Shown: positions 1-64,000 of the stretch, in pieces
How the letters are laid out: each line of letters begins with the position of its first letter
How positions within the stretch are numbered: position 1 is the stretch's first letter
Assembly: GCF_000143415.4 (NCBI RefSeq)
Contig: NW_003314354.1
Location: 590,705 to 654,704, forward strand
DNA length: 64,000 nt
DNA from: Selaginella moellendorffii
Lineage: Eukaryota; Plantae; Lycopodiophyta
Direction: 5' to 3'
Translations under genes and position numbers: made by a program
The notes under the pieces: generated by a model
What the model was told of the DNA's origin: nothing
Databases searched by the model: none
The model's input: the letters and a program-made list of their open reading frames with translations, nothing else

Positions 1-355
1 TTGGGTCCAGAAACGCAGGCACGTATGGCAATCCAATGAGCTCGCCTGCAGAAAAGATGAGGCGGCAGGACAAAACAGTACTAGGTAGATACTACTTACA
101 CACAACATCCAGCACCGTCTTGCCGTTGCAGAAGCGGCCGGTGGCACCCCAAGGTGAATCGATGCCATAGGGTGCAACATTGGCTTTGGCGAGGGTGAGC
201 AAATAGTTGTTGTTCCCCACATCCACCAGGGAATCCCCGAATATGAACATAGCAGGAACCAGGGCCCCGGCGGCAGCAGCCCTTGCCCTTCCCACAAGGA
301 GGAAGACGACGAGGAGTAGGCGCCGCCCGTGGATGGCCTTGGCACACCACTCCAT
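1..355 (-). CDS. GDSL esterase/lipase, 5' part (continues off the left end of the window)
   Basis: Signal peptide, then PAMFIFGDSLVDVGNNNY (block I) and YGID...TGRFCNGKT. After a ~53-nt intron the frame continues ELIGLPYVPAFLDP. Confidence 0.93.
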
Positions 356-614
356 CTCTGCTCCTCTTCTTCTTTGGAGAGCTCAACAAAGACCAAGGCG
401 GGCTCGGCTACCAATGCTTAGGACATTCATACTACTAGTTACATCTCACGTCTGTGCATGTCACGTCCACACATGAATGCAAATCAGAAAGGGCAGCAGG
501 CAATTTGCTTATGCTGTTTGAAAAGGTGGCGGTCCTTTAAACAACTTATCTCTTGTAAGTTACTTCGTACAAAAAAGTTCCAAAATAATGTACACTACTT
601 ACACCATAATCCAA

Positions 615-3600
615 TTACAGCTCTGATAAAATGGCCGGGATATAGTGTGACAGTTCTGCAGTGAGAGACTGGAAGCCATTCACCAGCTGCGAATGGAAAT
701 CTTGGTCTTCCTCCCCGATGAGCCTCGAGTGGATGCGTATCGCTCGCTTGCACACAGCCATAAACTCTAGCAATGCAGCAATCAGCTGCTGGAGCTCCTG
801 GGACCGGAGCTTTGTCGCTGGCTCTCCAGAAAGGAAAGCCGAGCATACTCCTAGCACACCGCTGTTCACCTGACAGTACAAGGAGCCATGAGCACAACAG
901 TACTAGAAAAACACCACCCCAACGCTTACCTGTACTGCAACGCTGCCCTGAAGGATCCTTTGTAAGCTCTGCAGCCGAGGGAGATGGTCACCCTCGGAGT
1001 TGCGAGGCTCTTCGAGTTCATTTCTCAACGTAGCCGTCCTCGCTTCGATCATGCCTATGGCATTCTCTATGGGAGAGAACTCTCTCGACTCCGATTTGAT
1101 CACGAGAAGCCGGTTTACCAGAGCGGGAAATGAGCCGTGCGTCTGCACGACCGTCCGCCTCTTCCACTGGTCCTCCAGTCCGCCTTGCGACTTGCCGTTC
1201 TTGGTAAACGGTGTATCAAACAGAAAGTGATCGAACACACGAGCACAGCTGCAAGCCGATGGTCGACCAGCTATTCGTTCCTTCCGACTCTCCAAGTCCT
1301 CGCCTTCAAATATCGGATCCACCGAAGTTATTTGCAGATAGCACACGCCACTTTCTAGTTCGTCGGCTTTGACCTGGCGCGAATCTGGTATTATGTGCAG
1401 CGTTTGGTCGGCACCCAGAACCAGCTCGTAGATGTGGCCCAGCTTCTCCATGATATCACCCAGGCGCACATCTTTGGCTTCCCTGTATACGTACTCCCGT
1501 CGATTGAGCTTCCCAAACTGTTCCCCGTAGAAGCCGACACGGTAGTATGTCGCATCGATGAAGGGCAGCGGGCTCGACTCCTGCTCCACAATTGACTCGT
1601 AAATAGCCGTCAGCGATGTGTGGCACTTGGCAAGCTGACCATAGGCTTTCCTGCTCTTGTGCACAGGAATCACCAGTTCCACAATCGCCGCACAGAAATG
1701 GAAGAGCTCGGCCTGCGCAAAGAGCTTGTTGCCAAGCTGTAGATACTTGACAGCTGAATCCACCGTCAACTTCGACGCCCCATAGCCTTCTACTTCGGCA
1801 GCCGATGCCTCCACTGAGGTGGCAAGCATCGGACAGATCCTGCGGAGCGCCTCCAGATTATCTCGCCCCCAAACTAAATCGTTTCTCGCTACCAAAGCCT
1901 GTAGACACCCATGCGTCAGTGTGAACATGCAACGGTAGCCCTTGTAGCTAAACTATACCTGCATAATCACGCCCGCTACGGCTACAGCACACTCCGCAGC
2001 TTCGGCCCACGACTGCATTTCTTGGTGGGCGTCACAAAGGTGAAGCAGCCACATTATGTGTAAATCAGGCACATGTGCGTATGCGACTGCCAAGCTGTGG
2101 AAACTTTCTGCTGCCGCATACTTGTCCGTTGTCATTATGGTCCCCTGAAACAATACTCCAGTTAACCACACAGCGAAGTAGCAATATGCACGTACCAGGA
2201 GAGCGTGCTCGATGCTTGCATCCAGAGCTTGCAGCAGGGCCACAGACATTTCTCGAACTTCCGACCACCGCCAGAGATTATCACGATCTCCATCAACCGC
2301 GGCATCTAGACAATTCGCCGGGAGACCACATTCTTTCAACAGGCCATCACTTATTTCTTCTGAAGCCATTTCTTGCAGTGATCTTTTCAAACGGCGAGCT
2401 TCGCCGCTCTCTTCAAAACTGCCATCAGGCTTCATCTGGGTGACCTGCACTTCAGACATTAGTTCTGAGAGTGTTATTGTCAGCATGACGCGCAACCTGG
2501 CTGTACTTTGAAAGTAATAAAAGGAGCTCTGCACTTGGCATCAAACACGTTAGAAACACCTGAGAAAACAGACACAGAGCTCACCCGAATAAGAATTTGA
2601 AGGCCCACAACAGCTCTCTTTCGTATCGAGTCGTTCCGATACACGGCAAGGTGCAAGAGATGGAACGCAATCTGCTTCAGGAAACGATCATTTTCTCTGC
2701 CCATTAGCGTCGCTCCATGACGTGTAAAGAGGTTGTTGAAGACAGGAAAGAATGCTTTCCAGAATATAAGAGGTTGGCTGTGGGAGAAGAATCCCGTAAA
2801 AATAGCAGTGACACAATCCAGCTTTACGTAGTCAGTAGCAATGCTGTGCACAGACGCAACGTCTATGAATTTCTCCACTATTTCGAGCACCTGTAGGCTC
2901 ACTGAAGTGCTAAGGTTCTCCTCCCAAAGCTCCTGTACAGTTCAGCTTGAATATAGAGAGCAACATCAATCCATTTTCTTACGAGTTTCTGCCTCAGCAT
3001 TGGGTGCAGGCTCTCGCGAAGAGCTCTGTTCGATGCCATTTTTCGAGAAGACTGTGCATGCGCCAAAGCTTCTCGTAGAGAGTAGGGCTGACTTGGAGAA
3101 TTTAAATGAGGACTTGGCTTTTTCCACAGGTGACCATTTTCAGGAGTTGCCTGAGGCTGCATCCACTGTAAAATGATGGTCTTAGTTATCGCTTTGCCTG
3201 AGATTCAGCACCTCACCTTCAGCTCCTGTCGAGAAGCTTGGCTAAAAAAAGTATGAACTGCGGGCGACAGCGTATCAGAGTATTTGGGTGAGTATGCACC
3301 TTCGCTTTCCGGTGTTTGCATTGGTAAAGCTCCACCCAAGGAATCATGCATCTTCCTATGCTGCACGGAGAATGGGAAAAATAACTTCGTAGAAAAAGAG
3401 TTTACCTCAAAGAGGGAGAGACATTCTTCCATAAGCTTAAAGAAAAGTCTCGTACGAGCGACGCTCTGCTGCCATGCTTTTATCAATGACATATCATCAA
3501 GATGTCGGATAATTTGTACAACGCAAATTAGAACTTCTCGTTTCTCTGTCGCATTAAGATTGTAAAACACTGGCATTTCATCCAGAATCTGAAGCACGCC

Positions 3601-6600
3601 CTTCAGAAAACGAGGTTACAAAGCTTGAATCGGAACATACCATGCCAACAAGTTGGAAGTATAGTTGTGATATGTACAGCTTGTCCTCGAGCTTCTGGTA
3701 GCGGCAGTCGAGCTCGTGCTTGCATGTGAGGACCACCAAAATGCGTGCTGCCTTTACAGAAACGCTTTAGAGCTCCCAAATACGAAAACTCAAATCTACC
3801 TTCGATCTTTGTGATAAATCATCGTGATCCCACGTCAGGAAAAGTTCTTGCATAAGGCTTGAAGCAAGATAGTTTCTGCAAATACAACAAACTAAATACG
3901 CTTGTAAGAATGAATATATCCGTACCTTTCAGAAGGGTCTCTTCCTGGCATTTCAATAAAAAGATCGTGGTCGCAGATGACTTGTAAGAAAGTCAACTTA
4001 CACTCGTGCAAAGAAGATTGGCAAACACCCGTAAACTTGTCAAAGTACAGAGCAATCTACAATAAAAAGGAAGGCATCGATTAGCAAACGCAAAAGTAAC
4101 CAAAGCAACTTACAAGCTCAAACACTTGTCGGGGATCAACAACGGAAAGTAAATCATAGCAAAAGAATGCCAGACTGCTGTTCAACCTTCTGGCTAGGCT
4201 GAGGCCCTTTTTGGATCGATCGTGAACTTCCGTAAGCAAGCAATCGTACAAATTTGACACGCAGCGAAAAACTTCATCCGTTAGTTGCAAAGGTGGAGCA
4301 TCCTCGTCTGCAAGGCAAGTTAATATCGGTAAGAAAGGTGGTTCAGAAAAATCTGACCAGTAGGAAGGTTTTCCGGGAAAAGTCTAGCTTGTTCTAAAGC
4401 CATAGATCTAACGATCAGTTCGAAGAACACCCAAGCCATTGACAGCACGTCATCATATACAGGTCCAACTCGGTAGCCTTTTGCCTGCAAGAAAACTATT
4501 TCATGACAAGCTAACGAAGTTCCGATACTGCTACCTTGCTTCTAGCCAAGCCCCTCCAAACATTACACAATCCAGGGTAAACAGGAGGCCGACGCCCACC
4601 GAAATCATCAAAAGCGTAGTCAATAAATTGAACAAGATAGCGGTTTCGTTCGGCCCCGTCAGACGATTCTTGTTGCACCCTGAAAAGTTTCAAAACTGAG
4701 CGATACATTCCATTTTTTGAAAAGAAAAGAAAAGAAAACAGACCTTGTAAGTATATTCACCATGGCACGAAATGCAGCAACCTGGCACCAGCAAAAACGT
4801 ATTTATAGCACAAATATAGAACTCCACATCATTAACCTGAAGGGTTTCCCCGCTGTCACTGATCAGATGCAACAACATATTCATCAAAGGTTGCAAAAAT
4901 TGTAGCATGGACGTTGAATCCACATTCTTCAGACTGTTGATTGGCTGGTATTCATATATGTGTTAGGACTCTTCAATAAAATTGGCGAACAAACACAAAC
5001 CTCCAAAAGCTCGGAACCCCAGGGAGCATTGGCCCTTAAAATGTGGCGATCAAATTCTATAGTGAAGTCCCTAATGCGCTCGTTTACTGAATATAATGAG
5101 GAACAAAGACGCAAGCGCAGCCTCAGCAATGCCCTCCCATCTTCCAAATGCTCAATTTTGTCCTGAAGAAATAACAATATGATACCAGTGAGCTATTTGC
5201 GACAGTACCTTTACAGAGTCTTGAAGATAATGCGGAACAAGATCCTTTAGGATCGGAAGGCTGGCATCAGAAAAGCGCATGCTTCTGTCGAAGAGACAAT
5301 CAAGAATAAGTTTCAAATTTTCAACACACGTACTGAGCACCAGCTAAGAGGGGCAGGATAGCGTAGCCGACGACTACCTGCAACAATACCAAAAGTGAGA
5401 GACATGATGTTAGAGGAAGGAAAACAGCGTACTGGTTTTGGAGCCTCGAGTTTCATATTAAGATCCACGTGGAATAAAGTAAAAAGAATGTGATGTTGTG
5501 CCGTTAGTACCGCCGGCAAATTCATTTTAAATTCGTCATGGTAATATGCCGTTCGAGAAGCCACAGCAATTTGAGAATATGCCCACTCTCGCATGCCGGA
5601 TTCAGCGTCACGGGGGTAAATAGCCTGGTGTAAGAAGAACTAAGCATCTGGCTCACAAATACAAGACATACCTCCATTGCAGGCGTCTGGAGATCAATGT
5701 CATCCTTTCGGACCTCCACCCTGATGAAGAGATTCCTCTTCTTACTAAACGTTACAGACAGCGGGTACACGTAAAGGCAGTGTATCGACTGCGTAAAAGG
5801 CTCACTCTTTGTAAAATGCCGAAACTCCATAAGAGGATGCTGGGAAAGATTAAAATTGTTAGGAACAACGCGTCACCACAGCACATCACTTACATCTGCA
5901 GGCAGCAATCGCTGCTTCACCTCAACGTTCCCAACCCGTCTCTTTCTGTTGTCCAAATCCGCATCACTGCTCCTTCCATCTGCATCGCCGACCTGACTAT
6001 CCTGGTTGTCAGGACTGCTACATACTGATGCTGCGTCTGGATCTAGATCCTCGGGGGCAAGGCGCTCGACTTCAAAGCGCAACGTAGCTTTGATAGGTTT
6101 ATGAGCTTTCTTCTTCGGATCCTGCAACATACGACTCAGAGCGCCGGGCAGCAATGATCCTTTACAAACCTGAAGCCAGTCTTCATTGTAGCATTCCTTT
6201 ACACGATTAAGGCCCGGAACGTCTAGCATGATGGGGTGGCCAAGACGCTTCCCCGCTTCCCCAACCGCGTCTGCTCCAGAGAGGGGACTGCTTGGAGAAG
6301 AGATACCTGTCATTGCCCCAGTTACACTCAAGTCAAACAACGGGACGGTGGCCCAAGCGAACGGCTCTTTGAATGGCATTATTCGAGCCCATACTTGGAG
6401 CCTTTGCTTCTCTCTTTCCGTCAAATGAGCCTGAAGGCAGCGGTTAGCTTCACGGTCAGAGCTGATCAAGTAAAGAAAAACGTACAGGCTCCTTACGCGA
6501 ATACACAGAGGATTTTACGCCACCTTCCTCAGTTGCATGCTTCTCGAGCTGCACAAGCATACAAATGGATGCCGAAGGAGCATCCACCGAAAAGATGGCA

Positions 6601-7593
6601 CGCCTTTGGATAGCCACCGTTCCCTGAATGAGAATGTGAGACTAGGTGCGGAGTATGCGCGCATCACAAACCTCGCAAAATTCGCCAGGAAGGAACTCGA
6701 AATAAAAATCTTCAGACAGTTTTTCCCGCCTTTCTCGATGATAGAGGCTGAGGCTCCCATAGATTGGCTCTGCAGCGGACAGGCAGGCGTGAGGCAAATT
6801 TGCAGCTGCGAAAGCGGATCCAACGTACCCACGAAACCTGCTTGAAGCTTGAGTTGTAAGACCTTGACGGCAACCTTGAGACCACTGTCGCAAACAGCAA
6901 AGAAGACAGACAGGTAAGTAGCGTAAATGCAGAGAAACACCACAACCTGCCAAGAGAAGCTGGAGGGGGTTCCGGCAGTCGCTGGCCACTTATAGCGCCT
7001 CTCTCGGATTCCCAGTTGAATGCAGGCTCGTAAGCATGAAGAGGGGAGGGGCCGAGATGCTGCTGCACAAAGAGAGGGGAGGGGGGGATTTATTCCTTCC
7101 ACCACCGAGAAAGTGAGGACTGCACCTTCAGCTTCTTTGTACGCCCGGGAGTATTGGTGGCCTCTTCGCTGTCACACGCGCTTGGGCCCTGGCGCAGGTT
7201 GGAGAGGTGTAACTCTTGCAAGGGAAAGGCGCATCAACAAAAGAGTGTGAGTGCGGGGGAACGAGGCAGTGGGCAGGCAGAGAGCTCTTACCGGTTTCTA
7301 CATCGGTGTCGGGTCCCTCGAAAATCTGATTGTGAAAGGCAGGCCGCGAGACGCTTTGGTAGTGGCCGTACTTGGCGTCATCCGTGAGCCAGGCCGAGCT
7401 GTAGGATTGCAAGACAAGCTTGAGATGGGGGCAGTGCTCCGCATCTGCTTGCAGCTGCTGCAGCCAACACCAGCAATCAACAATAAGCTCCCCAGGATGA
7501 ACAAACCTGTGGATCCAGCTCCAAGGCGCTTGACGGGAACGCCACTCCCCGGCTCATCCTCTTGAACCGCTGCCCGCGACCGGGAGCTGCCAT
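615..7593 (-). CDS. SPK1: SPIKE1 DOCK-family ROP guanine-nucleotide exchange factor (multi-exon)
   Basis: ATG 7593 MAAPGRGQRFKRM..LDP; KYGHY..FHNQIFEGPDTD; C2/DHR1 LYVYPLSVTFSKKRNLFIRVEVRKDD and YYHDEFKMNLP; DHR2 YYRVGFYG, FLFDTPFT, QWKRRT, SPIENAI, LQRILQGSVAVQVNSG; C-terminus ELSHYIPAILSEL* at 615. Confidence 0.95.
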
Positions 7594-7960
7594 GGCGATC
7601 TACCTAGAGGCACGCTAGGACGCAATGCAGGTGCGCCCTACCATTCACCATTCACACTGTTGCATTGTGGCTCACCCTTGCGCACCAAGCTACGTGACCT
7701 CCACGCGACATCATCATTCCCGCCTTGGCCGCCCTCCCTCCTCCTCCTCCTCCTCCTGCGCATCGCCAGCGCCCTAGCCCAGCCAACCTGGGATATTCCA
7801 TTCCCCACTACCACGTGGACGGTGAGGATGGTCATTATATGCTATGAAACTTGGATGGGAATGGGATGGCAGCGCTTGCTTCCTACCCAGAAAAGGACAG
7901 CGCACTAGAGACCGATCCATTGGCCGACCTGGCCGCCACCAGCAATCGCTCCAGCCAGAA

Positions 7961-10900
7961 ATGCCGCCGCTCCTCCTCCTCCTCCTCCTCCTCGCCGCCA
8001 CGCTCCTCCATGTCGGCCTCTCCGACACCGTGGCCTATGATCACAGGGGCCTTATCATCAATGGCCAGCACCGGATGCTCATCTCGGCATCCATCCACTA
8101 CCCTCGCGCAGCTCCTCAGGTATAGCCACCCATCTCCGATTCTCTACGCAACCTCTGAGTTCATCTGCAGATGTGGAGCCAGCTCATCTCCAATGCCAAA
8201 GCCGGTGGAATTGACGTGATCGAAACGTACGTCTTCTGGGACGGGCATCAGCCCACCAGGGACACTGTAAGCTCTTCCCCGGGCGCTTGTACAGACTTGA
8301 TTCTTGCTCCATTCCCTCCAGTACAACTTCGAGGGGCGATTCGACCTGGTTTCGTTTGTCAAGTTGGTCCACGAGGCGGGCCTATATGCCAATCTCCGGA
8401 TTGGGCCTTACGTGTGCGCGGAATGGAACCTCGGGTGAGAATCTCTCTCCTTCGTTGCATGCAACAACATTCCTTGGTTTTCATCAGGGGCTTCCCCGTG
8501 TGGCTCAAGGACGTGCCAGGAATTGAATTCAGAACAAACAACCAGCCGTTCAAGGTATGATTCACGCGCTCGTTGCTCAAGATTGCATCCGCCCCCGGCA
8601 CCAAGTTTGTCAACTCTTCAGGCGGAGATGCAAGCGTTCGTGGAGAAGATCGTGGCGATGATGAAACATGACAAGCTTTTCGCGCCTCAGGGTGGACCAA
8701 TCATACTGGCTCAGGTACTCTTGCATTTCTTGATTGTGGGCAAAGAAAAGCAGCACAGATTGAGAACGAGTATGGCAACATCGACGCGGCATATGGAGCG
8801 GCCGGAAAGGAGTACATGGAGTGGGCCGCAAACATGGCCCAGGGTCTCGGCACGGGTGTGCCCTGGATCATGTGCCAGCAGTCGGACGCACCAGACTACA
8901 TCGTGAGCTTTTGATTATATAACACTTTCATGACACCCTTTCGCTCCTGCAGCTAGACACTTGCAACGGCTTCTACTGCGATGCCTGGGCTCCCAACAAC
9001 AAGAAGAAACCCAAAATGTGGACCGAGAATTGGAGCGGCTGGTGAGCCACGTTTGAGGAAGGTTGAATGCCCCTTGGTTATGTCTTGGATCACCCACAGG
9101 TTCCAGAAATGGGGAGAGGCATCCCCGCACAGGCCCGTGGAAGACGTTGCCTTCGCTGTAGCCCGTTTCTTCCAGCGCGGGGGAAGCTTCCAAAACTACT
9201 ACATGGTTGGGGGTTGGGCTCTTCCTTGCAATGTGCTAAAGCTCGTCTGGAAACCTTGCAGTACTTTGGCGGCACCAATTTCGGGCGATCATCCGGAGGC
9301 CCATACGTTACGACCAGCTACGATTACGACGCACCCATTGATGAGTTTGGTATAAGGGTTGTGTGGCGTAGTATACCATGCTAACGCGGGTAACGTGCAG
9401 GAGTAATTCGCCAGCCCAAATGGGGCCATTTGAAGCAGCTGCACGCTGCAATCAAGCTCTGCGAAGCCGCGCTTGGCTCCAACGATCCCACCTACATTTC
9501 CCTGGGCCAACTGCAAGAGGTAAACACGGGCTTCTAAACCTGGTCTTCACCCTCTTGCAGGCCCATGTCTACGGGAGCACGTCATCCGGAGCTTGTGCAG
9601 CTTTTCTGGCAAACATTGATTCCAGCTCCGATGCCACCGTGAAGTTCAACTCTCGGACGTATCTTCTACCCGCCTGGTCTGTCAGTATTCTCCCCGACTG
9701 CAAAACAGTCAGCCACAACACCGCTAAGGTCTCTCACTCTCTCTCCCTTCTTCTCATGCTGACGATGAAACATTTCTATCCGAAGGTGCACGTTCAAACA
9801 GCCATGCCAACAATGAAGCCCTCCATCACGGGGTTGGCCTGGGAATCCTATCCTGAACCAGTCGGAGTGTGGAGCGACAGTGGTATTGTGGCATCGGCAT
9901 TGCTCGAACAAATCAACACAACCAAGGATACAAGCGACTACCTCTGGTACACCACAAGGTGGATTTTGACTTTTCTCCGGCTACCTGGAGCTTTGCTTAC
10001 ACCCTCTGGGCAGCCTGGATATCTCTCAAGCAGATGCCGCGTCTGGAAAAGCACTTCTTTCTCTTGAAAGCATGAGAGACGTTGTTCATGTCTTTGTCAA
10101 CGGAAAACTAGCAGGTAGCTGGCTTTCTAGATTTCCCGCTCTAAACACTTATATGGCATGATTCAGGCAGCGCAAGCACAAAGGGAACCCAACTGTATGC
10201 CGCTGTGGAACAGCCTATCGAGCTAGCCTCGGGGCACAACTCCCTGGCGATTCTTTGCGCTACGGTTGGCCTACAGGTTGTCTATCTGACCACCGCAAGT
10301 GTGTGCGGCTTTCTTACTTCGCTCCGCAGAACTATGGTCCATTTATCGAGACATGGGGTGCCGGCATCAACGGCTCGGTCATAGTCAAGGGCCTTCCCTC
10401 GGGTCAAATAGATCTCACTGCTGAAGAATGGATACACCAGGTTCGCTCACCACAATGAGCCTTTTGTTATTCTGTGTGGACGCAGGTAGGCCTCAAGGGG
10501 GAAAGCTTGGCCATCTTCACGGAGAGCGGATCTCAGAGAGTGAGGTGGTCGTCGGCAGTTCCTCAAGGGCAGGCATTAGTGTGGTACAAGGTAATCTTCC
10601 AACACCATGGTATCACATGTATCGTGTGGATTGCAATGCAGGCGCACTTTGACAGCCCCAGCGGCAACGATCCGGTGGCTTTGGACTTGGAAAGCATGGG
10701 GAAGGGCCAGGCATGGATCAACGGGCAGAGTATTGGGCGCTTTTGGCCATCCTTGCGTGCACCAGACACTGCCGGATGCCCTCAAACGTGTGACTATCGC
10801 GGCAGCTATTCCTCTTCCAAGTGCAGGAGTGGCTGTGGCCAACCTTCTCAGCGATGGTGAGCTGTGGACCTTGTACAAGATTACCTAACGTCTCTACCTC

Positions 10901-11015
10901 TAGGTACCATGTTCCACGCAGCTGGCTCCAAGACAGCGGAAACTTGGTGGTGTTGTTTGAGGAGGAAGGTGGCAAGCCGTCTGGTGTGTCATTCGTGACC
11001 AGGACGGTGGTTTGA
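7961..11015 (+). CDS. BGAL: Glycoside hydrolase family 35 beta-galactosidase, secreted, no C-terminal lectin domain
   Basis: Leu-rich signal peptide; VAYDHR..IHYPR; [12 protein letters not shown]; catalytic [14 protein letters not shown] and [10 protein letters not shown]; [11 protein letters not shown]; [10 protein letters not shown]; [18 protein letters not shown]; YHVPRSWL; stop TGA at 11013-11015. Confidence 0.96.
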
Positions 11016-11130
11016 AAAGGCAGGCGCCGGCCCTGCTTGCTTCTTGTGCTTGCTGAGGTAACTGGGCCGACAAAACAAGCCTAGTAAATATATAGCTTCC
11101 CAATTTCTGGGATCCCCTTTCAAGTGCGGC

Positions 11131-12950
11131 ATGGCATGTCCAAGAAACGAGCAGCGCCCAAGGGAGATAGCAGCGGGCATTTTCTATGGAGCGCCCCGAG
11201 GAGGCGGTCATCAACAGCCCCCTCGGCTCTTGCACTTGCTACGCGACATCCGCAGCGATCTTGGCCAAGAATCCACACCCATCGCGGCCGGGTTAGTTGA
11301 ATGTTGTGCTTTGGCTGTTCGAGTGAAGAGTGCTTTGGAAGCTGGAACAGGGATGCTTGGGCCACGTTCGCGAGGCAAGAGCAGGCCCTTCAATACGCCG
11401 ACTGTCACCGCCATGGCCTCGCCGTCTTCACGTACCAAGACCACACAACGGGCCAAAGGCGATTCCTTGTTACCTCTCACCTCGAGTTCTGGAGGAGGTG
11501 GGCCTCCTCCCCCGGACCTCATGATTCTAACGCATCGTGCACCGCAGATACGAGAAGATGCACGGCAGCTTGAGGCACCACTATGAAATTATACGCGAGG
11601 TAAGATTGCTGCCCGAGCTGTAGGTGGGCTGGATGCACATTGCTGCGCATGCATAGAATACCCCGTGCAATCTCTACTTCGATCTGGAGTTCAACCGGCA
11701 CACCAACCAGGGCGCGGATGGCGATGCCATGGTCGACCTCCTGCTGCAACTGCTCGCCTCCACGCTCTACGAGGCTTTCTCGATCCGCTACAACGTGGCC
11801 TGGACACTGGAGCTCGACTCGTCAACCGCAGGTAATACTAGTCTTAGCAGACACAAGGATTCCTTCCTATAATGGCTTTATAGACAAGTTCTCTCGGCAC
11901 CTCATCTTGCGCATCCCCAACACCGCCTTCAAGGACAACTCGCATGCAGGGGCGTTTGTTGCGCATGTAGGTGACCCTGTTCTCTTTTCCATGTTGGGAT
12001 AATGTTTTGCTGCAGCTGTGCTCGCGGATACATGTGCTTCGCGGGCGTGACAAGCACCTGGAGGAGCTTTATGTCATCACCGATCATTCTTCCACCTCCA
12101 GGCTGTTTGTCGATCAGGCTGTCTACTCGCGTAACCGTTGCTTCCGCCTCGTCTTCTCTGCCAAGGCTGGAAAGACGGCTATCCTGGTCCCGACGTACAG
12201 ATTCGCCTCCGGCTCCGAAGTGGTCATGGTCAGTCCCCGCTGCTCCTCCCTGGAGGCTTGACTTCATACAAAGCCGTTGCAGGACGATATTACAACGTTC
12301 ATGCAAGCGCTCGTTTGCAACGTGGATGCGAATTGCGAGACACTTCTCACATTTGACCGCGGGGTAGGCCTAGTATATCCTTCACATTTGTTGTTAATTA
12401 TCCGCTGAAGGCTGCTGGCGAACACCCAAAGTCGCTCTCCAATATCCAGCCTCAACAGAGCGTCGCTTCCGAAGCATCGCCATTTGGTGCAGTTGATGCG
12501 TTTGTGGAATCAATTTCATCCTTTGGAAACACTCCGGGTGCGTATATCCTACTCGTGCGTTCCTGTCTGATGCAACGCAGGAAAGATTCGAAACTGGTTT
12601 TGGTTTTCGGAGCTCGGCATTATTGTCTATAATATTTCGGGCAACCGTTTCTGCGAGCGAGTGGGAAGGCAGCACAAGAGCAACAACGGTATGATTGTGT
12701 GTCTTGTTCTTTCTTTTGTTGACGCGTCAACCACTATGCAGTCATGTACATCATCAACTTACGACGAGCAAGCTACTATCAAAAATGTCATGATCCGGAT
12801 TGCAGGGGTAAACGGCTATATAACTAGAGCAAACTTGACGAGTTACTGTGCCCAGGATACAAATCTCCTGTGAGACCTGTTCCATGCCATGTTCTCCCAC
12901 CCGCAGGTTTTCACACACACGACGCAGAGACACAGATATACAGGCGGTGA
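11131..12950 (+). CDS. PRIMPOL: DNA-directed primase/polymerase (AEP superfamily PrimPol)
   Basis: Spliced reading gives [22 protein letters not shown] (DxE), KFSRHL (SxH), [15 protein letters not shown] and the Zn finger [13 protein letters not shown]...QKCHDPDC. Stop at 12948-12950. The true start may lie upstream. Confidence 0.92.
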
Positions 12951-13000
12951 ATGCATCTTTTATCCGTGTCGTCAAAATTACAGCGCCTGCGTTCTGTTGT

Positions 13001-14315
<1,315 letters not shown>

Positions 14316-14809
14316 CTTGTCTTGCTGCTATGGTGGTGTTAATCGACTCACTGGGTGAAGCAAAGAGCCCTACAGCGAAAATGAGCCATAGAAAGAAACG
14401 AAGCACTCCCCCATGAGTGTGTAAGTGGGACGACTCTTGGCTTCAAATTGATTATTGGGAATAAAAAGAAAAGAACCTGCAAGAGTTAGCTGATTTCTCC
14501 CTCATTGTACGTGTTGAACCCAAGCACGCAGGAAACCTGTACATTCGGATCTATTGCCACACACATACCATCAGGAGACACCAAGGTGGAATGGTCGTCC
14601 GTGTCCAGCAGAAGGTGCACCGATCATAAATTGACAACTCCCATTCTTGTTCTCTGCATTAAACCACAATCAATCCCTTTGAAAAACTCAATGCTTACCA
14701 ATTGAGCAGGAGCTCTTTCACTGCTCCAGTGTTATCATGATGATGTAGGCTGTGACCATATATAGGGATGCAAGCTACCACATCCTGCTGTGGCATTCTG
14801 CTGTAGGTC

Positions 14810-14905
14810 GTTCAAGTTCCCATCAGCTCCATGCGCCTGAATCCAAGCTAGTCTAATATTGCATGCAATGTCTCGCTCTGGCATCGCATCAAACACCCCT
14901 TCATC
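14810..14905 (-). pseudogene. PPR-motif fragment
   Basis: Minus strand reads GVFDAMPERDIA..AWIQAHG, resembling a PLS-class PPR motif. No surrounding ORF. Confidence 0.4.
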
Positions 14906-15771
14906 TCTTCAGTCCACTGATGACATTCCATGATACCACATTCTACTGCGGCTTCCTGCCAAGCACCATTATAGTTCAGGTGTGTTAATATATCTTGCTT
15001 CCCTCTTAAGAATGAACTTTTTTTTTTTTCCAGATTTGGAAAGCTAAGGAAAGACCCCGCAAGACTGGCTCAGCGTTGCACAAAGCTCATTAGCACTAGG
15101 TAGAATGGCACTTCTCATCGTACAAATGTTGAATTAAGTATGATTGTAGATTGTTGTCTGCATAATATGCCCTTCTGGTGGGGTTCTTATAAAGCAATGA
15201 GGGCAAGATGATACATGTAAAGCTCTCTGAAACTTACATGCCACAGTCAGCTTTGAAGTACAGGCCTTCTAATTTTTACAGAGAGGTTACCATCAATAAT
15301 TGACACCATCTAGTGTAAGAAATATATCTCGAGAGCAAATATAAATTACCATAACGTCAATACTTATAAGATCCTATCTTGGGGATTGAAGCAACACTAA
15401 TGTCAGGCTCAACTTTACTTGAGAGGGATGACCATCATAGTGAGAACCGATAGATCAAGCCAGAATCTGTGTAGTCTTTTGCCAAGACGTACAAGGACGT
15501 TGCTAGTAATGCATCTTATAATCAGGAAACATCCGCATAAAGCATTCCGAAGTATTCGTAAGTATTACACCTACAAAGTCTATTTCCTTAAATTCCTTTT
15601 TAAAAAATAAACTAATTTAATCTTTTCGTTTAGTGAGTTTCGTTGGGCCCTCCATTCCCTTTAAAACAACCATCCCTGGTGTTAAATTACCAGTTTCTCT
15701 CTGGAAATCCTCACCCTCTTGGTCGACCAATGTGAGTTCGAATGATGCATTTGCTTGTTATGGCTAGCCTC

Positions 15772-17886
15772 TTAATAAATTCCGCTCAAAAGCTGCAACG
15801 CAGTGAAAGACCTTTTCATGAAAACATAAACATTAAAGTTACCTCCTTTGTCTTTTGACAACGGGCTTTGATACTATCAATTAGTTGTTGTGTCGTCAAG
15901 TTAGCCTGTAATCACATGTTGTGGTGAAAGACAAAAATGTCAATGCAGCTTACTCGATGGCTGGGATGCACATCAGAGTGGTGACCTGAACAGATATTGA
16001 TTGAGTATGTGATGTCTAATTCCACGTACAAATGCAGATGAAGGCTTACGTAAGTTCATATTGCTTATGTCCCGGATAGGCTCGTCAACCTTTCTACCAG
16101 ACCGCAACTCAAATTCTGCCAATAGAACAGGAGAGGGTGAATGAAAACCTTAAAAATAACATACGAAAACGTGGTGAATGCTTTTTGCAGAACTGTATAT
16201 TTTTCTCCGGGCTCTGACGGGCCTGTAAAATAATATAACTTCAGGCAGATACGATATGGGGCTTACCTTTGGAAAAAAGGATTTCTCAAGAAGTCTTATA
16301 CGGCTCTCCAAAGTACAAAATCTTGCCTGTGATAGTAAATGGAGTTAGTAACAGCAACTGAACTTTTCTATTACCTCTAATGTTTGAGTCGTCTTTGAAA
16401 GGCTTTCTTCCAGGGTGCTGAAGCGAGACCCCAGCTTCTCGGCTATTTCGCCCTGGTAGACGCTTGGTTGAGCACAAAGAAATGCTCGCGTTGATCAAAC
16501 TTACTATTTTCAGCTTGATCTCGTCATAGCAGGAAGTAATGGCTGCAACATTCTTTGAAACCACCGGGGCTGCTTCATCATCTTCCGACGTTGATGGAGA
16601 AATAGAACACTTTCTCGAAGTCATTTCTGAACTCAGGGACTTATGGGTGTCCATCGTTCTTGGAAGAGATGCATCTGGACTTTTCCTTATTCCGCGATCG
16701 AGCTCTCTTGGAAGACTCGAGTCGATACCTCCAATCTAGCATTTTTAGACAAAGTAAATCCTTAATATACCTTAATATTTCGTTTACCTGTGTTGGTGAT
16801 TTGACCTGAAAATCAGCTTCTGCTTGTTTTTCGTTATCAGGTATGTAACACGGGCTCGACCTGTCTTCCATCTGCACATGATGTAAATAGCTTCGCAGTT
16901 TAGACACCTAATTTGTTATTAACCTCGTCGTGGTCGGCCTGTATGCCTGGCTGCTCGAAAGTTAGGCGAGGTGTCGGAGAGAGCTGTCACATGCAGGAGA
17001 TAGGGAGAAACTCTTGAGAGTGAAAACATACCTCGATGGCGAGCTTACACATTTTACTTATAGACGGCAATTTATTCTTGCATCTTGGAGATGAGGTGGT
17101 CTTGATTCTAAGAGACGGACTTTTGCGTTCCTGGAGCCAAAACGTGAATAGGACTGATAAAGTAAAGAAAAGAAAACAGAAACACCTCGTTGACCTCTTC
17201 ATTTCTGGAGATCCTTTTATGCCTCGAGGACATGACAGATTCTGACTAATACAAGAGAATAGTGACAATTGATAATGCATAAGATACCTTTTTAGTTACA
17301 CCTGCCCGTCGGGACTCTTTTAACAACTCATTATGCTTCCTTTTGCAGCACTGCTCATATTCTATTCAAGATAAGCGTCACAAGGAGTTTAACAAACCTG
17401 GACGACATCATGGACAAATATCATCTTTCTTTCTGAGAAACCTTTCGAGAATATCTAGCAGTGAAGAGGTCAGGTGCGTCTTGATGTCCATGTCATTGTT
17501 ACCTGTGCCAGCGTCAAGGAACATCTATATCCAAACTCAGTCCGGAGAAACTTCAAGATGCACTCTATGAATCTCTGTTAGCAAAAATTAGTAGTGTACT
17601 ATCTCTAGCTTTTGCTTGGTCGCACCAGGTCACTTTTCGCGTATAATTCATAGCCATTCGTTGAGAGATACCTGAAAACATGCCTGGAATAACCTAACAG
17701 CGCGTGATGGAGTAGTGGAAGAACAGCCGATGGAAGTCCCATTCTCAGGCTGCAACAAAAGCATGAGACTCCAAATCATCTTGTAATATGACCGTACCCT
17801 TGGTTGTCGATTGCGTGTGGGTAGGAAACAGATCGGAGCTGCGCCTTCAGTCGCTCTAGGTTTCCTTCAACATCTCCTGTTGCCAT
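15772..17886 (-). CDS. CEP44: Centrosomal protein CEP44 homolog (multi-exon)
   Basis: Hand-spliced with GT-AG introns: MATGDVEGNLERLKAQLRSVSYPHAIDNQG/LRMGLPSAVLPLLHHALLGYSRHVFRYLSTNGYELYAKSDL/RFIECILKFLRTEFGYRCSLTLAQ/IFSKGFSERKMIFVHDVVQ/CCKRKHNEL. This matches my recollection of the CEP44 N-terminal domain (MATGD, YP, YS, EL.AK.D.RFI, GF.E.K, KH.EL). Low-complexity middle; last exons LTTQQLIDSIKARCQKTKE/LLSGIY*. Confidence 0.85.
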
Positions 17887-18088
17887 GGCTGCCCTAGGCC
17901 TAGCTCTGTTTGCATTTGCAAAACATCACTGAATCAAGAGCTCAGGCAGCAAGGCTCAAGAAATGTGCCAAGGAACGAATATCCCGCCCATTATCCCCTC
18001 CTCACTCTAAGTCGTCCGGCTTGATATCCAACGGTCTTTAGAAAGGCGGGTCAGTTGGAATCTTTTCCGAAAGCAAAGACTCCTCTAT
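17887..18088. promoter_or_regulatory. Putative bidirectional promoter between the CEP44-like gene and CAPE
   Basis: About 200 bp between two divergent coding starts. Contains AACGGTC at 18030-18036 (GACCGTT on the minus strand, a MYB-type site). Confidence 0.55.
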
Positions 18089-21000
18089 ATGGTAAGTGCC
18101 TCTCTTACGTCAAGAAGCATTCCCTCAGAGTAGTGTGGTAATGGCAGGAGCACAAGAGACCGTCGATTATAAGGATCTCCAAGCCAAGGCACAGTCTATT
18201 GATACAGGAAGAGGTTCTGGCTGCAAAAGTGGATGTGGTGGGGCGTCATGAACTAGAAGGCCTGTGGCAGGAGCTGGATTCCTGGTCTTTCGATATTTTC
18301 AAGGTTGCAACTGAGGACCTGCCGAAGGTCTGTCAATACTGTCCCTTTGCGCCTCAAAAGATTTAACCTTGCGCAGATGGCAGAAAGAATATTTGTAAAC
18401 CTGGGCCTGTTAACGACTTTACCTCTGGACGTCCAGAAATTAAAAGCTTTCATTGAGTGTGTAGGTGTCGAATACTTTTTCTTGTTCTCGATTGGGCGCT
18501 CCTTCCCTTGTTCTCCTCTCTACACAGATGATGGCACAATATCGCGCACATGTTCCATTTCACAACTTCCGGCATGCGTGCGATGTCCTACATGCTATGT
18601 AAGCGCCCAGAAGCTGTCGTACTAAAGTTTTTCTGGTTGATTACCAGGTATTTGTTTCTTAAATTAGGAGGAGCGGATGAGAAGTTTAACGAACTTGAAA
18701 AGCTTGCTCTTTGCATAAGTGCATTGTGTCACGATGTTGATCATCCAGGGCTTACAAACTCTTTTCTTGTTGCTTGTAATGATCCTCTTGCTATTCGATA
18801 CAATGACTTATCTGTATTAGAAAATCATCATGCTTCGATCACGGTGAAGGCACTGACGGTATAAAGCATTTTTTCTCGTAATAAAGATGTGATTTTTCTG
18901 TATAGGGGTACGAGTCCATGAACATTCTAGGAATATTTCCTGACTCAGAACAAAGACACATTCGTAAGCTTATTGTGTCTTGTATTCTTGCGACGGACAT
19001 GGCTTACCATGGCGCTGTTGTTCAGAGCTTCAGTTTAAGAAGCAAGGAAGTAGGCTCATTCCATGCTTCTTCTCGTTATGAGTACCAGCCACCTCCACCG
19101 CCCAAAAAGGTCCCGTGCAAGGTTACAGGGATATTTGAAATGGAGGAGCAACAAGAAGAACCAGCATTGTTGTTTCCTCAAGTGACGAAAGAACACAGGA
19201 GCAGCGACGATGTTCTGCTTCTTATGAAAGTGATTATGAAATGTTCAGATATTAGCAACACTATCAGACCTTATCCACTCTCCAAGAAGTGGGCTGCTTT
19301 GCTGCTTCTAGAATGGTTTAGACAAGGGGACGTAGAAAGGAGGTTAGGAATGGAAATATCAAGAAATATGAACAGGAACGATCCAGACTCTTTACAGTAG
19401 GGACAACCTTTCTTGCGTATTTTGCCAATAAATGACGTTTGCAGCTTCTGACAGGTCGATGACACTTGGCTGCATTGACGCCTTTTCAATACCAATGTAC
19501 GAAGCTGTAGCACGAGTATTACCAAAGCTGAAAAACAATGTTTTACCAAATCTTGCTTCGAATCGGGAGTCCTGGATGTCTTTTTCAACAGCTGGACCGA
19601 TAGAACAGGTTATACTTCTGTTGTGAATTATGCTATCACATCCATTGCCATGCAGGAAGTGCAAGTTATACTTGGTTCCTTTTTTCCCATTGAAGGTGAC
19701 GACGAGCAACAGAGGCAATCGACGTCGAAGTCAGGAGCTAGATCGTCACAGACAGGGCAATCAACGATGCCAGAGTCCGCTCAATCCTCCGAAGGCCACA
19801 GGGTTTCTGAGATTAAAAAGGCTAGCGTGACAACGCACACGAGTCCTGGGAATGAAAGGCCCCTGAGCCTCCTCTTTGGAGCTCCGCTGGGCAGAGACGT
19901 GAATACGTTAGCATCAGAATTGGCGTGGAACACTACTCTACGGGACTCTTCACTGAGAGTCAATTTAGTCCCATCCACAAGAAGGTCTCATTCTTCCGGA
20001 AGCATTGGATCGCTACAGCTAGGTCCTGGACAAACAGTGCCAAGTGAGAGAGGCTCTTCACTTGCTGGTACTATAAATGACGAAATGGACTACAGACATG
20101 AAACATCGTTATCTTTGGATCGTATTGACGTTGACAAAGGACCTGTGGGATTTTTCACAAGGCTTCGTGCGCGTGGCGTAGCCATCAGGGTCAGTCAAGT
20201 GCTGGACAGCAGGGTTTGGGCGCACTTTGTGGCCATTCCTGCTACACTGATTGCGCTCTTCTTAAATGATTTTAGCAGGGCATTTCTACCGAAGTCGTTA
20301 GACACGTTCGTGGATGTGGTTTACGTCATCTGTCTGTTCCTCTTCTTGCTTGACCTTGTTGCACTGTCAGTACTAAAGCCAGCCTATCTTTTCAGCTTCG
20401 CCTTTTGGTAGGTATGTGATTTCTCGTCATAGTTGGACATCGTTTATACTAACATGCCATTGTTAGTAAGGCTCGATCTTGTTGGAAGCCTTACTCTACT
20501 TCCATATATGTTTGATCTCATTAGGCAGAACCTCATTGTTGCTAGAGTCTGGAAAGCAGCAGAATCTCTAAGTCGCCTTGCAAAAAAGCTTCAAAACCGG
20601 AGCGCGAAGGTTCCAAGCGCTTTCCTGATTGCTCGGCTAGCAAAGGTATGCATAGATTGGCTGACACTAACAGACGTTTGTAATCCGTCTGTATAGGCTG
20701 TATTTTACCACTGCATTCGCCCTTTAGAGTCCAAGGCCAGAGACGATAAAGAGACGACCGAAGATTCTTCAAATCAGTTTATGTCTTCGAAGCCTAGTTA
20801 TCTATGGTTGAGACTATCAGATTTGCAATCTCAGAGGCTTGTTCTTGGCATCCTCATCTTAGCCATAGCATTACCATATTTTTACCAGCTCCCTGATGAC
20901 CTCGCTCCCACGCTGGCTCTCGCTGCACTTGACTCCAGTCCCCTGTACACACTGAGGTTTAACACCAGCCTTATAAATTTGAACCAGTTCAACAACCAGC

Positions 21001-22729
21001 ATGACTACGCAATTATCTACTTGGGATGTAGAGATGGATGTGCCCAAGGCTATTGCAGCGGGTACGAGTTTTCTGAAGGCGATCCTTTTATTCAAGTGGT
21101 TCCGCCCATTGAAGCAGGTCGTGATGCAAAGTCGGATGTGACATCTAAGTATCGAGATGAAGAACTTATCAAGGTTAAGAGTGACTCTAGACGCTGCGAG
21201 GCATTTTATTCGATTCGTAAACGAAGCCGGAAAAACCACGTACTAAACGTAAGTACTGGTTTCTTGTTCGTATCCAGTAGCTTGAAACATTGGGTGGAGC
21301 AGATGGGGCTGACGTTGCTTATTTTGTGCATCTTGTCTGCTTTATCGTTCCTTTTAAGCTGGGATACCAACAATTTATTGGTTCAGGTGCGTCTTAAGCT
21401 CACTCCGATCTGTTATTCACAGGAGCATTTCAGCCCATTGAAAGAATGGTAAACTTTATCAAGGAGCTTGCAGACAACCCAGGTGCATTCGTGGGGAAGT
21501 CTATTTCCCGAAAGTCCAGGGGAAAATCAGGAAAGGTCGTATGCTAATTAGAGGTTCCTGGCTAATAGATTTCAATGACAGGTCATGGAGACGAGAATGC
21601 TTGAGGGAGCCTTGGTGAAGATCGCAAGCCTGAGCAAAGTGGCTCTTGGGGATGCTGGAATGGACATTCTTTCCGTCAACCTTAAGGGAGCCGAATTTAA
21701 TCGTGAGTTGGCCCTTTCTATACCTTGATCATTTGTCATCCTTCTGTGCACAGCCATGGTTCCAGGTAAGAAGATACGTGCCTGTTTTGGCTTTTGTGAC
21801 ATCAGGAACTTCACTGACGCGACTGAGTGCCTGCAAGAAGATGTTATGATGTTTGTGAATAAAATAGCAGATGTAGTACATAGCAAGGCTATTATGCACA
21901 ATGGGTTTCCAAACAAGAATGTGGGCGATGCCTTTCTAGTCGTATGGAAAAAGACCATGTCTGACGGTGCACAAAAGGTGGAATGTCCTCTTTCTGCTCT
22001 TTCCTGTCAGGAATGTATTTTCTGGTTTCCAGTCAAAAGGTTCTTCGTTTGCGGACAGGGCACTCATATCATTTCTGGATGTCATTCAAGCTTTAGAATT
22101 GTCTGAAGTATTGCACGAATATGCGATGCATCCGGCCATCCAGCAGCGGATGCCAGGTACGTCTCATAATGGTCCTTCCTTGCAGTAAAGATAAGTGGAA
22201 TCATTATTTTCACCTAGGATACACAATCAAGATGGGTTTTGGCCTTCATGTTGGGTGGGCCATCGAAGGAGCCATCGGCTCATCGCACAAAGTGGACCCG
22301 TCGTATTTGTCTCCCCATGTCAACATGGCATCTAGGCTGGAAGCGGCAACCAAGCAATATGGAGTAATGATCTTGATATCAGAAACAGTGATTGCAAACC
22401 TTACAAAGAGTAGCCTTCGCGATTGCTGCCGGAAGCTGGACAGGGTGACCGTCAAGGGCAGTGCGGATCCCTTGACTCTGTACACGTATGACTTGCCAAT
22501 GTTTCAAAACGACCTTAAGGCCCTGTATGCGGATTACAAGAACATGTTTGAGGCAGCTGTGGACAGCTACATTGTTGGCAACTGGCACACTGCTCTGGAG
22601 AAGCTGAGAGAGTGTGTTAACCTGTGGCACTCGGACAGGCCGGCAAGACTGCTCACTTCATTCATGGGGTCACACAAGAACATGGTCCCGGCAAATTGGA
22701 AAGGCTACCGAGAGTTATTGGAGAAGTGA
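18089..22729 (+). CDS. CAPE: CAPE: N-terminal class I cyclic-nucleotide phosphodiesterase, membrane domain, C-terminal class III adenylyl cyclase
   Basis: PDE: DSWSFDIF, FHNFRHACDV, CHDVDHPGLTN, LENHH, LATDM, KCSDISN, EWFRQGD. AC: FGFCDIRNFT, KNVGDAF, GFGLHVGWAIEGAIGSSHKVDPSYLSPHVNMASRLE, VTVKG. Stop at 22727-22729. Start uncertain: ATG 18089 is followed by a GTAAGT donor spliced to 18148. Confidence 0.93.
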
Positions 22730-23468
22730 AACATATTTTTGATTTTTAAAATTGTTAGGATAAAAACTAAACTATCCATTGCATATGGCACACTTGAGGC
22801 AGTTGGGGATTACAGTGTCAGGCACTACAGTTTATAGAGGTGTTGAAGATGAGTTTTGATGAGTCCCTTAAATAATATTATCATTCTTATCATCATCATC
22901 ATCATACTCATATATTTAAATGAAATAGCTAGTATAATAATGGCATATGCTAGAGACATTTATTTTGGGCATATGCCAAAATCTAATGCTTGAGATTAAA
23001 CTAATTGGGATCCCTGCTCTTCTGGGGGAGATAGTACACCAAAGCATAATAAATTACTTAAGTTACAATTTTTATAACATTCATAAACAAATTTGTGGGG
23101 ACACTGAATGGCATTAGAGAGAATATATGTTAGATCTAAGAAATAATTAATAGTTCGTAGCAACAAACTATTATGGATCAAAGATGAAACATTAGTTATA
23201 AACACAATAATGGATTCATTCTTTAAAAGTAAGTTATATGGTGAATATGAACCATTAAATTATAGCAAAGAATAATCATATATGGGAAAAAATAAGTTTC
23301 TGTTATTGGTTAGTTAGTTGTGCAACTTTGGTTGTGCATGTATGTTGGACTTATATATAGTAAAGGGTACTTTGTGGCCAACATAGAAATAACATTTTAT
23401 AATAAGAAATTGAGAAAACTATCAATGTCTTAATTTACCATTCACTTGTAAGGTTGTCTTGAGCACAT

Positions 23469-23492
23469 ACACACACACACACACACACACAC
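23469..23492. repeat. (AC)12 microsatellite
   Basis: Directly visible. Confidence 0.95.
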
Positions 23493-24399
23493 TTTTTCTC
23501 CAACAATGGCAGAAAGAAATTTATAGATACTTGAGCTAGAACGTAATCAGTGTAAAAGTGGAATTCTCTCCCTACTTGAGTAGTTTAAATAAACAGTAAG
23601 CTTATTTTCATTAATAAAAAGAAAAAAGACATCAAAAATACTTTTGAGAACCATGTGTTTCCTTTTGGATTAACCATTAGGTTACAGCTGTATGAAAAGC
23701 TTTTCTCTTAGAGCGCATGTTTGCAATGATTAAGCTACATCAAGAGCATTTAACTTCATGAATTTGGGGAATTGCTGTGTTAATCACAGATTTAATGCCT
23801 TTTATAAAAATTAATATTAGCATAGAAAAAGTTTTATTTAGGGTTTATCTTTATCCTCCAAACAGTCTCAAAGAAATTAAAATAAAAAGATCGAAGATCT
23901 TTTATTAAAGGTTGAGATTGACATCTTTTAGGAGTGCTTTGATTAATTGATAAATAAAAGCTTTATTTTTCTTAATAAATTTATAAGATTTAGAAATATT
24001 TACAAAGGATTGTTGTTGTTTTATGGCTATGACATTATTTAGTATTATTACCATAGTAACTATTGAATTAGTTTTAATCCAGACCACTCACTCCTGTATA
24101 TAAGCTAGGGTTTTTGGGCTAATCAAATACACTTCTATATTCCATGCACCCATACTGATGGAGATGAGAAGCAATTTTGGTTCTCTTTGAGAAGTGCTTA
24201 AATTTATGTGTTTGGTTTAGTTTTTGCATTGTTTCGATCTCTCTTATTCTTGTAGCTTTTCCATTTCTTTCCATTTCCATTTCGGATAAACATTTTTAAT
24301 CTAATATAATTTTTATCAAACTCATTGCTACTAAAAATGTAATGTTATAATCTATAATTTTATGTTATTCTTTGAGCTAATACCTAATATTTTATTTTC

Positions 24400-25620
24400 T
24401 TTGAAATCTTCATATAACAGGGATATTATTAAGAAACAGATTTGATATTTATATATGTATGAGATAGCTTATACCATAATAGATACCATGTTATATATGA
24501 GACATGAATGCATAATTTTATTATAAAGCATACTACAGGTTTGTCTTAAAGCTTTACATGAGCTTTATCTTTTATTTCAATATTGTATTTTATCAATCCA
24601 TACATAATCATAAAGAAAATACCCTGTTAGTTCAAATGGTAAATTAAGTATTTTAGAAAAAAATGTTAATGGTTTCAAAATAGAGTAAAATTATATATCA
24701 CATTTGTAAGAAAAATACAACTGAGTTGGTAAATATAGAAAATTATTTTATTAAATATTTATATTAGATATTTTATTAAAAAAATATAAAACATGTGTAA
24801 AACCTTTCTAACCAGAATATAAGTTACCAATAGATCAAGAGTATGTAACACTTTTTGTAACTTATAATATATAAGATAACTACTATGAAAGTTAAATGAT
24901 GAAGCGATAAAATATTAGAGAAAGAAAACTTAGAATAAGAAGAAAGAAATTTTATAAAAATCAAATTTTAAAATATTAAAAAGACCGGTCTATATGAACT
25001 TCTTATGAAAACTGATTTAGGTTAAAAATTAGTAGAACAACTCCAAAATTAAATATCTAGATTGTAGGCAATAAAGCTGAAAATTATAAACTATGGTTCA
25101 TTAGGATTATAATTAGGTAATATCATGCTAGAAGTTATGATATCAAAATCTCTAAGTTTGAAATTTTGAAAATTTTTCTACAAGATTGTCTCTTGCTGAA
25201 GAATTTTAAATCATATATAGCTAAAAATCTAGAAACATTTAATTTAAATATAAAATAACTATTAGATTATTAAAAAATACTTACTATTCAGAAATTATCT
25301 AAAGGAGAACATTATTATTGAAAACTTTGATTATAAGAAATGTTAATAATTTTATTATAAACTTAGATCTAGCACATTACTATTTATGTAATATTTTTTT
25401 ATTTTTTTTCATGATAGTATATTTAAAATAATTTAGCAACATCATCAAAATATAGTAAAATTTAAGGTTAGTTTTATTTAAATTTATTTTAAAATAATAT
25501 GTATTGTTTTATTAATATTATCAATTGTGAATAAATTGTTGTTATTGATTTTTATCCTCTCTAATTCTTCATTCTCTAAATTAGATTGTTAATATTTTTA
25601 TTATAAAGAACATTAAAATA
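24400..25620 (-). mobile_element. AT-eroded dispersed repeat, probable LINE reverse-transcriptase relic
   Basis: 24850-25620 aligns by eye with 63085-63830. Minus strand keeps PK...SYRPVFL (in the other copy IYPK*...S*KPVFL), like the LINE LIPK...WRPISL motif. Confidence 0.45.
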
Positions 25621-27174
25621 AATAGATAAACTTATAATTAACATATATAACATATATATTATAACCTATAAAAAATATTTCTTTAAATGAATTTTTTTAA
25701 TAAACTTACAATTCACATATATATAGATTTAATTTATATTAATTCTGAGTTTGATATGTTTTGAGGATTTTATAAGTTAGAATAATTTTCTTAAGTCTTC
25801 ATAAGTAGGGTTTTCTGGCAAAATAATGTTATTTTTGAGATATTCTTAAGAATTGCATGTTTGGAATATATACATCACCAGAGATTTTTCTAAATAGCAA
25901 AAAACAAATTTACTTTTCGATATAAATAGTAATATTGTTTTCATAAGATTAGCAACCTTCCTTGTTCTTTCTTGCTTCAAATACCGAATCTATTATATGG
26001 TTTTTCTTTAACGTCCTTCTTTAGGCCAACTATCAATGTCTTTTTTTTTCAATATTCAAAATTCATTATTCTGTAATGGCTTACTACAAGGTCTCATCTT
26101 CTCTCATTTGCAATAATGTGTTAGCTTAGACTATTGAAATAGGAGATTGTGACCCTAGGAGACCATTATTTTCATGAACATACGATATTAGTTTTTGTAG
26201 CAGTGGATTGTAACACATTTGTTAAGGACCATTTGATAATAAGATTGAAATGGTGACCTTTGTGGCCTGAACTTATGTTTCTATGCTCCCTGCCACCACA
26301 AGCCATTCTAAGGAAGCTCCTGAATCTAGTGTCAGGCAATGTAACTGATGTTAGATCTTTTCCTCTTGCAAGGATATGTGTCTGTCTAGGTATTCACAAA
26401 GGTGATGATTCCAATTCTATTCTTCTTCCACATTTTGTCTTGGGTGATTCATTTATCTGATTTCATTATTTGAGAGTGAAGTGGCAAGAGACTGACATCT
26501 TTATGAAATATCTAATTGTATCATTCCGACCTTGTAAGCATTGTTTTGTAGTCAAGCAAAGCCACAAAGCCTACAACAGGCAGTACAATGTACTACTATT
26601 TAACTATTTATTAGAGCAAGAAAATATCGTACTACACCTTATAGTTTCTCATTCCCTAGACATTCCTCAGATGCTGCTCGTAGAATTCCAGAAGTTGTAA
26701 CTTGACTACCATAAAACATGAAAGAAGAAGTGAAAAAGTACCATTCATGTTTTAAAGGTTTTCTTCCATTATTGAAAGATATCCAGAAAAAGTTAACACT
26801 TCAGAGCCTCACATGCACCTCATAAATTTCCCTTAAAGAGATGATGTGCAGTTCTATGGTTCTTTAAGAATACCTGCCAGTTTGAATCTGTCTTGAACAT
26901 GTCTTCGTTAGGTCCATTGGAGCAAAGGGTAAACATAAATGCAGAGTTTTCATAAATAGCATTTCCTTCCAAAATACAGAAGCGACTGGGATGAATTAGA
27001 ATAGTGGAGGCATGAGAATACAAAGGGTATCATCTTGTATGAGGTACAATTCAGTAGAATACGTTTTTCTTTTTTAAATTACAGAAGTTTTGAAACTTTT
27101 ACAGAATAGTCTGGATGTGGCCTAAAGAAGAAAGATTGTATGAAGGAAAGTTTGTATGGAATTGTAAATGTTTA

Positions 27175-28195
27175 TCTTCACTTTCTTGAGCACATCAGGA
27201 TTTTGCTTTAGGAAACCATCAGCCATCAAGTTGTGACCAGCATTTATGAACATGTTGAGCATGTCTATGATTTCAGTGCTTCCAGAGACTCTCCTTTGTC
27301 ATCCAGCTCATCCATGAGCAATGAAAGAATGCTTGTTTCCTGTGGCTTTCTGGAAGCTCTTCTCTGGTTGATCAGGTCCTGGATAAGCTTGATGACCTTT
27401 CACCTGGCCTGAGAATGGGAAAACATCACAAAACTATGTAGGACAATACATATGGCTTTTACCTTCAGGGCTTTGTTGTAGGCAGTGTTGGGGAAGTTGA
27501 TGGGGAAAGCCTGAATGCCTTGGTTGACAATGTAGTACAAGGAGAAAATCTCATCCACAATGAGACTGGAGTCTTTCCTATATAAAATGTAGAAGGTACA
27601 TGACCTGTCATATCAGAAAAAACCAGTATCAACAAAAGTAGCCATCACTTACCCTTCTCATCTCGGTAAGAAGAACAATCGTATGCTGCGTAGGCCACCT
27701 TGCAAGGCATGCTGTTGTAGGGCACATACTGCTTAAGAGCTTTGGGATTGTTCACAGTGACTCAGTAAGCTTTTGGAGCTTCAAGTAGATCTCTTCAGTT
27801 AATCTCGCAAACAGATTTCGTCCAATGAGCACAACAGCGCTCTTTGGCCATCCTGTCTCAAAGCTGTCTTTGGAGAGCACGATTTTGCATGCCTCTGGTG
27901 TGGCAACCAGGATGGTGGGCTGCTATAACAGAAACACCTTGTAAAACCCACTCGATTATACCTGAAACCAAGAAGTGACCCATGAAAGAGTATGGTAATC
28001 CAGACTTGAAGGCTCTGAGAAAAGCAACCATGTTGATAAAGACGGGCCATCCAAGCGGACCCAGTGGAAGTGGAGGCTGTCTCGGCTTGAGCACCGGCTC
28101 ATAGTACCACTAGTTTAAAAATCTCGAGAATGTTGTCAAAGCAGTCACTGACATGTTGCTTTCCAGTGAACAACTTGGAGGAGGAAGAACCCCAT
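27175..28195 (-). pseudogene. CYP88/ent-kaurenoic acid oxidase-like cytochrome P450 pseudogene (3'-truncated)
   Basis: WYYE...PLPLGPLGWPVFINMVAFLRAFKSG.P.SFM; INFPNTAYNKALK; I-helix EIIDMLNMFINAGH; FLKQNPDVLKKVK. Stops and frameshifts; no heme-binding exon seen. Confidence 0.8.
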
Positions 28196-30587
28196 AATGG
28201 TACAGCATTGGCACTCAACTATGGCGTCTGATTAATTGAGCAGCCAGTCACGTTCATATCAGTGGCTCCAGTGACGATAACTCAAGAGCAACTGCTGTAT
28301 TGGCAGTGCACTCCTCGCTAGGAAATTTCAAGCAAATACTGGATATTTTGATCGGCTCCAAAACTGTAAAAAAAAGTAATAAAACACAAAATTTCAGGAT
28401 TATATCCCATCCAGGTCACTGCAAGAATATGGCAACCATAAATTCTCTGCCTTTCCTTATAGAGCTCAATGCTGAATCTCAGTAGTTTCCAATCAAAAGA
28501 ACCAAAATAAATAAATCCCAGCCTTTCTGCCACTGCTGGGAATAAGAAGGGAGACTTGCAATAGCAAAAACAGGCTTTAAAACACACAAGCACCTCCAAA
28601 AGCTCATTCATTGGAAATAAGAACTACTTTTTCTAGAATTCGACATATTCTACTTTACCATAATTTACCTGGACACAGTGTCATGAGTTTAAGGTTGATT
28701 AAACCTGCAATCCTTACTATTATGTGCTGAGATTACTTCATTTGCACATCTTCATTTTCCAATCAATCTTTTTTTCCTACACAAACATCAAACATCAGTA
28801 AGTGATCCACATCAATGAGAAAGAAAAGTGCCATAAAGATATCAGAGTCAATAACAATAAAAAGAATGAGAGGCCTCTCTTACCTCACTCACTTGATCGA
28901 GAAAAACATGACTTGCCATCTTTCTCTCTGGAACATACACAAAGTGAGCAAATGAAAGGAGTTGAGAATGTAAAGGCACATATATCTGGTGAGCTCGATG
29001 ACATAGCAAAAGTGTACATGACAACATCAATCCTAGAGGCCCCACCTCGATCAGGCTGCTTGCATTCTAGAATTTCTGCTGGATCATCGCTGCCATCTTC
29101 ACTCAGACTGGGACTCAGCTCGAAAGTAACAATGTTTATCGAGATAAATGCTACTTTCTTCATGAATGACAAATATCATTGGTGTTATTCAGACTGAGAA
29201 GGACCGCCTCCATTAGAAGTCCTCGTTTTTTATTAGTGGACCACACTAATAAAAAAAGAGCATAAGTGAAAGCAATGGAAAACTACCAAGCAAGAAAAGA
29301 ACAAAAGAAGGAAGCAAGAACAAATGTTGGAGTTCTGTACTTGTGTTTGCAAGTGAATCCAAGCGTTCCCTTGCTGGCCTGGCATACTCACAAGAAGAGG
29401 ACAACAGAAGGCCTCGTCCAGTAGTTTTATCATTGGCGCCGCCAAGGTTTCACTGCCACCAAGGCCAGCAAGCCCAATTTCCGTCCAGCTGCTCGCCTAA
29501 AGAGATCCCAGGATTTTGCAACTTCTACCACGTTCTGTTCATCATTTGGTTTTACTGTTACTTTGAAAGATTGAATCAGCAACTCACCACAGCTGAGAAC
29601 AGTTTGAACCAGCTACGTTCTGGCACATAAGAAAATTGGTATGCTATTCATATGGAATCACGTCAAGGAGTGAGCAACTGAAATTAAGCTTTTCACCAAG
29701 GCAAGAACAAATAAAAAATGAAATAAAATTACCAGTCCTCCCCCCTGGGTCAAGCAGATAAATGCTAATTGCTGACCCACTGCATTGGCCAGTGCTAGGT
29801 GCTTCCTGGCCTGAGTGGCATGACACAAGATCAGATCACCCGAAAGAACACAAAACCTGAGGAGTTGCCTGCTAATTTCCAGAGCTTTCTCATGGAACCC
29901 AAGGAGAGCCTCTTCCCACAATAGTCCACTTTCTTTTTTATTGAAACGACCAAGGAAACAAACGGCCTGTCAAACACACTTGAGGAGAGTTACTTACCTC
30001 CTAAACCTGATCAGCTGCTGATGGTGAATGCACACCTGGCTCTTTTCAATCTTGGCATATGCAACTCACTGTCCTTGGCAAATAAAAAGGTTCTGCAGGA
30101 TGCTCGTCAATGCTCTAGTATGGAGAGCTGAGCTTGTTGACCACATGCAAACCAGCCAGTTCTTGCCTCTCTAGGATGATCCTTTTGACAGCAGAATAGT
30201 ACACAATGGCCAGCTCAATCCAGGGCATTGGAATTTGAAGACATTGCAGCCAATTCTTGCATCTACAAGAACAAACAATGGAGGCTGAAGTGGAATCCAG
30301 AAAAGCTTACCTTTCATATACCAACTTATAGCATGGCAGGAGAGTCCCTCAGCCAAGTTGTCACACACACACATAGAGCTTGCAGCTCACAATCTGCCCT
30401 AAAATTTTCCTTGATTTATAGTGTCATTAAAATCACATTGAAGCGTTGCCACCCCTTTGGCACTTGATCTATGTTGTCTATTTGAAGTTTCTGAATTTGA
30501 ACCGTTGGATTATAAGCATATTCACAAATAATATTCTCAAAATGGAATAAAAGACACCAGCTGCCATATGCCAATAGCAGTTTTAAA

Positions 30588-30615
30588 CTAGCAGGGAATC
30601 CAGCTCCGCTGGGAT
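30588..30615 (-). terminator. Helitron 3' terminus: GC hairpin plus CTAG followed by target T
   Basis: Minus strand ATCCCAGC-GGA-GCTGGAT TCCCTG CTAG|T, about 60 nt downstream of the helicase stop. Confidence 0.85.
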
Positions 30616-33600
30616 AGATAGGACATCTGTTACATTGGTGACATGAATCCTAGAGAATTTCTTTGTACACAATGTTTTTCATATAGACATTATGGTTCTG
30701 GAGCACACCTTGTCCTTCACATTGTTCAATAGACATTGTAATTTGTTTCTTTGATGTTCCCCTTGAAAGTGCAACATAAAGTTGACCATGGCCAAAAACA
30801 GGTCTTGGCAAGTAGATACCCACATTCTGTAATGTTTGTCCCTGAGATTTGCAAATTGTTATGGAGAACACAAGCCTTATTGGGAATTGTCATCGTTTGA
30901 GGATAAATGGCATGTCTCCTTCAGTTGGTTTTAAAGAGATTCTTGGTAGAAGGACTTTTTTTCCTTGCATACCATTATGTAGAATTTCAGCTTCTATAAC
31001 ATTTGGTAGTGCCTTGGTTATAATTAGTTTAGTGCCATTACAGAGGCCTTTTTTAGTGTCAATGTTGCGTAACAACATTACAATACATCCGATTTTTATC
31101 TGTAGCTTGTGTGGAGGCATTCCAGATGGTGTTACTGAGTTTAAAAATTCTACAGGATAGTCCAACATCTCTTCTTCTGAATCTGTTTCTACAATGTCAA
31201 TGCTTCTGTATGTTATTGTTCTGCCGGTCATTCTCAAAAGAACTTGGTCGTTCATTTGTAGAGAGAGATCATTTAAAGTTGTGAGAATAGCTTTCTGCGA
31301 TAGGTTTGGGTCATTTGATTGTATATGCTTTCCAAACACATTATCTATCATTTGTTCTCTGGATGTCGATGTTAGAGGTAATTTTATAACTTCTTGGTTG
31401 AATCCTTGGAGGCTAGGTAGGTTACCATTTCCAAGCTTCACAAGCCATCTAGACCATTCTTTTTCTTCAGAGTTCACCCTCATGTTTGTATGTAATGAGA
31501 ACTTTACAAGTTTCCACCATATTGGTGAGGATTTCACGCTGTTTTGGATAATTTGTGCTTTTTAGAACAGGTAATGTCTGTCTGAAATCTCCTCCTGTTA
31601 CTAATGTGATGCCACCAAATTCTGTATCACAGTTTTTTATATCACACAAGACCCTCTCGACAGCTTTAAAAGCGTGAACGGGTACCATGCTTATTTCATC
31701 CCATATGAGCAGGTCAGCTCTTCATATGACCTCGGCAGGTGCTGAATTCTCTCGCAGGTCCGAGGTGCATGTTTCTGTGATTGGTACTGGAAGCTTAAAT
31801 GTTGAATGAGCCATTTGGCCTCCTACAAGAAGAGTACTCGCTATTTCTGTCCACGTGACTGCTAAGACTTTCATGCCATAAGCAGTGACATATTTTATCA
31901 GCGTGTTAAAAAGGTACGATTTCTCTGTGCCTCCTACACCATCAACAAAGAATAATCTGCTTGTTTCTTTTCTGTTTTATATTGCATTCAAGACGTTGTT
32001 AAATATGTGAAGCTGTTCCATGTTCAATCTGGTTTTTAGTAATTCAGCTTCGTCAAGTGTGCATGGCACACAGCTTGTTTCAGTTGTTGTTTCGTTATCT
32101 CCTATAAACTCTGGATCTGGTAACTCGTAGTCAGACAGTTTCTTGCCATGTTCCTGGAGTAATATTGACATTTCATGCAATCCATGTTGCATTGCTGCTT
32201 CATAGTTGTTGTGATTTCGGACAAGGTCTTCACACATGCCTTCCTTGAATTTATCCCATAGTTTTTTGGGATCAATGAGCTTGCAAAATAAACACATGAC
32301 GCTGAATAGATACCTTACTTTTGCAGGCATTTGAAATGTCAACGACTCTTCTAAACATTTCTCCCACTCACAATCATCCTGCAGAAGTCCCATTTCTTGT
32401 GCATTAGAATGGTATGTGTCATATGCAACACCGTTTAATACCTTTAAATCACTAAAACTTGTAGCACCTTTTTTGTAGAGCAGGATCATACGTAGGTAGA
32501 AACGTTCAGAGTCATGCGGTGATACAATGTACATTCTACCGACCACCTTGAATGCACGTTGGCGTGGTGTCCACATTCTGTTTCTTGAATTCCATGTATA
32601 CCACTCAGGAATCTCGTGGTACAAGAGTGTCCTTGCAAATTCATCAATCTTGTTTAGCTCAAACCATTCTGTCAGTTTGGTTTTACGGCCTCTTTGTAAT
32701 GCAATCTCTTCCTCACCATCATTGAAATAAATATTTTGAAGGTTTTCCAGGTGGATGTCCAGTCTCTCAATAGAATGTGATCTCCCATGTAAGTCATATC
32801 CATAGATCCTCCATATTCCTTCTGATGCGGAGACATGCGGCAGTTTCTGAAAGCCTCTATTTTGTCCCAGTCTAGTACTTATATTTGAATATATACTTGA
32901 CACTTTTTACAGTGGAACACACCTCGACATTTATGTGTGCTCTGTATTTACGTAAGAGGTACTTGTTGTATGGCACAACAAACCTGTTGTCAATGGGTTT
33001 GTTCTTTATTAGGACTGTATGTCCTTCTTGGCGCCTTCTATACTCTGGAAACTGACCACCGACATTCTGTGTTTCTTCACAGTAATCTCTTGGATAGTGT
33101 GACTTACATTCACCATCCTTCGTGCATGGGCTGTTTGGAAATTCAGGCCCACAAGGGCCAAGTATCATGTGCTTTTTAAATAATTCATATAATTCTGGGT
33201 CTAGTCTGGCATCTGGTATTTCGGCAGTAACTATATTGTCTATGTCATCGATAGTTCTGATTTTATTATCTTTACCAAGGATCTGGCAGTCCTCTTTTTT
33301 GGAATTCAATCACATAGACATAAGCATTGACCTGGCCAAATATTTCTCGTTTGTAAATGTCATCTATGAGTTCTTGTTTCTTGATGTGTGCAACCAAGTC
33401 AGGTCTGTCTGCAGTTGTTTGTCCAGGTAAAAGGTTTTCAGTGATCTCTTTCCATTTAGGATTGCAGGTGAATGTTATGAACAAATCAGGTTTTCCATAC
33501 TTCCTTACAAGGCTCATGGCATCCTGGTAGTTCTGATTCATCTGTCGTGGGCCTCCAGTGAATGAGGATGGAAGTATTATTAGTTTTCCAGCACGTACCC

Positions 33601-34630
33601 CTTGCTGTTCGGCTCTGTTTTTCACGAAATCTGAGAGGCCACCGTATGCTTCAGCACGTAGCTCACGTTGGTGGTTTCTTATCCATGTTAGTCGGCCACC
33701 TTCAATCTTGGTGTATATATCGACCATGTATTGTTGTGTGAGTTTTCCTGCTGTCAACACAGGGTTGAAATATATGCTTCTTATGCCATTGTGACATATG
33801 CCCCGTATAGCAAATTTGTGCTGATAAAATTCCATCATTGTGACATTACAACGTTTAAGTGCATTGCCATTATCTGTGTATTTTATATCATTTGACCATC
33901 CGTCCTCTCCACTGGGAAAAAGAATTGGGTAGATCATAGGGTCACAACATGATGAAATGATTGATATTTCCTGCATTGATTCTTCCTTTGGATAGACTGC
34001 TATACTACGGTCAAATGGTGGGTTCCCACTTGGATTTGTAAAAATGGCAGCAATTTCATTTGAACACAGTGCATTGCATCTTTGAGGATCTGTTGTGCTC
34101 TCTCCCTTGATGTACATGACAATCTCTTGTGATGAAAGAGACATCTCATTCTCAAGTTCGTGCAACATCTTGAATGCTTTTGCATAGGGATTGATTTCTC
34201 ATAAGAGAACATCTAATCTGTACATTAGTTCCCGGTCGCATTTTTTGTTATGCATATTTCTCATTCTTGTTTCTGTTGCTTGTGCCGTATCTAGAATATA
34301 GAGTTGTGAATACATTGCTTCTTGATCATCTCGTGGTCTGAAGCTGCCCATTCGGTGATACACTTGACCGTGTATCTTAAAGTAGTATGTTCCACCACCT
34401 GAAAATTCTTCGATGTTTGTTCCCATGGAAGCAAATGCTAGAGCACTATTATAGTTCCTTATTAGTTCTTTGAAATTTCCCTGGTTTGAAGTACCTTCTA
34501 GCAACCTCTGGATCAATTCAGGGAAATGGTTTCTATTTTTTATTTGGACACGACCGTGATGACAGCATTGTGATTTTGTTTCTGCATTAAAATGGAAAGC
34601 TCTGCAATGGACACATTGTTTGTCAAATTT
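30588..34630 (-). mobile_element. Helitron with decayed Rep/PIF1-helicase gene
   Basis: Zn finger CVHC..CCHHG; Rep motifs ILPSSFTGGPR, PDLFITFTCNPKW, VIEFQKRGLP, RAHINVEVC; helicase GGDFRQTLPV, LLRNID..GLCNGT, KSQGQT, VFGHGQLYVALSR; stop at 30650. Multiple frameshifts. Confidence 0.95.
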
Positions 34631-36412
34631 ATTTTTGTTTGCCCAAAAGAGCTGGGGTCTAAATGCTAATGAGTAATTGTATTACTGTTATCTTGCTTAG
34701 TGGAGTGATGCGATGGAAATATGCTCATTTCCTTCAAAAATTACCAAAATGAGGTCTTCCTAGGATTGCCTTATCAAAGTACATGGTATAGTACAAAGAA
34801 ATTACAGTAATAATTCACGACATCCTATGGTGCAATAAAGGCTTATTCATTCCTTGGCTTGGGATGGAAAAGAAAAGCATGTAAAAGGGAGTCATGCAGC
34901 TTTACCGTCAGTGTGTATGTTAAGTTGGGCTTTGTGAGTCAGAAGATGGTGGTGCCCAGCTTTGGAGGTAGGGCCTATGTTGTTAACATACTAACCTGGC
35001 GTCTTTCAGCAAAGCACAGCAGAACTTTAACTTCCTTTCCTAGCTGTGAGCTGGAAGCCACATAAAACAAACGGTGGTGGGCAGAGGCCAATGACATCAG
35101 CAGTAGTCAGTTGTTTGGCCTTTTCTTTGGTGCCTACACCACCAGCACTGGCTTCACATCCCTCACCTGGAGTGTGCATTTCCAAGCAGTCAGCTCTGTT
35201 CTTTGCAAGAGCCAATGTGATGGCTCCAGTAGTACATCACATACCATGTCACCAATAACAACCTACTCGCTTAGTGCTGGCCACCTCTAGTAACAATTAC
35301 CAAGACATTCTCGCTACTGTGCTGATGAGTCATGCTGTGAATGGCATCCTTCCGAGACTGTGGGAACCTGCCTGCACAGTGAATAAGAATGAAGCTGCCA
35401 ATTACACCTCTACTTGTAGGCAATCATGGTAAAGCCTCCACTATCCAGCTGCCAACTCTAACACTGGGCTCATGGACACACACGTTAATAGGGACCTCAA
35501 CTCCACTGGGAGAAGTAGAGAACATTTCAATTTGAGAAGATGTAGTTGTACATACTTTGGAATGGAACAACACATCTTTAAAAAATAAAACAATAGAACA
35601 ATGATTTATTGTGATTCTCTCAGTAATGAGATTTAGTGGTCTCTTATGTAATTTTTTTCTTAGTTAAAAAATAGGGAGCACAATCTATTTCACTATTATG
35701 ATGAACATTTAACACATGACTCATTCAAAATGTCTGCCAGGAAGTAATGCTCCGAGTCCTAAAACAAATTCTCATAAATATGGAAATTCAACCACTATCA
35801 TCTTCCAAATCTTATTTGAATTTTGTAAAATGTTGTAACTACTCTTGCTTCATCACGACCAAAACCTAAAACACTTGAAAAAGAATGTAGAACACTAAAT
35901 TACCAACATTTATCCTCTCTAGTTCAAAATTCTTTTGCAAGAAAATGACTGAAACAGTAAGGTTTACACACTTTCCATTTATTTTGTCACCAATTCTTCC
36001 ACTCCTTGTCATTCGATGGCCAGTGATTGTAAGCCATCAAGAAGCATATGCAAGTAATGCAATCAGCTTGGAATCCTTCTCGTTACATCCTCCCAAAGTT
36101 TTTTCAAACACATGGAGAGCATCTTGACAAGGTATGAATCTAAATGTCCTATCCAAGTCTGTCTCTATTTGAAAATCCTTCTTAGAAATGCTTTTGACAT
36201 GACTTGAACATTTTGGATGTACACAGTGTCCTCTTGTCTTAAGAAGCCAAGACAGGATTTTATGCAATGCAACATGCTCAAGGTACTTTGCTTTTGTCAT
36301 CCAAGCTTTCTTTTCTCCCAAGGTTTAAAATTCTACTCTCTACTAGGAAGTTTTCCTGACCCCTCCAAGATTCTAATCAAGAGACTCCTCAAGTTTCTAA
36401 TCAACCATTTCC

Positions 36413-36484
36413 AGAGCATCTGCTCACAGCTATATAGAGCATCTGCTCACAGCTATATAGAGCCTCTGCCCTCAGCTATACAGA
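36413..36484. repeat. 23-bp tandem repeat, 3 copies
   Basis: AGAGCATCTGCTCACAGCTATAT at 36413 and 36436, with a degenerate copy at 36459. Confidence 0.85.
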
Positions 36485-36859
36485 TATTTCTAGAGCCTTT
36501 TTGGTTCTTTTTTTTCTTTCTATTCTTGTTTTCATCTCTCATTTTCCAGGCATCTTCATCAATTTGCCTAAAACTCAACGATGATTTTGATCTTGCCACA
36601 AGAAACACTGGCAGGAATGTCACTGCTGGTGGACAACAGCAGCACCGACACGACCTGAAGCATAGCAATCTCATTCTTTTTGTCACTTTCAGAGAGAAGC
36701 ATAGAGACATCCAACAAGAATGCCAAACCTGGAGTGCCTCTACTTCATTCTGCCATGAACTATCATGCTGCATAAGCTCCTTGCCATTAAAGCAATTCAC
36801 AAAAACTAAGGGTTTCTCCATATTCGACCAGTCATAGCTGTACATGCATGCTATTTCGT

Positions 36860-37870
36860 CTTAGCGTGATGCTAAAGCCACCTCAAGCTCCTGTTTAAGC
36901 TCCAGCAACTTTGGTGTGTTGTAGCTGCCATTCTCCTAAAAAGAAGTAAAATAACATTATCAAACAGGGAAGAGATGCACAAAAACATGATACCATAGGC
37001 TGATGATCTATTGGTTCCTTCAAAATTATTGAGCTCTCGGGCACATTTGCAGATTCTCCAACCTCTGTAAAATGGCTTCCACCAACACTCGGAGCAGGAG
37101 ACACCTCTGATTGGCTTTTGCATGTCTTCAGTACATGCATCTGACACCTTCCACCTCAATACAAGTCACAGTCTCAAAAACAACCAACACTATTAATGTT
37201 TCTTTCCCATTCAAACACATGAAGACGAGTCTCAATCCCTAGGCAGGACAGAAAATGACAAATTGAATCGGAGTAAGGCCGGCAAGGATAATCAAAATAG
37301 CATACCTCACATGCGATATACGTCTGTGCTGGCTTATATTGCATTGACAGCTTCCCATGTCATTGTTTCCAGATCAAAGATGTTGAGGTCATTGAGCAAA
37401 CACCTACTGGAGTCTTCTCCACCAAACATGACTCCACTAAAGCAGGATCCAATCAGCGAAATAGACTGGCCCCTCAAACAGCAAATGGTCAATCTCATGT
37501 TCGTGATACAGTATGTCACATGCACCGGAGCTTGTCCATATGTTGGAAAAAGCAACCAAGTGAAAGTCTGCGTATCAAAAACATGAACTGGAGATAGAGA
37601 GCACTAAAGTGAGACACTGAAATGCATTATGTTAACCTGAGACAGAGTCAAGGGTTTCTCAAGTGGCCACCAACAAACAGCATCCTGTTCTTCAGAATCT
37701 GAAAATGCTCGGGAATATTGTAAGATGAAAGTATAAAGCTAAAAACATTACCAGGCTATGACTGGCACAAGGTGGGATCAGTGGCATGGACAAGGACAAA
37801 AGGAGACAATTGGGAGCTTTTGCTCAACTTTGGACCAAGTGAGCATTCTTAGATTGAGCACCTATGGCAA
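36860..37870 (-). pseudogene. Kelch-repeat gene fragment, ACBP4/5-like
   Basis: VLNLRMLTWSKVE; VFDTQTFTW..PTYGQAPV; RGQSISLIGS..MFGGEDSSRCLLNDLNIFDLETMTWEAV. Disrupted reading frame. Confidence 0.65.
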
Positions 37871-37882
37871 AGGCGCAACATC

Positions 37883-38020
37883 AGTTCCAAAAGTATAGTA
37901 GGGGGAGTGTGGGGGTTGGACTCTAGTGGAATCAGTTTGGCCAGGAAAGACTAGTGTAACCAAGGAAGGCTATACCCACATGTTGGGTGATGATATATCT
38001 ATTAAGGAGTCCAAGGCTTG
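37883..38020 (+). repeat. Fragment of the LTR family found at 47959
   Basis: AAAAGTATAGTAGGGGGAG...CAGTTTGGCCAGGAAAG...TGTTGGGTGATGA aligns with about 48957-49075. Confidence 0.75.
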
Positions 38021-38099
38021 AGTTGTTAACTATTGCTTATGAGCCTCCAGGGTAGAACCTTCCTTCCACCCTCTATTTCCGATCACCTTATTTATTCCT

Positions 38100-39138
38100 A
38101 TAATTTTTATTCTTGTCCGAGGTATTAGCATATGGCTGCTGATATTGTTCTATGAGCGAGTGACTAAAGGCAACTTGCTGCACTATGTCTTTGGCTTAAA
38201 CTTCAAAATCTCATTGCGAGAAAGTGAACTTAAACCCTCTAAGAAATAACTTTGAGCATCTTCGTCACTCATATTGGCAATTATGATGTGCTTCTGAGCA
38301 AACACATTAACGTAATGCATAAAGTCCCCTCGTTGCTTTAACTACCGCAACTCCACACGAAGTCTCAGACCAAGATCATCTAGCAAGTATTCCTTATGGA
38401 TACGAGACCGCATCTTGGTACAACTTCTAGTCTACCCTTTTTTAGCACACATCTGGGGCCACCAAGTTTTGGCATGATTGGTGAGAAAGGATTGCATGCA
38501 TGTAACTTTTGTACAATCATCTATGTCTGCTGCTATGAAATAGTTTTCCATATCGTAGACCCAATCTTCCAAAACCTGATATTTCTACATGCCTATGAAA
38601 TTGGGTGGTTTCAGAGGCTTGAACTTTGAAACTTGTGCAATCAGGGGCGGTTAAAAAACTTGATCATCCTCAGAACTTGAAGAGGAGTTTGGTTGCTTAG
38701 GTTTAGCTGGTTTAGATGCCTCAGCTTCTTTCCTCCTCTTCTTGTTCTCCTTCTTCAATTTTTGAGTTTCCCTTCATAAATTCTTGATCTCAACTTCATG
38801 AGCCATACACTGTAGTGCTGGAGCATTTGGCTCTTCCTCTTCTGACTCAGCCTCAATCTTTTTCATAGCATCTATAGCAAGAGTTTCCAACTCTTGATTC
38901 ACCCATCTAAAGGTTTCAGCATTGTCAGCTCAATTCCTTTTCACCATCCTACTAGCTGCATACATGCCTCTATTAGTAACTAAACATGCATACAATGTTC
39001 TTACCGAATGGTGCAATCCAACTAATCCTACATAGGTCGCTTCAGATCTACTAGAAAAGTCTTTGTGTATACAACTTGAGTTAGAAAATCCAACAAAAGT
39101 TGGATAGAAATTGCTAAGATAATTTCTTTGATACCAAA
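38100..39138 (-). mobile_element. Ty3/Gypsy PBS plus decayed gag
   Basis: PBS TGGTATCAAAG (Met-i type) at about 39126-39136. Gag remnants KPPNFIG..LEDWVYDMENYF..AKTWW and LKQRG..Y...F...YFLEGL. Confidence 0.75.
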
Positions 39139-40057
39139 TATAGCACACATGAATTTGGAGCTGAACTCCAAGCCCATTGCACTACGAAATGAGGGTCCGG
39201 TATTATCCCACGAGCACCAGCTCCTCGTATCCAGCACCTGCAAGCAAAATGGTATCAAATGGTATCTAGCACAATTTTGGCATACCGGTGGCCTAACGCG
39301 AGAAGGAGGGTACCCCACCAACTAGAGTAGTATGGAGCTTGGGCTTAGGCCCAAGCCAGATGTAGAACAAAGAGTGACACAGCCCAGTGGGAGCCAAACT
39401 AATATCTCAGGTGGTCGAACATGCATTCCAACCATTATCCCTACTATACATTTGAAACCTCCTATAGCCGCCCCCCCCTGCTGAGGAACACATGCTTTGG
39501 GCTTGCACCCCAAGCCTCCCTTAGTACCAGGAGTTAGTCTCTGGGATAAGCTCGAAACCTACTAAATATAGACTGTCCCTAGGTTGGAATTTAGATACGG
39601 GACAAACACCATTGTGTTCAAAACAATCTCTACATTTCATAGATACGACAAATAAGCAAATGTAGACACTTTCCATAAATAGCATTTGGGACCAAAATGA
39701 GACTAACTCAAAGGGCATGATAGCGAGGGTGTTTGGCAGATATGGTAAACTATCATTTAGTGAATATTGAGGGACTAATCTCAATATCGTAAGGGTTCTT
39801 GATACTAGCAAGTGCAAGCCAATGACACAAGTTTCTCAAACTAGGCTGAGTATGCTTAGCAAGAAACACATAGGGTTCCTACCTTATATTTATCCAATTC
39901 AAGTGCAAGGTCATTGACCAGTTTCTCAACTAGCTCAAGTGGGAACGATAAAGGGAACCAATTGTACTGAGCTTTTACCGTCATGGTAGTAAGGAAAGAG
40001 TGTTTGTAAGAACTGGCTGACAAGTATCTTTTGATACCCGAAGTCACATTCGCGACA
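39139..40057 (-). repeat. LTR (~919 bp) with a PPT upstream and a PBS downstream
   Basis: Minus strand: a G-rich polypurine tract (40058-40070) directly before TGTCGCG at 40057; end GTGCTATA|TTTGGTATCA at 39139. Confidence 0.7.
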
Positions 40058-40649
40058 CTCTCCCCCCCTTGGGTAAGATTGACGTCCTCATCGATGCATA
40101 CCCGAGTTTAGCAAATCGTCAAGTAAACGACTCCAAAAGTTAATGAAAAACACACTATGTGGAAAACACATCGACTTAAATGAGTTATGGAACAACCTCT
40201 CCTCTACGTTCAAAGACGTTACGACTTAGACACCCTCCAGCCATCACCAACAGAGAAATGATTAACAGAGTTAGCCACCCTTGCTGCTCTGAGTACCACT
40301 CGGCTTACAAAGGAATGATACATCCTTGCTCATAGGGATATAAGGAGAAGGGTAGAGGCCCAACTTCCTTTGAGCAAGAAATCAACCCCATCACCAATTC
40401 AAACTAAGTCACTAACACTCTCAACTTCCATCACTTGAACCCAAAAGGTTTGACATCCCTTCTTAGCTGCTTTTTGAGCAGCTCTCGTAGTCAAGAACTT
40501 AGCATCCTAATCCTTTGAGAAGCACTTTTGCAACTAGAAGGACATATCAGGACGTCCTTCCGACTTCAATGTGATGCAACTTTGTTTAACACCATAAATC
40601 CCTTTAATATATTTGTTGAAGAAATCCATACCAAACACCATCTAAGCCA

Positions 40650-41630
40650 TTTTTAGTTGCAATATGCAAAGAGAGAATTATAAATTCCATAAGCATTAAA
40701 TCTTCCTAGCTATATGTAGGAAGAAATGGTGTTATGTATGTGAATACTTTATATGCAGTCGTATAAGCCTACAAAGCATTTAGAATTTTCTCATTCTAAT
40801 CTTTGTTATTGTCCTTTATAATTGTTTTCAAGATGTTTTAAGCACTTTATTAGTAGATTTAGCTTGGCTATTCCCTTGTAGGTAATATGGCATGAACTTT
40901 TTGTGCTTAAGAATAAATTCTTATATAGAAATTTCTATTGTTTCATTGATGAAATGGGTGCTTCTATCTATGATAATCTCCTTAAGCAAACCAAATTTTA
41001 CAATGATGTTTTTGTAGAGGAATTTGGCAATGTTGGTAGCTAAAGCCTGTTTCATAGGTATAACTTCTACTTATTTAGTATCATAATTAGTGGCGACTTA
41101 AATGTATTTGTTCTTTTTACTACTTATCACTATAGGTCCCACAAAATCCAATCCATATTTATGAAATGCTTCATATGAGTAGGTAGGATTTAGTGTTCTT
41201 TAGGCGGTAGTTTATACCTTTGGCAAATGTCATAATTTTTATAGAAAATTGCTATATTTTTCCAAAGTATTATAAACTCTTGAATTTGGACTTCCCGGGA
41301 GGTCATTCAACCCAGTACTATTCAAACCCAAGGACGCTTAACCCCAAATATCCCAAGACCCTTAACCGATTGAAAAAGGAGGTGCACTCTTATTCATGGG
41401 CACTTTCCCTTTATATTTGAACCTTATGGATCGTTTTTCAAGTTGTTCCCTTTGGTTGCTTACAAGTATAGACCACCATAGCCTTGCTTGTAAAACTTTT
41501 TTAGCAGTGATTTTGTCTGCAAAATGGCCTTTTGATGGGCTTGAATGAGCTTCCCTTAGGATTTCATTTATTTCTTCTTGCCTATTAACACATTTTCTTA
41601 GCGTTCCATTGATGTCTAATTTATATAAAT
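40650..41630 (-). mobile_element. Degenerate Athila/Tat-type Gypsy integrase, interrupted by a Cassandra-like solo LTR
   Basis: ILREAHSSPSKGHFADKITAKKVLQARLWW..CQR and FHKYGLDFVGP..KYI*VATNY.TK*VE. Confidence 0.75.
41271..41464 (-). mobile_element. Cassandra-like (5S rRNA-bearing TRIM) solo LTR, 194 bp
   Basis: Minus-strand termini TGTAAGC...TTTATA; AGTAT target-site duplication (41266-70 and 41465-69); 5S internal-promoter-like core at 41288-41342. Confidence 0.85.
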
Positions 41631-41639
41631 GCTCCCCCC

Positions 41640-43153
41640 TATAAGTGACTAATTTTTTTATTTTACTTTAGTCACTTATCCATACCTCCGACCACTTGGA
41701 GGAGTCTCATTCACAACCTCTATAAGTCCAATTCAGGACTTGGGGCTTGCTAGCCCTGAGAATGGCTTCCATGCCACTCCACCTTTGCACTTGGCCCAAG
41801 TGCTCCACATGTCTGATCCCATGATTGACACCCCAAGGTACCATCGATGTATCAGCCTGTTACACTAAGGCCATCCCCCTTCACCTTGGTCATACCAGTG
41901 GTCTAACACCACCTGCATCACAATCCTGTCTCTCAAAGACTAGGCCATCCATTCATGAGTGATCATCCCAGATCCACTCCTTAGCATCCCTAGGATGCTC
42001 GTAGGCATGGGGAATAGCATTCCCCAATATCCCTTTTCCGGTCCCCACCAAGTCCCTTTCTGTCCATGGCCGTGTTCGCCAACATTACCATTGAATCAAG
42101 GCCCACAGGCCCAACCACTAAGTCCCACGGTCCTATGGGACTTCCTCACCACACAACTGTATCCTCGGTCACTACACTAGAGGACTACTCCTCTTCCTTT
42201 CCACAGTCTGGGCCTTTGGGATAACATTTCGGAACACCGTAGCCTTACACGAGCCTCATGGGTACTCTCCCCACCTTCCACCTTTGGGTGCTCTAGCCAT
42301 GGGCTTAGAGCGAGGTTCTGTTGAGCCACGCCAGGTATCTAAGTAGGTAGTGCCACCCACACTTGGATTGGGAGCATCGACCATTTGATCTCCCGGGGGA
42401 ACTAGAGCCGGCTCTTGAACAGTTCACCAAGCTACCCCATTTGTCAGTCCGTATTCACTCTAATCTTGGACTTCCTAGTGGTCGACTCATCACCCAACAC
42501 TGGGTATGGCCTTCCTGGGCCAAACTACCCTTTCCTGGCCAAACTGGCTCCACTAGGCTCCAACCCCCATACTCTCCTTACTATACTTTTGGAACCCCCT
42601 GCAGTCCCCCCCCTGGGGATGATCGCTTTGGGCTTTCACCCAACTGCCTATATTAGTATTCGGACTCGGACTCAGTCTCGGTATTGGTCTCAGTTCCATC
42701 TCAGATCAATCTCGGACTCCATCTCGGACTCCATCTTGGGTCCACCTCGGACTCCATCTCAGGTCCATCTTGAACTCCATCTCAAACTCCATCTTAAGTC
42801 CATCTTGGACTCCATCTCAGGTCCATCTCGGATCCATCTCGGACTCCATCTTGAACTCCTTCTCGGCTCCATCTTGGACTCCATCTCGGGTCCATCTTAG
42901 ATTCATCTCGGACTCCTTCTCGGACACTTCCACGTGTCATGTGTTGGTTCTTTTTGGGTCTCTTTTTGGAGCCTCTCTTATTGCTCGCTTTATGCTCGTT
43001 CTTCGAGCACTTTGTTGGGAGTTCCACTCTTGCTCTCAACCTTTCAAGTTGGAGGTTTTGGTCCAAACGTGTTACACTCGTTTGGCTTTCGCTTCGGCCA
43101 CTACCATGTGGCACCCTTCTAGCTCTACTTTGGGGTTTAGGGATTTTGTGTCT
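41640..43153 (-). repeat. Older, diverged LTR of the 47959 family
   Basis: Reverse complement of the 47959-49897 LTR with a shorter repeat array. Termini eroded; no TSD found. Confidence 0.88.
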
Positions 43154-43199
43154 GTCTATAAAGAAATGCTATATTCTTTATATATTTGAAAATAATTTT

Positions 43200-43410
43200 A
43201 CAAGAAAATTAAATATTCTATTTTGGAGCTAAAGACACTAAAATCATTTATGAAAAATTTCATGAAATCAGTGATATATTCTTTGAAAGTATTCGTAACA
43301 ACTCTTTAAAATATAAAAGGAACATTGCATAAGCTAAAAGGTATTTCGCAATAGGTATAACCTCCCCATAGGCTTATAAAAGCCATTTTGTGTTGATCTT
43401 TAATAATTAC
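43200..43410 (-). mobile_element. Degenerate Gypsy reverse-transcriptase fragment (Athila-like)
   Basis: KMAFISLWG.YTYCEIPFSLCNVPFIF*R...FMKFFINDFSVF, an eroded form of KTAF...MPFGLCNAPATFQR...FxDDFSVF. Confidence 0.7.
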
Positions 43411-43421
43411 TTTCACTTGGT

Positions 43422-43806
43422 TGTAAGCAACTAAAGAGAACAATTTGAGAGATGGTCCATAGGGTTTAAATATAAAGGGAAAGGGCCTATGAATAAGAGT
43501 GCACCCTGTTTTCCAATCGGTTAAGGGTCTTAGGATAGTTAAGATTAAGCGTCATTGGGCTTAAATAATATTGGGCTGAGTGACCTTTTGGGAAGTTAAA
43601 ATTTAGGAGCTTACATTTAGTATTAGAGCGATCTTGAGTGCGACTTTGTTGGTTGACTTAAAGGAATCACATCACATGTTGATTAACATCTAGCAAATCC
43701 AATTTGCTCCAACTAGGCTTAATCTGAGGGGTAGGGTGTCAAGAGAGCGGGGCTCTTAGGAGAGCTGCGGCTTTTATCTTCCCTTCACGAGGGTGTGAAT
43801 TTGTAA
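43422..43806 (+). mobile_element. Cassandra-like TRIM: 5' LTR, PBS, short internal region, truncated 3' LTR
   Basis: LTR 43422-43615 TGTAAGC...GCTTACA (194 bp) with 5S-like core at 43544-43598. Eroded PBS TAGTATTAGAGC, ~185 bp internal region, purine-rich GAGGGTGTGAAT, then TGTAA. Confidence 0.78.
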
Positions 43807-43812
43807 AGAAGC

Positions 43813-45210
43813 TATAAGCCACAAATTTTTTCTTTTCAATTTGCCAATTTACCTCATCTATCCAACCAACACTGCCTTGGTTTCAGCTAAGTTCCCTCGC
43901 CAAGGTTCCCACCTATTGTACTACCTCCTACTTGGTTCTACTTGGTTTCAGCTACTCACTGCATGAGCAACAAAGTGTTAACCATCCATTCACAAATTCC
44001 CAAATCTCTCATAATCCCCCTCCCCGGGTTAAACTAGACTTAAGGTTCGGCTACACTTCCCACAGGCACAAGCAACCAAGCACACCAAGCCTCTAGGTTT
44101 TTAACATCCCTTAGTACAACAAGACTTGATCATGGGACCCTTCCAAATCCCAAGCCTTGGGTGCAACACTTGCTTCGGGACGCAGAGGGGAAACACTGTG
44201 GTCTAACGGCCAGATATGGGTACCTCTACTCCCCCCGACTTCCATCCCGAAGGGAAGGCCCAAATCCCTAGGAAGGGCGAGGACTAATGAGCCGCAAGAT
44301 ACTCAAGTGGGGCACCACTCCATATGAGCCGAGAGCATTGTAGTCGGTTTCCCTTCCAGGAGTCGGAGCTACTCTTGAGCACTTCCTTGGGTGGCCCCTT
44401 CGGCACCACGTGAGTCCATGCTCACTCCCACCCAAGGCCCCTTGGCCCTAGTCTCAACATCAACTCAGTTTGGAAGCACTACTAAAAAGTACCTTCAAGA
44501 CTAGTTCCTGGACTTCACTATCCCTACTATACTTTTGGAACCCCTTGCAGCCCCCCTCGGGAGATACACGCTTTGGGCTTTCACCTCATGACCTATATTA
44601 GTATTCAGACTTGGTCTCAGACTCAATCTTAGACTCAGTCTTGGACTCGACTTCAGACTCGGTCTCGGACCCGATCTCGGATCTCAGACTCGGTCTCGGA
44701 CCTAATCTCGGATCTCGGACGCAGTCTCGAAATCGGTCTCAGACTTGGTTTTGAACTTGGTCTTGGAGTCGGTCTCAAACTCAATCTCAAACTCGATCTT
44801 GAACTCTGTCTTAAAGTTGGTATCAAACTTGATCTTGGACTCGATCTCATCCTATAGAAGAAGTTCGATGCCCACATCGAATGCCTCTTATTAATCCTAT
44901 GACTTGTTGACCATGCTGGGCATCCCCCCACTTAGTGGTATGCCTAAGTTAGCCTCCTTGGCCAAGAGCCCATGACAATAGAATATAAGTGTCCCTATAC
45001 CCCTCCCCTCACCATGCCTTAGTATGGGGTTCGGACTTGAACCCAACCTTGCTTTACTAGAGGGTTGCTCGAACCCAACCTCCGTAGAATATATCTACGG
45101 ATTCGACATCCTCGTGGGGAGTCGGGCATAATTCCCTACACCTGGTCGACTTAGCTAACCCATGCTAATTAGCTTACCTTTGGCACACCTTTAGGTCCTA
45201 ACATATGACA
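43813..45210 (-). repeat. 3' LTR of the adjacent chromovirus-type element
   Basis: Starts TGTCA (minus strand) just downstream of the chromodomain and ends ...TTTGTGGCTTATA. Carries a GACTCG/GTCTCG hexamer array at about 44600-44850. Confidence 0.65.
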
Positions 45211-45289
45211 TTGCTCAATTTCTCAAAATAGATTTTTTAATTAAATTTTGCATAAGTACATAGAGTTTTACTTTGCAAAAATTCTTCCA

Positions 45290-47545
45290 TTAGATCCCAC
45301 ACATTCGCTAGGTTCTCCTCTAGTTCCCATATTGATTTGTAGTATAGAAATCCTTTCCACTTCACATAAAACTCCTTCACTTTGCGTCCTTGTTGCTTGC
45401 TCTTGCACACATTAAGGATGGCCTCAATTTCGTATTCCTCTTCCCCTTGGATAACCTTAGGTAAAGGTCTTACTTAGTCCTTACGAAGCGGATCCTCAAA
45501 GCATGGCTTGAGTAAGTTCACATGGAACACAAGGTGCATCTTCCCCATCTCTCGAGAAAGTCAGAGGCAGTAAGCCACCTTACCAATTCGTGCCTCAATC
45601 TTGTAAGGCCCTGCGAACCTGCTTAAGGAACTCAAGATCAATTAATTTCCAGGAATACATGCATTTTTACCTTTGGATCAACTTTCGGTTGATCCCACTT
45701 GGTAGCCTTAGGTTCTTGGTGTTCAGCCACACCTTCTCCCATGTTGGAACTCTACATCCAGGCGCTTCTAGTTTGCATACTTGGTTTGCCTTTGTTGAGC
45801 CTGTTTGAAGGAATCCCTCACTAGATTCCAAATGTTGAGTCGTTCCACCGTGAATGCCTCCACTGCAAGTAACTCCAATACTCGAGTGTGGTGAGTTGTT
45901 ATAGCACATTTCCATAAGTCCCAAATGACTTACCCAATCAGTCTAGCCTTCGGAGATATAGCATTGCAAATAATCCTCCAACTGCCTATTCACCCTTTAT
46001 GTTTGCCCGTTTATCAAAAAGTGTTAATACCATCAAACTTGACTTAATACCCAATACCTGTCTATGAGTGATAGGCTATGTTGAATTTCAATTTGGTACA
46101 ATACTGTTTTAAGAGAGTTCTCTAGAACCTATTGGTGAAGATCTTATCTTTATCTAAGATAATCTTTTTTGGCCTTCCCCGCACTCGAACCACTTGTTCA
46201 AAGAATAGCTTCACCACACCTTTTGCATCCACTTCCGTTGTGGTGGGTATGAAATATGCCATCTTTGAAAATTGGTCCACCACCACAAATATTGCATCAA
46301 ACCCCTCACTTGGGGGGGAGTCGTGTGATGAAGTCCATCATAAGACATTTCCATGAATAATCTGAAATTGGGATGCTTTATAACAAGGCCCCACTTGCTT
46401 TAGTCACGGCTTTGACCTATTGATATGTTGGATATGTCTTTACATAGTCTTGGACGTCCTTAGCTATATCTAGCCAATGATAGTTTCTCTTGAGTAAGCT
46501 CATCATCTTGTGGACTCCACCGTGTCCCGCAAGAAGTCCGTCATGACACTCTTCTAAAGCTACATTCCTTAGTTCCCCTTCTAAAATATACACCCTCTTT
46601 TGTTTATAATAAATGAGTCTATTGCATTTTGCATAATTTGTTTTCTCTTCCGTTGGCAGCTCACCTCTCTAGTGAGCTTCTCACACCTTTTGGTTCCTCA
46701 GCAACACTTCTTGTGTTAGACCATTGTTTTTATATGTTGTCTGCACATCGTCCCAAAAGGTTGTTGTTGCGCTAGATATCACCAACTTCAAGCTCGCTTT
46801 TCGACTTAGAGCATTGCCATGATGTTGCTCTTCCCAGGTTTATAGAGAATCTCGCAATCAAACTTGGTCAAAGCATTGGCCGACCGACCTTGTTTCCCTT
46901 TCAAGTCGGGCTATGGCAAGAAGTGTTTCATTGCCACATTATCTATGTAAACTTTGAAATATCTCCCAAGGTAGTGTTGCCACTTTTGAGCGTCTTGACC
47001 ACTACAAACAATTCCTTCTTATGGGCAGGCCACTTTCGTTAAGCCTTGTTCAACTTCTTTAAAAAGAAAGCTACTGGATGGTTGTCTTGCTTCAAAACTG
47101 CACTCAATGTAAAGTCTGAAGTGTCTGTTTCTACCTTGAAGTCTTTACCAAAGTCTAGTAACGCCAACACGGGAGTCTTCCTCAACTTCCCTTTAAGGTG
47201 AACAAATGCCGCCTCGCATTTTGCTGTCCAAACCATCTTCCCTTTTCCCATTTAGTCTATTAAGGGCAGGGCTACTCTCGAATAGTGTTTGATAAACTTT
47301 TGGTAGTAGTTGCATAGCCCCAAAAATGCCCTCAACTTGTGTACATTCAATGGTCACTCCCATTTCTGAATTTCTTGGACCTTCTCAAGGTCCACCTTAA
47401 ACCCGTCCTTGCCCACCACATGCTCGAGAAACTTTACCTCTTGTTGAGCAAAGTCACATTTGCTCTCTTTAGCATACAACTTGTGTTCCTTTAGTTTCTC
47501 AAACACCTTCGTCAAATGTTTGGTATTTTGACGCATCTTCACGGT
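45290..47545 (-). mobile_element. Chromovirus (Ty3/Gypsy) pol remnant: RT end, RNase H, integrase, chromodomain
   Basis: HKLYAKESKCDF; ETDTSDFTLSAVLKQ; CHDGLLAGHGG; FVVVDQFSKMAYFIP; FAGPYKI..GKVAY; VFHVNLLKP; chromodomain EYEIEAIL...VKWKG...WE.EENL. Many stops. Confidence 0.92.
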
Positions 47546-47958
47546 GATGGTATTTTTAAATATGCAAATGCTTCTGACATGACAATTATTACTGATGTTA
47601 TTCATGACGGCAAAAGATAGTCTCTTGAACATCTATTCCAGATGGTTGCCGAGAAATTTACTGGGATAATTATGTATTCCCTTTATATACAAAAATGTCT
47701 TATTTATCTATTCATAAACAGATCAAAGGCTGGTTTGAAATTGATAATCTACATCCTGTAAATCTTGAAACCACTTGTTGTTTTTGCAATAATTTAGTAA
47801 TAAAAAGGATTTCAAGAGTTGAAGCAGAATATGAATCTTGCAAATACAAAGGCCATGTGTAATAACAAATTTCTCTCGAAATTACATAGTGCAAAAAGTT
47901 ATCAAGATATCATAATTCCTTTATACCTTATTGATCAATTATATCCACAAGTATCATC

Positions 47959-48761
47959 TGTGAGACACAAAATCCCTAGGCCCCAAAGTGGAGCCGGAAG
48001 GGCGCCACATGGTAGTGGCCGAAGCGAGAGCCAAACGAGCGTAACACGTTTGGACCAAAAGCTCCGACTTGAAAAGTCAAGAGCGGGAGTGGAACTCCCA
48101 ACGAAGTGCTCGAGGAACGAGCACGAAGCGGGCAAAAGGCGAGGCTCCAAAAAGGGACCCAAAAGGACCAACACATGACACATGGGAGTGTCCGAGATGG
48201 ACTCGAGTTGGAGTCCGAAGTGGAGTCCGAGATGGACCAGAGTTGGAGTCCGAAGTGGAGTCCGAGATGGACCCGAGTTGGAGTCCGAAGTGGAGTCCGA
48301 GATGGACCCGAGTTGGAGTCCGAAGTGGAGTCCGAGATGGACCCGAGATGGAGTCCGAGATGGAGTCCGAAGTGGAGTCCGAGGTGGACCCGAGATGGAC
48401 CCAAGTTGGAGTTCGAAGTGGAGTCCGAGATGGACCCGAGATGGAGTCCGAGATGGAGTCCGAAGTGGAGTCTGAGGTGGACCCGAGATGGACCCGAGTT
48501 GGAGTCCGAAGTGGAGTCCGAGATGGACCTGAGATGGAGTCCGAGATGGAGTCTGAGATGGAGTCCGAGGTGGACCCGAGATGGACCCGAAATGGAGTCC
48601 GAGATGGAGTCCGAGATGGACCCGAGATGGACCCGAGATGGAGTCCGAGATGGAGTCCGAGATGGAGTCCGAGATGGAGTCCGAGATGGAGTCCAAGATG
48701 GAGTCCGAGATCGAGTCCGAAGTTGAGACCGAGACCGGGACCGAGACCGAGACCGAGACCA

Positions 48762-48794
<33 letters not shown>

Positions 48795-49897
48795 TCGGGA
48801 CCGAGACCGAGGCTGAGGCCGAGACCAAGCCCGAGCCCGAGTCCGAGTCCGAGTCCGAGTCCGAGTCCGAGTCCGAGTCCGAGTCCGAGTCCGGAGCATG
48901 AGAGGGTGAAAGCCCAAAGCGTTCGTCTCCCAGACCCTGGGGGGTTTGGTGAGCTCCAAAAGTATAGTAGGGGGAGGACTGCAGTGGAGCCAGTTTGGCC
49001 AGGAAAGGCCAGTTTGGCCCAGGAAGGCCGGACCCAGTGTTGGGTGATGAGCTGCCCACTGGGAAGTCCAAGACTAGAGTGAACACAGACCGACAAGCGG
49101 GGTAGCTTGGTGAAGTGTTCAAGAGCCGGCTCTAGTTCCCCCGGGAGATCGACTGGCCGATGCTCCCAGTCCAAGTGTGGGTGGCACTACCTACTTGGAT
49201 ACCTGTCGTGGCTCAATGGAACCTCGCTCTAAGCCGATGGCTAGAGCACCTAAAGACGAAAGGCGGGGAGAGTACCCATGAGGCTTGCATAAGGCCACGG
49301 TGTTCCGAAATGGTGTCCCAAAGTCCCAGACTGTGGAAAGGAAGAGGGATAGCCCTCCGGTGTGGTGACCAAGGACACAGTCACACAGTGAGGAAGTCCT
49401 AGAGGATGGTGGGACTTAGTGGTCGGGCCGGTGGGCCTCGATCCAGTGGCAGTGTTGGCGAACACAGCCAAGGACAGAAAGGGACCTGGTGGGGACCGGA
49501 ACGGAGATATTGGGGAAGGCTATTCCCCATGTCTGTAGGCATCCTAAGGATGTTAAGGAGTGGATCTGGGATGACCACTCATGGATGGATGACCCAGACT
49601 TTGAGAGACGGGATTGGAATGTAGGTGGTGTTGGACCACCAGTGTGACCAAGGTAAATGGGCATGGCCTTAGCGTAACGGGCCGATATGTCGGTGGTACC
49701 TTCGGGTGTCGATCATGGGATCGGACACGTGGAGCACTTGGACCAAGTGCAAATGTTGAGTGGCATGGATGCCATTCTCGGGGCTAGCAAGTCCCAAGTC
49801 CTGGATTGGACTGATGGAGGTTGTGAATGAGACTCCTCCAAGTGGTCGGAGGTGTGGTTAAGTGACTAAAGTAGAATGGAAAATTTAGTCGCTTACA
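47959..49897 (+). repeat. 5' LTR (1939 bp) with internal 6/12/36-bp tandem array
   Basis: TGTGAGACAC...GCTTACA; array at about 48187-48893. Confidence 0.95.
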
Positions 49898-51049
49898 ACT
49901 TGGTATCGGAGCTGTTCCTTAGTCCGACTTTTATTGGTGCTCAAGTATATCACCACTAGTGTTGGCATCGGAAGGTCCGAGGAGTGGGCTTATCCTTGAG
50001 GAGTAGCAAGTCGGGAAGACATGGCTCTCCATTACAGTTCATGTGTGAACTTGTAGACGAGGTGGTGGATAGAAAAGGGCCAATAATGGAACGACTTTGG
50101 GATCTTGGGAACAGTATATGGTTTTCCTCAAAGAGTTGAGGATGTGGTCCAGATGAGCGTTTGACTTAGCAAACTGGCTAATGTAGTTGTGGTAAACAAC
50201 TACAGTTGGGATCACGGGAAAGATAAAGACTCCAAAGCAATAAAGGAGTCACAAGATTTTCCTCATATAGTTGAGGTTGGTGCTCATGAATGTGAGACCA
50301 AAAGTAATGACCGTGGGAGGTCAAATACGGAAGAGGACTCAAGTCCTTGAAAAGGTAGCCGGGGCTACCTCTAATAAATGCTGGAACAACCCAAGGAGTT
50401 GGGGGTGTATTAAGTGGATGAGTTGGTGTTCTCATCACATGGACAAGTAGTCCTAAGGGGCAAAGGTTGCCCCCAGAGAACAAAATCAAGTGTCGGAGTA
50501 ACACTTGTGAAAATAGTCCTTTTGAGTAGGACAGGAATGCAAGAAGTGTATTCCAATGAGCTAGTGCCTCACAAGTAGGACCTTATGGGTCTGTGGATTA
50601 ACCAAGTCCAAAACTGCTGGATGACTCAAGTAGAGTCAACGGATGGTCCTAAAAGGACTGATGGAAGCATTTGGACTGAGGTGTGTTGTACCCCACAAAG
50701 GATGGGGGGGGATCATAGGATCCAAGGATGAGAACAGAGGGTATCTCGTCGATGGCAAAATGTGCCATGCTAAAGTTATGGGAAAGGTGTTCCCAGAAGA
50801 AAACAACTTTGACATAAAGTTGTGTGTGACCTCTATGGTGCAGTGCTAACGGATGGTTGGCATAAGAAAGAGCGGTGTTGGTCTTGGCAAAGAATTAGAC
50901 TCGAAGGGGAAATGTCATACAGGTAGGCTCGTGGAGCCGATGGTGTGGAGACACCAAATGTGCCAAGGTGTGATACCTTGAGGCTATGTTGGTGGGTTCA
51001 TGAGAACCCCTTGCCAAAGGAATCCCAATGGAAATGGGAATGGCATAGC

Positions 51050-51759
51050 TGTGAGACACAAAATCCCTAGGCCCCAAAGTAGAGCCGGAAAGGGCGCCAC
51101 GTGGTAGTGGCCGAAGCGAGAGCCAAACGAGCGTAACACGTTTGGACCAAAAGCTCCGACTTGAAAAGTCAAGAGCGGGAGTGGAACTCCCAACGAAGTG
51201 CTCGAGGAACGAGCACGAAGCGAGCAAAAGGCGAGGCTCCAAAAAGGGACCCAAAAGGACCAACACATGACAAGTGGGAGTGTCCGAGATGGACTCGAGT
51301 TGGAGTCCGAAGTGGAGTCCGAGATGGACCCGAGTTGGAGTTCGAAGTGGAGTCCGAGATGGACCCGAGTTGGAGTCCGAAGTGGAGTCCGAGATGGACC
51401 CGAGTTGGAGTCCGAAGTGGAGTCCGAAGTGGAGTCCGAGATGGACCCGAGTTGGAGTCCGAAGTGGAGTCCGAGATGGACCCGAGCTGGAGTCCGAGAT
51501 GGAGTCCGAAGTGGAGTCCGAGGTGGACCCAAGATGGACCCGAGTTGGAGTCCGAAGTGGAGTCCGAGATGGACCCGATATGGAGTTCGAGATGGAGTCC
51601 GAGATGGAGTCCGAGATGGACCCGAGATGGACCCAAGATGGAGTCCGAGATGGACCCGAGATGGAGTCCGAGATGGAGTCCGAGATGGACCCGAGATGGA
51701 CCCAAGATGGAGTCCGAGATGGAGTCCGAAGTCGAGACCGAGACCGGGACCGAGACTGG

Positions 51760-51791
<32 letters not shown>

Positions 51792-52899
51792 TCGGGACCG
51801 AGACCGAGACCGAGGCCGAGGCCGAGACCGAGCCCGAGCCCAAGTCCGAGTCCAAATCCGAGTCCGAGTCCGAGTCCGAGTCCGAGTCAGAGTCCGGAGC
51901 CTGAGAGGGTGAAAGCCCAAAGCGTTCGTCTCCCAGACCCTGGGGGGTTTGGTGAGCTCCAAAAGTATAGTAGGGGGAGGACTGTAGTGGAGCCAGTTTG
52001 GCCAGGAAAGGCCAGTTTGGCCCAGGAAGGCCGGACCCAGTGTTGGGTGATGAGCTGCCCACTGGGAAGTCCAAGACTAGAGTGAACACGGACCGACAAG
52101 TGGGGTAGCTTGGTGAAGTGTTCAAGAGCCGGCTCTAGTTCCCCCGGGAGATCGACTGGCCGATGCTCCCAGTCCAAGTGTGGGTGGCACTACCTACTTG
52201 GATACCTGGTGTGGCTCAACGGGACCCGCTCTAAGCCCATGGCTAGAGCACCCAAGGGCAGAAGGCGAGGAGAGTACCCAGGTGGCTCGCGTAAGGCCAC
52301 GGTGTTCCGAAATGTTGTCCCAAAGGCCCAGACTGTGGAAAGGAAGAGGAGCAGTCCTCTGGGGTAGTGACCAAGGACACAGTCGTGTGGTGAGGAAGTC
52401 CCAGAGGACCGTGGGACTTAGTGGTCGGGCCTGTGGGTCTCGATCCAGTGGCAGTGTTGGCAAACACGGCCAGGGGCAGAAAGGGACTTAGTGGGGACTG
52501 ACAGAGGGATATTGGGGAAGGCTATTCCCCTTGTCGGTGGGCATCCTAAGGATGCTAAGGAGTGGATCTGAGATGACCACTCACGGATGGTTTGCCTAGT
52601 CTTGGAGAGCCAAGACAGTGATGCAAGTGGTATTGGACTACCAGTGTGGCAAAGGTGATTGGGCATGGCCTTAGCATAACAGGCTGCTATGTCGGTGGTA
52701 CCTTTGAGTGTCGGTCATGGGATCGGACACGTGGAGCACTTGGACCAAGTGCAAATGTTGAGTGGCATGGATGCCATTCTCGGGGCTAGCAAGTCCCAAG
52801 TCCTGGATTGGACTTATGGAGGTTGTGAATGAGACTCCTCCAAGTGGTCAGAGGTGTGGTTAAGTGACTAAAGTAAAATGGAAAATTTAGTCGCTTACA
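51050..52899 (+). mobile_element. Solo LTR of a sister subfamily nested in the internal region
   Basis: TG...CA, 1850 bp, own ATAGC TSD (51045-49 and 52900-04), no PBS downstream. Confidence 0.92.
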
Positions 52900-55657
52900 A
52901 TAGCCAAAGCTGCAGAGCATGCAGTTGGAGTGTGGTGACCCAAATAATGATGGAGGTGTGGAAGCACCAAACAATGAGTTGTAGGACTTGACAACTATGA
53001 GGCAACTAAGCAAGAGGTGCAGAATAACTGGTTAAACGGGTAGAAGGTAGCTACCCAAGACTTCTTAATAGCATAGGGAAGTTGGATATACCCTTACGGG
53101 GGATAAGTTGCTTGTGTTGCGATATAGTAAGTCAATGTCATAAAAGGACTCATTGTCAAGAAAGCCATCATTGGGACACCCGAACACTCTAGAACACCAG
53201 AAGGTGGTGTTTGATGTCGCGAGGGCAATGGATAAGGCCTAAGGGACTAAGTCCCTAGCGAATGATGGATAGAAGGTGCTATCCAAATGTCCAAGGTTGC
53301 GGAGACAGGAGAAGACTGTCTACCCGAGTTGGACAAAGCCAAAAATAGAAATTTGGCAAGGCTAGTGATGGGCATGTAAAGGCCCATAAGCAACAATGTA
53401 ATCCCAATGTGTGGGGTTACAAGATGAGCATACCCGGATTGAGGAACCACTCCCTGGGCTATTGGGTTGGTTCATCCCTAGGAATACTTGCTAAGGCATG
53501 ATAGAAAGTGCAAAGCTATCCTCCTGGTCTGGAGGAGAATGACCGAAGGAAAGGTGCGAAGCCAAAAGCAAAAAGTAAGGGGATAGAACCGAACCATAGG
53601 AATCGAAGGGCATAACCAAGGTTTGTTATGCCAGTTGGGAGTGGAGAATCAAGTGGGGGCTCGAGGGTGTTGCCGCTAGCAACCGTGATGCCATGGAGAG
53701 TCTAAAATATGGAATTGTCCATGTTAGACTATATGGCATTTGGAAGGCTTGCAAAAAAGGAGGCCTTAGCAAGCTGAGGGACAGAGTTCCTTCAAGGTTC
53801 CCAAAGACGATTCTAGGTAGCGTAGTACCTAGAAAGGCCAAGTGTAAATGAATCATGGAACGCGCGAAATCAGAGTGGCGCAGCAGAAGCGTGGTCTTGA
53901 AGCTTGCCATGAGGCAAGGTTTTCAAGGTTAGGGAAGTAGTTCTTGAGTGTTCAAAGAGAGGGCTTTGAACGAAAGTCGATGGTCAAGGACTTTCACGCT
54001 TATGCAGGAACCATGTTACAATGGTCAGAGGACTTGCCAAGTGAGATTGGCACGTCGGGGGAACAAAGACCCTAGTTGAAGGTGATAACTTCAAAAAGGG
54101 TGGGCCATGGGGCCGAGCATGGAGGAGTCCATGCATGATCACAGACATGTCAAGTGAGAGGACTTGGCAGTGTGGAGGAACTAGGTTCCTAAGCTGTGAT
54201 CTGTAGCGCGCTTTAAAAATAAGTTGGTGCACCGGCGTGGGGAGTCACGCCAGGCATCTTGTGTGATGCCGTCCGTAGATGCATATACGGAGGTTGGGTT
54301 CGAGTCCCGACCCTCTAGTGCTTGGGTTCGAGTCCCAAATCACTAGGGCGTGGTGATGGTTTGGAATATGAGGACACTCATATTTCGGTGGTCATGGACT
54401 CTCAGTGGGGAGACTGGTTTGGGCACACCGCCAAGCGAGGGATGCCTCGGAGTCGTGATGCACGGTTAGATTGCTTAGTGTGAAAGCTCAGCATATCTAA
54501 CTTGAACGCTTTGGTGCAAGTGGCACCAAGGTCGTGGTAAGTGAGATGGGAACACCTAATCTCAGTTGCTATGAACCCTTGGCCGTAAGGGCTGGCTTGG
54601 GTGCACCGCCAAGTGTGGGGGATGCCCCCGGGGTTATAGTCAACAACTTGGAGGTCTAGAAGACCAAGTACCTTTTGGCAACTCTGTTAAGGTGCCAAGG
54701 TGAGATCACTAGGTGATTTTATGGCTAGATAAGGACAAGGTCCTTGGTTGGCTAAGGAATGAAGTTCTTGGTTCAAAATGTTGAAATTGAACTGTTTAAG
54801 GTGGTGTGGCTTGGTCGTGATGACCAAGTGGGAAGAGCACCTAAGGGAAATAAACTATGTCCGTGCGATGGCATAGTGAGTCCGAGGAAAGTAGTCTCTA
54901 TAAAAGACCCATGGGAGGGTCACGAAGTTGGGCCGTGGATAGAGCCCATAGCAGAAGATGCTAAAGAGACGTACTAGGGGTGAACATCCTCCGGACTTGG
55001 CAAAGAAGAGTCTTTGCTATGGAACCGAAACAATACCTCAAGGAGGGAGGTAGAGATTCGATGTTGCTTGGTGCAACAATCAACGGATAGGAGCAAAAGA
55101 TGAGTGGCCAAGATAGGGCCGTGGAATCCCTTGGAAGGAATCCAAGTGACAAAGTTAGGCGAGGAACACTAATGTGTTGGACGCTAACAAATTCCGGAAA
55201 AGGAAGTGTGTTTCCAAGGATGAATTCCGAAATGCTCCGATTTGGCGAAAGTGGAAACTCCAAGGGAGGGAGCGGTAAGGTAGCCGAATGATAGGGCCAT
55301 GAACAGCCCTAGCACAAAGTATGATAACTGGAACTTTGGCACGAAATAGAAGAGAGGATGATGGTGCCCTCGAGTAGAGAACTTCCTAGGATGGGAAGTG
55401 GAGTTGCACAAAAGGTGCAAGGCAAGGTGTCGGAGACACCTAGGAAATTGACTCCAAGAAGTCAAAATTCAAAGTTCCAAAGTGCAAAGGTTATATCGAT
55501 GGAAATTGAGACTACTCGAAAAAGAGTAGTGGGATTGACTTAGAGAAGGGTCTTTAAGAGGTTTAGCGAGAACTAAACCAATAAAAGGAGAGAACCACTA
55601 TATGTGGTCCAATCAGTCTCTAAGTTGGAGAGACTACCCTCCTTAGAGGATATGCAA

Positions 55658-55746
55658 AAGGCATGGTGAGCCTTCAATGTTCAACCATTGACGAATATGG
55701 AGAAGGCATGGTGAGCCTTCAACGTCACACCATTGACAAATATTGG
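55658..55746. repeat. Tandem ~45-bp direct repeat upstream of the PPT
   Basis: AAGGCATGGTGAGCCTTCAA...CCATTGAC.AATAT, two copies. Confidence 0.8.
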
Positions 55747-55847
55747 CTACGCGCCAAGGATGGAAATGGTAACACATGCGGGTGTTACTTTATAAAATGA
55801 TTCACCGTTCGATGAGGACATCGAACTTCGTCTATGGGTGGTGGAGT

Positions 55848-56591
55848 TGTGAGACACAAAATCCCTAGGCCCCAAAGTGGAGCTGGAAGGGCGCCACATG
55901 GTAGTGGCCAAAGCGAGAGCCAAACGAGCGTAACACGTTTGGACCAAAAGCTCCGACTTGAAAAGTCAAGAGCGGGAGTGGAACTCCCAACGAAGTGCTC
56001 GAGGAACGAGCACAAAGCGGGCAAAAGGCGAGGCTCCAAAAAGGGACCCAAAAGGACCAACACATGACACATGGGAGTGTCCGAGATGGACTCGAGTTTG
56101 AGTCCGAAGTGGAGTCCGAGATGGACCAGAGTTGGAGTCCGAAGTGGAGTCCGAGATGGACCCGAGTTGGAGTCCGAAGTGGAGTCCGAGATGGACCCGA
56201 GTTGGAGTCCGAAGTGGAGTCCGAGATGGACCCGAGATGGAGTCCGAGATGGAGTCCGAAGTGGAGTCCGAGGTGGACCCGAGATGGACCCAAGTTGGAG
56301 TCCGAAGTGGAGTCCGAGATGGACCCGAGATGGAGTCCGAGATGGAGTCCGAAGTGGAGTCCGAGGTGGACCCGAGATGGACCCAAGTTGGAGTCCGAAG
56401 TGGAGTCCGAGATGGACCCGAGATGGAGTCCGAGATGGAGTCTGAGATGGAGTCTGAGGTGGACCCGAGATGGACCCGAAATGGAGTCCGAGATGGAGTC
56501 CGAGATGGACCCGAGATGGACCCGAGATGGAGTCCGAGATGGAGTCCAAGATGGAGTCCGAGATCGAGTCTGAAGTCGAGACCGAGACCGG

Positions 56592-56647
<56 letters not shown>

Positions 56648-57738
56648 TCGGGACCGAGGCCGAGGCCGAGGCCGAGACCAAGCCCGAGCCCGAGTCCGAG
56701 TCCGAGTCCGAGTCCGAGTCCGAGTCCGAGTCCGGAGCCTGAGAGGGTGAAAGCCCAAAGCGTTCGTCTCCCAGACCCTGGGGGGTTTGGTGAGCTCCAA
56801 AAGTATAGTAGGGGGAGGACTGCAGTGGAGCCAGTTTGGCCAGGAAAGGCCAGTTTGGCCCAGGAAGGCCGGACCCAGTGTTGGGTGATGAGCTGCCCAC
56901 TGGGAAGTCCAAGACTAGAGTGAACACAGACCGACAAGCGGGGTAGCTTGGTGAAGTGTTCAAGAGCCGGCTCTAATTCCCCCGGGAAATTGACTGGCCG
57001 ATGCTCCCAGTCCAAGTGTGGGTGGCACTACCTACTTGGATACCTGTTGTGGCTCAATGGAACCTCGCTCTAAGCCCATGGCTAGAGCACCTAAAGACGA
57101 AAGGCGGGGAGAGTACCCATGAGGCTTGCATAAGGCCACGGTGTTCCGAAATGGTGTCCCAAAGTCCCAGACTGTGGAAAGGAAGAGGGATAGCCCTCCG
57201 GTGTGGTGACCAAGGACACAGTCACACAGTGAGGAAGTCCTAGAGGATGGTGGGACTTAGTGGTCGGGCCGGTGGGCCTCGATCCAGTGGCAGTGTTGGC
57301 GAACACAGCCAAGGACAGAAAGGGACCTGGTGGGGACCGGAACGGAGATATTGGGGAAGGCTATTCCCCATGTCTGTAGGCATCCTAAGGATGTTAAGGA
57401 GTGGATCTGGGATGACCACTCATGGATGGATGACCCAGACTTTGAGAGACGGGATTGGAATGTAGGTGGTGTTGGACCACCAGTGTGACCAAGGTAAATG
57501 GGCATGGCCTTAGCGTAACGGGCCGATATGTCGGTGGTACCTTCGGGTGTCGATCATGGGATCGGACACGTGGAGCACTTGGACCAAGTGCAAATGTTGA
57601 GTGGCATGGATGCCATTCTCGGGGCTAGCAAGTCCCAAGTCCTGGATTGGACTGATGGAGGTTGTGAATGAGACTCCTCCAAGTGGTCGGAGGTATGGTT
57701 AAGTGACTAAAGTAGAATGGAAAATTTAGTCGCTTACA
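55848..57738 (+). repeat. 3' LTR (1891 bp)
   Basis: Near-identical to the 5' LTR; 48 bp shorter within the tandem array. Confidence 0.95.
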
Positions 57739-58070
57739 TCATCATTACAAGATCTTTGGAGAGCAAATTCTACAAAAGCTAAAATTTATATGGTTGAAAA
57801 TACCCCTTATAGCAGATTTGTAGTTGGATTGGCAATAGTATAATAGGTTTTGCAGCTGAAAAAAATTAATAAAATGCAAAAACTAGTTAATGCAATATAA
57901 ATGTAAATTATTTTTATACTCATGGTTTATGTTGTTAGAACTTTTATTATTTTGTAGTATAATTAATTCAAGAACATTCTGGAGAAAATGGTTTACAATG
58001 TATTCAGGCATTGCTTGAGGTTAAGCAAGTTAATTTCACTGACTACAACATAAAGCTTTAAGTATTGGAA

Positions 58071-58398
58071 TGTAAGTTCTTAAATTCAGACTTCCTAAGA
58101 GGTCATCTAGCCCAATATTCTTCAAATCAAACAAATTGAAGAACATTGTAGTGCATATGATCATGGGATGAGATTTGAATATACTGTCACCGTGGATCCT
58201 TGGAACCTTAGGGGATAAATGAGGATAAAATAGCTATTAAGGGCTCTCTCATCAAGCAATTGCCTCTTTTCCAATTGGTTTAAGGGGACAGAGATAAAGT
58301 GCGCTACAAACATTTAGCTCTAACTATCCTAAGACTTTTTCTTTCTATATCTGAACCCTTATATACTGTCTTTTAAGTCATTTCTTTGGTTGCTTACA
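58071..58398 (-). mobile_element. Degenerate, interrupted Cassandra-like LTR
   Basis: Both termini match the 41271 copy (TGTAAG...GACTTCC..GAGGTCA at the left end; CTTTGGTTGCTTACA at the right end). The middle is replaced by about 190 bp of other sequence. Confidence 0.6.
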
Positions 58399-60178
58399 TG
58401 TTTATATAGATTTGATTTAGATCCATTTAAATTAAAAAAGAGGTCACTCAATAAACAAGCTATGTGTGTATACACTATTTTGAAATTGTACTACATTTGT
58501 ATGTAAATAGAGATATTAAAAATTAATGTGACAAAATAACTCTTAATAGTACACTTTATATTGGAGGAGTTTTGTATCATGAATAAAGACTAGTTTTCAG
58601 TTTTGTATTTTATTGTGCTTATAATAACAATAAGATTTTAGATTTAAGAGACCTAATCAGATTACAATCTTTAAATATATTAAATATTTAAAATTTTATA
58701 AGCATTTAATCTGAGATATTATTAATTAGATTAAAATTAAAATTAAAGTAATAATAGATTAAAATATTTTATTTATTATTAATAATATTTAAATATATTT
58801 AGAATTTAATTTAATAGTTAATATATTAGTAATAAATAGCTAATAAATATTAATACTTAAATATTCAATTTTTAACTGCTAATCTATAGAAGCAAAAAAT
58901 AGTATCAAAATCATATAGTAATTTTATATATAAAATCCTTATATATTCTCCTCATATATCTTGTCATTCACAGTGTTTGGCTTAGTACTTCAATTGGATT
59001 GTTTACTAAAAATATGAGTTTATGATACACATCACATTAGATATGGTAAGTAAAATGGGGCAAAAAACAAAAAAATTGTTGTGTTTTACTGCTGCTATGA
59101 ACATATATGTACATGTGATGGTCATGGATCTTTCAAAGCACTCAGCTTCTTTCTCCCACTAAATATCAGATTTCCATATTGAATGACTGTTTTGCAGTAA
59201 TAGTTGCTCAAAACTCTCAACAACAAACTCAATTTTAAATGCTCTTTGAAAAATGGATCTAACATGATCCTAGAAGCTAAATGTGTTAGATTTCATATAA
59301 GTATTCATAAGCACAATAAAATTACTGATTAAAACAAAATTATTTTACAGAAGAAATAGCTACAACTATTAAGTCCTCTATTTTAAGTTAGAATATATCA
59401 TATTTTCATTGATGCTATTTTCTCTATACTGTGCTTTATAATTTTTTAAAAAACAAATTTAAGTATTTTTAAAATTATTTGTTTAAAATAAATTTTCTTT
59501 AAGTACGGAGTGTATTTTTCAATTTTTAATTTTTTAGATTATTTTTGTATATTTTAATTCGAATTGTTTTTATTTATTATCTATATTTATAAATTTTAAA
59601 CAGTACTAATTAACAGTAACAGTACTAATTCAAAGTAACAGTACTAATTAAAAGTTAACATATAATATTATATATCATTAACATTATTTCTATGTCTACA
59701 TTTTATTTATTTTTATTTAAATTTCCAGCATTATAAAATTGTTATTGAGGCTAAAATATTTCAATGAAAGGTAAGGTTTTACTCTGATATTGGGTTATTA
59801 ATCTCTTTTTTTTCTAAAACCATAACATATCAGAAAATTTAAGAATGGTCTATAAATTGATTTAATAATAATAAAACTTTAAGTGATGATGAATCACATT
59901 TTTTTAGATGGTATCCTTTTGTATTATGTCTAATGTTGTCTCAATCATATTTAGAACTTCATGTCATTATATTTATTTATATGTTTTTCATGTATCAATG
60001 CACAAATTATTAGTCTTAAAAACAGTATTATAACTTTACAATATTGCACAAATCTTAGACTATATCTGAGCTAACTGATAACTCAATGTGATTAGATTCA
60101 TTGATGAATGTGTAATAAGTATCATAATATTATTTAATAAAATGAAACTAATTTACTAGTTAAAATAGCTGGAGCTAT

Positions 60179-60278
60179 NNNNNNNNNNNNNNNNNNNNNN
60201 NNNNNNNNNNNNNNNNNNNNNNNNNNNNNNNNNNNNNNNNNNNNNNNNNNNNNNNNNNNNNNNNNNNNNNNNNNNNNN
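60179..60278. other. Assembly gap (100 N)
   Basis: Run of exactly 100 N, a conventional placeholder of unknown true size. Confidence 0.99.
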
Positions 60279-63084
60279 AATATATCATGTTCCATAGTCA
60301 GTACTTATTTAACTTTAGTGTTATAGTATATTTTTTATTGTGTCTACTATCATCTTTGTACATCAAATTTATATTTAATTTTAATAATGTAGTGTTAATA
60401 ATGAGAATGATGATGCTTAGATTCCAGATCCACTGGAAAATATAGATTAAAATAAATATTAAAAATTTCAAAATAAATTTTAATTATTTTAAACACAATT
60501 TTTAGTGATTCCTTTAGATATTACAATAATTGTTGAAATGAATAGTTTTAAATAGTTTATGGAATAGTTGTAAAACTTTATATGAGTAATGGAGAGAGTA
60601 GGTTTTTGAATAATGTTTAGTGCTAATAAGTTTAAAGCATATTAAGAGCATAAAAATAAGTCTAAAATTTTTTTAAAATCTTTTATAAGAAATAAGAAAC
60701 AAAATATACCAATAATTATTAAACAAAATTTACTCTTTTATATTTCTCATTTGCAGAGATTGTATTGAGTCTATGCATGAAATGGAAGCCCACTTTCATT
60801 CAAGCATAAAGCAATTTTTAGTTATAGTGTAAACTTTGTGTGTATTTAGAGAAATAAGTGCTCCACCAAGGAGAAGAAAAATGACTCAATTTACATGTTA
60901 ATAATATTTTTTTTGGAAAGAGTACCATTATTTTTGTTTACCCATTATCAAAAAACTTAAAGTAGGTTCTGATTTACTGGAATGTGGTTTAGCTTTCAAA
61001 ATTTCTAGAGACAGGCACTTATCCATTACATTTTATAAAAGGGCTTTAGGAAACATTGAGTAAAAGTGAAGTCATTGCTCTTGACATGGTAATGGTTTGA
61101 AGTTTCTTTCTGTAGCCTCCTACAAGAAACTCTCAGCTTGTCTGGATTTGATGCTTATGTTAGCACTCAGGCTCTTAATGTTCCTAGAGCATTCTCATGC
61201 AACTAAATTCAACAGGTGGTAAAGATCATTTGGAGAAATGATTGTATACCTTTAAGTCAGTGATAGACCTTGCTATGATAATAATCCGTGTCGTCATTGA
61301 AGTGTTTGGTCCTGAGTCCTGGCTAAGAACTGTACTCTTGGTTGAATCTAGTGCCACAGTCAATGCTCTGATCCCTTACACAGCATTTCTTACACAGCCT
61401 TGATTGTGTCTGTAGGAAAATCTGGGATTCCAGACCAATTTGTCTCTACAGAAAAACAACCTTGCTTCTAGAAAAAAATAAAACCAACCAGCAGTTGATG
61501 CTTCAGTTTGGTTCTTCCAGGCATTTTTGAGGGAAATAATAGTTCATAGCTTATTGTGTAGAGACAGGAAATCAAAATCAATAATTGATGTTATTATTTG
61601 TCTGTTTTGTAATATAAACACCAGCAAAATGACTGTCAGACTTGAGTGTAAGAAACTTGCCTGGTTGGCTCTTTTATGCTCATTTGTGTGAGTCTCAAAG
61701 AGAGAGAGAAGTGAGTTTATAGGTCGCTGCAATTTTCTTCTGCCATGCCACATCCATAGAGAGACAAAAGTTATGTGGAGATGCAGCAGCTGGACAAAAT
61801 GAAAGGTACCTCTAAGACCAAAGTGGAGGGCATTTTTGGATAGACAAGAAACAGATGTGCCACCTCCAATGCCAGAGCTGCAAACCTAATCATCTTGGTC
61901 CATCAACTTTGAGGCATGACTGATTTGCCTGAGCAATGTAGGAAAGACATTGGAAAGGGCTTGTTAGCCAGGAGACTTTAGCATATATAGAATGATGGGT
62001 GGCTGATAATGTGGTCGGCAATAGGTTCAATGTACTTAGTTTAGACCTCCAAAACACTCTTGCAAGTTAAGCAAGAACCCAAGTTTGTCGTACGAAGATT
62101 GTGCCAAGGACTGAGCAGCAAAGATGTGGTCAGCTTCTCAATGAATTCCACAAGACAATGTGGGAATCATCAAGCTTGTATAGGTCCATGCTGTTTTTAC
62201 GTTGAAGATCCACTGAAACCCATGTTTGCTTGAGGTTCTTTCTCTTGTTGTCTCACATCTTGTACGAAATATTGTGATACAGTGCCTGGTCCAAGACACG
62301 CACTTAGCAAAGATGTGAGCTCCACTTTGTTGCACACAGGGGAGAAGATTTGGCGATGCTGGAGAAGAGATCAGATCAGTGCTTTATTCATTATACGCAT
62401 TTTTTTGCCCAGCTTTTCCTGCATTTTGAATCAAGTTGAGTGACTGATGAACTTGAAAAGCAGATGAAGATACCAAAAGGCACCTTACATAAAAGCCCAG
62501 CCTTCGCTCAGTCTTTTACTTGTCTGATTCACTCGGAGATCAGTAGCAGCCACCTAAGCTCCCCTTGCAAACCTTTTTAAATGAACCTGTACCCAAAGCC
62601 GAATAGTAATAAACCTAAAAATAAAGCATAAAAACTAATAATAAAAGCATTAAAATAACTTACCAAATCCATAGTTTCCCTGTCAGCACTCTAAGTTCAC
62701 AGCAGTGCTTTTGAGGAATTCATATGTATAAAATTTTTCAAAATTCTTTTCTGTAACTACAGGTATTTTCAATACACTGCCAAGACCATCAGCTTTGAAA
62801 GGAGAAAGGTAGTGTGGCTGATATGCTGCTATGGATGGTTTAGCAGACATTCTTATATGCAATCTTCCAGTATGGTAGCTAGGAGCAGCACGTTTGCAGG
62901 CAGGAGGGCCAGGATTTCCATGGATCAGCTGTGCTGCTGCCGCCCCCCACAGTGGCCTTTGCCGTGGAATCTCTCCAGCACGTGACAAGGGAGGAGGGAT
63001 TGGGGCTCTACAAGGATATGATCCCTAGGCAGATGTATTATAGGAGCAAGATGTTTGTATTTTTCTAGCAAACCTCAATCTTGT

Positions 63085-63830
63085 GTAAGATATTTTGTAA
63101 CTCATAATATATAAGATAACTATTATGAAAACTAAATGATGAAGATGCAAAATCCTTGTGAAAGAAAAACATAGAATAAGGAGAAGGAAAGCTCATAGAA
63201 ATACAAGATTAAAATACTAAAAAGACTGGTTTCTATGAACTTCTCAATAAAATTCATTTAGGGTAAATTGTAGTAGAACAGCTCCCAACTAAATATCCAG
63301 ATTGATAGAAATAATGGTGAAAATAATAAACCATGCTTCATTAAGATTATAATTAGGTGATATCATGCTAGTAAGCTATATATGGAAGGTATGATTTCAA
63401 AAGCCTTACTAAATTTTGAAATTTTCTACAAGATTGTCTCTAGCCAAAAGATTCAAAATCATATATTGCTAAACATCTAGAAAAGTTAAAAAAAAAATAG
63501 TAATAAACTATTCAATACTACTTATTATTCAGAAATTATATAAGGAGAACATGACTATAAACATACTTAGATTTAACACATTAATATGTTCATAATAATA
63601 TTATTCTAATTTTTATATGATACTTTATTTAATGTTACATAATAACTTATCAAGACTTAATAAAACATAAGATTATTTTCTTTTTTTATTTACATTGTTG
63701 TATCAAGATTATCATTTGTGAATAACATGTTATTATTGTATTTTATCCTTTCTACCTCTTCATTCTCTTGTATTATAAATTAGATTGTTTTAAATATTTA
63801 TAAAATTAGATCTAGCATATTACAATATTC
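63085..63830 (-). mobile_element. Second copy of the AT-eroded LINE-like repeat
   Basis: Colinear with 24850-25620, e.g. ATAATATATAAGATAACTA.TATGAAA, TTTTCTACAAGATTGTCTCT, TACTTA.TATTCAGAAATTAT. Confidence 0.6.
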
Positions 63831-64000
63831 ATGAATATATTTTATATATGTTTTTGACATTAAATTTTATAACAGTATCCAAACTATAAAAAATAAAAAG
63901 AAAACTATAAAAAAGAACACCTGTAGAAACATGGGAGTTTATATGGGACCTATAAAAAACAGAGATATAAGAGCCATCCTAAAAAGTATTTTCCTCCTAA

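What the first reader, a model, noticed from the sequence alone, without database searches (positions are those of the whole stretch)
15772..22729. Head-to-head CEP44-like / CAPE pair: candidate sperm-flagellum module on one ~200-bp promoter
Seen: a CEP44-like gene starts at 17886 (-) and CAPE coding starts at or before 18089 (+), leaving about 200 bp for both promoters and 5' UTRs. Known: CEP44 is a centriole/basal-body protein. CAPE is the PDE-AC fusion of streptophytes with motile sperm and is linked to sperm function in Marchantia. Land plants build basal bodies only in spermatogenous cells. Inference: a basal-body structural gene and a flagellar cAMP enzyme are co-transcribed from a bidirectional spermatogenesis promoter. 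I know of no description of this linkage. Caveat: intergenic spaces are short throughout this region, so chance adjacency is possible.
Basis: partly seen in the sequence, partly recalled or inferred. Interest (0 to 1): 0.85.

Follow-up and report, generated by a model that had tools for sequence, protein, structure and literature searches.

The report
Selaginella CEP44 and CAPE, head-to-head neighbours
In the spikemoss Selaginella moellendorffii a centriole gene (CEP44) and the sperm cAMP enzyme gene CAPE really do start 202 bases apart on opposite strands, but the pairing is missing from the five other plants checked and shared control is not shown, so it is a tidy lead, not a proven sperm module.

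Summary
The window is Selaginella moellendorffii scaffold GL377658.1. A CEP44-domain gene runs on the minus strand from ATG 17886. The CAPE orthologue (PDE, membrane segments, class III cyclase) runs on the plus strand from ATG 18089. The start codons are 202 bp apart, and an in-frame stop lies upstream of each.

SmCAPE has been known since 2016. Its public gene model is wrong; a revised 16-exon model of about 1,280 aa is colinear with Marchantia CAPE.

One RNA assembly holds a contig that runs from the CEP44 exon-1 boundary, across the whole spacer, into the CAPE exon-1/exon-2 splice. So the spacer is transcribed, and the two 5' ends probably meet or overlap.

Both genes are almost silent in two deep RNA runs. 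CEP44 is detected more widely than CAPE in the one study that has either.

CEP44 is not within 10 kb of CAPE in Marchantia, Riccia, Physcomitrium, Ceratopteris or Cryptomeria. No other lycophyte could be reached. Spacers of 100-240 bp are normal in this neighbourhood.

Best reading: a lineage-specific adjacency in a compact genome. Co-regulation is plausible but unproven.

The scan noted this same pair before on another piece of this genome, and several other clusters of cilium genes. That hints at genome-wide clustering, which was not tested here.

The parts
15772..17886 (-). SmCEP44 gene, from start codon to the stop of the public model. Exons resolved here: 17886-17798, 17749-17626, 17574-17503, 17454-17398, 17350-17300, 17245-17186, 17130-17032, 16983-16924, 16871-16806, 16735-16505, 16452-16375, 16326-16267. 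The 3' exons between 16266 and 15772 are not resolved.
   Evidence: PF15007 hit on exon 2. Public 417-aa model with PF15007. Frame-preserving GT-AG chain. RNA support for junctions 17398/17350 and 16505/16452. The 3' end stayed ambiguous, with 2456 possible chains.
17887..18088 (.). 202-bp spacer between the two start codons, 49% G+C. It is covered end to end by one RNA contig.
   Evidence: X5 record 5 covers 17798-18092.
18030..18036 (-). One match to the DUO1 consensus RRCSGTT (GACCGTT on the minus strand), 53 bp from the CAPE ATG. A lead only.
   Evidence: it is the only match in 15-23 kb, and 15% of shuffled spacers have at least one. The consensus is taken from PMC6290024.
18089..22729 (+). 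SmCAPE gene, revised to 16 exons: 18089-18091, 18148-18327, 18377-18460, 18528-18598, 18648-18858, 18906-19396, 19455-19608, 19656-20407, 20471-20645, 20697-21248, 21303-21386, 21434-21535 (or -21538), 21582-21702, 21754-21977, 22033-22156, 22218-22729. The product is about 1,279-1,280 aa.
   Evidence: Splice-chain search. Colinear alignment with six CAPE proteins. RNA joints 18091->18148 and 20645->20697.
18377..19608 (+). Class I PDE domain, with HNFRH, HDVDHPG and ATDM motifs.
   Evidence: PDEase_I hits of 92 and 94 bits; alignment.
20150..21386 (+). Hydrophobic membrane region between the two enzyme domains.
   Evidence: Conserved hydrophobic blocks in the alignment. The Chara orthologue carries Pfam Ion_trans.
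21582..22729 (+). Class III adenylyl cyclase catalytic domain and C-terminal tail, nearly invariant among CAPE proteins.
   Evidence: Guanylate_cyc hit; long invariant runs in alignment A1 and.

Best explanation
These are the Selaginella moellendorffii orthologues of the centriole-lumen protein CEP44 and of CAPE, the PDE/adenylyl-cyclase enzyme that Marchantia sperm need for motility. They lie head to head with 202 bp between their start codons.

The spacer is not an empty shared promoter. It is transcribed throughout, and the two 5' UTRs most likely meet or overlap by a few tens of bases. Each core promoter would then sit inside the other gene's leader.

The adjacency is most likely a lineage-specific product of this compact genome, where spacers of 100-240 bp are usual. 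It is not an ancestral or necessary part of CAPE or CEP44 regulation.

Both genes probably belong to the sperm-making programme (inferred from family knowledge). They may therefore be switched on together and may share nearby cis elements. If so, that follows from their shared programme and tight packing, not from an evolved two-gene module.

Shown here: gene identities, geometry, the transcribed spacer, and lack of the pairing in five other plants. Inferred: overlapping transcription starts, sperm-specific expression in Selaginella, and any shared element.
For: Identity.

Geometry.

Transcribed spacer: X5 record 5 runs 17798-18092 and continues into exon 2 of CAPE. Its left end sits exactly at the CEP44 exon-1 donor.

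Low expression in general RNA: X18 and X19 each laid 2 reads out of 9.2 million records read. In some searches, 15 other presumed RNA assemblies of the species hold next to none of the sampled words.

No CEP44 near CAPE elsewhere: Marchantia, Riccia (49), Physcomitrium (53), Ceratopteris (56), Cryptomeria (57), and a tblastn of the CEP44 model against those loci found nothing.

Short spacers all around the locus.

Rough chance estimate (my inference, assuming 150-300 cilium genes among about 22,000): one to four adjacent pairs of cilium genes are expected genome-wide by chance.
Against: For this particular gene, the chance that either immediate neighbour of CAPE is a cilium gene is only about 1-3% under the same assumptions.

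Both genes were co-detected at similar low depth in run X5.

The only DUO1-type site in the 8-kb locus lies in the spacer.

Other notes of this scan report further clusters of cilium genes in this genome, which argues against pure chance.

No lycophyte relative could be examined, so conservation within lycophytes is unknown. The overlap of the two 5' ends rests on one low-depth contig from a run that also holds retained introns, so DNA or pre-mRNA could have bridged the gap.
Confidence: 0.55

Rival explanations
1. An evolved two-gene sperm module. One bidirectional, spermatogenesis-specific promoter in the 202-bp spacer, perhaps read by a DUO1-type MYB factor, drives both genes together, and selection keeps them adjacent in lycophytes.
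For: Geometry. Both gene families are tied to sperm: MpCAPE is expressed as antheridia mature and is needed for sperm motility and male fertility (PMC11032487), and CEP44 is a centriole protein (PMC7021698). Both genes are near-silent in most RNA data and were co-detected in X5. A single RRCSGTT site lies in the spacer. MpDUO1 is required for flagella formation (PMC6290024).
Against: No CEP44 lies beside CAPE in five other plants. No RRCSGTT site occurs in the 1 kb upstream of CAPE in the four orthologous loci with DNA. The motif is expected by chance in 15% of such spacers. Word shares suggest that three of the four runs of study P2 hold CEP44 but little or no CAPE. The spacer looks like overlapping leaders, not one promoter.
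Confidence: 0.22
2. One instance of a wider habit of this genome. Sperm-motility genes of Selaginella are physically clustered, and are silenced and opened together as chromatin neighbourhoods. The short spacer itself matters little.
For: Notes of this scan, mostly unchecked, list three or four further clusters of cilium and centriole genes on other pieces of the same genome. One was followed up and judged real and unusual, but also absent from other plants. Runs of three or four such genes would be very improbable by chance (my estimate: fewer than 0.1 expected).
Against: Nothing else in this window belongs to the cilium set. The neighbours are a frame-shifted alpha-tubulin pseudogene, a primase-like gene, a beta-galactosidase, a DOCK gene, a Helitron and repeats. 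Some of the noted clusters may be the two haplotypes of one locus. No genome-wide test was possible with these tools.
Confidence: 0.18
3. The close spacing is an annotation artefact. One or both genes really start further away, through unrecognised upstream exons, so the 202 bp is not the true distance.
For: The public CAPE model is wrong internally, so models at this locus are fallible. One X19 read pair links 17826-17975 with 18150-18349, which could mean a longer transcript.
Against: Both ATGs are preceded by in-frame stops. The N-termini match their orthologues: MATGD... has the form expected of CEP44 (from memory), and the short CAPE N-termini of moss, hornwort and conifer align with this one. 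The RNA splice 18091->18148 uses the predicted first exon. Longer leaders would bring the genes closer or make them overlap, not separate them.
Confidence: 0.05

Closest known systems
CAPE (COMBINED AC with PDE) of Marchantia polymorpha and other streptophytes with motile sperm (PMC5159850, PMC8115329, PMC11032487)
   Same: Same architecture and order: N-terminal class I PDE, hydrophobic middle, C-terminal class III cyclase. It is 45-47% identical overall and nearly invariant in the cyclase domain. The Selaginella orthologue was already listed in the 2016 paper.
   Different: It is shorter than the liverwort proteins because it lacks their N-terminal extension and long linker inserts. Nothing is known here about its activity or expression. 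In Marchantia the upstream neighbours are small unannotated genes and a peptidase, not CEP44.
CEP44, centriole lumen protein of animals (PMC7021698)
   Same: The N-terminal CEP44 domain (PF15007) is present, and a predicted helical C-terminal part is arranged in a similar way.
   Different: The middle and C-terminal parts are not alignable by the tools used. Its role in plant basal-body formation is untested. No paper in the library links CEP44 to land plants.
Bidirectional (head-to-head) gene pairs of plants, TSSs under 1 kb apart (e.g. PMC4222868, PMC4035068)
   Same: Opposite strands, start codons 202 bp apart, in a genome with short spacers.
   Different: Start sites are not mapped and correlated expression is not shown. 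The arrangement is not conserved outside Selaginella, and the leaders probably overlap instead of flanking a shared untranscribed promoter.

Membership tests
CAPE | N-terminal class I cyclic-nucleotide phosphodiesterase domain with the metal-binding His/Asp motifs | tested here: met
   PDEase_I at 92 and 94 bits on two exons. HNFRH, HDVDHPG and ATDM align with MpCAPE in the revised model.
CAPE | C-terminal class III adenylyl cyclase catalytic domain on the same polypeptide | tested here: met
   Guanylate_cyc at 27.1 bits against a cut-off of 21.9. One open 16-exon chain joins both domains. The cyclase region is almost invariant among seven CAPE sequences.
CAPE | Orthology: the closest relatives are CAPE proteins of motile-sperm streptophytes | tested here: met
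   Best hits are MpCAPE (E 7.5e-273), Riccia and Physcomitrium. The profile search also finds Anthoceros, Cycas, Cryptomeria and Chara CAPE.
CAPE | Both enzyme activities; expression in male gametangia or sperm | not testable with these tools
   No assay was possible. RNA data show only very low or patchy expression in samples of unknown tissue.
CEP44 | N-terminal CEP44 domain (PF15007) | tested here: met
   Exon 2 alone scores 41.8 bits against a cut-off of 27, covering profile positions 30-67 of 126. The public 417-aa product carries PF15007. Atlas feature hits of 0.92 and 0.90 fall in CEP44 clusters.
CEP44 | Localisation in the centriole or basal-body lumen | not testable with these tools
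   Inference from the animal protein only (PMC7021698).
Bidirectional promoter pair | Two genes on opposite strands, 5' ends facing, less than 1 kb apart | tested here: met
   ATG 17886 (-) and ATG 18089 (+), 202 bp apart.
Bidirectional promoter pair | Mapped divergent transcription start sites within the shared region | tested here: inconclusive
   One low-depth contig covers the whole spacer and joins both mRNAs. No read-start pile-ups were found (table 6).
Bidirectional promoter pair | Correlated expression of the two genes | tested here: inconclusive
   Both genes are near-silent in X18 and X19, and both are present in X5. Word shares suggest that X7, X9 and X10 hold CEP44 but little or no CAPE.
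Conserved gene module | The same adjacency in other lineages that have both genes | tested here: not met
   No CEP44 within 10 kb of CAPE in Marchantia, Riccia, Physcomitrium or Ceratopteris, by annotation and by tblastn, nor in Cryptomeria by annotation alone because no DNA was returned there.

The most novel reading that the evidence does not exclude
The CEP44-CAPE pair is one visible piece of a genome-wide arrangement in Selaginella moellendorffii, in which unrelated sperm-motility and basal-body genes have been gathered into tight clusters and divergent pairs. In that reading, the whole once-per-life-cycle programme is opened through a few compact regulatory regions, here a 202-bp spacer with a DUO1-type site. 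This would be a plant counterpart of the testis-specific gene neighbourhoods of animals.
Probability: 0.2. Interest if true: 0.7.

Novelty: new member of a known kind. Interest (0 to 1): 0.33.

Why it matters
If the 202-bp spacer does drive both genes in spermatogenous cells, it would be one of the smallest candidate sperm-specific regulatory regions in a land plant. It would be easy to test as a dual reporter in Marchantia or Physcomitrium antheridia, where the CAPE reporter so far needed 7.8-11 kb of upstream DNA (PMC5159850, PMC11032487).

The pair is also one data point for whether motile-sperm genes are clustered in Selaginella.

As it stands the finding is modest. Both genes are already known families, the pairing is not ancestral, and close divergent neighbours are common in this genome.

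A practical by-product: the public model of SmCAPE lacks the catalytic HD motif of the PDE domain. The corrected model restores it.

Tried and rejected
1. A flagellar three-gene cluster with the tubulin-like gene at 12.7-14.4 kb. Rejected: it is an alpha-tubulin copy broken by several frame shifts, not a delta or epsilon tubulin.

2. My first guess for CAPE intron 1 (18092-18207). Rejected by the RNA contig and the public model; the intron is 18092-18147.

3. Using Logan contigs L006-L008 as an independent species. Rejected: they are Marchantia accessions, 97-100% identical to MpCAPE.

4. Run X6, labelled as another organism, as a test of synteny in a relative. Rejected: its four contigs are identical to the window and cover only CAPE pieces, so they say nothing about a relative.

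5. Searching for CAPE exon-sized fragments from other Selaginella species. Blank.

6. Approaching synteny from the CEP44 side.

7. Resolving the CEP44 3' exons by exhaustive GT-AG search. 2456 chains fit the public length, so they are left unresolved.

8. The two raw RNA runs as evidence for start sites. Each gave one read pair, one unspliced over an intron and one linking CEP44 exon 1 to CAPE exon 2. That is too little, and it is compatible with DNA carry-over.

9. DUO1-site enrichment upstream of CAPE orthologues. None in the 1 kb upstream in four loci.

Full report
WHAT THE WINDOW IS. The PDE exon at 18918-19400 found a 100% identical public protein, SELMODRAFT_427736 of Selaginella moellendorffii. 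The locus fetched for it, GCA_000143415.2 scaffold GL377658.1, is identical to window 8089-32729 over 24,641 bases.

THE OBSERVATION.
- Minus strand: an ATG at 17886 opens a gene whose second exon alone matches Pfam CEP44 (PF15007) at 41.8 bits against a cut-off of 27. The public 417-aa model at the same place (window 15772-17886) carries PF15007. A feature search places the exon in CEP44 clusters.
- Plus strand: an ATG at 18089-18091 is followed at once by a GTAAGT donor. Downstream exons match PDEase_I (92 and 94 bits) and Guanylate_cyc.
- Spacer: the start codons are 202 bp apart. An in-frame stop lies upstream of each (18008 for CAPE, 17928 for CEP44), with no in-frame ATG between either stop and its start codon.

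GENE MODELS.
- CAPE: I chained exons by requiring GT-AG introns of 35-400 bp and an open frame. I then corrected intron 1 from RNA. The model has 16 exons and about 1,280 aa. It is colinear from end to end with CAPE of Marchantia, Riccia, Physcomitrium, Anthoceros and Cryptomeria.
- Public CAPE model: at 1,167 aa it skips the exons with HNFRH and HDVDHPG and reads one membrane segment in a wrong frame.
- Conservation: the cyclase domain is almost invariant across the family.
- CEP44: twelve exons from 17886 to 16267 are resolved. Two junctions are confirmed by RNA. The last exons are not resolved.

WHAT IS ALREADY KNOWN.
- CAPE was described in Marchantia in 2016, and the Selaginella orthologue was listed then (PMC5159850).
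- Its distribution follows motile sperm (PMC8115329).
- MpCAPE expression rises as antheridia mature. It is not needed to build sperm, but it is needed for their motility and for male fertility (PMC11032487).
- CEP44 is a centriole-lumen protein in animals (PMC7021698).
- No paper in the library holds both CEP44 and Marchantia, and none came up that links CEP44 to land plants.
- That land plants form basal bodies only in spermatogenous cells is textbook knowledge and was not tested here.

RNA EVIDENCE (one read-laying run of 6,000 letters).
- Two raw RNA runs of the species (X18, X19; about 9.2 million records read from each) laid two reads each. Both genes are practically silent there.
- Fifteen other presumed RNA assemblies of the species hold next to none of the locus's words.
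- Only one study (P2: X5, X7, X9, X10) holds part of it.
- In X5, short contigs at k-mer depth 3-7 cover CEP44 exons, with spliced junctions 16505/16452 and 17398/17350 and also some retained introns. They also cover two stretches of CAPE (20568-20769, spliced as in my model, and 20801-20951).
- The key piece is a 307-base contig. It begins exactly at the CEP44 exon-1 donor (17798), runs through exon 1 and the entire spacer to 18092, and continues with 12 bases of CAPE exon 2 (splice 18091->18148).
- Its left end looks like CEP44 mRNA and its right end is CAPE mRNA. An assembler can only join them if reads overlap by about 30 bases. So the simplest reading is that the two leaders meet or overlap inside the spacer. 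This is an inference. The run also holds unspliced RNA, so pre-mRNA or DNA could have bridged the gap.
- Word shares argue that X7, X9 and X10 hold CEP44 but little or no CAPE. They hold 0.16-0.18 of the words in 15772-19400 but only 0.09-0.10 in 16000-21900, about what CEP44 alone would give.
- Expression is therefore compatible with co-regulation, but does not show it.

MICROSYNTENY. Public annotation with 10-kb flanks was read around CAPE:
- Marchantia polymorpha: upstream lie small genes and a peptidase S9 gene.
- Riccia fluitans: no gene within 10 kb.
- Physcomitrium patens: a GH116 gene 7 kb upstream.
- Ceratopteris richardii: none.
- Cryptomeria japonica: none.
A tblastn of my CEP44 model against the four loci with DNA found nothing, while it recovered the Selaginella gene. 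Three further contigs turned out to be Marchantia accessions. No other lycophyte was reachable. The pairing is thus not ancestral to land plants. Whether it is kept within lycophytes is open.

IS IT MORE THAN CHANCE?
- The spacing is ordinary. Neighbouring intergenic spaces here are 116, 238, 1603 and 202 bp.
- Assume 150-300 cilium-related genes among about 22,000. This is my assumption. Banks et al., as cited in bioRxiv 10.1101/2021.07.25.453666, give a lower bound of 32 flagellar groups among 137 lost in angiosperms.
- On that assumption, the chance that either immediate neighbour of CAPE is such a gene is about 1-3%. Yet one to four adjacent pairs are expected somewhere in the genome. A scan that reads the whole genome would find them.
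- Against pure chance: other notes of this scan list the same pair on another piece of the assembly (probably the second haplotype) and three or four further clusters of cilium and centriole genes. One of these was followed up and judged real, but also absent from other plants. These notes are leads and are not tested here.

THE SPACER.
- It holds one match to the DUO1 consensus RRCSGTT of PMC6290024, at 18030-18036 on the minus strand.
- This is the only match in 15-23 kb, but 15% of shuffled spacers have one. The 1 kb upstream of CAPE has none in Marchantia, Riccia, Physcomitrium or Ceratopteris.
- By eye, pyrimidine-rich patches lie on each strand (about 17975-18005 on plus, about 18037-18051 on minus), and an ATATAG sits on the minus strand at the CAPE ATG. 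These would fit crossed start sites near 18005-18055. This is an impression, not a result.

VERDICT. The pair is real and both genes are correctly named. The reading as one bidirectional sperm promoter is possible but not shown. The most likely account is a lineage-specific adjacency in a compact genome, with two tightly packed and probably overlapping transcription units. It is a new instance of a known kind of arrangement between two known gene families. Interest is modest. It would rise if lycophyte synteny, stage-resolved expression or a genome-wide clustering test came out positive.

Noticed in passing
window 18089-22729: The public model of SmCAPE (SELMODRAFT_427736, 1,167 aa) omits the exons that carry the PDE catalytic motifs HNFRH and HDVDHPG, and reads one membrane segment out of frame. 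A 16-exon model of about 1,280 aa is colinear with all other CAPE proteins.
   Followed up: yes
window 12754-14406 (-): An alpha-tubulin-like sequence, G+C-rich, is broken by several frame shifts. The public annotation calls a 251-aa gene here with only weak tubulin hits. It looks like a pseudogene, not a sperm-specific tubulin.
   Followed up: partly
window 20150-21386: The CAPE middle region has conserved hydrophobic blocks, and the Chara orthologue carries Pfam Ion_trans (PF00520). This fits the separate note of this scan (s1-423096) that the linker is an ion-channel-type membrane domain.
   Followed up: partly
window 17963: An A>G difference was seen in an RNA contig (X5) and in one raw read (X19). 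It removes the only ATG on the plus strand inside the spacer, so one allele lacks an upstream ATG in the presumed CAPE leader.
   Followed up: no
window 30890-34168 (-): A Helitron: Helitron_like_N (E 1.8e-54) and the Pif1 2B helicase domain in adjacent reading frames.
   Followed up: no
window 48190-48806, 51282-51814, 56079-56648; inverted 42688-42925: Arrays of a 12-base minisatellite (GTCCGAGATGGA, 45-53 copies) recur three times within a G-skewed repeated block, with a short inverted copy upstream.
   Followed up: no
window 24000-26000, 58000-61000, 63000-64000: Blocks of 19-25% G+C lie next to gene-bearing DNA of 43-59% G+C.
   Followed up: no
window 903-7105 (-), 9378-11015 (+), 11131-12950 (+): The neighbours upstream are a DOCK-family gene (DHR-2 lobes A and B), a beta-galactosidase (GH35) and a gene with a Herpes_UL52 primase-type domain. 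The last two are only 116 bp apart in the public annotation.
   Followed up: no
run X6 laid on window 18652-21025: A run labelled as a different organism holds four contigs identical to this locus, including intron sequence. It contains DNA of this species or of a very close strain.
   Followed up: no
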